From contig JAFXSR010000033.1 of assembly GCA_017525505.1 (NCBI GenBank), forward strand, positions 43,531-107,530: a stretch of DNA of 64,000 bases, written 5' to 3'. The notes beneath the pieces were generated by a model. The model was not told the origin of the DNA and searched no databases. It saw nothing but the letters and a program-made list of their open reading frames with translations. Numbering within the stretch: the stretch's first letter is position 1; each line of letters begins with the position of its first letter. Origin of the DNA: Bacteroidales bacterium (GTDB lineage Bacteria; Bacteroidota; Bacteroidia; Bacteroidales; WCHB1-69). The translations under genes were made by a program, and so were the position numbers. This document shows positions 1-64,000 of the stretch, piece after piece.

Positions 1-1365
1 GGTCTTGGGGATGGCGGGGCCGAGTACCTTGTGGCCGTCAGCGGTAATTAGCAAGTCGTCCTCGATGCGGATGCCGCCAAAGTCGCGATATTGCTCCACC
101 TTGTCGTAGTTGATGAACTGTTCGAACTTGTGCTCGTTCTTCCAGTTGTCGATCAGCTGTGGGATGAAATAAATACCTGGTTCGATGGTGACGATGAAGC
201 CGGGTTTCAGCTCGCGGGCCATGCGCAGGGCACTCCAGCCGAAGATGTCGCTGCGGCTCACGGTGTCGTCGTAGCCGACGAAGTTCTCGCCGAGGTCTTC
301 CATGTCGTGCACGTCCAAGCCTAACTGATGGCCTAAGCCGTGGGGCATGAAAAGGGCGTGGGCACCTTGGCGAACGGCCTCGTCCACGTCGCCTTTCATC
401 AGACCCAATTGTGACAGTCCTTGGGCAATGACTTTGCAAGAGAGGGTATGCAGTTCTTTGTTATATACGCCAGGGTGTGCGGCATTGATGGCATCCACAT
501 TGGCTTTCAGCACAATCTCATAGACTTCCTGCTGTTTTTGGGTGAAACGGCCGCCCACAGGCAGGGTGCGGGTATTGTCGGAGCAATAGTTCATCAGGTT
601 TTCGGCGCCGGCGTCCATCAGCAGCATGTTGCCCTCCTGAAGGATGGCCTCATGGCCGTGGTTGTGCAAGGTTTCGCCGTGCTGTGACAGGATGATGGGG
701 AAGGACACGCCATTGCCGTACGACAGGGTGATGCCTTCTGCCAGACCTGCCAGCTCCAGTTCGGGCACGCCGGCCACGCAGCGGCGCATCACGGCAGTAT
801 GCATCTTATAGCCAATCTCGCATGCGTTCTCCATCTGCTCTATTTCGCAGTCTTCCTTGGCGGAGCGCAGGTTCACAATGCCCTTGATCAACTCTGCCGA
901 GGCGTGGTTGCGGATGTCGTTCACATTGATACCGGTGAGGTTGGACAGCCAGATTTTGTTGTCGCCACGGTAGGGTGGGGTGAAGTGAACCTTGCGGCCG
1001 GCAGTTTGGGCGGCATGGATGTATTCGCTCAGCTTGGCCATGGGCATCACCTCTTTCACACCCACTTTCTCGGCCAGGGATGCCAGCGTGGGCTGGTTGC
1101 CCATCCAGATGATGTCGTCAATCTCGAAGTCATTGCCGAAAATGATGTCGCGGTTCTCGTCAAAATCGATGACGGCGGCGATGTCGGCAATAGAGAGACC
1201 GAAGAAATACAGGAAATTGCTGTCCTGACGGTATTTATAGGTGTTGGAAGGATAGTTCATGGGGGCTTCGCTGTTGCCTAAAAAGACGGCGATGCCGCTT
1301 TTCACGGCTTTCTTCAATTGGGTGCGGCGGTTCTGATATACTTCCGCTTTAAATAATGGATTCAT
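1..1365 (-). CDS. Xaa-Pro aminopeptidase / M24B metallopeptidase (C-terminal end runs off the window start)
   Basis: Absent from the ORF track because it is open to the window edge. My reverse-strand translation from the ATG (cat at 1363-1365) reads MNPLFKAEVYQNRRTQLKK... It carries M24 motifs HGLGHQLGLDVHD, TIEPGIYF and GGIRIEDD. A TATCTTTG box lies at 1387-1394 (minus). Confidence 0.85.
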   Translation of the reverse strand, partial: MNPLFKAEVYQNRRTQLKKAVKSGIAVFLGNSEAPMNYPSNTYKYRQDSNFLYFFGLSIADIAAVIDFDENRDIIFGNDFEIDDIIWMGNQPTLASLAEKVGVKEVMPMAKLSEYIHAAQTAGRKVHFTPPYRGDNKIWLSNLTGINVNDIRNHASAELIKGIVNLRSAKEDCEIEQMENACEIGYKMHTAVMRRCVAGVPELELAGLAEGITLSYGNGVSFPIILSQHGETLHNHGHEAILQEGNMLLMDAGAENLMNYCSDNTRTLPVGGRFTQKQQEVYEIVLKANVDAINAAHPGVYNKELHTLSCKVIAQGLSQLGLMKGDVDEAVRQGAHALFMPHGLGHQLGLDVHDMEDLGENFVGYDDTVSRSDIFGWSALRMARELKPGFIVTIEPGIYFIPQLIDNWKNEHKFEQFINYDKVEQYRDFGGIRIEDDLLITADGHKVLGPAIPKT

Positions 1366-1386
1366 AGTATATATATTTTAGAGGTG

Positions 1387-1394
1387 CAAAGATA
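1387..1394 (-). promoter_or_regulatory. Bacteroidota -7 promoter box (TAnnTTTG) for the aminopeptidase gene
   Basis: The reverse complement of caaagata is TATCTTTG, 22 nt upstream of the ATG. Confidence 0.6.
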
Positions 1395-1555
1395 CACATT
1401 TTTAATGAAATAACAAAACCATTTGGCGATTTGGCGATTTTTCATTTGGAATGTTGTACCACTTTGGCTCATTTCCCGTATAAGCTGGAAATCAACCGCT
1501 AACAATTCATGAAGAAAAAAAATAAAAAAATTAGCACCAAGTCAAAAAAATTGTG

Positions 1556-1563
1556 TATTTTTG
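1556..1563 (+). promoter_or_regulatory. TAnnTTTG promoter box upstream of the giant surface-protein gene
   Basis: TATTTTTG, followed by a roughly 175 nt very A-rich leader (acaaaaaacaaaaaacaat...). Confidence 0.45.
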
Positions 1564-1743
1564 CTACGCAATTATTATGGATTATTATGACGTTGCGAAA
1601 AAGAGAGAAAAAAAATTCAGGTCTTCGTGAGAAGAATTCTAATATATTGTCAATCAAAAAGTTATTAACAAGATATCAACAATAGAAAAACAAGAAACAA
1701 AACAAAAAACAAAAAACAATAGTATTAATCAAAAACAATCAAA

Positions 1744-4700
1744 ATGAAAAAATTTGACACTTTTCAAGCTTTCGCCCGAGGGGCAAAAAGTTTGGTGGCC
1801 ATTTTGCTAGTGATGCTAATGGCAGTGGGAAATTTGTTTGCACAAACAACCTACACTTTTTCAAATTATACTGCAGGAACGCAGTATGCGATTGATGAAC
1901 AGCATGTGTTAGATGATGTATTAACCATCTATACCACAGATTGTCATTTCCGAACAGATCAGCTTCGTATATATTCGAATACTTCACATAATGGATTTTT
2001 CTATTCGAATGCGCTGCCTAATAATATTGACAGTATTTCTTTCAATATTGGTTACAAAGTTGATAATCTATTAGTATATGGAAGTACTGATGGATTGACA
2101 TGGACTTTAGTTGGTTCTATTGCTACAACAGAAAATTATACCGACAGAGGTATAGGATTTGGAAATAATGAATTTAATTATTTTAAATGTGATGTGGAAG
2201 GAGATCAACAGCTTCGTATCACTTCTTTCACAATGTTTTATAAAACTACTCCCGAACCTCCCACACCTATCGTGGTATCTGTTCCTACTTTCACTCCTGA
2301 AGCTGGCACTTATGACGCCGCTCAGAATGTGACGATTGCTTGCGCTACCGATGGTGCCGCTATTTATTATACTCTGGATGGTACTACTCCTACCGCCAAT
2401 TCCACACTTTACGAAAACGCAATCGAAATTACCGAAACTGCTACAATCAACGCCATCGCTTTTGTGGGTGAAACCGCAAGCGATGTGGCTACTGCAACTT
2501 ATACAATCAATGTAACTCCCATCGAACCCGATGAACCCGATGAACCCACAGTTCTGGATTACGACTCTATCGCTACCCTTCCTTATGTTTACAACTTCGA
2601 TGATGGTATTGATCCCTATTTCATGGCCGAGAATGGCGAGGCTGTCAACCAATGGTATGTTGGTCAGGCTCAAACTTTCGATAATAAGAAATTGTATATA
2701 TCATCTAACTTCGGCGTCACTAACAAATACGACGTTACTAAGGCCAGCACCGTGGTCGCTTACCGCGATGTGATGGTTCCGGCAACAGGTGCTGTATTAA
2801 GCTTCGACTACCGTGTGAACGGTCAAGCTGGTTATGACTATCTGCAGGTAAGTTTGGAACATGGCAACGAGGCTGTTCCTGTTGCCCAGTTGTCAGGTGT
2901 AAACGAATGGGCTTCTTTCAGCTATGACATCTCTGGTGAATTGGCTGGTGAGGTTCGTGTTAAATTCACTTGGGTGAACAATGCTACCAATGGTAACCAG
3001 TTCCCCGCCGCTATCGACAATCTTTCTGTTATTGAGACTCCTTGCTCACAGCCTACCGCTTTGACAGCTACCGTTGACAGCACTACCGCTGTGATTACTT
3101 GGACAGCTGTTGAAGGCCAGACCGCTTGGAACTTCCAGTACAGATTGGCTGACTATAGCGAATGGTACACTGTTCCCGCTACCGAAACCACTGTTACCCT
3201 GAATGATCTCCAAGGCAACAGCAACTACGAAATGAGAGTTCAGGCTGTTTGCGGCGAGAACGTGAGCGCATGGACTACTGGTACTTTCGCAGTGGCTTGC
3301 CAGTCGGAAACAGTAGTGACTACACAAGACGATGTTCTTATTGGTAATGGAACAAGCACTAATTCTTATTTGCCGTTCTATGGAACCTATAATTATACTT
3401 ATTCACAGCAGATTATTGATGCCGCTGAAATCAACGCTACAAATGGTAGTGTATATTCAGTAAGTTTCAATTGTTCAAGCGCACCGGCTTCTACATCTAC
3501 TGGTAATATCAAAATCTGGATGGCTAATACTACAAAATCAGTTTTCGATAGCAATACCGATTATATAGATCCAGCAAACTTGACTTTGGTATATGAAGGA
3601 CCTTCTTCATACGCTTATCAAACGGGTTGGAATACTTTCACCTTTGATACTCCGTTTGAATATACTGGTGATAATTTGGTAGTAGCTTATTATGAAGGTA
3701 ATGGTTCATGGAACGGAGGTTCTTTCTATGTTCATTCAACTACTACTAACAAGTCTATTATGCATTACAATGATACTCAATCAGCAGTATCATATACAAG
3801 TCCTGCAACAGCAACTGGTACAAAATACTTCAATATGTATAGAAACAACATGAAGTTGAACATGGATGTTACTGTGGTTACTTGTGACGATCAAATCGCT
3901 TGTGTTGCTCCTACTGGTTTGGAGGTTTCTGATATTACACCCAACAGCGCAGTGTTGACTTGGACTGCCGGTGCTGAAGGTCAGACCAATTTCATCGTGG
4001 AATATCAGGCCGAAGGTGCTACCGAATGGACTTCTGTGGATGTAAATGACACCACTTATACTTTAACTGAATTGGCTCAGCTGACCAACTACTTTGTGAA
4101 AGTAAAAGCCAACTGTGGTGACAATAACTGGAGCGATGTGATTACCGCTTCATTCAGAACAGTAGGTATTTGTCCTCCTGTTACCAATTTGGAAACCTCA
4201 AATGTGTCTAACACTACTACTTTGACTTGGGAACCTGGTGGTGAGGAAAGTGCTTGGTTGGTTCAGTTCAAACCCGCTTCTGAAGGTGGAGACGCTTGGA
4301 CTTCCATCAATGTGAGCTTGCTTCCTATGACTACCTTCGGTGGTTTGGTTGGTAATGTGGACTATGATGTTCGCGTGAAAGCTTTGTGCGATCCCGAAAA
4401 CGAAGAAAACCAGAGCGAATGGGTAAATGCTTCTTTCCATTCAGGTTGTGCCGCATTTGACGTTCCTTTCACCGAAAGCTTTGCTGCTTCTACTATGCCC
4501 ACTTGCTGGGAAAATACAGATTTCCATTTCTCAACAAGCAGTGATGGCTATGCCTATTCAAACACCAATGGTGCAGAATTGATTTCACCGGCTATCAATA
4601 TTCCCGCTGAAAACCCGACTTATTTGTCATTTGAAGTACGTGGATCAGGTGAATATACTGTTCTGGCTTCTTACAGAGGTACCAGAGCTGACCGTTTCGA

Positions 4701-7700
4701 GGTAATTTATACAGGTATTGCTCCTAACCAAAATACAAATGTAGTTGTTGTTCTTGCTGACCAGTACAAAGGTAGAGCCGTTAACTTCAAAGTTGTAAAT
4801 AACAGCACCAACTATCAGTACTTCCATCATCTTACTGTTAACCAGTGTCCGTTCGAAGCCGCTTCTTTGACTACATCCAATGTTACGGGTACTACTGTTG
4901 ATTTGGCTTGGGAAGCTGATGAGGCCGCTGCTAATTTCCAGGTTCAGTATGGTGAACAAGGTTTCACAGTAGGTGAAGGTACCACAGTTGACGTTACCGA
5001 TACTACAGCAGTTACTATCAGCGAGTTGAGCTATGAGACCGCATACGATTTCTACGTAAGAGTTGTTTGTGAAGGTGACAATGGCGCATGGTTTGGTCCT
5101 GTTATCGCAATTACTGCTCCCTCTTGCTCTGATCCTATGAATTTGAGTTTTGATTTCACTTCAGCCCAATTACATTGGAACAATGGTGAATGGGGAACTC
5201 CTGCACAGTATAATGTGAGATACAAAGCAGAGAACGATGCTGAATATAATTATACTTCAGTTATCCCCGTTGATATGCCGGGATACACTCCATTTGCGAC
5301 CATTTCAGGTTTAGCTTCTAATACCACTTACGAAATGGGTGTTCAGTCAGTTTGCGGCGAGAACATGGAGAGCAATTGGGTTACCATCATGGTTACCACT
5401 CCTTGTATGCCAATAGCGGTAACCGCAGAAAATCCGTATATTGAAGGATTTGATGGCGTAGATTTCGTGCCGGAATGCTGGAGCAAAGAGGACAATGGAA
5501 CATACGCTTGGTCAAGATCCACTTCATATGCTCATACAGGATTGGCAAGTGCAAATAGTGGTTATTATGGTGATATTTACTTGAATATGCCAGCCCTTTC
5601 CTTGCCTGCAAATCCCGCACAGTTGTCTTTCTGGTCATTTAATACTTGGCCGGATGACTATGACAAAAACAGTGTGATGATTTCCACAGATGGAATAAAT
5701 TATACAGAAATATGGTCTCCCACATCAGTATCACAGACATGGGTAAAGACAACTATCAGTTTGAGTGCATACGCCAATCAGACGGTTTATATCGCTTTCA
5801 AATACGAAGGCGACAATGCACATGGCTGGTTTGTTGATGATGTGACTGTAGAGGCTCCTTCTTGTTCTGCTCCAGATCTTAGTATAGCAGGACTAACAGC
5901 CACCATCACCCCTGGTAATTTTGGAACTCCTGTTTCATACGATTTGATGATTGGCGAGCAAACTGCTACCGTTACTGAAACCACTGTTGATTTGTCAACT
6001 GTTTTCACTTTGGAAGGCAGCACAACTTATCAAGTAAGCGTACGTGCAAACTGCGGTAATGAAGACTACTCTGATTGGTCAGACGCTGCAAGCTTTACTA
6101 CTCCTTGTATGGCAATAAGTAGCTTACCATGGAACGAAAACTTTGAGGGTTTTGATGCTAGTACAGTACCCAATTGCTGGGACAATAGTGCTTCTACTTC
6201 TTCAACATTAAGCAATTATCCTGAACGTATTTGGGGTGTATATAGCTATAGCGGTAATAAAATGATGCGTATGTACAATTATTATGTACAAAGTGGTACT
6301 GCACTTATCAATTCGCCAGTAATCACTTTGCCAAATACAGGTGTATATGTATTGAAGTTTGACTATTCCCACAGAGCAAGTTGCGGTGCATTCAAGGTAA
6401 ATGTAATAGAACAAGGCACAACACAAGCTGTTGAGTTGGGATCATACACAAGTACTGGTTCTAATGATTATACAAATCCAGGTACATTCACCGAGGCTGA
6501 TCCTATTTCATTGGCAGCATACGCTGGTAAATCTATCATATTGCAGTTCTTCTCTAATGCCAACTATGGTAGTGGTGCAATCTTTGTGGATAATGTTGCA
6601 ATTGAGGAAGCTCCCTCTTGCATGAAACCATCTTCCATTACCGTTGGTACTGTTACTGAAACCACAGCTCAAGTTTCTTGGACTGCAGGTAGTAGCGAAA
6701 CCGAATGGGAAGTTTCTTATACCATTGGTGATCAAACCATCACAGAAACTACTACCGAAAATCCATACACTATTACGGGTTTGTCAGCTTCTACCCACTA
6801 TGTACTGCCATTCAGCGTAAAAGCTATTTGCTCAGCCACTGACGAGTCAGAAGTAGCAAGCACAGAATTAATTATCAACACTGTTTGTGGTTTGGTCGCA
6901 GTTCCTTTCGCAGAGAATTTCGACACTTATACTTCTACAACTACTCAGTCATCCATGGTGATGCCGCTTTGCTGGAATAGAAAATTCACGGGTACTTCAA
7001 CCTCATACGGAGCAGGTATTTACAATAGCTCATCATACGCCGTGAGCGGTACCAACTCATTGAGATTATATAGCTATTGCACTACTTCAACTTCAACTTC
7101 ATATGGTGAAGTGTATGCTGTGTTGCCTCAGATGGACGCCGCAATTAATACCTTGATGATTTCTTTTGATGCAAAAGCATATAATTCAACTTCTGCATAC
7201 TATGGTTCAAGATTGGATGTGGGTGTTGTTACTGACGCTGCTAATCCTGAAACAAGTTTCACCCTTATTCAAACTATTTCTGCTCCTGTTGCAGGTGAAA
7301 GATTTACAATTCCATTGAGTGATTATAGTGGAAATGGTTATATCGCATTCCGTGAAACTAAAGAAAAACCAGAAGGTTATACCAATAGCTATTGGTACAA
7401 TTATACATATGTTGATAATATTTTGGTGGAAGCTATTCCCACTTGCTTCGTTCCTTCATCATTAACTGTTTCAGAAGTTACTGACCATACAGCTGCTGTT
7501 AATTGGGCTGATAGTTATGACCAGGCTGCTTATGCAGTTGAATACATGGCAGAGGGTGATGCTACCTGGACCAGTGTTTCTGTTGACACTACATACACTC
7601 TCCTGAACAACCTCCAGGCTTCAACCAACTACGCTGTTCGTGTAAAGGCCGTTTGTGGTACTGAAGATGAAAGTGAATATACTGATGAAGTGGAATTCAC

Positions 7701-10700
7701 AACTAATTGTGAGCATGGTGTTCAAGTTGAATTTACAGGTACTTCAACTTCAACTTATATTCCAACCTATGGAAATTATAACTATAGTTTCTCACAACAA
7801 ATTTTCAAGAGTTCTGAAATTAATGCTGCTACCACAATTTCTGGTTTTGAAATTGAGGTTAGCAACACCGGTTCAAAAGCAAGAAATATTGACATTTACA
7901 TGATGCATACATCTGCAAACGAAATTACTTCTTGGTTGCCTATGGACAATGCCCAGTTGGTTTATTCAGGTGTTGTTGCTTTCACAGAAGGATGGCAGCA
8001 AATTAATTTCGATACTCCATTTAACTATAATGGAACAGACAACTTGGTGTTGATTGTGGATGATAATACTGGTTCATGGGGTAGCTATCCTACCTTCCGT
8101 ACTCATGCCGGTGGATCAAATATAGCAAGATATTATTATACTGACAGTTATAATGTTGATCCATTCAATCCGGGTGCAACAGCAGCAGGTTCCGCTTATA
8201 CATACAGAAACAACATCAGAATAACCAACTGTCCTGAAGCTACAGATTTGGCTATCACAGACATCAACACTTTCGCAGACGCTTGCGATGTGGAAGGTGC
8301 TGTCACTGTTGGTGTGAAGAATATGGGTTATGAAGGTACCGTTAGCACATTCGAAGCTTACTATCAGGTGAATGAGGAGACTCCGGTTCATGAAACCGTT
8401 ACCTTGGCCACCCCGATTGCATTCAATGAAGCTGCCACCTATACTTTCAACCAGCTTCCTGCTTTCACCACTGGTGAAAACACTTTGACCGCTTGGGTTG
8501 AATTAACAGGCGATGCTGTTGATGCCAACAACACCATTACTTCAGCTCCTATCACTGTTCTGGCTCCTATCGCTGTTCCTTACGAAGAAGCATTCACAGG
8601 TCTGACTATCAACCATGGTTGGAATCCGATCGATGCCAACAACGACGGTGTCACCATGAACCTGAACAACAACATCAACTATACTTTCAACGATTTGGCC
8701 GCTGCTGACGACTGGATGATGTCACCTTGTATTGAAATGGCTGCTGGTACTTATACCATTATCTATGACTATAAGGCTAACAGCTCACTGACCGAATCCT
8801 TCGAAGTATTCTATGGCAATGGCGCACATATCGCCGATATGACCAACGCCGTGGCTACTCATAGCTTCAACAATACTATCAATGAGACAGCTACCACTAC
8901 TATCACTATCGACGCTGACGGTATCTACAACTTCGGCTTCCACGCCACTTCATTGCCTGGCAACTTAGGTTTCAGCATCGATAACTTCAAAGTATATCCT
9001 GTTAACGATGTTATCGTAACTTACAATGAGTTGGGTGGTACAGTTACTCCTAATGACACTATCGCTGTCAACTATGGTGAAGACCTCACCCTGAACCTCG
9101 TTCCGAATCCTATGTACCACGTGGCTGGTGTTTGGGTTGATAATGTACAGGTAGTTCCTGAAGACGGTACAGGCGCTAACTTCATGCTCTATACCTTGGA
9201 GAATGTTACAGAGCCTCATACCGTATTCGTAGATTTCAAACTTGAATTCCATATCTTTAAAACTGTTGAAAACTACAGATCTGACCTCTATAGCGATCTC
9301 GGTGGTAAGTTTGTGAATACAGAATTGCCAGTTGACACTACCATCAATCCTGATCCTTTCACTGTGAACATGGAGGCTGATCCTCACTATTTCTTGACAG
9401 GTTTGACCCTCAGCCCGATGGATCCTGATATGCAGATTGATGTGTTTGCAGACGTTGTTGACAATGGTGATGGTACTTACAGCTATACTATCGATACTTT
9501 GGTCGTGGCCAACTACTATCTGAACGCTACATTCAGAAGAGACACTGTGGCTATCAACTACAATGTTTTGACTGGTAAGGGCTATGCTAATGACAGTGAG
9601 CTGATGACCGCTGGTGACACCTATACTACTTGGGTTGACTACTCAGTAAACAATGATGTTGATACTACCATTGCTTTCTATGCTGATGAAATCGATGGCT
9701 ATCATATTGTGGATGTTATCGTTAATGGTGAGTCTCAAGGCCGTGTTGACAGCTACACCTTTGAAAATGTTACTGAAACTCAAAATGTTGATCTTAAATT
9801 CGGTTACAGAATCGACGCATTCGTAAGCAATTACAATACGTATGACAGTATTACTGACATCATGGGCACTATTATTCCTGATACCCAGTATGTGGCTGAG
9901 TATGATCCTATGATGGTTATTGGTACTGTTGAAGAGCACTTCCACTTGTATCAGTTCTTCGTGAACGGCGTGAACAGAATCGACGAAGTGGTATTCGGTA
10001 GTGATCCTCATTACTACTACTTCACTATGGATTCTATCGCTGAAAACTACACTATCGAAGCAGTTGTTAAGGTTGACACCTTCGCTATCACTTATAACGT
10101 AATGGCTGGCCAGGGTTATGCCGACGCTAGCGACCTCTTGGTTGAGGGTGAAAGCTTCAGTACTGTTGTGAACTATGCTGACAACTGGTATAGCAATATC
10201 ATTCCTGCCACCGGTTATTCTATCGACAATGTTACTTTGGACGGTCAGAACTTATATACCGCCAATAACTATCAGTTCAACTATGTCGAAGAATCTCATG
10301 AATTCTATATCTATTTCGAACCCAATACCTATACTGTTACTACCAATGCATACGGTAACGGTCTTGTAAGTGATGGTATTACTTTCACATACGATCCCGA
10401 CAGCACTGTCAACTATGAATTCAACGCTATGGCAGCCGAGGGTTACCACATTGCTTCTGTGGTGATTAACAATGCTGAAGTTGAAGTTACTGATCCTCAG
10501 ACCTTCGCTTATACTATCGAAAATGTGGCTGACAACTATTTGATCAACGTTTATTTTGCAATCAACACTTACACTATGACTGCTGAAGCTTCACAGGGTG
10601 GTGTGATTACTCCTAACGGTGTTCAGGTGGTGAATTATGGTGACGATGTAGATTACGAAATCGTTGCTAACCAAGGCTGGTACATTGCTCAGACTGTTAT

Positions 10701-12246
10701 TGATGGTGTGGCCACCAACTACACTCAGGCCGACGATGTTGTTACCTTGACTGTTTCTTTCACAGCTATTGATACCAACCATGAAGTTAGTGTTCTCTTC
10801 GACCAGTTCATGTACAACATTACTGGTACTGTTGGCGCTAACGGTACTGTTAACGGTGAGACGACTATCAATGCTACATTGCCTTATGGCAGCAACTATG
10901 GCTTGACTATTACTCCTGCCGATAACTATCAGGTTGCTGATGTGGTTGTTGACGGTGCTAGCGTTGGTGCTGTTAATTTCTACGAATTTATCAATATCAC
11001 TGCTGACCACATTGTGGATGTAACCTTCGAGGCTACCATGTACACCTTGACCGCTACTTCTAACACTGAGGGTTGTACCATCACTCCTGCCACTACTACT
11101 GTTCAGGCTGGTAGCGATGTGAACTATACTTTGACTGTAGCTAACGGTTATCATTTGGAGAATGTTATCGCCAATGACCAGGAAGTTGCTGTGACCAACA
11201 ATGCTTTCACTATCAGCAATGTTCAGAGCGACTACACCATCTTCGCTAACTTCGCACCTAACTATGTGACTGTTACCGTTGATCAGCCCGATCATGCTAC
11301 TATCACTCCTGGTACGATGACATATGCTTACGGTGCTACTCCTTCATACATGATTGTTCCTGAAGTGGGTTATGACATTGTTAGCGTAACCGCTGGCAAC
11401 GCTGTTGTTCCTGTTTCTTACAACAACGGTATCGGTACCTTCATTTTGGATCCTGTACACGGCGATATCACTTTGACTGCCACTACCAGCATTAAGAAGT
11501 TCGAAATCACTGTTACCCAGGGTGAAAACGGTACCATTGCTCCTGGTACTCAGACCAATGTTGAATATGGTTCAAACAAGACCTTCACTATTACTCCTAA
11601 TGACTTCTATGTAATTGCTGACGTTATTGTTGATGGTTCAAGCAGAGGTGCTCTCAGCTCATACACCTTCTACAATGTAACCGGCAACCATACTATTACC
11701 GCTGTATTTGAAGCCAACTGCCAGAATCCGACCAACTTGACAGCTATGAATATCGATACTACATCCGCATTGTTGACCTGGATGGGTACCGCTCCGAGCT
11801 ACGAAGTTCGTTACAGAGCATTTGAATCAGGTATTTATATGAATGAGACTGTTACCACTACTTCACTGCAGCTGACTGACCTGCTTCCTGGCACTATGTA
11901 TGAATATGGTGTTAGAGCTATCTGCGGCGATAACATGACTTCTGATTGGGTTACCAATGTATTCACCACCAGAGCTCTGCCTGTTGGTCCTGTTGATGGT
12001 ATCGCAAACGCTGATATGTCAAGCATCAAAGTTTACAGCTTCCAGAACAATGTTTACATTGTGAATGAAGATGGTATCGATATAAGCAATGTTGACATCT
12101 ATGACATCTATGGCAAACAAGTTTATACCGGCAAGGTGCTGAGCAGCCCCGAAGTGATTTCACTGAACGTGGCTAACGGCAACTATGTGGTGAGACTGGC
12201 TACCGAAAATGGTGTTGGTGTTTACAAAGTCGCTATCGTAAGATAA
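1744..12246 (+). CDS. Giant (3,500 aa) T9SS-sorted cell-surface protein with FN3-like, PxCW beta-sandwich and B-repeat modules
   Basis: Signal peptide MKKFDTFQAFARGAKSLVAILLVMLMAVGNLFAQ. A chitobiase/FN3-associated-like segment reads GTYDAAQNVTIACATDGAAIYYTLDGTTPT. There are 9 Cys-bounded FN3-like modules (for example CSQPTALTATVDSTTAVITWTA...VQAVCG). Interleaved modules carry PxCW motifs (MPTCWEN, VPECWSKE, VPNCWDN, MPLCWNR). Eleven tandem modules of about 80 aa span roughly 9000-11715. The C-terminus is T9SS type-A-like (...IYDIYGKQVYTGKV...NGNYVVRLATENGVGVYKVAIVR). Confidence 0.9.
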   Translation: MKKFDTFQAFARGAKSLVAILLVMLMAVGNLFAQTTYTFSNYTAGTQYAIDEQHVLDDVLTIYTTDCHFRTDQLRIYSNTSHNGFFYSNALPNNIDSISFNIGYKVDNLLVYGSTDGLTWTLVGSIATTENYTDRGIGFGNNEFNYFKCDVEGDQQLRITSFTMFYKTTPEPPTPIVVSVPTFTPEAGTYDAAQNVTIACATDGAAIYYTLDGTTPTANSTLYENAIEITETATINAIAFVGETASDVATATYTINVTPIEPDEPDEPTVLDYDSIATLPYVYNFDDGIDPYFMAENGEAVNQWYVGQAQTFDNKKLYISSNFGVTNKYDVTKASTVVAYRDVMVPATGAVLSFDYRVNGQAGYDYLQVSLEHGNEAVPVAQLSGVNEWASFSYDISGELAGEVRVKFTWVNNATNGNQFPAAIDNLSVIETPCSQPTALTATVDSTTAVITWTAVEGQTAWNFQYRLADYSEWYTVPATETTVTLNDLQGNSNYEMRVQAVCGENVSAWTTGTFAVACQSETVVTTQDDVLIGNGTSTNSYLPFYGTYNYTYSQQIIDAAEINATNGSVYSVSFNCSSAPASTSTGNIKIWMANTTKSVFDSNTDYIDPANLTLVYEGPSSYAYQTGWNTFTFDTPFEYTGDNLVVAYYEGNGSWNGGSFYVHSTTTNKSIMHYNDTQSAVSYTSPATATGTKYFNMYRNNMKLNMDVTVVTCDDQIACVAPTGLEVSDITPNSAVLTWTAGAEGQTNFIVEYQAEGATEWTSVDVNDTTYTLTELAQLTNYFVKVKANCGDNNWSDVITASFRTVGICPPVTNLETSNVSNTTTLTWEPGGEESAWLVQFKPASEGGDAWTSINVSLLPMTTFGGLVGNVDYDVRVKALCDPENEENQSEWVNASFHSGCAAFDVPFTESFAASTMPTCWENTDFHFSTSSDGYAYSNTNGAELISPAINIPAENPTYLSFEVRGSGEYTVLASYRGTRADRFEVIYTGIAPNQNTNVVVVLADQYKGRAVNFKVVNNSTNYQYFHHLTVNQCPFEAASLTTSNVTGTTVDLAWEADEAAANFQVQYGEQGFTVGEGTTVDVTDTTAVTISELSYETAYDFYVRVVCEGDNGAWFGPVIAITAPSCSDPMNLSFDFTSAQLHWNNGEWGTPAQYNVRYKAENDAEYNYTSVIPVDMPGYTPFATISGLASNTTYEMGVQSVCGENMESNWVTIMVTTPCMPIAVTAENPYIEGFDGVDFVPECWSKEDNGTYAWSRSTSYAHTGLASANSGYYGDIYLNMPALSLPANPAQLSFWSFNTWPDDYDKNSVMISTDGINYTEIWSPTSVSQTWVKTTISLSAYANQTVYIAFKYEGDNAHGWFVDDVTVEAPSCSAPDLSIAGLTATITPGNFGTPVSYDLMIGEQTATVTETTVDLSTVFTLEGSTTYQVSVRANCGNEDYSDWSDAASFTTPCMAISSLPWNENFEGFDASTVPNCWDNSASTSSTLSNYPERIWGVYSYSGNKMMRMYNYYVQSGTALINSPVITLPNTGVYVLKFDYSHRASCGAFKVNVIEQGTTQAVELGSYTSTGSNDYTNPGTFTEADPISLAAYAGKSIILQFFSNANYGSGAIFVDNVAIEEAPSCMKPSSITVGTVTETTAQVSWTAGSSETEWEVSYTIGDQTITETTTENPYTITGLSASTHYVLPFSVKAICSATDESEVASTELIINTVCGLVAVPFAENFDTYTSTTTQSSMVMPLCWNRKFTGTSTSYGAGIYNSSSYAVSGTNSLRLYSYCTTSTSTSYGEVYAVLPQMDAAINTLMISFDAKAYNSTSAYYGSRLDVGVVTDAANPETSFTLIQTISAPVAGERFTIPLSDYSGNGYIAFRETKEKPEGYTNSYWYNYTYVDNILVEAIPTCFVPSSLTVSEVTDHTAAVNWADSYDQAAYAVEYMAEGDATWTSVSVDTTYTLLNNLQASTNYAVRVKAVCGTEDESEYTDEVEFTTNCEHGVQVEFTGTSTSTYIPTYGNYNYSFSQQIFKSSEINAATTISGFEIEVSNTGSKARNIDIYMMHTSANEITSWLPMDNAQLVYSGVVAFTEGWQQINFDTPFNYNGTDNLVLIVDDNTGSWGSYPTFRTHAGGSNIARYYYTDSYNVDPFNPGATAAGSAYTYRNNIRITNCPEATDLAITDINTFADACDVEGAVTVGVKNMGYEGTVSTFEAYYQVNEETPVHETVTLATPIAFNEAATYTFNQLPAFTTGENTLTAWVELTGDAVDANNTITSAPITVLAPIAVPYEEAFTGLTINHGWNPIDANNDGVTMNLNNNINYTFNDLAAADDWMMSPCIEMAAGTYTIIYDYKANSSLTESFEVFYGNGAHIADMTNAVATHSFNNTINETATTTITIDADGIYNFGFHATSLPGNLGFSIDNFKVYPVNDVIVTYNELGGTVTPNDTIAVNYGEDLTLNLVPNPMYHVAGVWVDNVQVVPEDGTGANFMLYTLENVTEPHTVFVDFKLEFHIFKTVENYRSDLYSDLGGKFVNTELPVDTTINPDPFTVNMEADPHYFLTGLTLSPMDPDMQIDVFADVVDNGDGTYSYTIDTLVVANYYLNATFRRDTVAINYNVLTGKGYANDSELMTAGDTYTTWVDYSVNNDVDTTIAFYADEIDGYHIVDVIVNGESQGRVDSYTFENVTETQNVDLKFGYRIDAFVSNYNTYDSITDIMGTIIPDTQYVAEYDPMMVIGTVEEHFHLYQFFVNGVNRIDEVVFGSDPHYYYFTMDSIAENYTIEAVVKVDTFAITYNVMAGQGYADASDLLVEGESFSTVVNYADNWYSNIIPATGYSIDNVTLDGQNLYTANNYQFNYVEESHEFYIYFEPNTYTVTTNAYGNGLVSDGITFTYDPDSTVNYEFNAMAAEGYHIASVVINNAEVEVTDPQTFAYTIENVADNYLINVYFAINTYTMTAEASQGGVITPNGVQVVNYGDDVDYEIVANQGWYIAQTVIDGVATNYTQADDVVTLTVSFTAIDTNHEVSVLFDQFMYNITGTVGANGTVNGETTINATLPYGSNYGLTITPADNYQVADVVVDGASVGAVNFYEFINITADHIVDVTFEATMYTLTATSNTEGCTITPATTTVQAGSDVNYTLTVANGYHLENVIANDQEVAVTNNAFTISNVQSDYTIFANFAPNYVTVTVDQPDHATITPGTMTYAYGATPSYMIVPEVGYDIVSVTAGNAVVPVSYNNGIGTFILDPVHGDITLTATTSIKKFEITVTQGENGTIAPGTQTNVEYGSNKTFTITPNDFYVIADVIVDGSSRGALSSYTFYNVTGNHTITAVFEANCQNPTNLTAMNIDTTSALLTWMGTAPSYEVRYRAFESGIYMNETVTTTSLQLTDLLPGTMYEYGVRAICGDNMTSDWVTNVFTTRALPVGPVDGIANADMSSIKVYSFQNNVYIVNEDGIDISNVDIYDIYGKQVYTGKVLSSPEVISLNVANGNYVVRLATENGVGVYKVAIVR
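9000..11715 (+). repeat. Eleven tandem modules of about 75-90 aa (InlB B-repeat-like) inside the giant CDS
   Basis: Recurrent pattern Y[TN][VLMI]T...G[GN]G.[VI].P....V.YG.......P..GY.I..V..[DN]G......Y.F.N[VI]..[DN]H.[IV].V.F. Module starts read YTVTTNAYGNG, YTMTAEASQGG, YNITGTVGANG, YTLTATSNTEGC, VTVTVDQPDHA and FEITVTQGENG. Confidence 0.75.
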
Positions 12247-12257
12247 TAACCTATTCT

Positions 12258-12287
12258 TGTAGAGACTCGTTTAATCGCGTCTCTACA
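12258..12287 (+). terminator. Hairpin downstream of the giant gene
   Basis: tgtagagac...gtctctaca forms a 9 bp stem 12 nt after the stop codon. Confidence 0.5.
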
Positions 12288-12297
12288 AAATATTACA

Positions 12298-12326
12298 CGG
12301 GGTATCGGAAGGTACCCCGTTTTTTT
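12298..12326 (+). terminator. Rho-independent terminator
   Basis: cggggta-tcggaag-taccccg is followed by ttttttt. Confidence 0.7.
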
Positions 12327-12387
12327 ATGGATCAAATATATGCAATAGAACAAATTATGAATTCTAAATTCAAAGTTCATAATTCAA

Positions 12388-12415
12388 TTAGCACATTAGC
12401 ACATTAGCACATTGA
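12388..12415. repeat. 9-nt word array (TTAGCACAT x3)
   Basis: The sequence is attagcacattagcacattagcacattgac. The complementary words aatgtgctaatgtgccaatgg recur at about 38716-38737. Confidence 0.8.
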
Positions 12416-12429
12416 CTAATTATTTTTTG

Positions 12430-12437
12430 TATCTTTG
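12430..12437 (+). promoter_or_regulatory. TAnnTTTG promoter box for typA
   Basis: TATCTTTG lies 30 nt upstream of the ATG at 12467. Confidence 0.6.
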
Positions 12438-12466
12438 CACCCTTAAAAATAATACGTTCTCAGAAG

Positions 12467-14287
12467 ATGCAAAACATTAGAAATATTGCGATTATCGCTC
12501 ACGTTGACCATGGCAAAACCACCTTGGTTGACCGTATTTTATACCAAGCACACCTGTTTCGCGCCAACCAGCAGGTGCAGGAACTGGTACTGGACAACAA
12601 TGACTTGGAAAGAGAAAGAGGTATCACTATCCTTTCCAAGAATGTGTCGGTAAGATACAAGGACTGCAAGATTAATGTCATTGACACTCCGGGACACAGT
12701 GACTTCGGTGGCGAGGTAGAGCGTGTGCTGAACATGGCCGATGGCGTGTTGTTAGTGGTGGACGCTTTCGAAGGCCCCATGCCCCAGACTCGTTTTGTGA
12801 CCCAGAAAGCCATAGAATTGGGCCTCAAACCGATTGTGGTCATCAATAAGGTAGATAAGCCAAACTGCAATCCCGAACTCGCCCAGGAGGCCGTTTTTGA
12901 GCTTATGTTCAATTTGGGTGCCACCGACGACCAGCTGGATTTCCCCACGGTTTATGGTTCGGCCAAACAAGGCTGGATGGGCCCCGACTGGAAAACTCCG
13001 ACCAACGATATTTCTTATTTGTTAGACCAGATTATAGAGCATATTCCTGCCCCCAAAGTGGAAGAGGGTAGCTTGCAGATGATGATTTCCTCTTTGGATT
13101 ATTCCTCTTACGTGGGCCGAATTGCTGTAGGCCGTATCAGAAGAGGTACTCTGGAATGGGGCCAGAATGTGTCGTTGGTGAAACGCGACGGCAACATTGT
13201 TCCTTCAAAAGTCAAAGAATTGTATGTGTTTGAGGGCTTGGGCAAAGAGAAAATAAAAACTCCAGTGGAAGCTGGTGAGTTATGCGCCGTTCTGGGTCTT
13301 GACAATTTTGAGATCGGTGATACGGTGGCCGATGCTTTGGAACCCGAAGGTTTGCCGCCTATCAAGGTGGATGAGCCCACCATGAGCATGTTGTTCACTA
13401 TCAATAATTCCCCGTTCTTTGGAAAAGAAGGCAAATATGTGACTTCAAGACATTTGCGTGACCGTTTGTTCCTTGAGTTGGAGAAAAATTTGGCTTTGCG
13501 TGTGGAAGAGACCGGCTCACCCGATATGCTGAATGTGTTCGGACGTGGTGTTTTGCATCTGTCTGTGCTCATCGAGACCATGCGTCGCGAGGGATATGAG
13601 TTGCAGGTAGGTCAACCTCAGGTTATCATCAAGGAAATAGATGGCCAGAAATGCGAACCAGTGGAGCAGTTGACAGTGTTGGTGCCGGAAGAGTTTTCCA
13701 GCCGTGTCATTGACTTTGTGACCCGTCGCAAGGGTGATTTGATCAATATTGAGACAGTGAACGACCGTGTGCATTTGGATTTCCAGATTCCTTCCAGAGG
13801 TATTATCGGCTTGCGCAACCAGGTGCTGACTGCCACCGAGGGTGAGGCAATTATGTCACACCGTTTTATTGAGTTCCAGCCATGGAAGGGCGAAATCCAG
13901 GGCCGTCATGCGGGTGTGCTCATCGCCATGGAAACAGGCCAGAGTTATCCTTACGCCATCGACAAGCTGCAGGATCGTGGCCGTTTCTTTATCGACCCTA
14001 ACGACCAGGTGTATGCCGGTCAAGTCATTGGAGAACATATCCGTCCCGACGATTTGGTGGTGAATGTGTGCAAGTCGAAAAAACTGTCTAATATGCGTGC
14101 CGCCGGTAGTGACGAGAAAATGCACATTGCTCCTGCCATCAAGATGTCGCTGGAGGAATACATGGAGTACATCGGTCCCGATGAATATTTGGAAATCACT
14201 CCGCAATCACTCCGCCTCCGCAAGATTATTCTGGATGAGACTGAGCGCAAACGCCACAATATCAAGACACAACAACAAGCGCAATAA
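12467..14287 (+). CDS. typA: Translational GTPase TypA/BipA
   Basis: N-terminus NIAIIAHVDHGKTTLVDRIL, DTPGHSDFGGEVER and NKVDK G-motifs. It is 606 aa with an EF-G-like domain layout. Confidence 0.95.
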   Translation: MQNIRNIAIIAHVDHGKTTLVDRILYQAHLFRANQQVQELVLDNNDLERERGITILSKNVSVRYKDCKINVIDTPGHSDFGGEVERVLNMADGVLLVVDAFEGPMPQTRFVTQKAIELGLKPIVVINKVDKPNCNPELAQEAVFELMFNLGATDDQLDFPTVYGSAKQGWMGPDWKTPTNDISYLLDQIIEHIPAPKVEEGSLQMMISSLDYSSYVGRIAVGRIRRGTLEWGQNVSLVKRDGNIVPSKVKELYVFEGLGKEKIKTPVEAGELCAVLGLDNFEIGDTVADALEPEGLPPIKVDEPTMSMLFTINNSPFFGKEGKYVTSRHLRDRLFLELEKNLALRVEETGSPDMLNVFGRGVLHLSVLIETMRREGYELQVGQPQVIIKEIDGQKCEPVEQLTVLVPEEFSSRVIDFVTRRKGDLINIETVNDRVHLDFQIPSRGIIGLRNQVLTATEGEAIMSHRFIEFQPWKGEIQGRHAGVLIAMETGQSYPYAIDKLQDRGRFFIDPNDQVYAGQVIGEHIRPDDLVVNVCKSKKLSNMRAAGSDEKMHIAPAIKMSLEEYMEYIGPDEYLEITPQSLRLRKIILDETERKRHNIKTQQQAQ

Positions 14288-14317
14288 TAGGAGATAGGAC
14301 ATAGTGATTAGGTATAG

Positions 14318-14350
14318 TAGAGACGCACTGCCGTGCGTCTCTAAAAAAAT
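14318..14350 (+). terminator. Rho-independent terminator after typA
   Basis: tagagacgcac-tgcc-gtgcgtctcta is followed by aaaaaaatttt. Confidence 0.6.
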
Positions 14351-14384
14351 TTTCATCATCTATTGCTAATTCAAAAAAAAGTTG

Positions 14385-14392
14385 TACTTTTG
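14385..14392 (+). promoter_or_regulatory. TAnnTTTG promoter box for tRNA-Cys
   Basis: TACTTTTG lies 14 nt upstream of the mature tRNA 5' end. Confidence 0.6.
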
Positions 14393-14405
14393 CAGTCTCA
14401 AAAAA

Positions 14406-14476
14406 GGTCTCTTGGCCGAGTGGCTAGGCGCTGGTCTGCAAAACCATTTACTCCAGTTCGAGTCTGGAAGAGACCT
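14406..14476 (+). tRNA. tRNA-Cys (GCA)
   Basis: Hand-folded 71 nt cloverleaf. The acceptor stem is ggtctct/agagacc, the anticodon loop is ctGCAaa, and the T arm is tccag-ttcgagt-ctgga. The D stem is short (3 bp) and no CCA is encoded. Confidence 0.85.
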
Positions 14477-14484
14477 CTCGAAAA

Positions 14485-14512
14485 AAGGCTGACAATCGAC
14501 AGCCTTTTTTTG
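14485..14512 (+). terminator. Rho-independent terminator after tRNA-Cys
   Basis: aaggctg-acaatcg-acagcctt is followed by tttttt. Confidence 0.7.
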
Positions 14513-14545
14513 TTTTAAATCCATGCATAATTTAGGAAAAATATG

Positions 14546-14553
14546 TACTTTTG
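14546..14553 (+). promoter_or_regulatory. TAnnTTTG promoter box for ftcD
   Basis: TACTTTTG lies 56 nt upstream of the ATG at 14609. Confidence 0.5.
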
Positions 14554-14608
14554 TATTTATAGATTGAATTATCAAGATATTAATAATCAATAAAATAGAA
14601 AAACAACT

Positions 14609-16306
14609 ATGAAACAATTAATCGAATGTGTTCCCAATTTCAGCGAGGGACGTAATTTGGACTTGATCAAACAGATTACCGATGAGATAGAAAAATCGGA
14701 GGGTGTGAAACTGCTGGATGTGGATCCCGGCTTTACTACCAACCGTACGGTGGTGACCTTTGTCGGTACTCCCGACGAGGTGGTGGCAACCGCCTACAAG
14801 GTGATTGCCAAGGCCAAGGAACTGATTGACATGAGAGGCCATCACGGCGACCACCCGCGTTTCGGTGCCACCGATGTGTGCCCCTTGGTGCCTGTTTCCA
14901 ACATCACCATGGAAGAGACCGCTGAATATGCCCGCAAGTTGGCCAAGAAGGTGGGTGAGGAACTCAACATTCCAGTGTTCTGTTACGAGAACGCCGCTTT
15001 CGAACCCAAACGCCGTAACCTGGCCAATTGTCGTCAGGGTGAGTATGAGGCACTGAAGGAGCGTATTGCCAGTGCCGAATGGAAACCCGATTTCGGTCCA
15101 TGCGAGTTCACAGAGGAAGTGGCCAAAAGCGGTGCTTCCGCTATCGGTGCCCGTGACTTCCTCATCGCGGTGAACTACAACCTGAATACCACTTCCACCC
15201 GCCGCGCCAACGCCATCGCTTTCGACGTGCGTGAGAAAGGCCGCCCGAAACGCGAGGGCAATCCGATTACCGGCAAAATCATGAAAGACGAAAACGGCAA
15301 TCCGATTAATATTCCCGGCACATTGAAGGGGACAAAGGCCATTGGCTGGTTTATCAAGGAATACGGTGTGGCTCAGGTATCTATGAACATTACTGACACC
15401 AACGCCACCCCGCTGCATGTGGCTTTCGAGGAGGTGCGCAAAAAAGCTGATGCCCGTGGCATCCGCGTGACCGGTACGGAAATCGTGGGCTTGGTGCCTA
15501 AGAAAACCCTGATAGACGCTGGTAAATACTTCCTGAGAAAACAGCAGCGCTCGTTGGGTATCGACGAGGCCGAAATTATCAAGATCGCCATCAAATCCAT
15601 GGGCTTGGACGACCTGAAACCCTTCATTCCGGAAGAAAAAGTTATTGAATATCTGATTGAGAAAGACAACAAGAGCGAGAAGCTGATGGACATGACCTGC
15701 ACGGGTTTTGCCAATGAGACCGCTTCCGAGAGTCCCGCTCCCGGCGGTGGTTCCATCTCCGCATATATGGGCAGCCTGGGTGCCGCTCTGGGTACGATGG
15801 TGGCCAATCTGTCCTCACACAAACCAGGTTGGGACGAGCGTTGGGAAGAATTCTCACAATGGGCTGAAAAGGGTCAGAAAATCAAAGACGACCTTTTGTG
15901 GCTGGTGGACGAGGACACCCATTCTTTCAATCTGATCATGGAGGCTTTTGGTATGCCCAAGGGCAACGATGCCGAGAAAGCCGCCCGCAAACAGGCTATC
16001 CAGGATGCCACAAAATATGCTATCGAGGTGCCGTACAAAACCATCCAGCGCAGCTTCGATGTGTTTGAGCTTTGCGCCGCCATGATTGAGAAGGGCAATC
16101 CGAATTCTGTGACTGATGCCGGTGTTGGTGTGTTGTGTGCCCGCGCCGCTGTCATGGGGGCCTACCTGAACGTGAAAATCAACGCTTCCAGCTTGGAAGA
16201 CAAAGCTTTTGCGGAAGAAATGGTAAGCAAAGCCCAGGCCTATGTGGTGAAAGCCAAAGAGCTTGAGACCGCATTGATGGCGAAGGTAGAGGAAGTGATC
16301 GGTTAA
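14609..16306 (+). CDS. ftcD: Bifunctional glutamate formimidoyltransferase / formimidoyltetrahydrofolate cyclodeaminase
   Basis: The N-terminus MKQLIECVPNFSEGRN is the hallmark of formiminotransferases. The C-terminal cyclodeaminase segment reads SESPAPGGGSISAYMGSLGAALGTMVANLS. Confidence 0.9.
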   Translation: MKQLIECVPNFSEGRNLDLIKQITDEIEKSEGVKLLDVDPGFTTNRTVVTFVGTPDEVVATAYKVIAKAKELIDMRGHHGDHPRFGATDVCPLVPVSNITMEETAEYARKLAKKVGEELNIPVFCYENAAFEPKRRNLANCRQGEYEALKERIASAEWKPDFGPCEFTEEVAKSGASAIGARDFLIAVNYNLNTTSTRRANAIAFDVREKGRPKREGNPITGKIMKDENGNPINIPGTLKGTKAIGWFIKEYGVAQVSMNITDTNATPLHVAFEEVRKKADARGIRVTGTEIVGLVPKKTLIDAGKYFLRKQQRSLGIDEAEIIKIAIKSMGLDDLKPFIPEEKVIEYLIEKDNKSEKLMDMTCTGFANETASESPAPGGGSISAYMGSLGAALGTMVANLSSHKPGWDERWEEFSQWAEKGQKIKDDLLWLVDEDTHSFNLIMEAFGMPKGNDAEKAARKQAIQDATKYAIEVPYKTIQRSFDVFELCAAMIEKGNPNSVTDAGVGVLCARAAVMGAYLNVKINASSLEDKAFAEEMVSKAQAYVVKAKELETALMAKVEEVIG

Positions 16307-16307
16307 A

Positions 16308-16450
16308 CGTGGAGATGTTAAGACGTGAAGACACTCACTCTGTTCGTTCGTCAAGACACTCGCTTCGCTCGTTCGTGGAGGTGTGAAGGCGGAAAAAACA
16401 GAATGTCGTCTTAACGAATGCACGAAGTGCATGTCTTCACGCCTTCACGT
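16308..16450. repeat. Inverted word-array hairpin downstream of ftcD
   Basis: Forward words (gttaagacgtgaagaca, ggaggtgtgaaggcg) sit at 16308-16392. Their complements (cgtcttaac, tgtcttcacgccttcacgt) sit at 16405-16450, around an aaaaaacagaat loop. Confidence 0.65.
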
Positions 16451-16497
16451 ATAAACGAATAAACAATTAAACATATCAACAATCCAACAAAAAATAG

Positions 16498-16505
16498 TAT
16501 ATTTG
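16498..16505 (+). promoter_or_regulatory. TAnnTTTG promoter box for nusB operon
   Basis: TATATTTG lies 19 nt upstream of the ATG at 16524. Confidence 0.6.
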
Positions 16506-16523
16506 CAGCGCTAAAAGAAAAAC

Positions 16524-17480
16524 ATGGTAAGCAGACGTTATTTGAGAATCAAGGTAATGCAGGCCATCTTCGCCCATCAGATGAATGACAGGGAAGATGT
16601 GGTGGAAGGTGAGAAGAAACTGAACGACGCCATCCAGTCCTGCTATACCCTGTTCATCTATTTTTTCTCCTTGTTCTCGGCTATTTACCGCTATAGGGTA
16701 AATAAACTCGAGGATTTGAAAAACAAGATCAATCCCACCGAGGCGGATCTGAATCCCAATACCAAGTTCGTGGATAATAAGGTAATCTTGCAAATTGATG
16801 AGAATGTTACGCTGAACAAAAAGTTCAAGGAACTGAAAATCAACTGGGCCAACGATGTGGATTTCATTGTGCAGGTGAATCATGAAATAGTTGAATTACC
16901 CGAATATCAGCGCTACATGGCAAATCCTCAGCGAAGCTATAACGAGGATAAGGAATTGGTGCTGGCCATTGTGGAGAAAGTTTTTGTGGAGAGCAAGCTG
17001 ATCCATTGGTTTTTCGAGGAAAAGAATATCCACTGGTTCGACGATTACAACGAGGCTTTGCTGATGTTGTACAAAAATATCCAGCAGTTCAAGGAATCGA
17101 AGAAGGATAATTGCACTATCTCGACTTTGTTCAAGCCGGTGGCAGAAGGGGAAGAGAGTGACATGCAGTTCTATAAATGTCTCTACACCCTGACTTTGGC
17201 GCATAATAACGAGTACGAGGAAAGAATAGAGCAGAAGTTGCAGAACTGGGAGTTGGAGCGTATCATGGAGCTGGATATCATTCTGATGAAAATGGCGCTA
17301 TGCGAATTCACGGAGTTCCCCAGCATCCCGGTGAAAGTGACGATTAATGAGTACATTGAGTTGGCGAAGACCTACAGCTCACAAAAGAGCAAGGTTTTCA
17401 TCAACGGTATGTTGGACAAGATGGCGGTGGACTTGAAGGAAGAAGGGAAGCTGAATAAGATGGGGAGAGGGTTGGTGTGA
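16524..17480 (+). CDS. nusB: Transcription antitermination factor NusB (long Bacteroidota form)
   Basis: N-terminus SRRYLRIKVMQAIFAH. The C-terminal NusB core reads LERIMELDIILMKMALCEFTEFPSIPVKVTINEYIELAKTYSSQKSKVFINGMLDK. Confidence 0.85.
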   Translation: MVSRRYLRIKVMQAIFAHQMNDREDVVEGEKKLNDAIQSCYTLFIYFFSLFSAIYRYRVNKLEDLKNKINPTEADLNPNTKFVDNKVILQIDENVTLNKKFKELKINWANDVDFIVQVNHEIVELPEYQRYMANPQRSYNEDKELVLAIVEKVFVESKLIHWFFEEKNIHWFDDYNEALLMLYKNIQQFKESKKDNCTISTLFKPVAEGEESDMQFYKCLYTLTLAHNNEYEERIEQKLQNWELERIMELDIILMKMALCEFTEFPSIPVKVTINEYIELAKTYSSQKSKVFINGMLDKMAVDLKEEGKLNKMGRGLV

Positions 17481-17550
17481 GTGTAAAGTACATAGTGTAA
17501 AGTACATAGTGTAAAGTACATAGTATAAAGTATATAGTATAAAGTTTAGG
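17481..17550. repeat. 14-nt tandem word array x5 (GTGTAAAGTACATA and variants)
   Basis: It starts at the base after the nusB stop: three exact copies, then gtataaagtatata and gtataaagtttagg. Confidence 0.9.
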
Positions 17551-17559
17551 AGGTTTAAA

Positions 17560-18024
17560 ATGAAAAGAACACTGATAATTTGTACTATTTGCCTAATAAG
17601 CATTTTCTTGGTAGCTTGCGGAGAGAAGAACAACTCTGAGGGCTTTACCACTGCGGATGTGCATAACCCCATGACAGCAGAGGGCCTGTCCAAAAAGGAT
17701 GCCGAGAAGATGCCGGTGCTGACTTTCGAGAACTTGGAATACGATTTCGGCAGGGTTATCAAAGGAGAGAAGCTGAGTTATTCTTTCAAATTCAAAAATA
17801 CCGGTAAATCCAACCTGATTATCTCCAGCGCGCGCTCTTCCTGCGGCTGCACCACTTCAACCCCTCCGCAGGCACCCATCAGACCAGGTGAATCCGGGGA
17901 AATCGGGGTGACTTTCGACTCGAAGAACCAGCATGGAGAGGTGAATAAAATGGTAGTGGTGTCCGCTAACACCTATCCGGTACAAACTACCCTCAGATTA
18001 AAAGCCACTGTAGTTGAACCTTAA
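17560..18024 (+). CDS. DUF1573-family lipoprotein
   Basis: Lipobox LVAC. The characteristic motif is SSARSSCGCTTSTPPQAPIRPGESGEIGVTFD. Confidence 0.75.
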   Translation: MKRTLIICTICLISIFLVACGEKNNSEGFTTADVHNPMTAEGLSKKDAEKMPVLTFENLEYDFGRVIKGEKLSYSFKFKNTGKSNLIISSARSSCGCTTSTPPQAPIRPGESGEIGVTFDSKNQHGEVNKMVVVSANTYPVQTTLRLKATVVEP

Positions 18025-18050
18025 TTAATTATCAATATAAAAAACTGAAA

Positions 18051-18380
18051 ATGAACAATTTATTATTCTTATTAATGGCTCCGGCTGAAGGACAGGGAGC
18101 AGGTGGTGGATCAATGACTTTGATTTTTATCCTTTTGTTGCTTTTGATTTTCTACTTTTTCATGATTAGACCGCAGCAGAAAAAGCAGAAACAGATTGAG
18201 GAATACAGAAGCAAGTTGTCTAAGGGTGACAAAATCATCACAATTGGTGGTTTGCACGGCAAGATTACGGATGTTCAGGAGAAGGTTTTCGTTATCGAAA
18301 TCGCTGACGGTGTGAAGATTACCATCGAAAAAGCGGCTGTGGCTATTGATGAAAACGAAGCCAAAAACGCTCAAAAATAA
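18051..18380 (+). CDS. yajC: Preprotein translocase subunit YajC
   Basis: A single TM helix followed by IRPQQKKQKQIEEYRSKLSKGDKIITIGGLHGKITDV. Confidence 0.85.
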   Translation: MNNLLFLLMAPAEGQGAGGGSMTLIFILLLLLIFYFFMIRPQQKKQKQIEEYRSKLSKGDKIITIGGLHGKITDVQEKVFVIEIADGVKITIEKAAVAIDENEAKNAQK

Positions 18381-18387
18381 TTAGTAT

Positions 18388-18816
18388 ATGCAAATAGAGA
18401 GGCAGCCCAAGCAAGAGCATAAAAACAGGATAAAATTGCCGCCATTGGCTTTCTTGGTATGTTTGATACTGTCGGCCATCGCATGGTTTTTCATCAATTT
18501 CTCCATAGACCAAGAACATACTTTGGAGTATAAGGTGATATGCTCGGAGTTGCCTGACGGGAAGAAAAGTTGCACTTTTTCGGACACCACGCTGCTGTTG
18601 ACATTCAAAACCAGAGGATTGGATTATTTGACTCCGGAATATGCCGAGGAAAACAGAATAGTGAATCTTTCTGTCAAGGAGTTAGTCAAAAACAAGAACA
18701 AACGCAGTGCGTATTCCTTCTCCAACAAGGAGCTTTGCAATTTTCTTGTGGACAATGGCTATCCTGAGTTGATTTCAGTGGAAAAACCCGAGGTGCTAAC
18801 CTTGTATGTGAAATAA
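18388..18816 (+). CDS. Small membrane protein, YbbR-like (hypothetical)
   Basis: It has an N-terminal TM helix (LAFLVCLILSAIAWFFINF). It occupies the conserved position between yajC and coaE. Confidence 0.45.
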   Translation: MQIERQPKQEHKNRIKLPPLAFLVCLILSAIAWFFINFSIDQEHTLEYKVICSELPDGKKSCTFSDTTLLLTFKTRGLDYLTPEYAEENRIVNLSVKELVKNKNKRSAYSFSNKELCNFLVDNGYPELISVEKPEVLTLYVK

Positions 18817-18819
18817 CAG

Positions 18820-19341
18820 ATGAAAAAAATAGCTATTACGGGAGGTATAGGAACAGGTAAAACCTATATCTCCAAGAAGTTTGTGCAGATGGGTATTCCG
18901 GTGTTCTATGCGGACGAGGAAGCTAAAAAATGCTACGAGGACAAGGAAATTGTCGATACGATCCGTTCTTATTTTGGCACAGAGGTTTTTACAGAGGGAA
19001 GACTGGATTTCAGAAAGATGGCACGCTGTGTGTTCCAGAATCCCCAAAAGAGGGAAATTATCAACAAGATGATTCATCCCAGGGTGATGGGAATGTTCGA
19101 TGAGTGGGCCGAGGAGCAACATGCCCCGTCGGTGATGCTGGAATCCGCTATTGTGTACGAGAACGAATTGGAGAAGTTCTTCGATATGGTGATTGTGGTG
19201 GATGCCCCGCTGGAGGTGCGTTTGGAGCGTATCAAAAAACGGAACCCCAGCCTTACGGAGAAGGAAATCACCGACCGTATCAACGCACAGATGCCACAGG
19301 AGGAGAAATGCAGGCGGGCGGATATGGTAATCAAAAATTAG
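18820..19341 (+). CDS. coaE: Dephospho-CoA kinase
   Basis: The P-loop is MKKIAITGGIGTGKTYISKKF. It is 173 aa. Confidence 0.85.
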   Translation: MKKIAITGGIGTGKTYISKKFVQMGIPVFYADEEAKKCYEDKEIVDTIRSYFGTEVFTEGRLDFRKMARCVFQNPQKREIINKMIHPRVMGMFDEWAEEQHAPSVMLESAIVYENELEKFFDMVIVVDAPLEVRLERIKKRNPSLTEKEITDRINAQMPQEEKCRRADMVIKN

Positions 19342-19500
19342 TTGACAGTTGAAAACTGAAAGTTAATTACTCTTCTATTAGAATCGATGAAGGAGCGAGA
19401 GCAGAGACAAAGCACCCTTTGGCTATCCTGAGCGAGGAGGAGAGGGAGACGTAGCCTCCATCGGTAGCCGAAGGGCGGGGTAGTGACGCAAACATTACGG
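19342..19500 (+). repeat. Family-A composite element, copy 1 (word leader plus about 135 bp GC-hairpin module)
   Basis: gttgacagttgaaaactgaaagttaatt is followed by ...gaaggagcgagag...gagcgaggaggag...gtagcctcc...agccgaagggcggggtagtgacgcaaa. I aligned it by eye at about 80% identity to the reverse complement of 44741-44920. Confidence 0.75.
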
Positions 19501-19571
19501 CGAAGCCGTACCTTAGAGAAGAGAATGAGATGCAATTGGCAAGTTACGCACACATAATAAAAAAACCAAAT

Positions 19572-21173
19572 ATGAAAAAATTACTGACCCTTATTTTCAC
19601 TCTGGCCTTTTTTGGGGCTCAGGGCCAGAATTGGTATAGTTCTGGCGAATTTACCGAAGGAATGGAATGCACCAGCGTGACCGTGGGCAAGAAAGCCTCT
19701 GCCGATGGCTCGGTGATGACTTCGCATACCGATGACAGTGGACGTTCGCGCACCAATATCACCGTGGAGAAGGCGGCAGACCATCCGGCAGGTGCCACCG
19801 AAACCTTGTACAAGCGTGTTGCGGCCAAGTCAGAGCCGGGCAGAATGAATCGCTACGACAACATTCCTGTGGGCGAGATTCCGCAAGTGGCACATACCTA
19901 TCAGTTCCTCAACACAGCTTACCCCTGTGTCAACGAGAAACAACTGGCCATTGGTGAATCCACTTTTGGTGGACGCAGCGAGCTAAAATCCGATAGCGGA
20001 CTCATCGATTGTCAGAGACTTTGCCAGCTGATGCTGGAGCGTTGCTCCACAGCGCGCGAGGCCATCAAAATGGCGGGCGAGTTGATGAAAACATACGGCT
20101 GGATTGATGGCGGTGAGTGCTTGACCATCGCTGACAAGAACGAGGTGTGGCATTTGGAGATTGTGGGTCCCGGCAAGGGCAAATTAGGAGCTGTCTGGGC
20201 TGCCCAAAGGGTACCTGACGACCATGTCGCTGTCAATGCCAACGCATCGACTATCAGAGAGATAGACTTGAAAAACAAGGATTATTTCATGGCTTCCGAC
20301 AATGTGTATGCTGTGGCTGAGGAGAATGGCTGGTGGAGCAAAAAAAGCGGCGAGCCTTTCAGATTCGCCTACGCTTATGCGCCAGAGTCACGTATGATGC
20401 TGGCCTGCCGCCGTCGCGAATGGCGTGTGTTCGACCTGCTGGCCCCCTCACTGAAATTGGATCCCAATGCTGAAAATTATCCTTTCTCGGTGAAACCCGA
20501 TTCCTTGGTGAAGTTGTCGGATATGGTACGTGTTTTCCAGGATTATTACGAAGGAACCGAATATGATATGCGTAAAAACCTTACAGTGACCGACAAGGAA
20601 GGAAAGTCCGTCATGTCGCCGCTGGCCAATCCATTCATGAAGTCGGATGAGCTGAAGCTGCATAAGGTGAACGGTGGATGGCACGCCCATGGAGAACGCA
20701 ATATTGCGGTGTGGTTCACGGTGTATGCCACCATTATCCAGTGTCGCAGCGACCTGCCCGATGAGGTGGGTGCCCTGTGCTGGTTTGCCCTCGACAATGT
20801 GGCTTCTTCGGTGTATGTGCCGATTTATGCCAACGTCACTGACTTGCCTTCAGAATACAAAACCTGCGGCCGCGAGACGGGTTTCAGCCGGAAATCCGCC
20901 TGGTGGGCTTTCAATCGTTTGGGCACCTTGGCCTCGCAACGCTGGGGCGATATGCGCAAAGTGATTGACAACACTTGGAAACCGCTGCAGAAGGAGTTTT
21001 TTGATAATCAGCAAAATATTGAGGACAAGGCACTTGCATTGCTTAAAAAGGGACAGCGCGAGGAGGCTCTGAAGTTGCTGACGGACTATACCAACCTGTG
21101 TGGAACCACCGCCATCAATACTGCCTGGGATACCGGTGACTACATTTGGACAGTGTTCGACGGAGCTTGGTAA
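19572..21173 (+). CDS. C69-family dipeptidase (secreted)
   Basis: The start is moved to MKKLLTLIFTLAFFGAQG (signal peptide). The catalytic Cys context is CTSVTVGKKASADGSVMTSHTDDSG. Confidence 0.85.
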   Translation: MKKLLTLIFTLAFFGAQGQNWYSSGEFTEGMECTSVTVGKKASADGSVMTSHTDDSGRSRTNITVEKAADHPAGATETLYKRVAAKSEPGRMNRYDNIPVGEIPQVAHTYQFLNTAYPCVNEKQLAIGESTFGGRSELKSDSGLIDCQRLCQLMLERCSTAREAIKMAGELMKTYGWIDGGECLTIADKNEVWHLEIVGPGKGKLGAVWAAQRVPDDHVAVNANASTIREIDLKNKDYFMASDNVYAVAEENGWWSKKSGEPFRFAYAYAPESRMMLACRRREWRVFDLLAPSLKLDPNAENYPFSVKPDSLVKLSDMVRVFQDYYEGTEYDMRKNLTVTDKEGKSVMSPLANPFMKSDELKLHKVNGGWHAHGERNIAVWFTVYATIIQCRSDLPDEVGALCWFALDNVASSVYVPIYANVTDLPSEYKTCGRETGFSRKSAWWAFNRLGTLASQRWGDMRKVIDNTWKPLQKEFFDNQQNIEDKALALLKKGQREEALKLLTDYTNLCGTTAINTAWDTGDYIWTVFDGAW

Positions 21174-21175
21174 TT

Positions 21176-21268
21176 AGTTGAAAGTTGAAAACGGAAAACT
21201 GAAAGTTGAAATTTAAATTCCCCTTATGTTAGAAGGGGTGTACGGAGGGCAGGGTAGTGATGCGAATA
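21176..21268 (+). repeat. Family-A element, short (internally deleted) copy
   Basis: It keeps the word leader gttgaaagttgaaaacggaaaactgaaagttgaaatttaaattcccctt and the terminus gggcagggtagtgatgcgaatataa. It lacks the roughly 85 bp core. Confidence 0.55.
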
Positions 21269-21281
21269 TAATTCAAATTAA

Positions 21282-21860
21282 ATGGAAACCAAGACCTATA
21301 TACACGAAACTGCAGTGGTGGATGCGCCCTGCCAGATCGGCCGGGGCACCAAGATTTGGCATTTCAGCCATCTGATGGCAAACTGTACCATTGGGGAAGA
21401 TTGCAATCTGGGCCAGAATGTGTTTGTCGCCGCGGGCGTGACCATCGGCAATAGGGTGAAAATACAAAATAATGTTTCTGTATATGAGGGTGTTACTCTT
21501 GAAGATGATGTCTTTGTGGGTCCGTCGGTGGTATTTACCAATGTTGTCAATCCCCGTAGCGGAGTGATTCGGAAAAACGAATATAAACCCACATTGGTTG
21601 GCCAGGGTGCCACCATCGGGGCCAATGCTACCATTGTTTGTGGACACCGGATTGGCCGCTATGCCTTTGTAGGTGCCGGTGCGGTGATTACATGCGATGT
21701 GCGAGATTATGAGTTGGTAACTGGCAATCCCGCCCGCCATGCGGGTTGGATGAGCGAAAACGGTCAGAAATTGCAGTTCAATGCCGAGGGTTTTGCTACT
21801 TGCCCCGCTACAGGAGAAAAATATCAATTGAATGAAAATAAAATAGTTAAAATAAACTAA
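21282..21860 (+). CDS. Left-handed beta-helix N-acetyltransferase, WbpD/WlbB-like
   Basis: Hexapeptide repeats. The stretch IWHFSHLM...[48 protein letters not shown] matches what I remember of WbpD-type UDP-sugar 3-N-acetyltransferases. Confidence 0.7.
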
Positions 21861-21881
21861 TCATCAATAGTCTATTCAAAA

Positions 21882-24002
21882 ATGAAAAAAATTCTGCTTT
21901 CATTGTTGCTGAGTTTCTCATGCATGATACTGTTTTCCCAAATCAATTATATCGATTTGGAAGGCATTTTCAAAGGAAAATACAGTTATGATAATATCAA
22001 AAATCTGTCATGGCGACCTGAAACCCAGCAATATGCTCATATTGAAGATAATACGATGGTACTGACCGATGCCAAGAGCGGCAAAGACCATACTTTCATG
22101 ACCCTTGAGCAACTGGCAAAATCATTGAAAGAGGAAGAGGTGAAACGTTTCCCTTCTTTTTATTGGATTGGCAAGGACAAGCTTTATTTTCCGGCATACG
22201 GCAAAGTGTTGGATCTGACCTCCAATGCGGTCAGCGAAATTGATATGGAGGATGTTTTCGATTACCAATTGGAAAATTTCCTTTTTGTGGCCAAAAGAGA
22301 TGGTAAAGTTTTTGTTCAGAGTATTCTGAATGATTATAAACCGATACTTTTATGTCCTGATACCGGCAAGAACATTGTGTTTGGCGAGAGTGTGCACCGC
22401 AGCGAGTGGGGTATCAACGAGGGTCAGTATTTTTCACCCAAGGGCAATTACATCTGCTTTTACCGCATGGATGAGAGCATGGTGGAGGATTATCCCTTGG
22501 TGAACACTTCTACCCCGATTGCCACGGTGGAAATGATGAAATATCCCATGGCAGGCCGTACCAGCCATGAGGTAAAAGCTGGCATTTTCGATGTGAAAGC
22601 ATCGGTGGACAAGGGCAAGGCGGTGTATCATTACATCAAAACCGATAAGGCCGATGGTGAGTTTTTGACCAATATCACGTTCTCTCCTGATGAAAAATTT
22701 CTGTATATCACTCATCTGAATCGTGCGCAGAATCATGCAAAATTGATTGAGTATGATTTACTTACTGGTAATAAGACCCGAGTGTTGATTGAGGAAAGCG
22801 ACAGTCGCTATGTGGAACCTCAGACTCATCCCATCTTTTTGAAAAACAACAGTTTCCTCTGGCAGACCCGCAGAGATGGCTGGAACCATATTTATCTGTA
22901 TGATCTGAATGCCGGCACCAACACCTTGCTGACCCAGGGCAATTGGGAGGTGAGCGAAGTGCTGGGACTGGATCCGAAAGAGGAGAACATTTTCTTTCTG
23001 GCATCGTTAGATAAACCTGTGGATCAGTATGTTTGCAAGGTGAATATCAAAAGTAAAAAGCTGGAAAACCTGACTCCCGAATCGGGAACCCATACTCCCC
23101 GCTTCTGTTCGGATATGACATATTTCATCGATTATTTCACCAATTTGGAAACCCCTCGTGAAATTTATCTGAAGAGCACTAACGGCAAGATTTCCAAGCT
23201 GTTGAAGGCTTCCAAGAATCCTTTTGCTGACTGCACTATGGGCAAGGTCTCCATTTTCAGCATCAAGAACAAGGCGGGCGATGACTTGTATTGTCGCATG
23301 ATTCTGCCCCCGAATATGGATCAGACCAAGAAATATCCTTGTCTGATTTATGTGTATGGAGGTCCTCATTCACAGTTGGTTACGAATACTTTCATGTCGG
23401 GTGGCACCTTCCTGTACTATATGGCTCAGCAGGGTTATGTGATTTTCACTTTGGACAACCGTGGCACAGCCAACCGTGGTGCGGATTTCGAGAAGTGCAT
23501 CCATCGTCATCTGGGTGATTTGGAGGTGGAAGACCAGATGTGCGGTGTGGAATACCTGAAATCACTGCCTTATATCGATGCGAAGCGTATCGGTTTGGAT
23601 GGCTGGAGCTATGGCGGTTTCATGACCTTGTCGCTGGTGACCCGCCATCCTGAGGTGTTCAAGGCCGCTTCTTGCGGTGGTCCGGTGGTGGATTGGAAAT
23701 GGTACGAGGTAATGTACGGTGAGCGTTACATGGACACTCCCGAAGAGAATCCCGAAGGCTATGCCAAAGCCAGTTTGTTGGACAAAATCAAGAACGTGAA
23801 GTGCGATTTGCTGGTGATGCACGGTTGTCAGGACCACACCGTGGTTTGGCAGCAGTCGTTGGAACTGATGAAAGAGGCGGTGAAAGCTGGCGTTGAGGTG
23901 GATTATTTCCCTTATACCATCCACGACCACAATGTGACGGGTATAGAACGTGTACATTTGTGGAATAAAATCGCCAAATTCCACGAGGAACATTTGAAAT
24001 AA
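21882..24002 (+). CDS. S9-family serine peptidase, dipeptidyl-peptidase IV-like
   Basis: It has a signal peptide and an N-terminal beta-propeller region. The catalytic motif is DGWSYGGFM. The C-terminus reads LLVMHGCQDHTVVWQQS and HDHN. Confidence 0.85.
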   Translation: MKKILLSLLLSFSCMILFSQINYIDLEGIFKGKYSYDNIKNLSWRPETQQYAHIEDNTMVLTDAKSGKDHTFMTLEQLAKSLKEEEVKRFPSFYWIGKDKLYFPAYGKVLDLTSNAVSEIDMEDVFDYQLENFLFVAKRDGKVFVQSILNDYKPILLCPDTGKNIVFGESVHRSEWGINEGQYFSPKGNYICFYRMDESMVEDYPLVNTSTPIATVEMMKYPMAGRTSHEVKAGIFDVKASVDKGKAVYHYIKTDKADGEFLTNITFSPDEKFLYITHLNRAQNHAKLIEYDLLTGNKTRVLIEESDSRYVEPQTHPIFLKNNSFLWQTRRDGWNHIYLYDLNAGTNTLLTQGNWEVSEVLGLDPKEENIFFLASLDKPVDQYVCKVNIKSKKLENLTPESGTHTPRFCSDMTYFIDYFTNLETPREIYLKSTNGKISKLLKASKNPFADCTMGKVSIFSIKNKAGDDLYCRMILPPNMDQTKKYPCLIYVYGGPHSQLVTNTFMSGGTFLYYMAQQGYVIFTLDNRGTANRGADFEKCIHRHLGDLEVEDQMCGVEYLKSLPYIDAKRIGLDGWSYGGFMTLSLVTRHPEVFKAASCGGPVVDWKWYEVMYGERYMDTPEENPEGYAKASLLDKIKNVKCDLLVMHGCQDHTVVWQQSLELMKEAVKAGVEVDYFPYTIHDHNVTGIERVHLWNKIAKFHEEHLK

Positions 24003-24006
24003 AAAA

Positions 24007-24033
24007 GGGGTCGAAATTTTCGACCCTTTTTTT
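24007..24033. terminator. Bidirectional terminator between convergent DPP4-like gene and mutS
   Basis: aaaaaa-ggggtcgaaa/tttcgaccc-ttttttt has A and T runs on either side. Confidence 0.75.
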
Positions 24034-26641
24034 ATTTTTTCTTTTTCGTGAGCAGACTTTTGATATCGTTGAGTTTCATGAGGGCTTCGACGGGGGTGAG
24101 GCTATTGATGTCGAGGTCGATGATCTGGTCTTTGATGTCCAACAGCAGCGGGTCATCGAGGGCGATGAAGCTGAGTTGATAACCAGGTTCTTTTTTCTCC
24201 ACCTTGATGGGGTCGTTGCCACTGCGACTGGCCTCCAGTTGTTTCAGCACCTCTTCGGCGCGTTTCAGCACGGCCTGGGGCATACCTGCCATGCGGGCCA
24301 CATGGATACCGAAGCTGTGCTCGCTGCCGCCTTTTTCCAACTTTCTCAGGAACAGTATTTTATTGTTGATTTCCTTGACGGATACATGGAAATTTTTGAT
24401 GCGTGGGAATTGCGAGGCCATGTCGTTAAGCTCGTGGTAGTGGGTGGCGAAGAGCACCTTGGCGCGGTGGCGCGGGTTCTCGTGCAGGTATTCGGCAATG
24501 GACCAGGCGATGGACACACCGTCGTAGGTGCTGGTGCCGCGGCCAATCTCGTCCAGCAGAATCAGGCTGCGGTTCGACACGTTGTTCAGGATGCTGGCGG
24601 TCTCGTTCATCTCGACCATAAAGGTGGATTCGCCAGTGGAGATGTTGTCGGAGGCGCCCACACGGGTGAAAACCTTATCGACAATGCCGATTTCCGCCTT
24701 CTCCGCAGGCACAAAACAGCCCATTTGAGCCATCAGCACGATGAGGGCGGTTTGTCGCAGCAACGCTGACTTACCCGACATGTTCGGTCCTGTGATGATG
24801 ATAATCTGCTGCCGCTCATTGTCCAGATACACGTCATTGGCGATGTACTTCTCGCCAGGCGGCAGCTGTTTCTCAATGACCGGATGGCGGCCATTCTTGA
24901 TGTTTATCGAGGTGGAATCGTTGACGACAGGGCAGGTGTAGTTGTTTTCCAGCGATACCGCCGCAAAGCATAGCAGCACATCCAGACGGGCGGTGAGACG
25001 GGCATCCAGCTGAATCATAGGGATATAGTCCATCAAACCCAGCACAAAATCATTGAACATACGCGTTTCTATCTCCAGAATCTTGTCTTCCGCACCTAAA
25101 ATCTTGTCTTCCAGTTCTTTCAGCTCCGGAGTGATATATCTTTCGCCGTTGGTCAGTGTTTGCTTGCGAATCCAGTCTTCCGGCACCTTCGATTTATGGG
25201 TGTTGGTCACTTCCAGATAGTAGCCGAACACATTGTTGAAGCCGATTTTCAGGGAAGGAATGCCCGTGCGTTCTGACTCGCGGCGTTGTATGTCGGCCAA
25301 AATCTGCTTGCTGTTGGTAGCCAAAGACGAAAGTGTATCCAACTCATCATCAACACCTTTGGCAAACACACGGCCTTTATTGACGGCTACAGGCGGGTCT
25401 TCCACAATCTCCTTCTCGATGCGCTCGCATACGCTGAGGCAGGGGTTCAACTGCTCGGCAATTTTTTTCAGGGAAGAGAGGTCGGTTTGTTCGCACGTTT
25501 TTTTGATTTTCTCCACAGCGCGAAGGGAGCGGGCCAATTGCACCACCTCTCGGGGGGAAATTTTGCCCGTGGCGATTTTGGACACCAGTCGCTCTACATC
25601 GCCCATTTCTCGCAGGCTGCATTTGATATTATCAGCAATAGACTCATTATCAATAAAATACTTCACCACAGATAGGCGCTCCTCAATCATCACCTTCTCT
25701 TTCAGCGGTAGCACCATCCATTTTTTCAGCATTCGCGCGCCCATCGGAGTGAGGGTCTTGTCCAGAATCTGCAACAAGGTTACCGCATTTTCGTTGGAGG
25801 AGTGTATCAGCTCCAAATTGCGTACTGTAAAGCGGTCGAGCCAAACATACAGTTCTTCTTCAATTCTGTTTAATTTATTGATATGCTGAATCTTATGATT
25901 CTGAGTCTCGTAGAGGTAATGCAAGGCGGCCCCGGCAGCGATGATACCGTATTCCAGTCCATCCACACCGAAACCCTTCAGCGAGGTGGTCTGGAAATGC
26001 TTGGTCAGCAGGTCCATGGCATAATCGGTGGTGAATACCCAGTCGTCGAAGGCGGTGAGCAGTATCTTTTCACCGAATTGTTCCTTGAAGCTGTTGGTTT
26101 TGTTTTTCTGAAGCACAATTTCTGAAGGTTTGAAATTCTGCAGCAGCTTGTCGATATAGGTGGCGTTGCCTTCGGCCACATAAAACTCACCCGTGGAAAT
26201 ATCCACGAAGGAGATGCCGATTTTGCCGTCGGTAAGATGAATACCTGCCAAGAAATTATTTTCTTTTTGTTCCAGCACCTTGTCGTTGGTGGAAACGCCC
26301 GGGGTCACCAGTTCTATGATGCCTCTCTTGACAATGGTCTTGGCCAGTTTAGGGTCTTCCAGCTGTTCGCAGATGGCCACGCGCAGGCCGGCGCGTACCA
26401 GCTTGGGCAAGTAAGTGTCCAGGGCATGGTGAGGAAACCCTGCCAGGTCGATGGACTGGGCGGAGCCGTTGGCGCGCTTGGTCAGCACGATGCCCAAAAT
26501 CTGTGAGGTCTTGATGGCATCGTCTCCAAAGGTCTCGTAAAAGTCACCCACCCTGAACAGGAGAATCGCATCGGGGTGCTGCGCCTTGAACTGGTTATAT
26601 TGCTTGATTAAAGGAGTTTCCGCCATCTTTGCCATGATCAA
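24032..26641 (-). CDS. mutS: DNA mismatch repair protein MutS
   Basis: N-terminus [31 protein letters not shown]. The Walker A motif is [15 protein letters not shown], followed by [17 protein letters not shown]. The start could be M1, M3 or M6. Confidence 0.95.
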
Positions 26642-26651
26642 AAATTTTTGG

Positions 26652-26659
26652 CAAAGATA
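26652..26659 (-). promoter_or_regulatory. TAnnTTTG promoter box for mutS
   Basis: The reverse complement of caaagata is TATCTTTG, just upstream of the mutS start. Confidence 0.55.
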
Positions 26660-26723
26660 AAAAAAATGTGCTAATTACAGGCCTTTGGCATTGAGTTTTC
26701 AGCTATGAGCCATGAGCTTTTTG

Positions 26724-27058
26724 TTTTATGAATTGATTCGCGGCGTCAGCACCAACGTACTTACCCCTCAATGTAGTAGGTGATCAGTCGTGCTGAAAGC
26801 ACGCAATCCTATTAACCCCGCATAAGCGTAGCGCAATGTGGGGTATGCGGCAAACAGCTCTGCTCCTGCGTGCCGTAGGTACGCCACATTGGAGAGGATG
26901 TAGCGTGCTTTCAGCACGCAGACAGGACTTGTCATTGTACGCCCCACACAACAAGTTGTGCGGGGTTAATAGGATATCGTGCCTTTGGCACGCCTCTTTG
27001 TCTTTCAAATTGTTTAATGAATTGATTCGCGGCGTCAACACCAACGTACTCATCCCTC
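26724..27058. repeat. Composite palindromic GC-hairpin element flanked by 45 bp direct repeats
   Basis: The direct repeat tgaattgattcgcggcgtcaRcaccaacgtact occurs at 26727-26770 and 27015-27058. The core has a 17 bp perfect inverted repeat: atcctattaaccccgca (about 26806) and tgcggggttaataggat (about 26961). Nested hairpins include cgtgctgaaagcacg, ccccgcataagcgtagcgcaatgtgggg, gcgtgccgtaggtacgc, gcgtgctttcagcacgc, ccccacacaacaagttgtgcgggg and cgtgcctttggcacg. Confidence 0.8.
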
Positions 27059-27160
27059 ACATCTCCATGCTCACATCTCCATGCTCACATCTCCATGCTC
27101 ACCGCTCACTGCCCACCGCTCATCGCTCATCGCTCACCGCCCACCCCTCATAGCTCATAG
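27056..27160. repeat. Word array (CTCACATCTCCATG x3, then CTCAYYGCY words)
   Basis: Three exact 14-mers are followed by ctcaccgctcactgcccaccgctcatcgctcatcgctcaccgcccacccctcatagctcatagc. The complementary words agctatgagccatgagc lie at about 26700-26716, on the other side of the hairpin element. Confidence 0.85.
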
Positions 27161-27201
27161 CAAAATTTACTAATTAAACGATTTGCTAATCAAAAAAATT
27201 G

Positions 27202-27209
27202 TATTTTTG
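27202..27209 (+). promoter_or_regulatory. TAnnTTTG promoter box for the ArnT-like GT gene
   Basis: TATTTTTG lies inside the ORF-track N-terminal extension, which supports the ATG at 27214 as the true start. Confidence 0.5.
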
Positions 27210-27213
27210 CTGT

Positions 27214-28845
27214 ATGAATAAAGAGGAAAAAAGATTTTACTTGTACCTGCTGATTTGGGTGTTGGCAGATTTGGTGCAGGCGGTGTTCACCAACATGCAC
27301 GCTGATGAGGCGTATTATGCGCTTTACGGGCAGTTTCTGGATTGGGGCTATTACGATCATCCGCCGATGGTGGCTTTGCTGACCTTTCTCAGCCATTTTG
27401 TCGGTACGGGGGCACTGTCGGTGCGGCTTTGTACCGTGTTGCTCCATGGGGCGACAATCTGGCTGGTGTGGAAAACCCTTTCCCGGGTGAATGCGAGTGT
27501 CCGAGATGTCAACGAGTTCTTTCTCATTGCCTTTTCCCTTTTCATGTTTGTGCTCTACGGCTTTATCACCACTCCCGATGCACCTTTGCTTTTCTTCACC
27601 GCTCTGTTTTTCTATCTGTATCAGCAATATCTGAAAAAAGGCTCGTTCCTGCTGGCAATGTTGCTGGGACTTACCATGGCGGGAATGTTGTATAGCAAGT
27701 ACATGGCGGTTCTGGTGATAGGCTTTGTCGTATTGTCGAATTTTAAATTGCTGAAAGACTGGAAATTATGGCTGGCTGTGGTTTTGGCTGCGCTTTTGTT
27801 TCTGCCCCATATCCTGTGGCAGTTCAATCACGACTTTCCGAGCCTGAAATATCATTTTCTGCTTCGCAAAGACCTGTTTTCCTGGGCTTATGTGCTGGAA
27901 TTTCTGCCCAATCAGTTGCTGGTTTTCAATCCGGTATGCTTGTTTCTGGCTTTTTATTTCTGTTGGCAGGAGCGCAAAAACAAAGACCTCTTCACCAGGG
28001 CCTGTGTTTTCACCTGTGTGGGTTTTGTCCTGTTTTTCTGGATGATGACGGTCAACGGCCATGCCGAACCGCACTGGACCATTGCCATCTCGGTACCGAT
28101 GCTGTTTTTGTTGCATAGGAATACTCGTAAAGAATTGTGGCATAAGAGAATAATGAGATATATCCTGCCGATGGCGGTTCTTGTTTTGCTGGTCCGCATA
28201 GGGCTTTGCACACCTTTTGTCCCCGACATCACGGGTTTTGGCGATTACCAGCCGGCCATGGAGGCCATTCATCAACAGGCTGGAAACAAGCCGGTTGTGT
28301 TTTACACGTCTTTCCAGAAACCCTCGCTGTACCGCTATCACACAGGCGGGAACGGCATGGCGCTGAGTTCTCTGTATAACCGCCAGACGCAATACGATAT
28401 CTTGCAGTTCGACAAGGACATACAGGGAAAACAGGTGCTGGCGGTGTCCACGATTCCTGATGATGAATATACCCAGGTCGGGAAGTATGGTTTTTATGGT
28501 CATGAATTTGCTCATTTCCAGGGAACCAACAGGATAGAGGTGCTGGTGGAGCGTCAACGGATAGAGGCGGACTCTGTGGTGTTAGAGGTGACCATCGACA
28601 ATCCCTACGCTGTTCCCTTTGATTTTGCGCATCCGGAATTGCCTGTGAGGATTTTCGCTGCTTATCTTCAAGGGGATCAGTATCATTTTGAAGAATGTGA
28701 AGGTATTGATATACAAGTAATTCCAGCTAATGACAAGGTCAAGACACAGTTGAGGTTCAAGTATATCCCTGAACAGGTATGTGTCATTTGTCTGGCCAAT
28801 TCCAGTAACATTTCTGTCAATAGTCAAGCGGTAAGCTTTGAGTAA
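27214..28845 (+). CDS. Polytopic membrane glycosyltransferase, ArnT/PMT-like (GT39/GT83 type)
   Basis: The N-terminal motif HADEAYYALYGQFLDWGYYDHPPMVALL is typical of the family. There are at least 10 predicted TM helices and then a soluble C-terminal domain of about 200 aa. Confidence 0.7.
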   Translation: MNKEEKRFYLYLLIWVLADLVQAVFTNMHADEAYYALYGQFLDWGYYDHPPMVALLTFLSHFVGTGALSVRLCTVLLHGATIWLVWKTLSRVNASVRDVNEFFLIAFSLFMFVLYGFITTPDAPLLFFTALFFYLYQQYLKKGSFLLAMLLGLTMAGMLYSKYMAVLVIGFVVLSNFKLLKDWKLWLAVVLAALLFLPHILWQFNHDFPSLKYHFLLRKDLFSWAYVLEFLPNQLLVFNPVCLFLAFYFCWQERKNKDLFTRACVFTCVGFVLFFWMMTVNGHAEPHWTIAISVPMLFLLHRNTRKELWHKRIMRYILPMAVLVLLVRIGLCTPFVPDITGFGDYQPAMEAIHQQAGNKPVVFYTSFQKPSLYRYHTGGNGMALSSLYNRQTQYDILQFDKDIQGKQVLAVSTIPDDEYTQVGKYGFYGHEFAHFQGTNRIEVLVERQRIEADSVVLEVTIDNPYAVPFDFAHPELPVRIFAAYLQGDQYHFEECEGIDIQVIPANDKVKTQLRFKYIPEQVCVICLANSSNISVNSQAVSFE

Positions 28846-28924
28846 GGTAGCGTGATGTGCATCTCCGCCTTGCGTATTTTTTGCAGAAATTTTCAGAAAT
28901 CTGTATATTTTCTGATATTTTTTG

Positions 28925-28932
28925 TAACTTTG
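28925..28932 (+). promoter_or_regulatory. TAnnTTTG promoter box
   Basis: TAACTTTG lies 17 nt upstream of the ATG at 28949. Confidence 0.55.
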
Positions 28933-28948
28933 CCCAAAAATATGGAAA

Positions 28949-30400
28949 ATGAGAAAAATAGTTCTTTCTTTATCCTATATGTTTCTTTTTATTGCAGTTT
29001 TAAATGCGTCTGTTTTAGAAAGTTATGATGATTATTTTTGGAACAGTCTCAGCAAAAAAGAAAAGGTTCATAAAGAGAAACAACCCAAAGACAGCATCCG
29101 CAGGGGCTGGACTTTTGGCATCTTGCCCAGTGTGGCTTACGATGCCGACAAGGGTTTCCAGGGGGGAGTGCTGTCCAATGTCTATTATTTCGGTGATGGC
29201 AGCACCTATCCGGAGTATCTTCATTCTTTTTATGTCGAGTTGGCATACACTACCAAGCATTGTGGCATTTTCCGTTTCAATTATGATTCCAAGTATTTGA
29301 TTCCCAAGCATCGACTTACGGTTGACATTTCTTATCTGCCCGATGCTATTTGCGATTTTTATGGTTACAATGGCTACCAAACGGTGCTGAACAAGGAGTG
29401 GATTAATAATAAAAAGTATCCGGACACTTACATTAGCAGGGCTTTTTACCGCAGCCGACGCGATATGTTGCGTATTGCGGCGGATATTTCCGGAAAAATC
29501 TCCGGAAACTGGTACTGGAATGCCGGTTTGGGTGTCTATTGGTTTAAAATCGGCAGTGTGAACCTCGATATGATCAACAAAGGCAAAAAAGAAGAAAACA
29601 AATTGCCGACAGGTGTGGAGGGTATGTACGAAAAGTATGTGAAATGGGGCATTATAAGTGCAGAAGAGGCCAATGGAGGCTGGCATCCTTATTTGCGTGG
29701 CGGTGTCACTTACGACAGCCGTGACCGCCAGCAGAATCCCAACAAGGGTATTTATGCCGATGCATTCTTGACTTATACCGCCGCTTTTGGTGCATTAAAG
29801 TCTTATAATAACTTGAAATTTAATTTTGATTTCAGACATTATGTGCCTGTATATAAGGATTATGTACTTTTTGCCTATCGTTTGTCTTTGCAGCTGAACA
29901 CTGCGGGGAAAAGTCCTTTCTACCAGAATAATATCTGGAATACTTTGCATATCCAGCGTGTGTCTTACGAGGTGCTGGGAGGCGGCAACACCACCCGTGG
30001 CATTGCCCGTCACCGCGGCACGGCCAATGGCTTTGCCTTTGCCAATGTGGAATTCCGTTTCAAACTGTGCAAGTTCGCCATCAAAAAAGAACAGTTTTAT
30101 ATTGGTCTGAACCCCTTCTTCGACGGAGCTATCATATTGCAGCCCTATAAGTTAGACAAAGATGAAATTATCAGAAATATCGAACAGAATGATCCAGAAT
30201 TCGATTTTGCAACCTTGGATCAGTACCTGAATTTTGACAATCCCCAGATTTATCGTCCGCATTTGTCGGCTGGTTTGGGTTTGAAAATCGCCATGAACGA
30301 CAATTTTGTGCTGTCGGTGGACTGGGCCGTTCCTTTCGATAAAAGAGACAATGCCAATCAATTCTCGAATTTCTATGTGAAGATGAATTACATGTTCTGA
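28949..30400 (+). CDS. Omp85/BamA-like outer-membrane beta-barrel protein (hypothetical)
   Basis: It has a signal peptide and an alternating aromatic/glycine beta-strand pattern. The C-terminal barrel signature is LSAGLGLKIAMNDNFVLSVDWAVPF...YVKMNYMF, with a terminal F. Confidence 0.5.
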   Translation: MRKIVLSLSYMFLFIAVLNASVLESYDDYFWNSLSKKEKVHKEKQPKDSIRRGWTFGILPSVAYDADKGFQGGVLSNVYYFGDGSTYPEYLHSFYVELAYTTKHCGIFRFNYDSKYLIPKHRLTVDISYLPDAICDFYGYNGYQTVLNKEWINNKKYPDTYISRAFYRSRRDMLRIAADISGKISGNWYWNAGLGVYWFKIGSVNLDMINKGKKEENKLPTGVEGMYEKYVKWGIISAEEANGGWHPYLRGGVTYDSRDRQQNPNKGIYADAFLTYTAAFGALKSYNNLKFNFDFRHYVPVYKDYVLFAYRLSLQLNTAGKSPFYQNNIWNTLHIQRVSYEVLGGGNTTRGIARHRGTANGFAFANVEFRFKLCKFAIKKEQFYIGLNPFFDGAIILQPYKLDKDEIIRNIEQNDPEFDFATLDQYLNFDNPQIYRPHLSAGLGLKIAMNDNFVLSVDWAVPFDKRDNANQFSNFYVKMNYMF

Positions 30401-30420
30401 CAAATCTAAATACAACTATC

Positions 30421-31128
30421 ATGAAAAAAGGCGAACTATACGAAAAAGACGACCGTATCTTGGCAGATGCCATGCATACCATGAAAAACAGGATCTCCCC
30501 GATCATAGCTTATTCGGAGATGATTCAGTATGGGCATGTGGAGCCGGAGAAAATACCGGAAGTGGCGAGAAAAATCGGCATGTGTGCCAGCAGTGTAAAC
30601 CAAGTGTGTTCAGAGTTGACGGATATTTACAGTATTCGTGGAAATTTGGTGAACAAGACTGTGGAAAAGGTTTTCCCGTATGAAGTCTTGCAGGAATGTT
30701 TTTGTACGATTGAAAGTAATATGAACCCGAAAAAAATCAAATTGGTCAATCGTCTTGACAAGTCTGCGTCGGTATTGTTCAATGTCAGAATGCAGAGTTC
30801 TATTTTCATGAAGTTGATCAACAATTCCATGAAATTCTCACCTGCGGGAAGTACCATTGAGGTTTCGGGCAAAATTGTGGATGGGAATACGTATGAGATT
30901 AGTGTGAAAGACGAAGGTGTGGGGATTGATGAGGCCAAGGTTGAGGATAAGTTGAAAAACAACACGGATTACTCTACCTTGAGTTTAGAAAATGAAGTGG
31001 GTACGGGACTGGGTTTGTTATTGGTGAAGATTATTCTGGACAAACATCAGGGAACTATCAGGGCCTACAACAATAAAAACAAAGGTTCCACGTTTGTATT
31101 TACCCTCCCTTTGTATAAGGAAAATTGA
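30421..31128 (+). CDS. Sensorless cytoplasmic histidine kinase core (HisKA + HATPase_c only)
   Basis: H-box ADAMHTMKNRISPIIAYSEMI, N-box KLINNSMKFSP, G1 VKDEGVGID, G2 GTGLGLLLVKIILDKHQGTI. There is no TM or sensor domain, and no response regulator in the window. Confidence 0.75.
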   Translation: MKKGELYEKDDRILADAMHTMKNRISPIIAYSEMIQYGHVEPEKIPEVARKIGMCASSVNQVCSELTDIYSIRGNLVNKTVEKVFPYEVLQECFCTIESNMNPKKIKLVNRLDKSASVLFNVRMQSSIFMKLINNSMKFSPAGSTIEVSGKIVDGNTYEISVKDEGVGIDEAKVEDKLKNNTDYSTLSLENEVGTGLGLLLVKIILDKHQGTIRAYNNKNKGSTFVFTLPLYKEN

Positions 31129-31131
31129 TTT

Positions 31132-32298
31132 ATGAAGTTGTTGGTTGTCCTGTCCCGTTTTCCCTATCCCCTCGAAAAAGGGGACAAGTTGCGTGCGTAT
31201 CACCAGATCAGGGTGTTGTCGCGTCAGCACGACATTTATTTGTTCGCCTTGTCCGACAATGAAGTGCCGCTCGCTTCGATGGAGGCCATGAAGCCTTTCT
31301 GCCAAGAAATAAGGGTGGGGCGTTTCTGTTGGTGGACCAAGTTGACCAACAGTTTGCGGGCTTTCTTCAAGGGCTGGCCCATACAGTGCGGTTATTTTTA
31401 CAGTCGCGAGGCGAAAAAGGCTTTGCGGCAGTTTGCCGATGAGGTGAAGCCTGATATGGTTTATGCCCAGTTGGTGAGGACGGTGCCTTACGTTCAGGAG
31501 TTGGAGGGAGAGAAAACAATTGATTATCAGGATGTTTTCTCACAAGGCATGTTACGGCGCGCTCAGCGGGCCCCGTTCTGGAAGAGGCCATTCTTCAAGA
31601 TGGAGTCCCGACGCCTGCGTCGTTATGAGGCGGAGGTTTTCCCTTTGTTCCAGCACCATACCATTATCACGGAGGTGGATCGCGACCTGATGCCTGTGAA
31701 AGAAAAAGACAAGATACGCATCGTGGGCAACGGGGTTGATTTTGAGCAATACAGATATGAGGGGCAGGAGAAAAACTACGATTTGATATTCGCTGGAAAC
31801 ATGAGTTATGCACCCAATGTGGATGCAGCTGAATTTATTGTGAAACAGATACTTCCGAGATTATTGCCGCAGTTCCCGAACTTGCGTTTGGTTTTGTGTG
31901 GCACCGACCCGGCCCCGAGGGTGCGGGCCTTGCAGGGACCACATGTCACCGTCACCGGCTGGGTGGAGTCTATCGCTGAGTATTACGCCCAGTCGCGAAT
32001 TTTTTTGGCTCCGATGCGCTTGGGCACAGGTCTGCAAAACAAGCTCTTGGAGGCCATGGCCACACAGTTGCCCTGCGTTACCTCGCCCTTAGCCGGCAAA
32101 CCCCTCAAAGGCATTACCGATCAGCACGACATCTTGATTTGTGACAAGGTGGAGGAATATGTGGAGGCGATTACCCAATTACTTACGGATAATGTTTATT
32201 ATCAACAAATTTCGCAGCAAGGCTACCAGTATGTGCAACAGCGCTATTCGTGGGAGGCGGCGACGGAGCCATTGTTGCAGTTGACAATTGATAGTTGA
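31132..32298 (+). CDS. Glycosyltransferase family 4 (GT-B)
   Basis: N-terminus KLLVVLSRFPYPLEKGDKLRAYH. The C-terminal GT1/GT4 core reads IFLAPMRLGTGLQNKLLEAMA. It starts 3 nt after the kinase stop. Confidence 0.75.
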   Translation: MKLLVVLSRFPYPLEKGDKLRAYHQIRVLSRQHDIYLFALSDNEVPLASMEAMKPFCQEIRVGRFCWWTKLTNSLRAFFKGWPIQCGYFYSREAKKALRQFADEVKPDMVYAQLVRTVPYVQELEGEKTIDYQDVFSQGMLRRAQRAPFWKRPFFKMESRRLRRYEAEVFPLFQHHTIITEVDRDLMPVKEKDKIRIVGNGVDFEQYRYEGQEKNYDLIFAGNMSYAPNVDAAEFIVKQILPRLLPQFPNLRLVLCGTDPAPRVRALQGPHVTVTGWVESIAEYYAQSRIFLAPMRLGTGLQNKLLEAMATQLPCVTSPLAGKPLKGITDQHDILICDKVEEYVEAITQLLTDNVYYQQISQQGYQYVQQRYSWEAATEPLLQLTIDS

Positions 32299-32354
32299 CA
32301 GTTATTCTTTTCAGGTGAGAAGGTGAGAGGGTTTTATCCAGTTGACAGTTGACA

Positions 32355-32495
32355 ACTGTATGCAGGCCGTAGGTCTGCATGGCTTGGTAGCCCAGGGCAA
32401 CGCCCTGGGGAAATGGTGGATACGAGTGTGTGTTCGCGGCATGGGATGCGTCTGCCCTGATGATGGAACCACGCTGCCGCGAAAGGGTATCGTTA
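32355..32495 (-). repeat. Family-B GC-hairpin element, copy 3 (inverted relative to copies 1 and 2)
   Basis: tgcaggccgtaggtctgca...cccagggcaacgccctggg...ttcgcggcatggg...tgccctgatgatgg...ctgccgcgaaaggg aligns by eye to the reverse complement of 35330-35465. Confidence 0.7.
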
Positions 32496-32527
32496 CAGCC
32501 AATGAAAAATTTCATGTAGTAGCCGTG

Positions 32528-32680
32528 AGTTACACGGTTACGTGGTTACACGGTGAGAAGGTTAAGGGATTTAGAAGGTTTACAAGGTTTAGGAGGTTGA
32601 AGGAGATAAACTTCCTAAACCTCATAAACTACTAACCGTGTAACCGCGTAACCGAGTAAACTTCCAAAGTTCCCCATTGC
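32528..32680. repeat. Long imperfect hairpin built from inverted word arrays (no cargo)
   Basis: The left arm is gagttacacggttacgtggttacacggtgagaaggttaagg...aaggtttaggagg. The right arm is ttcctaaacctcataaactactaaccgtgtaaccgcgtaaccgagtaaac. The ends are complementary: cggttacgYggttacacgg and aggtttagga. Confidence 0.75.
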
Positions 32681-32747
32681 TTGTGCCCTTATAATTTGTT
32701 TTTTATAAAAAACACTTTTACATTGTTTTTGTTCTTTAAAAAAAACG

Positions 32748-32755
32748 TATCTTTG
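32748..32755 (+). promoter_or_regulatory. TAnnTTTG promoter box for xseA
   Basis: TATCTTTG lies 6 nt upstream of the ATG, so the transcript has a very short leader or is near-leaderless. Confidence 0.55.
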
Positions 32756-32760
32756 CAAGC

Positions 32761-34155
32761 ATGGAAAAACAACGAGAGACTTTCAACGACCGTCCGGTAT
32801 ATAGCTTGTCGGAACTCACTGGCAGCATCAAGGCTGTGATCAACAAGACCTATACCCGTGCTTACTATGTCAAGGCGGAGATTATACGGCTGAACAAGTA
32901 CCCCCATTCAGGGCACTGTTACCCTGAATTGGTGGAGAAAGAGGGCGACCGGATTGTGACCCAGATGCGGGCGGTCATTTGGAAAACGCAGGTGGAAGAG
33001 ATTAACGCGAAGTTCCTGAAAATCACCGGTGAACCCCTCAAAGACAACATCAGCATCCTGTGTCTGGCCACCATCGAGTTCAGTCCGCAGTATGGCTTGG
33101 CTCTTTATATCCAGGACATTGAGCCGAGCTATACCTTGGGAGAGCTGATGAGGAACAAGATGGCCGTCATCGCCCGCCTGAAGAAAGAAGGCGTTTTCGG
33201 GGCCAACAAGCGTTTGGAGCTGCCTTTGCTGCCCAAACGCATTGCGGTTATTTCGGTGGAGACCAGCAAAGGTTACAGCGATTTCATGGTGACCCTGCAA
33301 GAGAACAGCTGGAACTATTGCTTTGAGTGTGAGCTGTTTCCGTCCATCCTGCAGGGCGACAAAGCCATAACAACAATCACGGCGCAGCTGGAGGCCATCG
33401 CCAAACGGCAGAAAGATTTCGACTGTGTGGTCATCATCCGTGGCGGAGGCGGTGATGTGGGTTTGAGCTGCTACGATGACTACAGTTTGTCGCACAAAGT
33501 GGCCACTTTTCCGCTGCCAATTATCTCTGGCATAGGACACTCCACTAACGAAAGTGTCACCGACATGGTGTCGTATGCCAACAAAATCACCCCAACCGAG
33601 GTGGCCTATTTTCTGATTCAGCAGTTCCACAATTTCGCCATCCAGCTGGAAGAGGCTCAGGACAAGATCATCCGCTATGTGGAAATGCTGTTCACCCGCG
33701 AAAAATACCAGATTGAACAGATAGAGCACAATTATCTGCTGTTAGCCACCCAGTTGCTGACCAAGGAAAAACAACGGATAGCGCAAATCGAGCAGGATTA
33801 TCTCCTCACCGCCACCCGCTCGCTTACCCGCGAGAAGCATCAGATTGAGCAGCTGGAACAGCGTTGCAAGCTCAATGCCACGCATCGTCTTTCACAGGAG
33901 AAAAATGTGATGGAGAACCTCTACAAGATGATGCAACTTTCTTCAAAACAGTTGTTTGTCATCAAAAACAAGGAGTTGGAGAATTTGGAGGAGAAAATCC
34001 GTCTGCTTCATCCGCATAACGTGCTGAAGCGCGGCTATTCCATCACAAGGTTGAATGGCAAAGCCCTCACCAGGCCTGCTGATGTGAAGGAAGGAGATGT
34101 GCTGGTGACGGAGTTGAGTGAGGGAGAAGTGGTGAGTGAGGTGAGGAGATTGTAG
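32761..34155 (+). CDS. xseA: Exodeoxyribonuclease VII large subunit
   Basis: The OB-fold N-terminus reads YSLSELTGSIKAVINKTYTRAYYVKAEI and the catalytic core VIIRGGGGDVGLSCYDD. The C-terminal coiled coil has 3 tandem units of about 21 aa (REKYQIEQIEHNYLL / KEKQRIAQIEQDYLL / REKHQIEQLEQRCKL). Confidence 0.9.
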   Translation: MEKQRETFNDRPVYSLSELTGSIKAVINKTYTRAYYVKAEIIRLNKYPHSGHCYPELVEKEGDRIVTQMRAVIWKTQVEEINAKFLKITGEPLKDNISILCLATIEFSPQYGLALYIQDIEPSYTLGELMRNKMAVIARLKKEGVFGANKRLELPLLPKRIAVISVETSKGYSDFMVTLQENSWNYCFECELFPSILQGDKAITTITAQLEAIAKRQKDFDCVVIIRGGGGDVGLSCYDDYSLSHKVATFPLPIISGIGHSTNESVTDMVSYANKITPTEVAYFLIQQFHNFAIQLEEAQDKIIRYVEMLFTREKYQIEQIEHNYLLLATQLLTKEKQRIAQIEQDYLLTATRSLTREKHQIEQLEQRCKLNATHRLSQEKNVMENLYKMMQLSSKQLFVIKNKELENLEEKIRLLHPHNVLKRGYSITRLNGKALTRPADVKEGDVLVTELSEGEVVSEVRRL

Positions 34156-34268
34156 TGGCTAGTCATACCCCTATACTCCGCTATCGCTCCGTATGGAGTT
34201 ACAGAGAGGCGGCCTCTCCGAGGCCGGGGCCAAAACAGGTGTCTTGCAGTAAAGAGTGTCAGACTACC

Positions 34269-35276
34269 TTACCGGGTAATGTCTCGAAGAGACATCCTCT
34301 CTGTAACCCCACATAAGGCCGTAGGCCGCAGTGTGGGGTTCATAACCTGCAGCACCTTCTCAACGGCAATTTCCGCATGTCTCCGTTCCGCCTCAAGGGT
34401 TTGGCCACCGACGTGGGGCGTGAGGAGCACGCTGTCGTTCTCGGCCAACTCGCGCAGCACCGCGTCCCACTCTTCTTTGGAAGGAATCTGCAAACGTGAG
34501 GTCTCATATTCCAGCACATCAAAACAGGCATATATGATTTTCCCTTCTTTGATAGCGGTGAGCACATCGGCCGTATTCACCGCCCAACCCCTGGAAGTGT
34601 TGAGGAAGATGAAGGGATGTTTGATTTTCTGAATCACATCTTTATTGATAAAGTAATGGTTTTCAGGAAGGTAATTGATATGCAAAGATATCACATTGCA
34701 CTGCTCAAACAACTCTTCCAAAGTCACGGCTGTGGCATTTTCATCCTCATAATTTTGGCGATAGCGATCGTAGCACAAGACCTTGCAGCCCAAGGCTTTC
34801 AGCAGTTTGGCAAAAGCTGGACCCGTGTGTCCGTAGCCAATAATACCCACGGTATGGGAGGCCAACTCTGTGCCTTTGTTTTTCTCGCGCAACCACTGGC
34901 CCTTACGGACCTCATCATTGGCAGTAGTCACATGCCGCAAAGCGGCTAGCAGGAGGGTGAGGCACAGTTCCGCCACCGCATTGGCGTTGCCTTCGGGCGT
35001 ACTCAAACAGTGAACCCCCTTGCTTTCAGTGTACTGAGTGTCAATATTTTCCATACCAGATCCAATACGCACCACAAAACGCAAATGAGGCTTGGAATCG
35101 ATAGCAGATGCATCCACCGCAAAACGGCTTCGGATAATCAGCCCGTCGTATTCATCGGGTAATGCCACAAAGCCATCGTGGGTTAGTTCTCTATTCGTCT
35201 CGCAGTGGTAGCCGTGGGTTTCCAGTTGTTCCGCAAGGAGCGGGTGAACTCTGTCAACAATCAATATCTTATGCAT
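34269..35276 (-). CDS. D-isomer-specific 2-hydroxyacid dehydrogenase (phosphoglycerate dehydrogenase-like)
   Basis: The NAD-binding motif is VGIIGYGHTGPAFAKLLKALGCKV and the catalytic region is TPHVGGQT. The start is moved to MHKILIV because a TATTTTTG box (35292-35299, minus) overlaps the longer ORF. The last roughly 25 aa are encoded by a repeat hairpin. Confidence 0.8.
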   Translation of the reverse strand: MHKILIVDRVHPLLAEQLETHGYHCETNRELTHDGFVALPDEYDGLIIRSRFAVDASAIDSKPHLRFVVRIGSGMENIDTQYTESKGVHCLSTPEGNANAVAELCLTLLLAALRHVTTANDEVRKGQWLREKNKGTELASHTVGIIGYGHTGPAFAKLLKALGCKVLCYDRYRQNYEDENATAVTLEELFEQCNVISLHINYLPENHYFINKDVIQKIKHPFIFLNTSRGWAVNTADVLTAIKEGKIIYACFDVLEYETSRLQIPSKEEWDAVLRELAENDSVLLTPHVGGQTLEAERRHAEIAVEKVLQVMNPTLRPTALCGVTERMSLRDITR

Positions 35277-35291
35277 ACAGACTATTTTTTG

Positions 35292-35299
35292 CAAAAATA
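35292..35299 (-). promoter_or_regulatory. TAnnTTTG promoter box for the dehydrogenase gene
   Basis: The reverse complement of caaaaata is TATTTTTG, 16 nt upstream of the ATG at 35276. Confidence 0.55.
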
Positions 35300-35329
35300 C
35301 GATTTTTTTCCGTGATATGATTCTGTAAC

Positions 35330-35500
35330 CTCACGCCATCCTTTCGTGGCAGGGTAATGTCATCATCGGGGCAAACGTCACCCGTGCCGCGAGGGTGTAT
35401 ATGTGCGGTCCTGTCCCAGGGGCTTTGCCCCTGTCTGTAGTCTGGTCGGCCCTACGGGCCTTGTCTCGTCACAGTAGTACATGCGTGATGATGGACGAGT
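35330..35500 (+). repeat. Family-B GC-hairpin element, copy 1
   Basis: ctttcgtggcagg...cacccgtgccgcgagggtg...caggggctttgcccctg tctgtagtctggtc ggccctacgggcc is colinear with 37316-37480. Confidence 0.75.
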
Positions 35501-35536
35501 AACGGGAAATGATCCCATCAAAAAGTATGGGAAAAA

Positions 35537-36331
35537 TTATACCGCGACATCAGCTTTAATATGTGGGTCGGGATTGTAATTTTCCAAAGTAAAATCCTCA
35601 TACTTGAAATCAAAAATCGACTTCACCTCGGGATTGATCCGCATCGTTGGTAACGCCTTCGGGGTGCGGGTGAGCTGTAATTTCGCTTGTTCCACATGGT
35701 TGGAGTAGATGTGGGCATCACCGAAGGTATGCACAAACTCCTTGGCCTTGAGGCCGCACACTTGGGCTACCATCATCAGCAGGAGCGAGTAAGAGGCGAT
35801 GTTGAAGGGCACGCCCAGGAACACATCCGCGCTGCGCTGGTACAGCTGGCAGGAGATTTCCCCGTTGTTCACGTAAAACTGGAACAGCACATGGCAGGGT
35901 GGCAGGGCCATTTGGGGCACCTCGCCCACATTCCAGGAGCACACCATCAGCCGGCGCGAGTCGGGGTTGGTCTTGATCTGTTCGATGAGGTCCGAAATCT
36001 GGTCCACACTGCGGCCGTCGGCAGTTGCCCACGAACGCCACTGCTTGCCATAGACGGGTCCCAGGTCGCCGTTTTCGTCGGCCCACTCGTCCCAAATGGA
36101 TACTCCGTTGTCTTTCAGGTACTTGATATTGGTGTCGCCCTTCAGAAACCAGAGCAGTTCGTAGATGATGGAGCGCAGGTGCAGTTTTTTGGTGGTGAGC
36201 ACAGGGAAGCCGTCGGCCAAGTTGAAACGCATCTGGTGGCCGAAAACACTGTAGGTGCCGGTCCCGGTGCGGTCGCTCTTGAAGCTGTTTTCGTCTAAAA
36301 TCCGCTGTAAAAGGTCAAGATATTGTCGCAT
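35537..36331 (-). CDS. thyA: Thymidylate synthase
   Basis: [15 protein letters not shown]...[17 protein letters not shown]...[12 protein letters not shown]... is unmistakably ThyA. The start is moved to the canonical MRQYL. Confidence 0.95.
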
Positions 36332-36352
36332 GGTGATTGCCGTTAAAAGTTG

Positions 36353-36360
36353 CAAAGATA
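36353..36360 (-). promoter_or_regulatory. TAnnTTTG promoter box for thyA
   Basis: The reverse complement of caaagata is TATCTTTG, 22 nt upstream of the ATG at 36331. Confidence 0.6.
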
Positions 36361-36495
36361 CAATTTATTCCGATACAAAAAATCAAATTTTTGGAAAATG
36401 TTCGGGAAGAGGGAAGAAAAAAATGAAATTTTCAAAAAGTGGAAAAATTTGTAAAATTTGTTGACTTTTTTCTTGCTTTTCTCAAAATAAAAGTT

Positions 36496-36503
36496 TAATT
36501 TTG
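36496..36503 (+). promoter_or_regulatory. TAnnTTTG promoter box of the capsule (upxY) operon
   Basis: TAATTTTG is followed by a roughly 175 nt leader with several hairpins (ctttgc...gcaaag, atgggg...ccccat, cctgc...gcagg). Confidence 0.5.
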
Positions 36504-36686
36504 CCTTGCGAAAAATTTGTTTTTCCGAAAGGAGGGCGGTCACCTTTGCTTGGGTTCAGGCAAAGTCCGTATGGGGCTGAAAGAAAAGAAGTTCAACCCC
36601 CATAAATCACCTCCGGTTCCCTGCTGGTTTCCTACTGGCAGGAAAGAATGGTTTTAAATAAATTTTCGCAATAATTTATTGACAAT

Positions 36687-37211
36687 ATGACAGATGTGGG
36701 AAAGGCATGGTTTGCAATGAAAGTGTTTCAAAACAAGGTTTTTGAAATCGAAAGCTATTTGCAAGCCAAGGACACCGAGACTTATTTTCCGGTACGCTAT
36801 GAGGAGAAAACGATAGGTGGGGTGAAGAAAACGGTGCGCAAGCCGGTCATCACATCTCTGATTTTCTTCCGAACTTATTCCGAAAATCTGGCAGAAATTG
36901 AGAAGGACTTGAGTTCCAAGGTGGCCTTGTATCGCTATAGGAAATCACATCAGGTGGCTGTCATCCCCGATCGGGAGATGGATATCTTCAAGATGGTGAC
37001 CTCGGTGAGCAACAACAACTGGGATTATGTGGATGTGGCGGCCATGAGCTTCCGTCCCGAGGACCGTGTGCGGGTGATCGATGGGGAATTCAAGGGTGCC
37101 GAGGGCTATATCAAGCGCATCAAGGGCAACCGCCGACTCGTAGTTGCCATTGAGGGCGTCGTTGCCGTCGCCACTGCGTACATCCCGTCGTGCTACTTGG
37201 AGAAGTTGTGA
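36687..37211 (+). CDS. UpxY-family (NusG-like) capsule-operon transcription antiterminator
   Basis: The NGN-like N-terminus reads WFAMKVFQNKVFEIESYLQ...YFPV. The KOW motif is RVRVIDGEFKGAEGYIKRIKGNRRLVV. It is the first gene of the polysaccharide locus. Confidence 0.8.
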   Translation: MTDVGKAWFAMKVFQNKVFEIESYLQAKDTETYFPVRYEEKTIGGVKKTVRKPVITSLIFFRTYSENLAEIEKDLSSKVALYRYRKSHQVAVIPDREMDIFKMVTSVSNNNWDYVDVAAMSFRPEDRVRVIDGEFKGAEGYIKRIKGNRRLVVAIEGVVAVATAYIPSCYLEKL

Positions 37212-37315
37212 TAGGTTTGGGTTGCTCTCACCCCACACTTACGTGCGGGGTTACTGAGATATCGCCTCTTCGAGGCTCAAGCGGAACGGCTTCGCCGTAA
37301 TGTATATATCACAGT

Positions 37316-37480
37316 GTCACCCTTTCGCGGCAGGCACAATACAACATCAGGGCAAGAGTACCCCGTGCCGCGAGGATATATGTGGCATCCCGTACCAGGG
37401 GTTTCACCCCTGTCTGTAGTCTGGTTGGCCCTACGGGCCTCGACTCGCCCGGCAATGCATGTGTGCGGGAAGATAGGCAC
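37316..37480 (+). repeat. Family-B GC-hairpin element, copy 2
   Basis: cctttcgcggcagg...ccccgtgccgcgagg...caggggtttcacccctg tctgtagtctggtt ggccctacgggcc. Further hairpins sit upstream at 37215-37300 (ccccacacttacgtgcgggg, gcctcttcgaggc). Confidence 0.75.
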
Positions 37481-37550
37481 ACGGAGGCAAAAAGCTATGG
37501 CGCTGCGTGCGGTGGCCATGCCGATTGGCGAGGAGCCTGTGCGGTGGCAC

Positions 37551-37640
37551 AACAGTTGACAGTTAACAGTTGACAGTTAACAGTTGACAATTGACAGTTG
37601 ACAATTGACAGTTGAAAACTGAAAACTGAAAGTTGACAGG
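37551..37640 (+). repeat. Word array (GTTGACAG / TTAACAG / TTGAAAAC / TGAAAG)
   Basis: The sequence is gttgacagttaacagttgacagttaacagttgacaattgacagttgacaattgacagttgaaaactgaaaactgaaagttgacagg. Confidence 0.9.
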
Positions 37641-37660
37641 ATTCAAGTTTCAGGTTACAG

Positions 37661-37861
37661 TTCAAAATCCATAATCCATAATCCAAAATCTCTTCTAACC
37701 TTCTCACCCTCTCACCTTCCTAACCCTCCTCACCTTCCTAACCCTCCTCACCTTCCTAACCCTCCTCACCTTCCTCACCTTCCTAACCCTCCTAACCCTC
37801 CTAACCTTTACCCCCTCCTAACCCTCCTAACTTTAACCCCCCCCTACCCCCACCCCCTCCC
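37661..37861 (+). repeat. 201-nt G-free, C-rich word array (CCTYCTMAC units) upstream of wza
   Basis: I read it base by base and found no G between 37661 and 37861. Only one G (37862) occurs before the wza ATG. The units read ccttcctaaccctcctcac... Confidence 0.9.
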
Positions 37862-37883
37862 GAAATAAAAAAAACACCATATC

Positions 37884-38714
37884 ATGAAAAAACACCTATT
37901 CTTTATCATTGCCGCAGTGATGCTGCTGGCATCGTGCAACACCACGAAGAAGATCACTTATTTTCAGGATATCCAGAATTATACGGACACGACCAAGTCA
38001 GTGGCGCCTCCGGCTCCGGAAATCCGCTTGCGTCCTGATGACAAGATTTCAGTCATCGTCAACAGCAGAGACCCCGAGTTGACGAATATGTTCAATTTGG
38101 CCTATGTGACGCGTACATTGGGAAGTACAAGTGAAAACATTTCAACGGGAACACAGCATGGAACCTCCGGCTATGTTGTCAAAAGAGACGGTACCATCGA
38201 TTTTCCTGTATTGGGTTCGATAATAGCCGCGGGCAAAACCCGCGAAGAGCTCTCGGCTTATATCAAAAACGAGTTGATTAGCCAGGGTTTGGTCAGCGAT
38301 CCTATTGTGACGGTGGAGTTTATCAACCTGCAGTTTTCCGTAATGGGTGAGGTGAAAAAGCCAGGTTCTTACAATATTAACCGAGATTACATTACCCTTC
38401 TGGATGCTTTGTCCATGGCTGGAGATATGACCATCAGCGGTAAGCGTGAGAATGTGCTGGTATTACGCCCGGACTCTATAGGCAAGCTCACTGCTTATAC
38501 GGTGGATATGCGTTCTTTTGCCGAGGTCCAGAATTCACCGGTTTATTATATCCATCAGAACGATTACATCTATGTGGAGCCTAACAGGAAGAAAGCCAAC
38601 GAGTCAACAGTCAATGCCAACACGGTTCAGTCCGCCGCGTTCTGGATTTCCGTCGCTTCTTTCCTCGCCTCTATCGCCTCCACGATTTCCGTCATCGTGA
38701 CGAGAGCAAAATAA
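37884..38714 (+). CDS. wza: Polysaccharide export outer-membrane lipoprotein (Wza-like)
   Basis: The lipobox is LLASCNT. The Poly_export motif region reads LRPDDKISVIV...DGTIDFPVLGSI.AAGKT..EL, followed by an SLBB-like segment. Confidence 0.85.
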   Translation: MKKHLFFIIAAVMLLASCNTTKKITYFQDIQNYTDTTKSVAPPAPEIRLRPDDKISVIVNSRDPELTNMFNLAYVTRTLGSTSENISTGTQHGTSGYVVKRDGTIDFPVLGSIIAAGKTREELSAYIKNELISQGLVSDPIVTVEFINLQFSVMGEVKKPGSYNINRDYITLLDALSMAGDMTISGKRENVLVLRPDSIGKLTAYTVDMRSFAEVQNSPVYYIHQNDYIYVEPNRKKANESTVNANTVQSAAFWISVASFLASIASTISVIVTRAK

Positions 38715-38804
38715 TTAATGTGCTAATGTGCCAATGGAATTAGTTAATTAGCAAATGAATTTTAATCTGTCAATTGTCAACTGTCAATTATCAATTAAAT
38801 AAAA

Positions 38805-41330
38805 ATGCAAGAAAATCAAAACGCAACAGCGAACAACATTGAACAGCAAGGAGAGCAGGCCATAGACTTGAAGGCGATATTTTACCTTTGCCTTTCCAAT
38901 TGGTACTGGTTTCTGATTTCAGTCATCTTGTGTCTGGCCATAGCCACTTTTTATCTGAAGAAAACCATCCCGGTCTATACCCGTTCAGCCAAAGTGCTGG
39001 TGAAATCCGACAACAAGGGTCACTCAGCCATGAATGTCAGCGATTTCTCGGACCTGGGGCTTTTCAGCAGTGGGGTCAGCATCAACAATGAGCTGCTCAC
39101 CATCCAATCCCTCGACAATGTGGAGGAGGTGGTGCTCCGTTTGCAATTGGATAAAAACTACACTTCCGACGGTCTGCTTCATCCTGTTTTGTTGTACGGA
39201 GAAAATTTGCCCGTCAAGGTGGAGATGCCCGGCATTGACGATCAGGCGGTTCTTTCCTTTGATATTAAACTCCAGGGAACCAAGTTCACCCTTTCCGAAT
39301 TCATGTTGGGTAAGGAAGAGAAAACGGGCTCCGTTACCGCCAAGCTGGGCGATACTGTTGCCACACCGGTGGGTGTTCTTTGTGTGGTTCCCACAGAGTT
39401 TTTCAATCCCAAAAGTCAGTACAAAACCATTCACGTACAGCGTTCCTCTATTGGAAGTACGGCACGAACCTACGTTGGCAAGCTTACGGTGGCGTTGGCG
39501 GCCAAACAGACCGATGTGATGAGCTTGACGGTGAATGACATTTCCAAACAAAGGGCCGACGATTTTATCAATATGCTCATTGCCGTGTATAATGGCAATT
39601 GGCTGAAAGACAAGAACCAGGTAATGGTGAGTACTTCCATGTTTATCAATGACCGTTTGCAGATCATTGAAAAGGAATTGGGCTCGGTGGACGATGACAT
39701 TTCCTCATACAAAAGTGCCAATCTCATGCCCGATGTGGGAGCGGTATCCAGCATCTGGTTGAATCAGAACACGGTTACGACCAACCGAATTCAGGATTTG
39801 AACAACCAGATTGCCATGACCCGCTATGTGCGCAACTATCTGATCAATATGAAGAAGAAAGACCAGCTTCTGCCGGTAAACTCGGGTATTGGCAGTGGAC
39901 AGATCGAAGGTCAGTTAGCGGAATATAACGCCATGATGCTGAAAAGAAACAACCTGGTGGCCCATAGTAGCGAGCAAAGTCCTTTGGTGCTCGAAATGGA
40001 TGACAAGCTGGCCACTATGCGCCAGGCCATCGTTGCCACACTCGACAGCCAGTTGGAAAGCCTCAACACCCTCTTGCAGAGTTTCCAAGGCACTGGACGA
40101 CAAATCAACTCCCGCCTGGCTGCCAGCCCGGGACAGGCCAAGTACTTGTTGTCGGTGGAACGTCAGCAGAAGGTGAAGGAGTCGCTGTATTTGTTCCTCT
40201 TGCAGAAACGTGAGGAAAACGAGTTGTCGCAGGCTTTTACCGCTTACAATACCCGTGTGATTGAGAAACCCAATGGCTCTCCCAATCCTACCAAGCCCAA
40301 AAAGTCTCTCATCCGTTTGGTTGCTGTCATCCTGGGTTTGGCTATTCCGGGCTTTATCCTCTTTATGATCGATTACCTGAACACCACCGTGCGTAGCCGC
40401 AAGGATTTGGAGAAACTGAGTGTGCCGCTCGTTGGCGAGATTCCGTTGGTCTATAATCCGGAGGATGCCAAGAAAAACAGAAAGAAGAAAAAAGAGATAC
40501 GGCATAATGGACAGAGCAATCCTGAGGGTTTCGCCAAGACCGTGGTGGTGAAACATGGCAGCCGTAATGTCATTAACGAGGCTTTCCGTGTGTTCCGTAC
40601 CAATCTGGAGTTCATGACCAAGAACAAGGAGAACAATGTCTTTATGTTCACCTCCTTCAATCCGGGTTCCGGTAAGTCTTTTATCGCCATCAACTCGGCC
40701 ATCAGCTTGGCCATCAAAAAGCGCAAAGTGCTGGTTATCGACGGTGACTTGCGCCATGCCTCCCTGTCCGCCTACATTTTCTCCCCAAAGAAGGGTATCG
40801 CCAATTATTTGGGTCGCCAGGAGGAGGATGTTCATAAATTGATTATCCAGAGTGATGATTATCCTTGTCTGAGCTACCTGCCCGTGGGTACCATTCCGCC
40901 TAACCCCACTGAGTTGCTAGAGGATGAGCGTTTCGGTGAGTTAATCAAAATATTGAAGCAGGAGTATGACTATGTGATGATTGACTGTCCGCCTATCGAC
41001 ATTGTGGCCGACCCGCAGATTATCAACAAGTATGTAGATCGTACCGTCTTCGTGGTGCGTGCCGGTTTGATGGAGCGCAGCCTTATTCCCGAACTGGAGA
41101 AATTATACACGCAGCACAAATATGTCAACTTGTGCATGTTGCTCAACGGCACTACCAGCTCCGATGGCCGCTATGGCTACCGTTACGGTTACCGCTATGG
41201 CTATCGTTATGGTTACCGCTATGGCTACAAGTACGGCTATGGCTATCACAATGCCTACGGCAAGCACAGCGCCTACGGTGGGTATTATCATGAGGATGAT
41301 GAGACGGAGGAGGGGGGAAGTGGAAAGTAG
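38805..41330 (+). CDS. wzc: Polysaccharide co-polymerase / tyrosine autokinase (Wzc-like)
   Basis: It has a Wzz-type N-terminal TM helix and periplasmic coiled coil. The Walker A is TSFNPGSGKSFIAINSA and the Walker B is VMIDCPP. The C-terminal Tyr cluster is GRYGYRYGYRYGYRYGYRYGYKYGYGYHNAYGKHSAYGGYY. Confidence 0.9.
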   Translation: MQENQNATANNIEQQGEQAIDLKAIFYLCLSNWYWFLISVILCLAIATFYLKKTIPVYTRSAKVLVKSDNKGHSAMNVSDFSDLGLFSSGVSINNELLTIQSLDNVEEVVLRLQLDKNYTSDGLLHPVLLYGENLPVKVEMPGIDDQAVLSFDIKLQGTKFTLSEFMLGKEEKTGSVTAKLGDTVATPVGVLCVVPTEFFNPKSQYKTIHVQRSSIGSTARTYVGKLTVALAAKQTDVMSLTVNDISKQRADDFINMLIAVYNGNWLKDKNQVMVSTSMFINDRLQIIEKELGSVDDDISSYKSANLMPDVGAVSSIWLNQNTVTTNRIQDLNNQIAMTRYVRNYLINMKKKDQLLPVNSGIGSGQIEGQLAEYNAMMLKRNNLVAHSSEQSPLVLEMDDKLATMRQAIVATLDSQLESLNTLLQSFQGTGRQINSRLAASPGQAKYLLSVERQQKVKESLYLFLLQKREENELSQAFTAYNTRVIEKPNGSPNPTKPKKSLIRLVAVILGLAIPGFILFMIDYLNTTVRSRKDLEKLSVPLVGEIPLVYNPEDAKKNRKKKKEIRHNGQSNPEGFAKTVVVKHGSRNVINEAFRVFRTNLEFMTKNKENNVFMFTSFNPGSGKSFIAINSAISLAIKKRKVLVIDGDLRHASLSAYIFSPKKGIANYLGRQEEDVHKLIIQSDDYPCLSYLPVGTIPPNPTELLEDERFGELIKILKQEYDYVMIDCPPIDIVADPQIINKYVDRTVFVVRAGLMERSLIPELEKLYTQHKYVNLCMLLNGTTSSDGRYGYRYGYRYGYRYGYRYGYKYGYGYHNAYGKHSAYGGYYHEDDETEEGGSGK

Positions 41331-41383
41331 ATAGTAGAAAGTATAAAGTATAAAGTAGATAGTAGAAAGTAGAAAGTAGATGG
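41328..41383 (+). repeat. 7-nt word array AGTAKAW x8
   Basis: The array agtagat agtagaa agtataa agtataa agtagat agtagaa agtagaa agtagat begins within the wzc stop codon. Confidence 0.9.
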
Positions 41384-41384
41384 G

Positions 41385-41771
41385 TTAGGGGGTGGATAGT
41401 TGATTGTTCAATTTTTTGCGAAGGCCTGAGAGCATTTTTGCTATTTCAGTTATCTGTGGACGCAATTCGTTGAGTTGCGCTTCAGTTATGTAAGCCAGGT
41501 CCGCTGCTGTTTGTAGTTCGCTAAAGACTTCCATTAACGAGCCAAATGATATCTCAAGAAAGTGTATTTTTTCTTTGACAGATTGGCGTCCGCTTCCTTC
41601 CGCAAGATTAGCTGTAATGGAAATAGCTGCTCTACGCACCTGATTTCCAAGTCCATAACGCTCTTCAATAGGGAATATACGCTGCAAGCGATAAACATCT
41701 GCAACCAAAGATCTACATTTCTTATAAACTTCTAACCTTTCAAAAGCAAAACTTCTCATAGAATTCATCAT
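41385..41771 (-). CDS. Four-helix-bundle protein (23S rRNA intervening-sequence / Avd family)
   Basis: FERLEVYKKCRSLVADVYRL...FPIEERYGLGNQVRRAAISITANLAEGSGRQSVKEKIHFLEISFGSLMEV is the family signature. The start is moved to MMNSMRSF. It is antisense to the capsule operon. Confidence 0.85.
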   Translation of the reverse strand: MMNSMRSFAFERLEVYKKCRSLVADVYRLQRIFPIEERYGLGNQVRRAAISITANLAEGSGRQSVKEKIHFLEISFGSLMEVFSELQTAADLAYITEAQLNELRPQITEIAKMLSGLRKKLNNQLSTP

Positions 41772-41825
41772 ATACCAAAATGTAATAAACCAAACTATAA
41801 ACGAAATAAAACAAAAAAAATTATA

Positions 41826-41893
41826 AACCATAAACAAAAAAATCTATAAACCATAAACTATAAACTATATACTATATACTATATACTTTACAA
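41826..41893 (+). repeat. 7-nt word array (CCATAAA / CTATAAA / CTATATA), approximate complement of 41328-41383
   Basis: The sequence is aaccataaacaaaaaaatctataaaccataaactataaactatatactatatactatatactttacaac. Confidence 0.8.
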
Positions 41894-41894
41894 C

Positions 41895-42572
41895 ATGTTA
41901 TTCTCCAAACCAATCAACACCTACCTCAAAGGCTTCACCGACCATCACTCCCATATATTGCCCGGAGTGGATGATGGAGTGAAGAAGATGGAGGTATCCC
42001 TGCAGGTGCTGGAAAAGTACGAGCAGTTGGGTATCGCTGAGGTGTGGTGTACCCCGCATACCATGGAAGATATTCCCAATACTACGGAAGGTCTCAAAAG
42101 CCGTTTTGCGGAGCTGTGCGAGGCCTACAAGGGTCCCATCAAGCTGCATCTGGCTTCTGAATATATGATGGACGGCCTTTTCGAGGAACGTCTGGAAGAG
42201 GGTAATCTGCTGACTTTGGGCGAGGAGGGCAACCAGCTTTTGGTGGAGACCTCTTATTTCACTCCGCCCATCGATATGGACACTATCTTGCGCCGCATCC
42301 GTCAGAAGGGTTATTTCCCAGTGCTGGCTCATCCCGAGCGTTATATATACATGGATAAAGAACAGTATCATGAACTCAAGGACGAGGGTATCCGTTTTCA
42401 GCTCAACCTATCTTCCATTGCCGGTGCTTACGGTCCCGATGTCAAAGCCAAGGCCCTCTGGCTCCTCAAGAAACAATACTACGACCTTGCCGGCTCCGAT
42501 CTCCACTCGCTGAGAAACGTTTCCTTCTGGGAGGCACGAGCTCCGCGGGCCCTGAGGAAGTTTTTGGGATAG
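41895..42572 (+). CDS. PHP-family protein-tyrosine phosphatase (CpsB/YwqE-like)
   Basis: The N-terminal metal motif is DHHSHILPGVDDG, with LAHPERY later. It sits next to the Wzc-like kinase. Confidence 0.85.
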   Translation: MLFSKPINTYLKGFTDHHSHILPGVDDGVKKMEVSLQVLEKYEQLGIAEVWCTPHTMEDIPNTTEGLKSRFAELCEAYKGPIKLHLASEYMMDGLFEERLEEGNLLTLGEEGNQLLVETSYFTPPIDMDTILRRIRQKGYFPVLAHPERYIYMDKEQYHELKDEGIRFQLNLSSIAGAYGPDVKAKALWLLKKQYYDLAGSDLHSLRNVSFWEARAPRALRKFLG

Positions 42573-42632
42573 AAGGATAGAAGGTTAGAAAGGTTAGAAA
42601 GGTTAGGAGGGTTAGGAGGGTTAGGAGGGTTA
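42573..42632 (+). repeat. 8-9-nt word array GGWTAGRAR x8 (part of a 98 nt C-free tract, 42553-42650)
   Basis: The array ggatagaa ggatagaa ggttagaaa ggttagaaa ggttaggag x4 begins at the phosphatase stop. It supplies the last codons of the antisense gene. Confidence 0.9.
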
Positions 42633-43004
42633 GGAGGGTAAAGTGTTTAGCTTTTTTTTGAAAGATGCTCTTAATCCTATTAGCATTTTAGATACATATT
42701 CGAATTCAGGCTTCATTTTGTTTACATTACTGATCGAGATATAATTCAAATCAACAGCTATTAGTAATTGACAATAGCATTCCATTAAAGAACCATAAGC
42801 AATTTCTATAAAGTGGATTTTTTCTTTAACTGATGTTCTACCACTTCCTTCTGCAATATTTGATGGAACAGAAACTATTGACCTTCTGATTTGATCGCAT
42901 AACGCATACCGTTCTATAGACGGAAATTCTTTTAAGGTATCATACACTGAAACAACAAGCTTTTTGGATACTTGCCAAACTTCTAAACTTTCAAACGAGA
43001 ACAT
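42630..43004 (-). CDS. Four-helix-bundle protein (23S rRNA intervening-sequence / Avd family), second copy
   Basis: The family signature is FESLEVWQVSKKLVVSVYDTLKEFPSIERYALCDQIRRSIVSVPSNIAEGSGRTSVKEKIHFIEIAYGSLMEC. Its own TATTTTTG box is at 43040-43047 (minus). Confidence 0.85.
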   Translation of the reverse strand: MFSFESLEVWQVSKKLVVSVYDTLKEFPSIERYALCDQIRRSIVSVPSNIAEGSGRTSVKEKIHFIEIAYGSLMECYCQLLIAVDLNYISISNVNKMKPEFEYVSKMLIGLRASFKKKLNTLPS

Positions 43005-43039
43005 ACTTTCTAAATTTTCAAATGAATAATAAATAATTG

Positions 43040-43047
43040 CAAAAATA
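43040..43047 (-). promoter_or_regulatory. TAnnTTTG promoter box for the second four-helix-bundle gene
   Basis: The reverse complement of caaaaata is TATTTTTG, 36 nt upstream of the ATG at 43004. Confidence 0.5.
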
Positions 43048-43065
43048 CAAAAAAATAAAAATAAC

Positions 43066-43212
43066 CCTCCTAACCCTCCTAACCTTTCTAACCTTCCTAA
43101 CCTTCCTAACCCTCCTAACCCTCCTAACCCTCCTAACCTTCCTAACCTTCCTAACCTTCCTAACCCTCCTAACCCTCCTAACCCTCCTAACCTTCCTAAC
43201 CCTCCTAACCCA
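43066..43212 (+). repeat. 9-nt word array CCTYCTAAC x about 17, inside a 204-nt G-free tract (43040-43243)
   Basis: The units read ccctcctaaccctcctaacctttctaaccttcctaacc.... It is the reverse complement of the arrays at 42573-42632, 44607-44730 and 45825-45912. There is no G until the ugd ATG. Confidence 0.9.
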
Positions 43213-43241
43213 TAAACACTAAACTATAAACATCAAACAAT

Positions 43242-44609
43242 ATGAAAATCTCCGTCGCAGGTACCGGCTATGTGGGTATGAGCATCGCCACTCTACTCGC
43301 TCAACATAATGAAGTAACCGCTGTGGACGTGGTTCCAGAGCGTGTTGACATGGTGAACCATAAAAAGTCTCCTATCCAGGATGACTATATTGAAGACTTT
43401 TTGGCCCACAAACCCTTGACTATCAGTGCTACCCTTGACCAGGAGGCGGGCTACCGCGAGGCCGACTTTGTGGTCATTGCGGCCCCTACCAATTACGACC
43501 CCCAGAAGAATTTCTTCGACACCTCGGCAGTAGAGGCGGTCATTGATGCCGTGCTGAAGGTGAACCCCGATGCGGTTATGGTCATCAAGAGCACCATTCC
43601 GGTGGGATATACCCGTTCGCTGTATGTCAAATATTACAGGCAAGGGGCTAAGAAATTCAACCTGTTGTTCAGCCCCGAGTTCCTGCGCGAGAGCAAGGCC
43701 CTGTACGATAACCTTTATCCCTCTCGTATCATTGTGGGTACCCCGAAAATGATGAAGGGCAAGGACTATGAGGAGGAAAACGAAGCTATCAAGGCACTCA
43801 CCGATATCGACTGGATCAGCCAGAAAGCCCATCAGTTTGCCGGTCTTCTTGTGGAAGGCGCCATCGGCCCCTCTCCAGACACCTGCTCACCCTCTAACCC
43901 TCTCACGCCCTCTCAACCCAACAAAGGCATTTCCGTCCTCTTCATGGGCATGAAGGAAGCCGAGGCGGTGAAGCTTTTCGCCAACACTTACCTGGCTCTC
44001 CGTGTAAGCTATTTTAATGAGTTAGATACCTATGCCGAGGTAAAAGGTCTTGACCCTCAGTCTATTATAGAAGGGGTTGGGCTCGATCCCCGTATTGGTT
44101 CGCATTACAACAACCCCAGTTTCGGTTATGGCGGCTACTGTTTGCCCAAGGATACCAAGCAGCTGCTGGCCAACTATGCCGATGTGCCTCAGAACATGAT
44201 GAGCGCCATCGTGGAAAGCAACAGAACCCGCAAGGACTTTATTGCCGACCAAGTGCTCAAGATGGCAGGTTATTACGCTTATAGCGAGAATAATCAATTC
44301 AAAAATCAGGGTTCAGAATTCAAAGTTCCCACCATTGGTGTCTTTAGATTGACGATGAAATCTAACAGCGACAATTTCCGTCAGTCGGCCATCCAGGGCA
44401 TCATGAAGCGCATCAAGGCCAAGGGGGCCAACGTTATCATCTACGAGCCCACTTTGGAGAACGGTACCATGTTTTTTGGCAGCCTTATTATCAACGACCT
44501 TGTCCAGTTCAAAACCCAGAGCCAGGCTATCATCGCCAACCGTTACGATGCCTGCCTGGATGATGTGAAAGAGAAGGTTTATACGAGGGATATTTTCAAA
44601 AGGGATTAG
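43242..44609 (+). CDS. ugd: UDP-glucose 6-dehydrogenase
   Basis: The Rossmann N-terminus is [21 protein letters not shown]. The catalytic Cys context is [18 protein letters not shown], with [28 protein letters not shown] nearby. Confidence 0.9.
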
Positions 44610-44730
44610 GTTAGAGAGGTTAGGAAGGTTAGGAAGGTTAGAGGGTGAGAAGGTGAGAAGGTTAGAAAGGTTAGGAAGGTTAGAAAGGTTAGGAAGGTTA
44701 GGAAGGTTAGGAAGGTTAGAAGAGATTATG
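44607..44730 (+). repeat. Word array GGTTAGRAR / GGTGAGAA (part of a 154 nt C-free tract, 44598-44751)
   Basis: ggttagagaggttaggaaggttaggaaggttagagggtgagaaggtgagaaggttagaaagg... begins at the ugd stop codon. Confidence 0.9.
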
Positions 44731-44740
44731 GTTTATATTT

Positions 44741-44920
44741 GCGTCACTACCCCGGCCTTCGGCCACCCGTTGGAGGCTACGCCTCCTTTCTCCTCCTCGC
44801 TCGGGAAAGCTCAATCAAGCTTGGCTTTCCTCTCGCTCCTTCGTCGAATCTAAAAGAAGGGGAATTAACTTTCAGTTTTCAGTTTTCAACTGTCAACTGT
44901 CAATTATCAACTATCAACTA
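44741..44920 (-). repeat. Family-A composite element, copy 2 (inverted), including its word leader
   Basis: tttgcgtcactaccccggccttcggccacccgttggaggctacgcctcc...ctcctcgctc...ctctcgctccttcgtcgaatc...aattaactttcagttttcagttttcaactgtcaac is the reverse complement of the copy-1 pattern. Confidence 0.75.
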
Positions 44921-44922
44921 AT

Positions 44923-45813
44923 ATGAAAGGCATCGTTCTCGCCGGAGGTTCCGGCACCAGGTTATATCCTATTACCAAGGGTGTGAGCAAACAGTTGCTG
45001 CCCATTTACGATAAACCTATGGTATATTATCCTATCAGTGCGTTGATGCTGGCGGGGATTAGGGATATTCTGATTATCAGCACCCCTTATGATTTGCCCG
45101 GTTTCAAACGGCTTTTGGGTGATGGCAGCGACTACGGTGTGCATTTCGAGTATGCCGAGCAGCCCAGTCCCGACGGTTTGGCTCAGGCTTTCATCATTGG
45201 CGAGAAGTTCATCGGTGACGATTGTGCCTGCCTGGTGTTGGGTGACAATATATTCTATGGTAACGGCTTTACGACATTGTTGCTCAATGCCGTAAAAGAC
45301 GCGGAGCACAACAAAAAGGCTACCGTTTTTGGCTACTGGGTGGCCGATCCCGAACGCTACGGTGTGGCGGAGTTTGACAAGCAGGGCAATTGCCTGAGTA
45401 TCGAGGAGAAACCGAAAGAACCTAAGAGCAACTATGCCGTGGTGGGGCTCTACTTCTATCCCAACAAGGTGGTGAATGTGGCCAAGACCATCAAACCTTC
45501 CGCGCGTGGCGAGTTGGAGATTACCACCGTCAACCAGCGTTTTCTGGAAGATGGAGAGTTGAAGGTGCAGGTCTTTGGTCGTGGTTTTGCCTGGCTGGAC
45601 ACGGGTACGCATGATTCATTGGCCGAGGCTTCCATTTTTGTGGAGACCATCGAGAAACGTACAGGATTGAAAATCGCCTGCCTTGAGGGCATCGCCTACC
45701 GCAACGGCTGGATCAGCGAGGAAAAGATGCGTCAGCTGGCCCAGCCGATGCTGAAGAACCAATACGGCCAGTACCTGCTGAAGGTGATTGACGAGATGAG
45801 CAGTGAGCGGTGA
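44923..45813 (+). CDS. rfbA: Glucose-1-phosphate thymidylyltransferase
   Basis: [37 protein letters not shown] is the canonical RmlA N-terminus. Confidence 0.95.
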
Positions 45814-45955
45814 GCGGTGAGGCCTGAGGTTAGGAGGGTTAGGAGGGTTAGGAGGGTTAGGAAGGTTAGGAAGGTTAGGAAGGTTAGGAAGGTTAGGAAG
45901 GTTAGGAGGTTACACGGTTAGAAGGTTAGAAGGTGAAAGGGGTTTAGGAGGTTTA
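45814..45955 (+). repeat. Word array (GTGAGCG, GGTTAGGAR x12, GGTTAGAA, GGTTTAGGA)
   Basis: The words start inside the last rfbA codons (agtgagcggtgagcggtgagg). A C-free stretch spans 45825-45912. Confidence 0.9.
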
Positions 45956-45990
45956 GATGGCAAGTGCTTCCTCAAGGATGTGAATGCTAC
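45956..45990 (+). pseudogene. Orphan 35-bp fragment of a nucleotide-sugar dehydrogenase gene (DGKCFLKDVNA)
   Basis: gatggcaagtgcttcctcaaggatgtgaatgct matches ggtggcaaatgcttccctaaggatgtgaacgct at 47846-47878 at 28 of 33 positions. The differences are mostly at third codon positions. Confidence 0.6.
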
Positions 45991-46007
45991 TAATATATAA
46001 TATTAGA

Positions 46008-47675
46008 ATGAAAGGTATACAAAATACTATTACAGGAAATTTTAGCTCAATTATCAGCAATAGCCGGCGTTTTGTTGTCCCGAAATTCCAAAGAGACTAT
46101 TCGTGGAGTAGTGAGCAGTGGGATGATCTGTGGCAAGATATTGAGACGATGATAGAGGAGCATGATGAACATTACATGGGTTATCTTGTTCTTCAGACTC
46201 AAGACGATAAGCTTTTTTACATAATAGATGGACAGCAGCGCTTTACTACGGTATTGATTCTTATTTATGCTGCAATAAAGTGCGTGCAGAGACAGATTGC
46301 CCAGGGTGTGGATGTTGAGGACAATAGGCGTCGATGCGAATCTTTGAAGAATTTGTACATAGGGAAAGAGGATCCTGTAACATTAGACTATGACAACCTC
46401 TTAACTTTGAACAGGAATAATAACGCTTATTTCTGTGACTATATCTTGAAATTGGGTGATTTGAAGGCACGAAATCTTACAGCAACAGAAAAACTGATGC
46501 GTAGCTGCTTTGAGTATTATGAGCAAAGGCTTATTGGCAAGTTCAATAGTGGAAAAGAGTATGCTTCTTTCATCCAGACAGTTGCAGATGGTTTGCATTT
46601 TACGCAAATCGTGGTCAATGATGAGATGAATGCATTCCGTGTATTTGAGACTCTGAATGCACGTGGCGTTCAATTGTCATCTGCAGACTTGTTAAAGAAT
46701 TATTTGTTCTCTAAAGTTGATAGCGAAACCACTCATAGTAGCCGTATAGATACGTTAGAGCGCAAATGGAGCAAGCTCACCGATAATATTAAGGCCGAGA
46801 AGCTTCCAGAGTTTCTTCGCTATTATTGGAATATGCAGCACAAAACAATTCGTGCCAATGCCGTATATAAAACTATTCGTCAGGAGATTAAGGAAGATAA
46901 GCAAGTGTTCCTTTTGTTGGATGACCTCATCTCTTATAGTGATATTTATATGGCATTGACTGATGAGAATGATGAAATGTGGACAGATTCGGAGGTTAAG
47001 GATAATGTGGCTCTGCTTAATCTTTTCCGCCTGAAACAGCCTTTCTCATTGCTTATGGCTGCCAAGAAGAGTTTGACGGACAATGAGTTCAAACGGGTGC
47101 TGAAGACTGTTATCATGGTGTGTTTTCGCTATAATGTAATCTGCGATAGAAATCCCAATGACCAAGAAACTCCATTTAATGCGCTTGCTCAATCTATAAG
47201 CCATAATAATCTTGTTGATTTGAAGGAGCTTTCATCGATCATGGTGGATGATGCTGAGTTCAAGAGTGCATTTAAAGAAAAGACTTTCCCTTATAACTCG
47301 CGTAATGCCAAAGTTATGAGGTACATATTGGGAAAGATAGAGCATTTCAAAGGCTCTGCCCAGGCAGTTCGTTTTGATGATGAGAACGCATCTATAGAAC
47401 ATGTTTATCCCCAGAATCCTTCTGAAGAGTGGGATTTGGACGAATCTAAGATGCAACGTTTTGTTTTTCGACTTGGAAACATCTGCCTTTTGGAAAAAGG
47501 ATTGAATAGGGATTTGCAAAATGCAAGTTTCGCAGAAAAGGTTTCAGTTTATAAAAAGTCATCATTTTATTATGCTCAAAAAATATCATCAGAATATAAT
47601 GAATGGAATGATAGCGCTATAATAAAGCTTCAGACCGAGATGGCAAACGCTGCTGTATCTATTTGGCGAGTATAA
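46008..47675 (+). CDS. DUF262 + DUF1524 protein (GmrSD-like type IV restriction / nucleotide-targeting defence enzyme)
   Basis: The N-terminal DUF262 motifs are FVVPKFQRDYSWSSEQWDDLWQDI and IIDGQQRFTT. The C-terminal His-Me/DUF1524-like motifs are IEHVYPQNP...GNICLLEKGLNRDLQNASFAEK. The start is moved to MKGIQNT. Confidence 0.8.
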   Translation: MKGIQNTITGNFSSIISNSRRFVVPKFQRDYSWSSEQWDDLWQDIETMIEEHDEHYMGYLVLQTQDDKLFYIIDGQQRFTTVLILIYAAIKCVQRQIAQGVDVEDNRRRCESLKNLYIGKEDPVTLDYDNLLTLNRNNNAYFCDYILKLGDLKARNLTATEKLMRSCFEYYEQRLIGKFNSGKEYASFIQTVADGLHFTQIVVNDEMNAFRVFETLNARGVQLSSADLLKNYLFSKVDSETTHSSRIDTLERKWSKLTDNIKAEKLPEFLRYYWNMQHKTIRANAVYKTIRQEIKEDKQVFLLLDDLISYSDIYMALTDENDEMWTDSEVKDNVALLNLFRLKQPFSLLMAAKKSLTDNEFKRVLKTVIMVCFRYNVICDRNPNDQETPFNALAQSISHNNLVDLKELSSIMVDDAEFKSAFKEKTFPYNSRNAKVMRYILGKIEHFKGSAQAVRFDDENASIEHVYPQNPSEEWDLDESKMQRFVFRLGNICLLEKGLNRDLQNASFAEKVSVYKKSSFYYAQKISSEYNEWNDSAIIKLQTEMANAAVSIWRV

Positions 47676-47691
47676 TTGAATAAAGATAATT

Positions 47692-47974
47692 ATGATCAAC
47701 GTCGGAATCATCGGCTGCGGCTTCGTGGGTGGAGCCCTCAAGGAGTGGTTGGAACACAACAATCCTGAATGCAAGCTTTTCATCAGCGACCCCGCCAAGG
47801 GCTACACACACCCATGTTCCGGGTCCCGACGGCAAGTACGGTTATGGTGGCAAATGCTTCCCTAAGGATGTGAACGCTTTCGCCAAGATGACGGAAGGCA
47901 CATCCCTTGGAACTCTTCTGGAACACCTCCACGAGCTTAATGTCCATTTCCGTGGGGAGGAAGAGCATATCTGA
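47692..47974 (+). pseudogene. Remnant of a nucleotide-sugar dehydrogenase gene (internal deletion plus frameshift)
   Basis: Frame 1 reads MINVGIIGCGFVGGALKEWLEHNNPECKLFISDPAKGY, a Rossmann N-terminus, and then becomes junk. Frame 2 from about 47815 reads VPGPDGKYGYGGKCFPKDVNAFAK..., the catalytic-Cys motif. Hundreds of codons are missing between the two. Confidence 0.75.
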
Positions 47975-48017
47975 AACCTATAAAAAGCGTACTAGAACAC
48001 AAATATAGCAAAACATT

Positions 48018-48446
48018 ATGGGTGTTTACGAAGAACAAATAGTGCCAATCAAGATTTCGCGCTTGGCAGAATATGTGTCCAGGAGGAAGCATATTGCTCT
48101 GGAGGATGCCCTTGTGTACATATATTCCAATCCTATGTACGACCGGTTATATGACGAAGGGGCCAAGTGGTGGTATCTTAGTACTGAAGCGCTTTATGAT
48201 GAGTTTGAGACGGCACGCAATACCGAAAGTAAGAGCGTAACGCATGAGGAATTTGAGTTCTACACTTATTGTTTGGAAAAATATGCTTTGTCAAAAGGTC
48301 TTACAGGTCTTCAAACTCTTGCACTACTGAAGCGTTACGGTGCAGATGATTATCTGATTGACCATTATGGTCTTCTTCATACACAAGGCACCGATTATGT
48401 AATTGATGAGTTAGATCGCTATATTCAGAGGAGGAAAAGAGGATGA
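48018..48446 (+). CDS. DUF3791-domain protein (candidate partner/antitoxin)
   Basis: The C-terminal half EFYTYCLEKYALSKGLTGLQTLALLKRYGADDYLIDHYGLLHTQGTDYVIDELDRYI matches my memory of the DUF3791 consensus. Its stop overlaps the next start (ATGA). Confidence 0.7.
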   Translation: MGVYEEQIVPIKISRLAEYVSRRKHIALEDALVYIYSNPMYDRLYDEGAKWWYLSTEALYDEFETARNTESKSVTHEEFEFYTYCLEKYALSKGLTGLQTLALLKRYGADDYLIDHYGLLHTQGTDYVIDELDRYIQRRKRG

Positions 48447-48826
48447 TAGTGTATCACGGTTCAAATGTTAGGGTTCGCAAGCCCAGTTTGCGTATGAGCA
48501 GGAAGAAGACCGATTTTGGACGCGGCTTTTATACAACAACCCAGAAGGAGCAGGCCGAGCACTGGACCTCCATCAAGATAGATAGGGCAAAAACAGGCCG
48601 CAGAGTCGTGTCGGTTTTTGAGATTGACGACGAACTTCTAACTAATCCTGAACTGAAAATTCGCGAGTTTCATGGCCCTGATGAGGACTGGTTGAATTTC
48701 GTGGTTGACAGTCGTAAAGGTGTGGAGCACGACTACGATCTTGTGTTTGGACCCGTAGCCAATGACAAAGTGTTCACCGTGGTGAACCTTTATGAAAGCG
48801 GTGTTCTAGTATTTTGTAACATCTAA
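48443..48826 (+). CDS. DUF3990-domain protein, possible ADP-ribosyltransferase-fold enzyme; 3' end altered by IS insertion
   Basis: MIVYHGSNVRVRKPSL...TDFGRGFYTTTQKEQAEHW has an HGS...G.G.Y pattern. The present C-terminus ...ESGVLVFCNI* reads into the IS630 inverted repeat. Confidence 0.7.
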   Translation: MIVYHGSNVRVRKPSLRMSRKKTDFGRGFYTTTQKEQAEHWTSIKIDRAKTGRRVVSVFEIDDELLTNPELKIREFHGPDEDWLNFVVDSRKGVEHDYDLVFGPVANDKVFTVVNLYESGVLVFCNI

Positions 48827-48852
48827 AACTTTAATAATTGAAATATTTTTTG

Positions 48853-48860
48853 TATCTTTG
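48853..48860 (+). promoter_or_regulatory. TAnnTTTG promoter box inside IS630 left end
   Basis: TATCTTTG lies 27 nt upstream of the transposase ATG at 48887. Confidence 0.55.
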
Positions 48861-48886
48861 CCGCCGGATATTCAAAGACAGGCATT

Positions 48887-49372
48887 ATGGCAGAGTACAG
48901 AAAATTAAGAATCAAGCTGTCCGAAGAACAGCGCAAATCGTTTGAACAAATTGTCCGCAAAGGCGTTTCAGGGGCAATGGAGATACGCCGTGCCAACGTG
49001 CTGTTGCTCGCCGACGAGGCCGGTGACAGGAAACGCCAGAAGGACGTTGTAATAGCAGGCATGCTCCAAATCACGCCGCAGGCGGTCCACGACATCAAGC
49101 TCAAGTTTCTGGAGAGGAAGGACACCGTCCCCGACGAGCCGAGCTGCGGTATACGCAGGAAGAAGAGGGAGACCCCTCCTGTCCAGCCGAAATGCACGGG
49201 TGATGTGGAAGCGAAAATAACAGCCATCGCCTGCAGCTCCCCTCCCGAAGGTCGTAGCCGCTGGAACCTGCGGCTCATCGCCGACAAGGCTGTCGAATTG
49301 GAGATTGTGGACTCAATTTCACACACACAGGTCGGCCGTATTCTAAAAAAAACCAATATAAGCCTCACTTGA
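48887..49372 (+). CDS. IS630 transposase, N-terminal HTH part (orfA)
   Basis: Helix-turn-helix-like segments read EEQRKSFEQIVRKG...RRANVLLLADEAG and RWNLRLIADKAVE. It ends just after the A8 run. Confidence 0.8.
   Translation: MAEYRKLRIKLSEEQRKSFEQIVRKGVSGAMEIRRANVLLLADEAGDRKRQKDVVIAGMLQITPQAVHDIKLKFLERKDTVPDEPSCGIRRKKRETPPVQPKCTGDVEAKITAIACSSPPEGRSRWNLRLIADKAVELEIVDSISHTQVGRILKKTNISLT
49345..49352 (+). promoter_or_regulatory. A8 slippery run: candidate -1 frameshift (or transcriptional slippage) site fusing orfA and orfB
   Basis: In cta aaa aaa acc, reading one base back gives cta aaa aaa aac caa tat aag cct cac ttg aag aag aca tgg. That translates as LKKNQYKPHLKKTWCIPP, which joins the two ORFs without a stop. 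Confidence 0.55.
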
Positions 49373-50058
49373 AGAAGACATGGTGCATACCTCCCCAGCA
49401 GAATGCCGCTTTCGTGGCAAACATGGAAGATGTGCTGGAAGTCTATGCAAGGCCGTATGACCCTCTCGCCCCTGTGGTTTGCATGGACGAACAACCCATC
49501 GAGCTGCATTATGACAGCAGGGAGACCATTCACTTGTCGGAGAGCAACCATACTGAAAAGGTTGACCACGAATACACAAGGAACGGGACATGCTGCGGCT
49601 TCATGTTCACCGAGCCTCTTGGAGGCTGGAGAAGAGTGACCATTCTGGAACATCGCTGCAAGACAGACTGGGCGCAGCAGATAAAACGCCTTGTCGACGA
49701 AGACTTCCCTGACGCTGAAAAAATAGTTCTGGTGTGTGACAACCTGAACACGCACAACATATCGTCGCTGTATGAAACCTTTGAACCGGCAGAGGCGAGA
49801 CGCATCTGGGAGCGTCTCGAAATGCATCACACCCCGAAACATGGCTCGTGGCTTGACATGGCAGAGACTGAACTTTCCGTGTTTACACGGGAATGCTTGC
49901 GCAGAAGAATCGGAGACATGGAGGTCCTGAAAGCCGAGGCAGAAGCATGGTGCGTTGACCGTAATGCACGGCAGAAAGGCATTGACTGGCATTTTACCAC
50001 GGGAGATGCGAGAATCAAACTCAAACATTTGTATCCTGTTATAAAACTAAAAGATTAG
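49369..50058 (+). CDS. IS630 transposase, DDE catalytic part (orfB)
   Basis: KKTWCIPPQQNAAFVANMEDVLEVY...VCMDEQP...LVCDNLNTH...HHTPKHGSWLDMAE is a DD(E) triad of the Tc1/IS630 type. It has no ATG of its own; the track start is TTG. Confidence 0.85.
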   Translation: MKKTWCIPPQQNAAFVANMEDVLEVYARPYDPLAPVVCMDEQPIELHYDSRETIHLSESNHTEKVDHEYTRNGTCCGFMFTEPLGGWRRVTILEHRCKTDWAQQIKRLVDEDFPDAEKIVLVCDNLNTHNISSLYETFEPAEARRIWERLEMHHTPKHGSWLDMAETELSVFTRECLRRRIGDMEVLKAEAEAWCVDRNARQKGIDWHFTTGDARIKLKHLYPVIKLKD

Positions 50059-50145
50059 ATGTTACAGTGTACTAGTATGGTTTTGAAAAGTGAACAGTGT
50101 CTACAAAAAATAGAAAAATAATGTTCGTGGAATGAAAATTATTAT

Positions 50146-50153
50146 TACTTTTG
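50146..50153 (+). promoter_or_regulatory. Orphan TAnnTTTG promoter box
   Basis: TACTTTTG has no credible CDS downstream. A terminator hairpin follows about 75 nt later. Confidence 0.45.
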
Positions 50154-50159
50154 CAGTGT

Positions 50160-50258
50160 TGTTATGCCATACAGCGCAGGCATGTAAAATTACCAGCGAC
50201 AACGATTTTGGTAATTTCAATCGCTTTAACCCACATCTTTTTTTTGATGTGGGTTTTT
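50160..50258 (+). ncRNA. Candidate small RNA (about 100 nt) defined by promoter box, internal hairpins and an intrinsic terminator
   Basis: The hairpins are atgcc...ggcat (about 50164-50184) and aaattacca-13 nt-tggtaattt (50187-50217). The terminator is aacccacatc-t8-gatgtgggtt plus ttt (50228-50258). The longest ATG ORF after the predicted TSS is 7 codons. Confidence 0.3.
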
Positions 50259-50570
50259 GGATAAATCAAAAGCAGTTAATATCCATTGTTTGTCCAGTCC
50301 AAATGCTTTGCGTTCAATAATTACTCTAAAATAATTTGATTCCAGTAAATATTCTTCACCAGTTTTAGTTATCGATAATTCACCAAATTGCACAACTATC
50401 GGGATAAAATCCTCAATTTCAAATCCTAAAGCTTTAATGCTGTTCCCATGCTTCTCATAAATGTGTTTTAACCCAAATCCCTTGTTGGTTTCGGGTTCAT
50501 TTTCTCCCCACACGATGTCAATATAGCCAATATCCTCCTTGCGATGACCTGCTATAACTGACGCAACAAG
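50226..50570 (-). pseudogene. 5'-truncated gene remnant (conserved KGFGLKHIYEKHG motif; possibly nuclease/toxin-like)
   Basis: The frame stays open upstream of the track's GTG start (..LVASVIAGHRKEDIGYIDIVWGENEPETNKGFGLKHIYEKHG..). No start codon occurs before an in-frame TGA, which abuts the terminator of the upstream gene. Confidence 0.4.
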
Positions 50571-50574
50571 TCAA

Positions 50575-50602
50575 GAAAGGCGAGCCAATTGGCTCGCCTT
50601 TC
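50575..50602. terminator. Perfect 28-bp palindrome downstream of the anti-sigma-like gene
   Basis: gaaaggcgagcc-aatt-ggctcgcctttc lies 20 nt after the stop codon of the minus-strand CDS 50622-51584. Confidence 0.65.
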
Positions 50603-50621
50603 TCTTATTCTTTCACTAGTT

Positions 50622-51584
50622 TTACCGCCGGATGAGGATAACGCCTTTGCGCATCTCGTTGATATTGTTGATGCTGTAGCTGAACTGGTAATAATAACTG
50701 CCGTTGGGCAGGTTGGCACCATCCCAGTTGTTGTCGTAGCGATTACTCTGGAATACAGTCTGGCCTTTCTGGTCTTTCACGATTAGCATGCGCTTTTCAC
50801 AATTCTCCAAGCCCTTGATAACAAAGAGGTCGTTTACTCCGTCGCCATTGGGTGTGAAAATGTTCGGGATCTCTATGACAACAGGGCGCGAGTAGGCGAA
50901 ATCATCAGGATTAATGCTGGTCTCCGAAGTGTTTTCTGTTACGTTGTCCGTGCTTTCCTCCGTCTTGCTGTTGCGCTGGTTTGTTTGAGGAGTAGCATTG
51001 ACTGTATTATTTTGTGTTAGAGTGTTTTGCGTATTGTTGGCGGAGCTTGGCGATGAGCTTGGAGTTGGGCTGACGGCAGTGTTTGAGGAAGTTGTGGGAG
51101 TCGTGGGAACAGAATGGGATGGGGTAGAAGCCAGGTCAGCTGTATTGCTTGAATTAGAGGCGTTTACGACAGGTTGTTCGTCCTCCTTATGGGATTTGTC
51201 GCTGAGAGGTGCGTTCTGGATTGGAGTTTGGTTTTCGGTCTCGTTTTCTACTACATAGATGTCAGTATTATCTGCTGATATACTTGAAATACTGTCGCTT
51301 ACGCTTATTTCTGTTTGATTGCTGCTGGTAGGTTGGCTTTCGGTAGCGGGTTCATGGGTGAGAATGGCGATGGTTGTGCCGGTGACAATAGCCACTACGG
51401 CGCTGGCCGAACCGATAATGGCGGCCAACTTACCTGCCGACATGGCGCCTTTGGCGGCGGTGGCAGCGGCGCTTCCTCCTGAGCCGGCCCCTGCGGCAGG
51501 CAGCTGGGAGGCAATGCTTTCCCAACACCGCGGAGAGGGGGTCTCCTGAATCTGTTCCATGATATCCTTGATGTTCATCTTCAT
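50622..51584 (-). CDS. Anti-sigma-like single-pass membrane protein with C-terminal T9SS type-B (CHU_C / gliding-motility) sorting domain
   Basis: The N-terminus is MKMNIKDIMEQIQETPSPRCWESIASQL and the TM helix is LAAIIGSASAVVAIVTGTTIAILT. A roughly 150 aa S/T/N/P-rich linker follows. The C-terminus is IPNIFTPNGDGVNDLFVIKGLENC...NNWDGANLPNGSYYYQFSYS. It starts 9 nt downstream of the ECF sigma gene. Confidence 0.7.
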   Translation of the reverse strand: MKMNIKDIMEQIQETPSPRCWESIASQLPAAGAGSGGSAAATAAKGAMSAGKLAAIIGSASAVVAIVTGTTIAILTHEPATESQPTSSNQTEISVSDSISSISADNTDIYVVENETENQTPIQNAPLSDKSHKEDEQPVVNASNSSNTADLASTPSHSVPTTPTTSSNTAVSPTPSSSPSSANNTQNTLTQNNTVNATPQTNQRNSKTEESTDNVTENTSETSINPDDFAYSRPVVIEIPNIFTPNGDGVNDLFVIKGLENCEKRMLIVKDQKGQTVFQSNRYDNNWDGANLPNGSYYYQFSYSINNINEMRKGVILIRR

Positions 51585-51592
51585 ATCTTATG

Positions 51593-52123
51593 CTATTTTA
51601 TTTCTTCCGTAATCCAGTTTTTGGCTCTCATAAAGTAAACCCGCGCCGTGTTCTCCGTGATGTTCAGTGCTTGCCCGATTTCCTTGAAAGAGTATTCCTC
51701 AAGCACTCGCAAACTGAAGACCATTCTTTGTATTTCAGGCATCTTTTGCATGAGCTTCAATATCTCTTTTGCGGTCAGGTGGGTTTCGATATTGGCAGTT
51801 TCGTCAGCGATTTCCACCTGTTCGTCGATAATATCGTAACCGTAGCGTTTATGGTTGTTGCGGAAATTCGAGATGGCTTTGTTGACCATAATCTGCCTGA
51901 TCCAATGTTCCAAAGAGCCTTGGCCAAGATATTTGTCAAGATGGGTAAAAACTTGCATAAACCCTTCTATCATAACATCTTCTGCCTCATGCTTGGTGGC
52001 CGCATAATACATGCATACCGCCAGCATTTTTGGTGCGAAAAGATTGTACAATGCCTGTTGGCTTTTTCTGTCATTACGCAGACAGCCATCAATCAGGTCA
52101 CTATGATTATACAATTCTTCCAC
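51593..52123 (-). CDS. ECF-type RNA polymerase sigma-70 factor
   Basis: Region 2 reads DLIDGCLRNDRKSQQALYNLFAPKMLAVCMYYAATKHEAEDVMIEGF. The region 4 HTH reads VFSLRVLEEYSFKEIGQALNITENTARVYFMRAKNWI. Confidence 0.85.
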   Translation of the reverse strand: MEELYNHSDLIDGCLRNDRKSQQALYNLFAPKMLAVCMYYAATKHEAEDVMIEGFMQVFTHLDKYLGQGSLEHWIRQIMVNKAISNFRNNHKRYGYDIIDEQVEIADETANIETHLTAKEILKLMQKMPEIQRMVFSLRVLEEYSFKEIGQALNITENTARVYFMRAKNWITEEIK

Positions 52124-52176
52124 ACCTACATGACGCTTTAAACTGCGAAAACGTTACAAAGAAAAGGAATTTTTTT

Positions 52177-53154
52177 TTAGCGGAGGGATTTCACGATGGC
52201 TTCCACTTCCCGGAGATAGTTTCTCTTGTCTTCTTGCGGGGCATAGACAAAGCCATCCACAGTGATACAATGTTGTCCGTCAGGGCTTTTGAAAGTGAAG
52301 CTGTAAAAGGGACCTCCCATGTAGTCTCCGATGCTTTCCCATAAACCTCTCATTTCCATACCTTTTTTATTGCCAATCTGGTATGTGTTCACGATGGGGA
52401 AACCTGCTTTCCGGGCGATGACAGGGTAGGCGTTTTTCACAGCTCCGGGAATGTATTTCTTGGTGATGCTGTCACGCATGGCCATGACATTCTCTTCGGT
52501 AAGTTCGTAAGCGGGCAGCTTATAAACCATGATGAAACGGTCGTTTTTGGTGGTTCTGAAGCGTAACCACAGGAAATCATCGGTCTTGTTGGCAATGAAA
52601 TAATGCATGGGCACGCTGAGTGTGATGCCGAACATTTCTTTCAGGTTTTTTTGGATGGTGGGTTCCAACTCGCGGTTATAAGCGTATTGAACACGCTTCA
52701 AGTCATTGTCATACAGCAGGTCGATGATGGTATCCGCATGAGTTCTGAACAGATTCATGCAAGAATCCGCATCATAGCCTTTGATTTTGATATATACTTG
52801 AGGGTTGGACCAGGCATTACGGTCGAAAACAATGCTGTTGCTGTTGTATTTCGGACTGAAATCAAAGTGGACGATGTTGCGATGCCTTACAAATTTGGAG
52901 GTGAAGTCTTTGCTTTGCAGGTGCAGAATGTCAAACATTGGTTCATTCTGGTTGATAGCGGGCTGTGGCTGCTGCAAACTGTCAGTCACTTCCTGCAACT
53001 GACTTTCAGTGAAGAAGTTATCATCCATTACCAGCAACATTTCCCCGGCTTTGCCATTAGAGAAGTTATCGACTTTGAAGGAGCCCACACTTTTGTGGCC
53101 GCATGATGCCAGCACAAAGGCCACTGCCAAGATGGCGAAGAATATTTTTTTCAT
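52177..53154 (-). CDS. Lipoprotein of unknown function (possibly DUF4837-like)
   Basis: The start is moved to MKKIFFAILAVAFVLASCG (lipobox). I recognise no catalytic motif. Confidence 0.6.
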   Translation of the reverse strand: MKKIFFAILAVAFVLASCGHKSVGSFKVDNFSNGKAGEMLLVMDDNFFTESQLQEVTDSLQQPQPAINQNEPMFDILHLQSKDFTSKFVRHRNIVHFDFSPKYNSNSIVFDRNAWSNPQVYIKIKGYDADSCMNLFRTHADTIIDLLYDNDLKRVQYAYNRELEPTIQKNLKEMFGITLSVPMHYFIANKTDDFLWLRFRTTKNDRFIMVYKLPAYELTEENVMAMRDSITKKYIPGAVKNAYPVIARKAGFPIVNTYQIGNKKGMEMRGLWESIGDYMGGPFYSFTFKSPDGQHCITVDGFVYAPQEDKRNYLREVEAIVKSLR

Positions 53155-53173
53155 GATTATATGTTTTGATGGG

Positions 53174-54469
53174 TTATTCTCCAAAAACACGTTTGTAAAT
53201 CAGATCCACGTTCTTGAGGTAGTATTCCAGGGTAAAGCAGCTGTCCAACTCGCTTTTGCTAAGGTATTTACAAACTTCTTCATTTTGTTCGAGCAGTTCC
53301 TTGTAGTCTTTGCCGTCGAACCAGGCGGTCATGGCGATGGGTTGTACGAGGTCGTAAGCGTTTTCGCGTGACAGGCCTTTGCCGATGAGGGTAGTCATGA
53401 CACGCTGGGCGAAGATGACTTTATGGGTCAAGTATATGTTTTTCAGCATATTTTCCGGAAAGACGACGAGGTTTTCGAGGATGCCGCTGAAGCGGTTGAG
53501 CATGTAGTCGAGCAGGATGGTGGCGTCGGGCAGGATGATACGTTCGGCGGAGGAGTGGGAGATGTCGCGTTCGTGCCACAGGGCGATATCCTCGTAAGAA
53601 GTGATCATATAGCCTCGGAGCACGCGGGCGCAGCCGCACATGTTTTCGCTGCTGATGGGATTACGCTTGTGGGGCATGGCGGAGGAACCTTTCTGTCCTT
53701 TGCCGAATTTTTCCTCGGCCTCACGCAGCTCAGTACGTTGCCAGTGACGTACTTCTGTGGCCATTTTCTCGATGCAGGCGCCAATCAGGGCCAACGTGGC
53801 GATGTAGTGGGCATGGCGGTCGCGTTGCAGGGTTTGGGTGGAGATTTTGGCGGAATTGATACCCAATTGTTCACATACATAGTCCTGCACAAAAGCAGGG
53901 GCATTGGCGAAATTGCCTACGGCACCGCTTACTTTGCCGCATTCCACATCGGCGGCGGCATCCTCAAAGCGGGCGATATTGCGCTGCATGTCCTCGAACC
54001 ACAGGGCCCATTTGAGACCCAGCGAGGTGATGTCGGCATGCACGCCATGGGTACGGCCGATGCAGGGGGTGTCTTTGAATTCGTAAGCCCGCTTTTTCAG
54101 GATGGCGGACATGCGTTGCAGGTCTTCCCGCAAGATTTTGTTGGCCTGCTTGAGCAGATAGCCGTTGGCGGTGTCCACCACGTCGGTGGAAGTCATGCCG
54201 TAGTGCACCCATTTTTTCTCTTCTCCCAGGCTTTCGCTTACGGTACGGGTGAAGGCCACAATGTCGTGCTTGGTCTCTTTTTCTATTTCGTAGATGCGCT
54301 GGATGTCGAAGCGGGCGTTCTGGCGCAACAGTTCCACGTCGTGTTCGGGAATCACGCCTAACTTACTCCATGCGGCGGCGGCTTCAATCTCAACTTTCAG
54401 ATAGCTGTTGAATTTGTTCTCTTCAGTCCAAACGGCGCTCATCTCGGGGCGCGAATATCTTGGTATCAT
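53174..54469 (-). CDS. purB: Adenylosuccinate lyase
   Basis: MIPRYSRPEMSAVWTEENKF...GMTSTDVVDT...GSSAMPHKRNP is the fumarate-lyase signature. Confidence 0.95.
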   Translation of the reverse strand: MIPRYSRPEMSAVWTEENKFNSYLKVEIEAAAAWSKLGVIPEHDVELLRQNARFDIQRIYEIEKETKHDIVAFTRTVSESLGEEKKWVHYGMTSTDVVDTANGYLLKQANKILREDLQRMSAILKKRAYEFKDTPCIGRTHGVHADITSLGLKWALWFEDMQRNIARFEDAAADVECGKVSGAVGNFANAPAFVQDYVCEQLGINSAKISTQTLQRDRHAHYIATLALIGACIEKMATEVRHWQRTELREAEEKFGKGQKGSSAMPHKRNPISSENMCGCARVLRGYMITSYEDIALWHERDISHSSAERIILPDATILLDYMLNRFSGILENLVVFPENMLKNIYLTHKVIFAQRVMTTLIGKGLSRENAYDLVQPIAMTAWFDGKDYKELLEQNEEVCKYLSKSELDSCFTLEYYLKNVDLIYKRVFGE

Positions 54470-54475
54470 AGTGCT

Positions 54476-55087
54476 TTATTTTATTTTGAAATCTAAAAAT
54501 TTTTCTTCTCCGATAAAACCTTGCAGGCGGTCGTTGATGGCCACTTTGCCAACGCCTTCAGGGGTTCCTGTGAAAATGATGTCCCCGATTTTCAGGGTCA
54601 TGAATTTCGACACGTGGCAGATGATCTCGTCAATGGTGAACAGCATGTCCTTGCTGTTGCCATGTTGGACGCAGTGGTCATTCAGCATCAGCTTGAAATC
54701 CAGATTTTTGAGATCTCCGAAGTGCTCTTTTTCCACAAATTTGCTGATGACGGCGGAGCCGTCGAAGGCTTTGGCAATCTCCCAAGGGTTGCCTTCCGCC
54801 ACACATTTCCGTTGCAAGTCCCTGGCTGTAAAGTCGATACCCAAGCCGATAGCGTCATAATAAGTATGGGCGAATTTGGGCTGGATGCACTTTCCCACTT
54901 TGCAAATGCGGAAAAGGAGTTCCACCTCATGATGAATCTCCTCCGAAAAATCCGGCAGAAAGAAGGGCCGATTGCGGATAATGATGGACGAGTCGGGTTT
55001 CAGGAAAAACACCGGCTCGGTGGGCCGTTGTCTGTCCAGTTCCTGAATATGTTTCAGATAATTCTTGCCGACACAAATGATTTTCAT
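54476..55087 (-). CDS. Fumarylacetoacetate hydrolase (FAH) family protein
   Basis: MKIICVGKNYLKHIQEL...HHEVEL...GDIIFTGTPEGVG is typical of YcgM/FAHD-type enzymes. Confidence 0.8.
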   Translation of the reverse strand: MKIICVGKNYLKHIQELDRQRPTEPVFFLKPDSSIIIRNRPFFLPDFSEEIHHEVELLFRICKVGKCIQPKFAHTYYDAIGLGIDFTARDLQRKCVAEGNPWEIAKAFDGSAVISKFVEKEHFGDLKNLDFKLMLNDHCVQHGNSKDMLFTIDEIICHVSKFMTLKIGDIIFTGTPEGVGKVAINDRLQGFIGEEKFLDFKIK

Positions 55088-55096
55088 GCCTGAACA

Positions 55097-55951
55097 TTAA
55101 AAATATAAGCCAAAAAGAATCTCAACAGTTCCAATGGCGGCTTTCTCTTGTACCCCGGTTCTGCTGTTTTTGGCGTTTTTGGAGAAATAATTGTTGAGAG
55201 ACTGGGCGTAGTTGATGTAAAGTTTGCCTCTGAGGTGTCTTTTGATGACATATTCAACGCCCAAGCCGGCGAAAATAGACTCTTTGAACAAGGCTGTCTC
55301 ATTGTCTTTGGCCCAATCGGTAGTGACGTAGTTGATGGTTTCCTTGTCGGTTTCTCTTGCGCTTGGGTCGATCTGGAATCGGGATTGGTATCGGGAATAC
55401 AGATTGAAGCTATGGTAAAAACCGATATTGCCACCAATGATAAAATGGTTGAAACTGGGAGTTCTCAATGTGATGGCTGTGGGGATAGTAAAGTAAATAC
55501 TCTTGTATTTGCGGTCAATATTGGTGTTTTCCAGGGTTTTGTCAACCAGATAGATATTATCATTAAAGTTGAGGCTGCCGCCTGTATGCTCGATAAGAAC
55601 ACCAGTGGAGACATAGAAGTTTTTGGACTTGGTGAGGTCAATATCCAGGTTGACACCATAGCGGAGTCCCAGCTTCACGCTTTCGTGGGCAGAACGCTCA
55701 TAGCCTGCAGGGGCTACTTTGTGGTTTTTCCAGTTCATCCAGTTGAAGGAAGGACCGAAGGTAATACCGACAACTACCCTGCGGGCCTCCAATTCATTGT
55801 AACGGTCCACTTTGTAGTCACTATCTTTTTTTTCTTTTGCGTCTTTTTTGTTGGTATTGTCAGTGGAAGAAGAGCTGTTGGTATAGTAATTTTGTGAGAA
55901 GGCGCAGGCCATCATGGCTATCATACTGATAAAACAAATAAATTTTTTCAT
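55097..55951 (-). CDS. Outer-membrane beta-barrel protein (hypothetical)
   Basis: It has a signal peptide (MKKFICFISMIAMMACAFSQ), an alternating amphipathic strand pattern and a C-terminal ...VEILFGLYF. Confidence 0.5.
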   Translation of the reverse strand: MKKFICFISMIAMMACAFSQNYYTNSSSSTDNTNKKDAKEKKDSDYKVDRYNELEARRVVVGITFGPSFNWMNWKNHKVAPAGYERSAHESVKLGLRYGVNLDIDLTKSKNFYVSTGVLIEHTGGSLNFNDNIYLVDKTLENTNIDRKYKSIYFTIPTAITLRTPSFNHFIIGGNIGFYHSFNLYSRYQSRFQIDPSARETDKETINYVTTDWAKDNETALFKESIFAGLGVEYVIKRHLRGKLYINYAQSLNNYFSKNAKNSRTGVQEKAAIGTVEILFGLYF

Positions 55952-55977
55952 GGGATGGTATTTTTGATGTGATAATT

Positions 55978-57003
55978 TTAAAACAACATAGGTTGTTGGT
56001 CGTTTAGTCTCAATTTGCCAAGATGGGCGAAGCCTAAGTCGGTAACTTCCCTTCCCCTTGGGGTTCTCATCAGGTAGCCTTCCTGTATCAGGAAGGGTTC
56101 GTACACTTCCTCAAGGGTGCCACGGTCTTCACCCACAGCGGTGGCGATGGTGGAGATGCCAACGGGACCGCCTTTGAATTTATCAACGATAGTGGAGAGT
56201 ATTTTATTGTCCATTTCGTCTAAACCGTGTTTATCGACATTCAGGGCGGCCAGGGCCACCTGGGTGATGTCGTAGGTGATGGTGCCGTCGCCCTTGATTT
56301 GTGCAAAGTCGCGCACACGGCGCAGCAACAGGTTGGCGATACGGGGTGTGCCACGGCTACGGCGGGCAATTTCGAAGGCGGCGTCATCTTTGATGGGAAT
56401 GTTGAGGATGGAGGCCGAGCGTTTCAGAATTTGCGACAATGTCTCTGCATCATAATATTGCAGTCGCAGGTTGATGCCAAATCGCGAGCGCAAAGGAGCG
56501 GTCAACAAGCCTGAACGGGTGGTGGCTCCCACCAAAGTGAAGGGGTTGAGGGAGATCTGCACACTACGGGCGTTGGGACCGCTATCTATCATGATGTCAA
56601 TACGATAGTCCTCCATGGCGGAATACAGATACTCTTCCACGATGGGAGACAGACGGTGGATTTCATCGATGAACAGCACATCGTTAGGCTCCAGGTTGGT
56701 GAGCAGGCCAGCCAGTTCACCAGGCTTGTCGATGACTGGGCCGGAGGTGATTTTCATGTTCACTCCCATTTCGTTGGCGATGATGTGGGAGAGTGTGGTT
56801 TTTCCCAGTCCTGGAGGGCCGTGCAGCAGCACATGGTCCAGGGCCTCCCCACGGGCTTTGGCCGCGCGCACAAAGACAATGATGTTGTCAATAACCTGCT
56901 CTTGCCCATGGAAATTGGCAAAGTCCGTTGGCCGTATGGCTTTTTCGAATTCCTTTTCGGCAGCGGAAAGTCTCGCGGAATTGGGATCCAGATTATTATT
57001 CAT
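55978..57003 (-). CDS. ruvB: Holliday junction branch-migration helicase RuvB
   Basis: [11 protein letters not shown]...[13 protein letters not shown]...[11 protein letters not shown]. The start is moved to MNNNLDP (cat at 57001-57003) because the longer ORF overlaps the upstream TPR gene. Confidence 0.95.
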
Positions 57004-57011
57004 GTTTGCGC

Positions 57012-58034
57012 TTATTTCATTTTGTCCAGTCTGTTCAGGCCTACAACAGCGGGTTCGTAATTTGGCAGTATTTTCAGGGCAGTGTTGTAGGCTTCCCGGG
57101 CTTCTTCCAAACGGCCGGTGCATTCGAAGCAGACTCCGCGGTTGCAATGGGCTTCCACGCAGTTCGGCTCCACGGCAATGGCCCGGTCGAACATGGTCAT
57201 TGCTTCGTCGTATTTGTCCTGATCTACCATATAGACGTAGCCCAGGTTGTTGAGGGCAGGCAGGTGGGTGTCCTTGAGTTGCAGCACGATTTTGTATTGT
57301 TCCACCGCCTGTTCTATCTGATCATCATCTTGATTTTTTTCTCCCAAATCCTGCAGAAGTTTCGCCAGGTTGAAATTGATTTCAATATTGTTGGGGTCGG
57401 CTTGCAGGGCGTTCTGATAGTAGCTGATGGCGATGGGGTCGAGTTTTTGCTGGTAGTAATAACCCAGTTCCAGAAATGCCCTTATTTCAGTCGGATTCTG
57501 GTCGATGCACAGCTGGAACATACGCATGGCGCCCACCGTATCCTGCATTTCCTTCAGGCAGAAGCCTCTGATCAAATGGGCTTTGGGGTTGAATTTCTCT
57601 TGTTCCAGAGCGGCGTCTAAGGTACTGTTGCATTCCGGGAACATTCTGAGGTGGAAATACAATTCGGCCAGTTTCAGCCGCGCCTCGTTATTGGCAGGAT
57701 CCAAGGCGATGGCGCGTTCCAGCATCTCCTCAGTTTCATCGGTTTCTTTCTCCGCAAAGTAGATGTCCGACATCAGCACGTAGTATTTGGAGGTCTTGTC
57801 GTCCAGCTTCAGGCACTCGAACATATCCAGTTTCGCTTCGTCGATAAAGCCGCGGTTGTAGTAATAGACGGCTCTGGCATAGCGTGCCTCCGCATCTTTC
57901 GGATGCTTGTCGATGGCTTTGCTCAGTTTTGCCAGATCCGGTGGCATGTTGGCATACTGCTTGCTGTTATGGCCGCAGGCCATCAGCATCGCCACCAGGG
58001 AGAAGAGAATCAGTCTGACGAAATAGTGTTTCAT
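57012..58034 (-). CDS. Tetratricopeptide-repeat lipoprotein
   Basis: The lipobox is LVAMLMACG. There are at least 7 TPR-like 34-aa units (for example [31 protein letters not shown]). Confidence 0.7.
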
Positions 58035-58046
58035 AATAGAGGTGGA

Positions 58047-59057
58047 TTATTGTTTTTTCTCGGCGACAGCCTCACGGATTTTCGTTTCCAGTTCCTCCAT
58101 CAGTTCGGGATTGTCGTTCAGCAGCTGTTTCACGGCGTCGCGGCCCTGAGCCAGCTTGCTGTCGTTGTAAGAGAACCAGGAGCCTGATTTCTTGATGATG
58201 TTGTAATCCACGCCCAGGTCGATGATTTCACCGGTTTTGGAGATCCCTTCGCCGAAGAGAATGTCGAACTCGGCGGTGCGGAAAGGAGGCGCCACCTTGT
58301 TTTTCACCACTTTCACTTTGACACGGTTACCGGCGGCCAGGTCGCCGTCTTTCAACTGTGAGGTACGGCGGATGTCGAGACGCACGGAAGCATAGAATTT
58401 CAGGGCGTTACCGCCAGTGGTGGTTTCGGGATTGCCGAAGAGGACACCGATTTTCTCACGCAGCTGGTTGATGAAGATGCAGCAGCAGCCGGTTTTGCTG
58501 ATGGTTGCAGTCAGTTTTCGGAGGGCCTGTGACATCAGTCGGGCCTGCAGACCCATCTTGGAGTCGCCCATGTCGCCTTCAATCTCGCTCTTGGGGGTCA
58601 AAGCCGCCACAGAGTCGATGACGATGATGTCGATGGCGCCGGAACGGATCAGGTTGTCGGCGATTTCGAGGGCCTGCTCGCCGTTGTCGGGCTGCGAAAC
58701 CAGCAGGTCGGCAGTGTTCACGCCCAATTTCTCGGCGTAGGAGCGGTCGAAAGCGTGCTCGGCGTCGATGAAAGCCGCAATGCCACCGGCTTTCTGGGCC
58801 TCGGCGATGGCATGGATGGCCAAGGTGGTTTTACCGGAAGACTCGGGACCGTAGATTTCGATGATTCTTCCTTTCGGGAGACCGCCAACACCCAAAGCCA
58901 AGTCAAGGGTCAATGAGCCGGTAGAGATTACGTCGATATCTTCAACAGGAGTGTCACTCAAGCGCATGATGGCTCCCTTGCCAAAGGTCTTTTCCAATTT
59001 TTCCAGGGTGGAATTCAGCACTTTAAGTTTTTCCTCATTCATTTTTTCTTTTTCCAT
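58047..59057 (-). CDS. recA: Recombinase RecA
   Basis: FGKGAIMRL...[16 protein letters not shown]...IVIDSVAAL. The start is moved to [12 protein letters not shown]. Confidence 0.95.
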
Positions 59058-59183
59058 AGGACAGTTTTTTTCAAGATTAAACAAACTACAAAAATACAAA
59101 TATTTTTTCATTTCTCGTCCAACAGACACGGAATATTTTTCTGCGCAACCGCATCTGTTGCAGAGAAGGAAATTTTATCGTTG

Positions 59184-59191
59184 CAAAGATA
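59184..59191 (-). promoter_or_regulatory. TAnnTTTG promoter box upstream of recA
   Basis: The reverse complement of caaagata is TATCTTTG, about 125 nt upstream of the chosen start. Confidence 0.45.
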
Positions 59192-59308
59192 TAAAATTAT
59201 CCAATATAAAAGTAAAAATTACAAAAATATTTTTACATTATTTTAATCAGGAATTGATAAGATGTCTGGAAAGAGATTTTACATTAGACTAAAAGGAACA
59301 TTTTCCTT

Positions 59309-61528
59309 CTATTTTTTCACCACTTTATGATAAGAGTTTTTTCCGTCAGTTATCAGTTTCAATATATATACTGAAGGACTTAAAGAATTGATATTGAGCT
59401 GGTATAAGCGACCTATAAACTTGGTTTCCAATATTTTGCGACCGGTAAGGTCAAAAACCTGCACTTGGGTAATGTCATCGTTCGTCGTTTCGATGTGGAG
59501 GATGTCGGTGGCGGGATTGGGGTAACATTTGGCAGTTGTGCTTTCCGTTTCGTTAATGCTGACGGGAATGCCGGTTCTGCCTTCAAAGTAGGCGAATCCG
59601 CCGGCATAGTTGCCCACGATGAGGTCGGGATAATTGTCGTTGTTCAGTTCTCCTACGGCAACTCCCACCCGGATGCCTTCTTGTATGGGCAGATGTTGAG
59701 TTCCAGTTTGTTCAGGCAGCCATGTGGTTTGCAGGGAGAAACTTCCGCTGAGGTTGTTGTCTATATTGTTGTAAAGGAACAGTTTGCCCTGCTCGTTGCC
59801 GCAAAGCAGCAGGGTTTCGTTGTTTTGTCTGAAAAAGCAGGGAGTGGCAAAGCCGAAATAGGAGAGGGTATAATCACGTACATCAACGTTGCCCAGGTTG
59901 CTGGTCTCCAATTGAAAACTACTGTTTTCATTGGTGGAAATGTTTCTGTAATAGGATATTTGCCCACGGCGGTTGCCGATAAGCAGATCTATTTTGCCGT
60001 CCCGGTCGAGGTCGAACAGTTGGGGAGTGGCAAAATCGCCGGCCTCAATATTCAGGAAATTCTCCGTTATCTGTCCGTTTTTTGCCTTTATGAGAGAGCC
60101 ATCACTGCATCCGCATATCATTTCTGTTTGTCCGTCACCGTCCAGGTCCCCGAAAGTGGGGAAGAGGGCTTGTTTGTTGAGTTGGCGCAGGTTGCCGAAA
60201 TCGGGATTCATCAGTCGAAAGGCGGGTTGAGAAGCTGTGCCGATATTCTCGAAGTAGGCAATGGAGGAGGAGTAATACGAGGTGAGGAAGCCGTTGTAAT
60301 AGGCGGAACTGTCGTAGTAGCCGTAGTTTCCGGCGAACAAATCCAGCAGTCCGTCACCGTTCCAGTCGTAGAGCACGGGGTAACAGCCGGAGCCTAAGTT
60401 CACCATTTGCTCTTGCAAAAATTTCTGTGTAACCAGACTGTAATTTTGCAACAGACTGTCGTATTCGTACAGCCATACACTGTTGACATTCTGTGATTTA
60501 TTCAAAGAAGGGTCGGCGGGGGAAACCAGTAGTTCCGGGATGTTGTCTCCATTTAAATCCGTTGAAGAGACCAGCGGCATGGAGTATAAGGAGATGGGGT
60601 TGACGGCATTGGGGACGGCGGAAGTTTGCGCCACCATCAGGGCTTCGGACAAGAAGCCCCCGTTGGTCAGAAGCACGACCTGTGCATAGTCAATATCGCC
60701 CAAAATAAGATCTTCCAAGCCGTCGTGGTTGAAGTCGGTCATGGTCATGGTGGAGCCGACATGGCGGTTAGGTTCTTCATTCTTGCTTTGGCAATAGCTC
60801 AGCAAGGTAATCTCGTTGTTGTCGGCCCCTTCGGAAAACTTTCCCCAGCACTCGTCCTCCAGTCGGAAGTCCAGCCAGCCGTTGGCAAGGTTGTTTTCTA
60901 GGGCATAATTTCGTTGATAATGAACGTATTTTCCTAATACCCAAAAGTTTAGTATATCCATATCGCCATCATGGTCCACATCGGCAACCACCAGGTTGTC
61001 ATCGGGCGAGGCGTAGATATTGCTGTAACTGGTATAGTAAAAGGAGGTAAGTTGGTCGGTTACCAAGCTGAATGAAAGCTGTTCCTGCGAGCTGTTTCTG
61101 AAGACTCTGATTCCCGCGAGACCGTATGTAAAAATGTCTTTTTTACCGTCGTTGTCATAGTCTTTCAGGATAAGCCAGTCGTGCAGTCCGGGGAAGCAAT
61201 GCCGGTATTCGGGGGCATATAGCCATTGCTGGCCATGCCGCAAAAAGGGAAGCAGACGGTTGCCGTGCTTTTCAAAGGCCAGCAGGTCATCGGTGCCGTC
61301 GAGGTCAAGGTCGATGTTGAAAAACGCAAGGTTGCTCATGCCTCCCGCCCAAGCCAGGGACAGGGTGTCATTGCCCGTTAGCACGAGGATGCTCTGGTTT
61401 CGTTGAAAAGCAGGAATGTATGTGGTTTGGGCTGAAAGTTGAAAACTGAAAGTTGAAAACTGAAAGTTGAAAATTACAAGCAGGAGTATTCTTAGTGATA
61501 ACTTCCGAAAAAACATTCTTTTTTTCAA
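59309..61528 (-). CDS. FG-GAP/VCBS-repeat protein with T9SS type-A C-terminal sorting domain
   Basis: There are multiple D.D.DG..D[LI] calcium-loop repeats (DLDLDGTDDLL, DVDHDGDMDIL, DFNHDGLEDLIL, DLDGDGQTEMI, DLDRDGKIDLLI). The C-terminus is CYPNPATDILHIE...VFDLTGRKI...SVYILKLITDGKNSYHKVVKK. Confidence 0.85.
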   Translation of the reverse strand: MKKRMFFRKLSLRILLLVIFNFQFSTFSFQLSAQTTYIPAFQRNQSILVLTGNDTLSLAWAGGMSNLAFFNIDLDLDGTDDLLAFEKHGNRLLPFLRHGQQWLYAPEYRHCFPGLHDWLILKDYDNDGKKDIFTYGLAGIRVFRNSSQEQLSFSLVTDQLTSFYYTSYSNIYASPDDNLVVADVDHDGDMDILNFWVLGKYVHYQRNYALENNLANGWLDFRLEDECWGKFSEGADNNEITLLSYCQSKNEEPNRHVGSTMTMTDFNHDGLEDLILGDIDYAQVVLLTNGGFLSEALMVAQTSAVPNAVNPISLYSMPLVSSTDLNGDNIPELLVSPADPSLNKSQNVNSVWLYEYDSLLQNYSLVTQKFLQEQMVNLGSGCYPVLYDWNGDGLLDLFAGNYGYYDSSAYYNGFLTSYYSSSIAYFENIGTASQPAFRLMNPDFGNLRQLNKQALFPTFGDLDGDGQTEMICGCSDGSLIKAKNGQITENFLNIEAGDFATPQLFDLDRDGKIDLLIGNRRGQISYYRNISTNENSSFQLETSNLGNVDVRDYTLSYFGFATPCFFRQNNETLLLCGNEQGKLFLYNNIDNNLSGSFSLQTTWLPEQTGTQHLPIQEGIRVGVAVGELNNDNYPDLIVGNYAGGFAYFEGRTGIPVSINETESTTAKCYPNPATDILHIETTNDDITQVQVFDLTGRKILETKFIGRLYQLNINSLSPSVYILKLITDGKNSYHKVVKK
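61431..61475. repeat. Word array (TGAAAGT TGAAAAC) inside the signal-peptide coding region
   Basis: gctgaaagttgaaaactgaaagttgaaaactgaaagttgaaaatt encodes, on the minus strand, ...VIFNFQFSTFSFQLSAQ. Confidence 0.9.
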
Positions 61529-61597
61529 TTCTATATCCTTAAAAACAACTACTACCTATTCGTGACCCCTGCAACCTGTAACCTGACCCCTGTAAAC

Positions 61598-62548
61598 CTA
61601 CCTGACTCTCAGTCTCTGACCTTCCCGGATAAAGTCGCTTCTCAGGCCATTCAGTTTCTTGAGGGTGGACACGTAGGTATGGTATTTTTTGGCGATGGAG
61701 CCCAAGGTTTCGCCGCGTCGCACTTTATGGTAAACGGTACTGGAGGACGAAGCTGTGGCTTTGGCATCGTTGGCGGTTTTTTCCGCCATCAGGCTTTTGG
61801 AAGTTACCTCGAAACCGCTGGTGTAGAGGGTATCGACTTTCAATTTAAAATTCTCGAAGTCAATGATTTTGGTAGGATTGAAATCATAGCCGAGGTATCG
61901 GGTTTCGAAATGAAGGTGAGGACCGGTGGAACGACCGGTGCTGCCGCCCAGGGCGATGGTGTCACCGGCATGGACTGTCTGTCCCGGGTTGACCAATCGC
62001 TGGGAGAGGTGTCCGTAATAGGTTTCCAATTTATTGTTGTGGCGGATAACGATGAGTTGTCCGTAGCCGCCGGCGTTAGCCTTGGAGACGCGCACCATTC
62101 CGTCGAAGGCGGCCACCACGGGTGTGCCTGTGGGATAGGCCAAATCCACGCCGCGGTGCATTCTGCGGCGGCGCATACCGTATTTGGAATAAATCTTATA
62201 GGGTGCGGGATGGCAATATTTTCCCAAAACCAGGGTGTCGGGGCGTGCGCTGGTGTGGTGCCTGTAATGGACTGCCGCAATATTGAAATCCTCGTAAATG
62301 CCGTAGCCGGGCATCCATTTAAGGTACATGAACAAAACAGGTTCCACATTTTTGTCAATCTTGTCATAGTAGCTCATTTCCACACTGTCCATCATAATGC
62401 CGATGGTGTCAAACACCATTTCCTCATCCATGTAGGGTATGCCGTTGTAGGTGTTGAAATTCAATGAATTATCATTCTGTGCGTGAACCAGAGAGACAAG
62501 GCACAGCAGAAAAGAGCAAAGTATAAGTCGATGAAATTTTATTTTCAT
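61598..62548 (-). CDS. M23-family metallopeptidase with C-terminal LysM domain
   Basis: The M23 motifs are HRGVDLAYPTGTPVVAAFDGMV and GSTGRSTGPHLHFE. The LysM segment is YHKVRRGETLGSIAKKYHTYVSTLKKLNGL. Confidence 0.9.
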   Translation of the reverse strand: MKIKFHRLILCSFLLCLVSLVHAQNDNSLNFNTYNGIPYMDEEMVFDTIGIMMDSVEMSYYDKIDKNVEPVLFMYLKWMPGYGIYEDFNIAAVHYRHHTSARPDTLVLGKYCHPAPYKIYSKYGMRRRRMHRGVDLAYPTGTPVVAAFDGMVRVSKANAGGYGQLIVIRHNNKLETYYGHLSQRLVNPGQTVHAGDTIALGGSTGRSTGPHLHFETRYLGYDFNPTKIIDFENFKLKVDTLYTSGFEVTSKSLMAEKTANDAKATASSSSTVYHKVRRGETLGSIAKKYHTYVSTLKKLNGLRSDFIREGQRLRVR

Positions 62549-62579
62549 ATAAGTAACAGATAATTAATAAGATAAAAGA

Positions 62580-62822
62580 TTACGGATTGTATCTTTTACG
62601 AGGTTTTTGTTTTTTGATGTAGTAGGTGGTAGAGGTGGAAGTGGTGGTATTCCAGCGAGGTTGTTTCACTTTCACACGCCGGTAAGAGGAACGTTTGTGT
62701 TCTGTTTGTCCGTAATGTTTTGAAGAGGAGCAGGAGGAGAATCCCGCCGCCAACATTACCACAGCCAGCAGGAGGGTAATCAGACGAAAGAACTTATGCT
62801 GAAATAATCCGTTGTTTTTCAT
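62580..62822 (-). CDS. Small basic lipoprotein (hypothetical)
   Basis: The lipobox is AAGFSSCSS and the C-terminus is Lys/Arg-rich. A TATCTTTG box lies at 62843-62850 (minus). Confidence 0.5.
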   Translation of the reverse strand: MKNNGLFQHKFFRLITLLLAVVMLAAGFSSCSSSKHYGQTEHKRSSYRRVKVKQPRWNTTTSTSTTYYIKKQKPRKRYNP

Positions 62823-62842
62823 ACCAAAGCCATTTTAAACCG

Positions 62843-62850
62843 CAAAGATA
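62843..62850 (-). promoter_or_regulatory. TAnnTTTG promoter box
   Basis: The reverse complement of caaagata is TATCTTTG, 21 nt upstream of the ATG at 62822. Confidence 0.55.
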
Positions 62851-62922
62851 CAAAAAAATATCCGAACCAAGAATGCTTTTCGGATATTTTTTGCGTAAAA
62901 AGAGAGCGGTTTGTCTTATAAT

Positions 62923-63921
62923 CTATTGACTATTAGTTGGATTACACACATCTGTCCGATAAGTGCCATTTTCATCATAAATGAAGATGCAAGTGAGTTC
63001 GGGATGCGATTTTAGGAATGTTTTGGTCTTGTCAATGCCCATCACCATAAAGGCGGTGGCGTAGGCGTCGGCTTCCACACAACGGTCAGCTATCACGGTG
63101 ACACTCAGCAATTTGCTTTTTTCGGGTCTGCCGGTTTTCGGGTTGATGATGTGTGCATAGCGTTGACCGTTTTCCTCAAAATAGTTGCGATAGTTGCCGG
63201 AGGTGGCCACGGCGCGGTCGCACAGGTGAAAGGTCTCTTCGGCGCGCATTTCCCCGTCGGGGGTGCGGGTGGGTGTCTGCAGACCGATGTTCCACTCCTG
63301 GTCGTGGTATTTCTTGCCTTTTGCCACAATCTCGCCGCCGATATCGACCACACAGTCCTTGTATCCGTTTCTCACTAAATAATCTGCCACTTTATCCACG
63401 GCATAACCTTTCGCTATCGCATTGAAATTCAGCTGGATATTAGGATTATCTTTGATGATGCTGTTATTTTCGAGATGGATTTTCCAATAGCCGGTGAGGG
63501 ACTGTACCGAGTCAATTTCCGCTTGGGAAAGGTCCAGTTTCCGCTCGTCTTTGCCAAAGCCCCATAGGTTGACCAGCGGACCGATGGTCATTTCCAGGGC
63601 TCCGTCTGTTTCACGGCCTATCCGTTGCGCGACATTGAAAACCTCAATAAAATCTTCATTCAACACGACTTCTTGATTATCATTGATTTTTGAAATGACA
63701 GAAGCAGAGTTGAAAATGGAGAAAGTCTCGTTGATGGAGTTCAGGATGGAGTCCACCCCTTTCTGCAAAGAGGAATTTTCCACTCCTTTGTAGGTGACGG
63801 CGTAATAAGTACCCAAAGCCCCACCTTCAAATTTGTGGAATTGCATATTACCGCATGAGATGAGGAGGAGTATGCAAAGTACTAAGCCGCAAATTTTCTG
63901 AAAAAAACAGGAATATTTCAT
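62923..63921 (-). CDS. apbE: FAD:protein FMN transferase (ApbE family) lipoprotein
   Basis: GALGTYYAVTY...AIAKGYAVDKVADYL...VDIGGEI...AVATSGNYRNYF...HIINPKTG. The start is moved to MKYSCFF... with lipobox LISCGN. Confidence 0.85.
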   Translation of the reverse strand: MKYSCFFQKICGLVLCILLLISCGNMQFHKFEGGALGTYYAVTYKGVENSSLQKGVDSILNSINETFSIFNSASVISKINDNQEVVLNEDFIEVFNVAQRIGRETDGALEMTIGPLVNLWGFGKDERKLDLSQAEIDSVQSLTGYWKIHLENNSIIKDNPNIQLNFNAIAKGYAVDKVADYLVRNGYKDCVVDIGGEIVAKGKKYHDQEWNIGLQTPTRTPDGEMRAEETFHLCDRAVATSGNYRNYFEENGQRYAHIINPKTGRPEKSKLLSVTVIADRCVEADAYATAFMVMGIDKTKTFLKSHPELTCIFIYDENGTYRTDVCNPTNSQ

Positions 63922-63940
63922 TTTTTGAGAGTTTGAAATG

Positions 63941-63948
63941 CAAACATA
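63941..63948 (-). promoter_or_regulatory. TAnnTTTG promoter box for apbE
   Basis: The reverse complement of caaacata is TATGTTTG, 20 nt upstream of the ATG at 63921. Confidence 0.5.
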
Positions 63949-63991
63949 CAAAAAAATTATTTTTTCAGGATGAATATTCCGTAAAAATATG

Positions 63992-63999
63992 TATCTTTG
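63992..63999 (+). promoter_or_regulatory. TAnnTTTG promoter box for a plus-strand gene beyond the window end
   Basis: TATCTTTG occupies the last bases of the window. Confidence 0.45.
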
Positions 64000-64000
64000 C

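Follow-up and report, generated by a model that had tools for sequence, protein, structure and literature searches.

Our analysis identified a two-gene operon encoding an ECF sigma factor and a membrane-anchored partner protein that ends in a type-B T9SS C-terminal domain (CTD), located within the window (the whole 64-kb stretch of DNA that was analyzed). We favor, with moderate confidence, the interpretation that this is an autoregulated ECF sigma/anti-sigma operon whose anti-sigma factor is built on the chassis known from dual membrane-spanning anti-sigma (Dma) proteins, with the outer-membrane barrel replaced by the type-B CTD.

Organization of the locus and promoter

An ORF check of the window placed both genes on the minus strand, with the partner ORF directly downstream of the sigma ORF (Table 1). 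The intergenic gap, given as 9 nt in the original prediction, measures 8 nt. The sigma factor matches the Pfam domains Sigma70_r2 and r4_2, with no r3 domain, and scores 85 bits against TIGR02937 (cut-off 42.9); its best specific NCBIfam match is NF058625 (sigma_PG0214), which falls under the cut-off of that family. The DUF4837 gene is the conserved immediate upstream neighbor of the pair in the Bacteroidales members of the family, with the same position in L003, L093, and L094, and the hairpin found past the partner gene is likely a bidirectional terminator that ends the two-gene operon.

Table 1. Features of the sigma/partner locus (window coordinates; residue numbers refer to the partner protein).
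Feature	Position	Strand	Description
ECF (group 4) sigma gene	51593..52123	-	176 aa, GTG start
Partner gene	50622..51584	-	320 aa; 3' of sigma
Cytoplasmic N-terminal module	51489..51584	-	residues 1-32 (predicted); K6, P16, W21, I24, S26, Q27, and L28 conserved
Ala/Gly-rich juxtamembrane segment	51429..51488	-	residues 33-52; ends in K45, K52; from sequence
Single TM helix	51357..51428	-	residues 53-76; approximate boundaries, by reading of sequence
Disordered S/T/N/P-rich spacer	50877..51356	-	residues 77-236; from composition and AlphaFold
Type-B T9SS CTD (CHU_C / TIGR04131)	50625..50876	-	residues 237-320; divergent subtype without the cargo 'NRW'
ECF-type promoter	52132..52158	-	TGTAAC-N17-CGTC (TGTAACGTTTT-N12-CGTC); upstream of sigma
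DUF4837 lipoprotein gene	52177..53190	-	Pfam DUF4837, E=3e-81; context only, no functional link shown
Palindromic GC-rich hairpin	50574..50603	.	13-bp stem; begins 19 nt past the partner stop codon

The -10 element of the ECF-type promoter ends 8 nt before the annotated GTG start of the sigma gene. This promoter is identical or near-identical 5' of the sigma gene in all close relatives, and variants of the form xxAAC(C)-N15-17-(C)GTC were recognized by eye in most of the distant loci, including those encoding barrel-type partners (described below), and were absent from L026. The sigma gene appears to be autoregulated through this AAC/CGT-type promoter. A search for further regulon members by promoter copies returned no second strict copy in the 64-kb window, the one found being that of the sigma operon, and looser matches were at chance level (2 observed vs. 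1.27 expected).

Architecture of the partner protein

The original prediction described the partner as a short N-terminus followed by one transmembrane (TM) helix, an S/T/N/P-rich spacer, and a type-B CTD, and this architecture was confirmed by ORF analysis, profile searches, hydrophobicity, and AlphaFold modeling.

First, residues 1-32 form a putative sigma-binding, anti-sigma region. Their mean identity across the family is 72%, compared with 26% for the spacer, and W21 and L28 are invariant. Profile searches of residues 1-80 against Pfam and NCBIfam (E<=0.1) gave no match to known anti-sigma domains (zf-HC2/RsrA-like, FecR/DUF4880, RskA, and NepR); among the relatives, L032 alone has a sub-threshold match to NF052375 'anti-sigma factor' (18.8 bits, cut-off 100). 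The earlier proposal that so short an N-terminus acts as an anti-sigma domain has direct experimental precedent, as residues 1-40 of Dma1 pull down Das1 (PMC10927553).

Second, the most hydrophobic 19-residue stretch of the partner begins at residue 56 (Kyte-Doolittle mean of 1.99), and at residues 46-70 across 72 family members. The flanking charges, with K45 and K52 before the helix and two glutamates and no basic residue after it, fit an N-in topology. No A-x-A cleavage motif was found at this hydrophobic segment. Using a strict hydrophobicity heuristic, the hydrophobic core was found inside the first 20 residues in 48 of 65 ordinary CHU_C proteins, while in the family it starts at residues 48-67 (five members, those whose start was called correctly). 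Judged by its sequence, the segment is an uncleaved anchor and not a signal peptide. A translation start at Met48, which would yield a signal peptide, was considered and rejected, given that Met48 is not conserved and that the residues upstream of it are under strong protein-level constraint. Because Met48 is unconserved and the N-terminus is far better conserved than the spacer, we take the long N-terminus to be real coding sequence.

Third, the spacer comprises about 160 aa (S 19%, T 16%, N 12%, and P 9%) and is predicted to be disordered, with block-mean pLDDT values of 32-48 in the AlphaFold model. Its length is conserved (129-169 aa, median 156, SD 7.9, n=72) despite its low sequence identity. 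In the Bacteroidales members, the stretch from the TM helix to the CTD contains no passenger domain. The N-module of L032 and L069 is likewise followed by a PKD-like region and CHU_C, the PKD match exceeding its cut-off in L069 but not in L032.

Finally, residues 237-318 match CHU_C (PF13585) over the full model (1-86/86; E=2e-19; 69.9 bits, cut-off 27), ending 2 residues before the stop, and the partner scores 45.9 bits against TIGR04131 (T9SS type B; cut-off 35). No OMP_b-brl_2 match was found at the C-terminus in Pfam or NCBIfam, where only CHU_C and TIGR04131 matched. Of the two domains that the original prediction had put forward for profile searches, the type-B CTD was thus recovered above cut-offs and the anti-sigma N-terminal domain was not. 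The CTD is modeled by AF2 as a small beta-sandwich (block-mean pLDDT 80-96, mostly >90 from residue 250), and its best match among solved structures, although weak (E=8.8e-3), is 8glk_D, a substrate CTD in the T9SS translocon. With 70% identity across the family, the CTD is under strong constraint. In a comparison with 73 cargo CTDs, the family CTD keeps 26 of 34 cargo-conserved columns, among them the type-B loop and strand positions PNGDGxND, WDG, GxYxY, and the terminal G...R, and changes the remaining 8. The cargo NRWG block (N 92%, R 99%, and W 86% in these cargo CTDs) is D-Q/R-K/N-G in the family; the published type-B motif letters A-E are defined in figures, so that NRW is not assignable to one of them.

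Proposed relationship to the Dma anti-sigma factors

The Dma family (Dma1/Das1 and Reo/EcfO) is known in Bacteroidota; by definition, its members have a sigma-binding domain at the N-terminus, followed by a TM helix, a disordered tether, and a C-terminal barrel, and they are encoded next to an ECF21 sigma factor (PMC10927553, PMC13088901, PMC9308784). First described in 2024, Dma anti-sigma factors control vesiculation, envelope-stress protection, and gut colonization in Bacteroides. In P. vulgatus, the orthologue reacts to envelope stress, and its sigma gene is induced 33-fold (PMC10927553, PMC13088901, PMC9308784).

The partner looks like a Dma-like chassis in which the barrel was swapped for a type-B CTD, the comparison with BT_4721 (Dma1), Reo, and Das1 being made by description. 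We draw this relationship because sigma factors of the same clade precede proteins with the same N-motif, TM helix, and spacer that end in a barrel. On identity values, the window sigma belongs to a clade whose members adjoin N-module partners: it is 31-56% identical to sampled sigma factors adjoining N-module partners of either type, and 17-19% identical to other ECF sigma factors. Members of the clade share 29-64% identity among themselves, compared with 16-28% with other ECFs, and the sigma factors of barrel-type partners nest within the same clade as those of CHU_C-type partners. Residues C14 and C37 of the sigma factor are invariant. The main text of the ECF reclassification paper holds no discussion of ECF21 or of a partner of this type.

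Five loci (L026, L053, L058, L060, and L078) encode a same-clade sigma factor (phmmer 1e-29 to 1e-39) followed by a protein with the N-motif, a TM helix, a long spacer, and a barrel-like region. A Pfam scan covering L026, L053, L058, and L060 placed OMP_b-brl_2 (cut-off 27) in L053 at 31.8 bits and just below cut-off in L026 (24.5) and L060 (24.8), with no Pfam match in L058. The PS...W..I...L register of the N-module is also present in the barrel-type partners. When the N-modules of both types were compared by hhalign, the motif aligned in register with a probability of 3%, the motif being too short for significance. With an HMM built from barrel-type motifs only, most of the CHU_C-type partners rank among the 25 best of 2,722 ORFs; its best E-value is 6e-4, with values of about 0.3-3 for the Bacteroidales subfamily, and L002 and L007 were missed. 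A homology search from a Bacteroidales barrel-type partner toward B. thetaiotaomicron Dma1 gave 7 matches, none of which came from a named species, and no named Bacteroides protein.

To survey the N-module more broadly, an exhaustive HMM search was performed, seeded with matches from a word-indexed census that were mainly truncated fragments without Pfam domains. This search retrieved 2,994 cluster representatives with a threshold of E<=1e-3, or 456 with E<=1e-10, and almost all matches lie at the extreme N-terminus. OMP_b-brl_2 occurs in 41 of 60 full-length representatives and CHU_C in 1, a ratio that is biased because the profile is weighted toward the Cytophagales barrel type.

The locus resembles Dma systems in several respects as described: a two-gene operon with the sigma gene first, an apparently autoregulated sigma factor, restriction to Bacteroidota, a very short cytoplasmic N-terminus (40 aa suffice in Dma1), one TM helix, a long disordered tether, and a C-terminus that, in the partner, may likewise be destined for the outer membrane. 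Its sigma factor also groups with those adjoining OMP_b-brl_2-type partners that share the N-motif. Unlike Dma proteins, which end in an 8-stranded OMP_b-brl_2 barrel, the window partner ends in a type-B T9SS CTD of ~85 aa, and the whole protein is shorter (295-334 aa in the CHU_C type, with a tether of 129-169 aa, compared with about 450-730 aa in the barrel type).

The original prediction was aware of no described example of such a protein. In two respects this is overstated: the chassis is that of the published Dma family, with N-motif and OMP_b-brl_2 partners following sigma factors of the same clade, and the use of a T9SS CTD as a regulatory ligand in a sigma cascade has been published for PorA-PorY-SigP (PMC12152298). 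For the combination of a Dma-like chassis with a type-B T9SS CTD, no published description was found in the literature.

Proposed mechanism

In the Dma-chassis interpretation, the ~32-40 N-terminal cytoplasmic residues would hold the sigma factor at the inner membrane, where the single TM helix would anchor the partner with its N-terminus inside. The ~156-aa disordered spacer would cross the periplasm, and the type-B CTD would connect to the outer membrane by docking to the T9SS translocon and/or to a PorP/SprF-type shuttle barrel, supplying in trans the function that Dma proteins have in their fused barrel. As the barrel is replaced by a CTD, any connection to the outer membrane would be made via another protein or machine and not by BAM insertion. 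When this connection is lost or perturbed, through damage to the envelope or an altered state of the T9SS or shuttle, the tether and TM segment may undergo proteolysis, and the freed sigma factor would transcribe its own operon and a further regulon. A natural barrel-to-CTD swap would show that the outer-membrane module is exchangeable and that the chassis can be plugged into another outer-membrane targeting route.

Related logic is known in other systems. In FecR, an anti-sigma factor of the inner membrane, the periplasmic end touches an outer-membrane protein, and FlgM, another anti-sigma factor, is removed by a secretion machine (flagellar type III), which couples the state of the machine to transcription. 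The window partner has no sequence or domain relationship to FecR/FecA or FlgM, with no FecR, DUF4880, or zf-HC2 match in Pfam, and FlgM, unlike the partner, is soluble and wholly exported.

The type-B CTD and its possible link to the T9SS

Two type-A T9SS cargo proteins (TIGR04183) are encoded in the window at 59309..61528 (51.7 bits) and 1744..12246 (28.7 bits), which gives indirect support for a T9SS-positive host; T9SS core genes were not found inside the window. A Pfam search for PorP_SprF gave no match within 10 kb in L001-L003, L093, and L094, nor among the window ORFs scanned, and the conserved genes near the annotated family loci include no T9SS component.

Type-B CTDs are known to attach to PorP/SprF-like barrels of the outer membrane and to be anchored in this way (PMC9143113, PMC12618676), and each of the five conserved type-B motifs is required for secretion of the SprB CTD (PMC12618676). 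The window partner shares its CTD family (TIGR04131 / PF13585) and most conserved positions with the cargo of the pairs SprB/SprF, Fjoh_3952/3951, and PG1035/PorP/PorE (PMC9143113, PMC12618676). It is an 'orphan' with no adjacent shuttle gene, like three F. johnsoniae type-B cargo proteins that share one orphan shuttle (PMC12618676). Unlike type-B cargo, the partner lacks a cleavable signal peptide, a passenger or adhesin domain, and the near-invariant NRW block, and it has an inner-membrane anchor and forms a pair with a sigma factor. As a protein resembling cargo, it would depart from the rule that the signal peptide is cleaved and the protein then released. A chain tethered to the inner membrane cannot exit the SprA channel laterally. 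A simple cargo-like reading also has to contend with a CTD devoid of NRW, no PorP/SprF gene nearby, and an inner-membrane-anchored chain that is not releasable across the outer membrane.

The closest precedent for a T9SS CTD that doubles as a control element of an ECF sigma factor is PorA-PorXY-SigP of Porphyromonas gingivalis (PMC7712824, PMC12152298). In this system, the CTD of PorA binds PorY and acts through SigP, and a PorA artificially tethered to the inner membrane still signals and is not surface-exposed (PMC12152298). PorA differs from the window partner in that it is a separate protein whose signal peptide is cleaved and whose CTD is of type A, and in that it is a ligand of the PorY histidine kinase and not an anti-sigma factor; SigP has no partner of that kind. 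The window locus would be a candidate for a direct link from the T9SS (or from PorP/SprF shuttles) to an ECF sigma factor, simpler than the PorA-PorXY-SigP relay.

A more specific proposal, which we hold tentatively and consider doubtful, is that the type-B CTD functions as a T9SS signal in a protein that has no means of being released. The translocon, the motor, or a PorP/SprF shuttle would capture the tethered CTD, and its occupancy or pull, or the absence of either when the T9SS fails, would decide whether the anti-sigma factor is cleaved. If such capture takes place, the pair would act as a checkpoint by which a secretion system controls transcription in Bacteroidota, giving the T9SS its own counterpart of FlgM, and the partner would offer a natural means of studying how a polypeptide can bridge the inner membrane and the T9SS.

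Secretion itself could also gate the switch, which is the model of the original prediction and would be analogous to FlgM, with the T9SS recognizing the CTD and either the pull of the motor or export after tether cleavage removing or destabilizing the anti-sigma factor, so that sigma activity would report T9SS function. The genuine type-B CTD, matched over its full model above curated cut-offs, and the apparently T9SS-positive host are consistent with this, as are the members with a PKD-like region before the CTD, as in real cargo, and the precedent of the PorA CTD, which combines secretion and signaling roles (PMC12152298). In addition, the L032 pair lies directly 5' of, and co-directional with, a gene encoding a PKD/Ig/CHU_C cargo protein. 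However, we consider this explanation unlikely, as the NRW block of cargo CTDs is lost and each type-B motif is needed for secretion (PMC12618676; NRW being unmapped to a motif letter), neither a cognate shuttle gene nor a conserved T9SS component gene is found nearby, and sibling Dma proteins sense the state of the outer membrane or envelope without any T9SS.

It is also conceivable, although improbable in our assessment, that the CHU_C fold has given up its role as a secretion signal and was exapted as the periplasmic ligand- or protein-binding sensor domain of an otherwise conventional single-pass anti-sigma factor. The divergence of the CTD, with NRW lost and 8 of 34 cargo-conserved columns changed, and the lack of a shuttle gene nearby would fit such a role, as would the behavior of the PorA CTD, which acts in the periplasm by binding PorY, tethered PorA signaling without reaching the surface (PMC12152298). 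Nevertheless, a conserved disordered spacer of ~156 aa is difficult to account for in a domain with no need to reach the outer membrane, sibling proteins that share the chassis end in an outer-membrane barrel, and the type-B loop and strand positions are kept.

As for the Dma-chassis explanation, the points that speak against it are the CTD lacking N-R-W, the lack of a PorP/SprF gene nearby, and the finding that tethered PorA is not surface-exposed (PMC12152298). The weak profile scores between CHU_C-type and barrel-type N-modules, the inability of a tethered chain to exit SprA laterally, and the single promoter copy in the window also count against it.

Conservation of the sigma/partner pair

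Genomes were scanned with the full-length alignment, which yielded at least 6 family members among the 600 matches evaluated, the pattern being derived from CHU_C, and metagenomes were scanned with the N-terminal alignment, which yielded at least 9 loci. A co-oriented sigma gene lies directly upstream in 20/20 motif-bearing loci with readable upstream DNA (the window and 19 others), with sigma-partner gaps of -14 to +22 nt in 18 loci and of 2-11 nt in L093 and L094. In the same scan, none of the 74 other CHU_C genes adjoined a sigma gene. Flanking genes differ in the distant family members. This pattern argues that the sigma factor and its partner are a conserved functional unit and not chance neighbors.

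Because the pair is conserved in this way, the scenario named as refuting in the original prediction, namely that the partner is usual T9SS cargo whose signal peptide is cleaved and which only happens to adjoin a sigma gene, as its sole database annotation ('gliding motility-associated C-terminal domain-containing protein') would suggest, is effectively refuted and very improbable, the more so given the roughly 50 conserved residues that precede the hydrophobic segment, the unconserved Met48, the N-motif common to barrel-type anti-sigma-like proteins, and the Bacteroidales members that have no passenger domain.

A 460-aa protein (P0066) was considered as a natural sigma-partner fusion and rejected, as its N-module is replaced by unrelated sequence. 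The family was found in both gut Bacteroidales and Flavobacteriales lineages, so that a tractable host may be found, and the conserved promoter offers a ready reporter.

The gene pair and its operon signals

Our analysis confirmed both originally predicted ORFs at their coordinates on the minus strand, with a spacing of 8 nt in place of the 9 nt first reported. The sigma factor is a standard group-4 ECF protein (Sigma70_r2 and r4_2; TIGR02937, 85 bits). [quoted passage not shown] Residues ~53-76 form the sole strongly hydrophobic segment, with lysines before and glutamates after, and the following 160 residues constitute a spacer composed of 19% S, 16% T, 12% N and 9% P. AlphaFold, given an alignment of 26 sequences, predicted the CTD as a confident beta-sandwich (block-mean pLDDT 80-96, mostly >90 from residue 250) and the spacer as disordered (pLDDT 32-48). 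A search of solved structures with the CTD gave zero matches at E<=0.001; the best match, a weak one (E = 8.8e-3, TM-score 0.61 on target), was 8glk_D, a substrate CTD in the F. johnsoniae T9SS translocon.

Coordinates of the features discussed
Feature	Position	Strand	Remarks
Giant T9SS-secreted surface protein	1744..12246	+	3,500-aa ORF; many fibronectin type III domains, CHB_HEX_C_1/Fn3_assoc; C-terminal type-A TIGR04183, 28.7 bits (cut-off 23)
Mobile/defence-type block	45984..50513		directly downstream of partner gene
GmrSD	45984..47675		in mobile/defence-type block
DUF3791 + DUF3990	48018..48826		in mobile/defence-type block
HTH_32 + DDE_3 transposase	48887..50058		two overlapping frames; in mobile/defence-type block
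PBECR1 nuclease fragment	50226..50513	-	in mobile/defence-type block
Partner	50622..51584	-	320 aa
Partner C20 codon	51525..51527		
GC-rich hairpin			13-bp; begins 19 nt past partner stop codon
ECF sigma factor	51593..52123	-	176 aa; annotated GTG start
ECF-type promoter	52158..52132		TGTAACGTTTT-N12-CGTC; upstream of sigma; conserved in all close relatives
Conserved Bacteroidales core block	52177..59129	-	
Small OMP_b-brl_2 protein	55097..55951		in core block
FG-GAP repeat protein	59309..61528	-	type-A T9SS sorting domain TIGR04183, 51.7 bits; position kept in L093, a relative's locus

In most distant loci, visual inspection picked out variants of the promoter, AAC(C)-N15-17-(C)GTC. In the window, 8 nt separate the end of the -10 element from the annotated GTG of the sigma gene, so the transcript is leaderless or nearly leaderless. 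A first-start ORF rule puts the start codon inside the promoter in five relatives' loci (L087, L088, L089, L091 and L092); the called starts therefore probably lie too far upstream of the true ones, unless the mRNA is leaderless. The 64-kb window contains no other copy of this promoter, so the regulon is not readable from it.

A protein family paired with an ECF sigma factor

A protein search returned ~75 homologues of the partner (295-334 aa), nearly all spanning the full query, the named ones all from Bacteroidales MAGs. Across 26 diverse aligned members, mean identity to the window partner is 72% in the N-terminal 32 residues, 70% in the CTD and 26% in the spacer, and W21 and L28 are invariant. 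The length of the spacer is nevertheless tight (129-169 aa, median 156, SD 7.9; n=72). Because Met48 is not conserved across the aligned members, the N-terminus is truly coding and the hydrophobic segment is no signal peptide, which contradicts the scenario, raised earlier as a refutation, of a cleaved signal peptide. A hydrophobic core lies within the first 20 residues in 48 of the 65 other CHU_C proteins with an intact 5' end, as scored by a strict heuristic.

We examined the gene context of three distant members (21-33% identity), five from species-representative genomes, nine from metagenomes and two more, together with the window. In 20/20 loci the partner gene abuts or overlaps a co-oriented ECF sigma gene immediately upstream of it, and in the distant members the genes flanking the pair vary. 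Outside this count is L069, the sixth member from the genome scan, which runs off its contig end. As a control, a sigma gene adjoins none of the 74 other CHU_C genes of the same scan. Hosts include Bacteroidales, one unclassified Bacteroidota MAG, Crocinitomicaceae and Vicingaceae, a lower bound drawn from the first 600 pattern matches.

Two members deserve separate mention. In L032, a Bacteroidota MAG locus (3292..8677), the sigma gene and its partner are followed by a co-directional gene for a 485-aa secreted protein of unknown family and then a 696-aa PKD/Ig_7/CHU_C type-B cargo; it is the only locus with the pair beside an ordinary type-B cargo gene, and this arrangement may hint at the regulon. 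The 460-aa relative P0066 retains the TM helix, the spacer and the CHU_C domain and has the N-terminal region swapped for ~195 aa of unrelated sequence, on which Pfam gave no match. Given its 1.8-kb contig, either a rearrangement or a chimeric assembly may account for it.

Barrel-type relatives and the Dma precedent

Several of the examined loci also hold, away from the CHU_C gene, a sigma gene of the same clade (1e-29 to 1e-39 by phmmer, against ~1e-8 for other ECFs). The proteins encoded downstream of such genes share the motif at the extreme N-terminus (F..aF...e..PS..vW..I...L; hereafter the N-module) and have a TM helix, a long spacer and a barrel-like C-terminus. Pfam OMP_b-brl_2 is above cut-off in the partner at locus L053 and just below it at L026 and L060; the L078 partner was judged barrel-like from sequence alone, and Pfam found no match in that of L058. 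L032 and L069 carry the same N-module ahead of a PKD-like region and CHU_C.

At E<=1e-3, an exhaustive search with an N-module HMM matched 2,994 cluster representatives, of which 456 reached E<=1e-10, the module starting at residue 1 in nearly all matches listed. Among 60 full-length representatives, 41 carry OMP_b-brl_2 and one CHU_C, a biased ratio, as the profile is weighted to the barrel subtype. In a neighbour-joining tree (no bootstrap support), every N-module-associated sigma factor falls in one clade with the barrel-associated ones nested inside; identity is 29-64% among them and 16-28% to other ECFs. With an HMM from the cytoplasmic part of barrel-type modules only, most CHU_C-type partners ranked among the best 25 of 2,722 ORFs (individual E-values of 6e-4 to ~3, two members missed). 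The motifs of both types align in register in hhalign, but at a probability of 3%.

In some barrel-type proteins the motif occurs in tandem before the TM helix, with five copies at a ~31-aa period in P0186 and two copies in P0120 and P0124. These arrays suggest a self-contained unit of ~31 aa, and a single anti-sigma factor might hold several sigma factors or touch both sigma domains.

Anti-sigma factors of the dual membrane-spanning kind (Dma) have four defining traits, a sigma-binding domain at the N-terminus, a TM helix, a long disordered tether and a beta-barrel at the C-terminus, and their genes adjoin ECF21 sigma genes (PMC13088901). Residues 1-40 of Dma1 are sufficient to pull down Das1 and, as cited in the same paper, the B. 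fragilis orthologue Reo sequesters EcfO via its N-terminus (PMC10927553). Toxins that damage the envelope activate the P. vulgatus orthologue, whose sigma gene is induced 33-fold (PMC9308784). The partner likewise has a TM helix and a disordered tether, its N-module is a putative counterpart of the sigma-binding domain, and an ECF sigma gene adjoins it; it ends in a type-B CTD and Dma proteins in a barrel. This precedent, overlooked by the original prediction, strengthens its anti-sigma reading. The link draws on architecture, gene context, membership of one sigma clade and the short motif in common, with the founding members BT_4721, BT_4720 and Reo compared by published description; the partner is a predicted Dma chassis in which a T9SS type-B sorting domain replaces the barrel. 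T9SS and non-barrel C-termini go unmentioned in both Dma papers (PMC10927553, PMC13088901), and a full-text literature search on anti-sigma factors with type-B CTDs or T9SS returned the PorA work only. We found the combination in no paper, and it recurs in at least two Bacteroidota orders.

Role of the CTD and proposed mechanism

Set against 73 CTDs of ordinary cargo found in the same scan, the partner family keeps 26 of the 34 columns conserved in cargo (IPNxFTPNGDGxND, F.I, W.G, G.Y.Y and the terminal G...R), and the cargo NRWG block (N 92%, R 99%, W 86%) is replaced by D-(Q/R)-(K/N)-G. The SprB CTD is no longer secreted once any one of five conserved type-B motifs is mutated, a set that may or may not include NRW (PMC12618676). 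Type-B CTDs need PorP/SprF-like outer-membrane shuttles and stay bound to them (PMC9143113, PMC12618676). Neither the scanned window ORFs nor five annotated loci, out to 10 kb, contained a PorP/SprF-like gene; orphan type-B cargo using a common orphan shuttle is known (PMC12618676). The host is very likely T9SS-positive, since the window encodes two type-A cargo proteins.

Taken together, the partner best fits a Dma-like trans-envelope anti-sigma factor. Its N-terminal ~32-40 residues would keep the sigma factor at the inner membrane, the tether of conserved length would span the periplasm, and the type-B CTD may dock to the T9SS and/or a PorP/SprF-type barrel as its outer-membrane contact, thus playing in trans the part of the Dma proteins' fused barrel. 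Disturbance of this contact would then lead to proteolysis and release of the sigma factor.

Two alternatives depart from this reading only in the role of the CTD. The CHU_C domain could be an exapted periplasmic sensor, for which PorA offers a precedent of a CTD able to signal in the periplasm, the inner-membrane-tethered PorA CTD protein being not surface-exposed (PMC12152298). The original prediction instead hypothesized a switch driven by the T9SS, which would work like FlgM; there is some evidence against a simple cargo-like CTD. An inner-membrane-anchored chain would be unable to leave the T9SS translocon, so full export would be topologically awkward unless the tether is cut.

Genomic neighbourhood and conserved cysteines

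The mobile/defence-type block downstream of the partner gene looks like an insertion, since the relatives' loci L093 and L094 carry a MacB/FtsX gene in its place. Compared with these two loci, the conserved core block comprises recA, a TPR protein, ruvB, the small OMP_b-brl_2 protein, an FAA hydrolase, a purB-like lyase, a DUF4837 lipoprotein, the sigma factor and the partner; DUF4837 is likewise directly upstream of the pair in the distant locus L003.

C14 and C37 of the sigma factor are invariant in 18/18 aligned clade sigmas (39-94% identity to the window sigma), and C20 of the partner, just ahead of the invariant Trp, is kept in most CHU_C-type members shown. EcfO, the B. fragilis relative, responds to oxidative stress, and a redox role for these cysteines is therefore conceivable by analogy.
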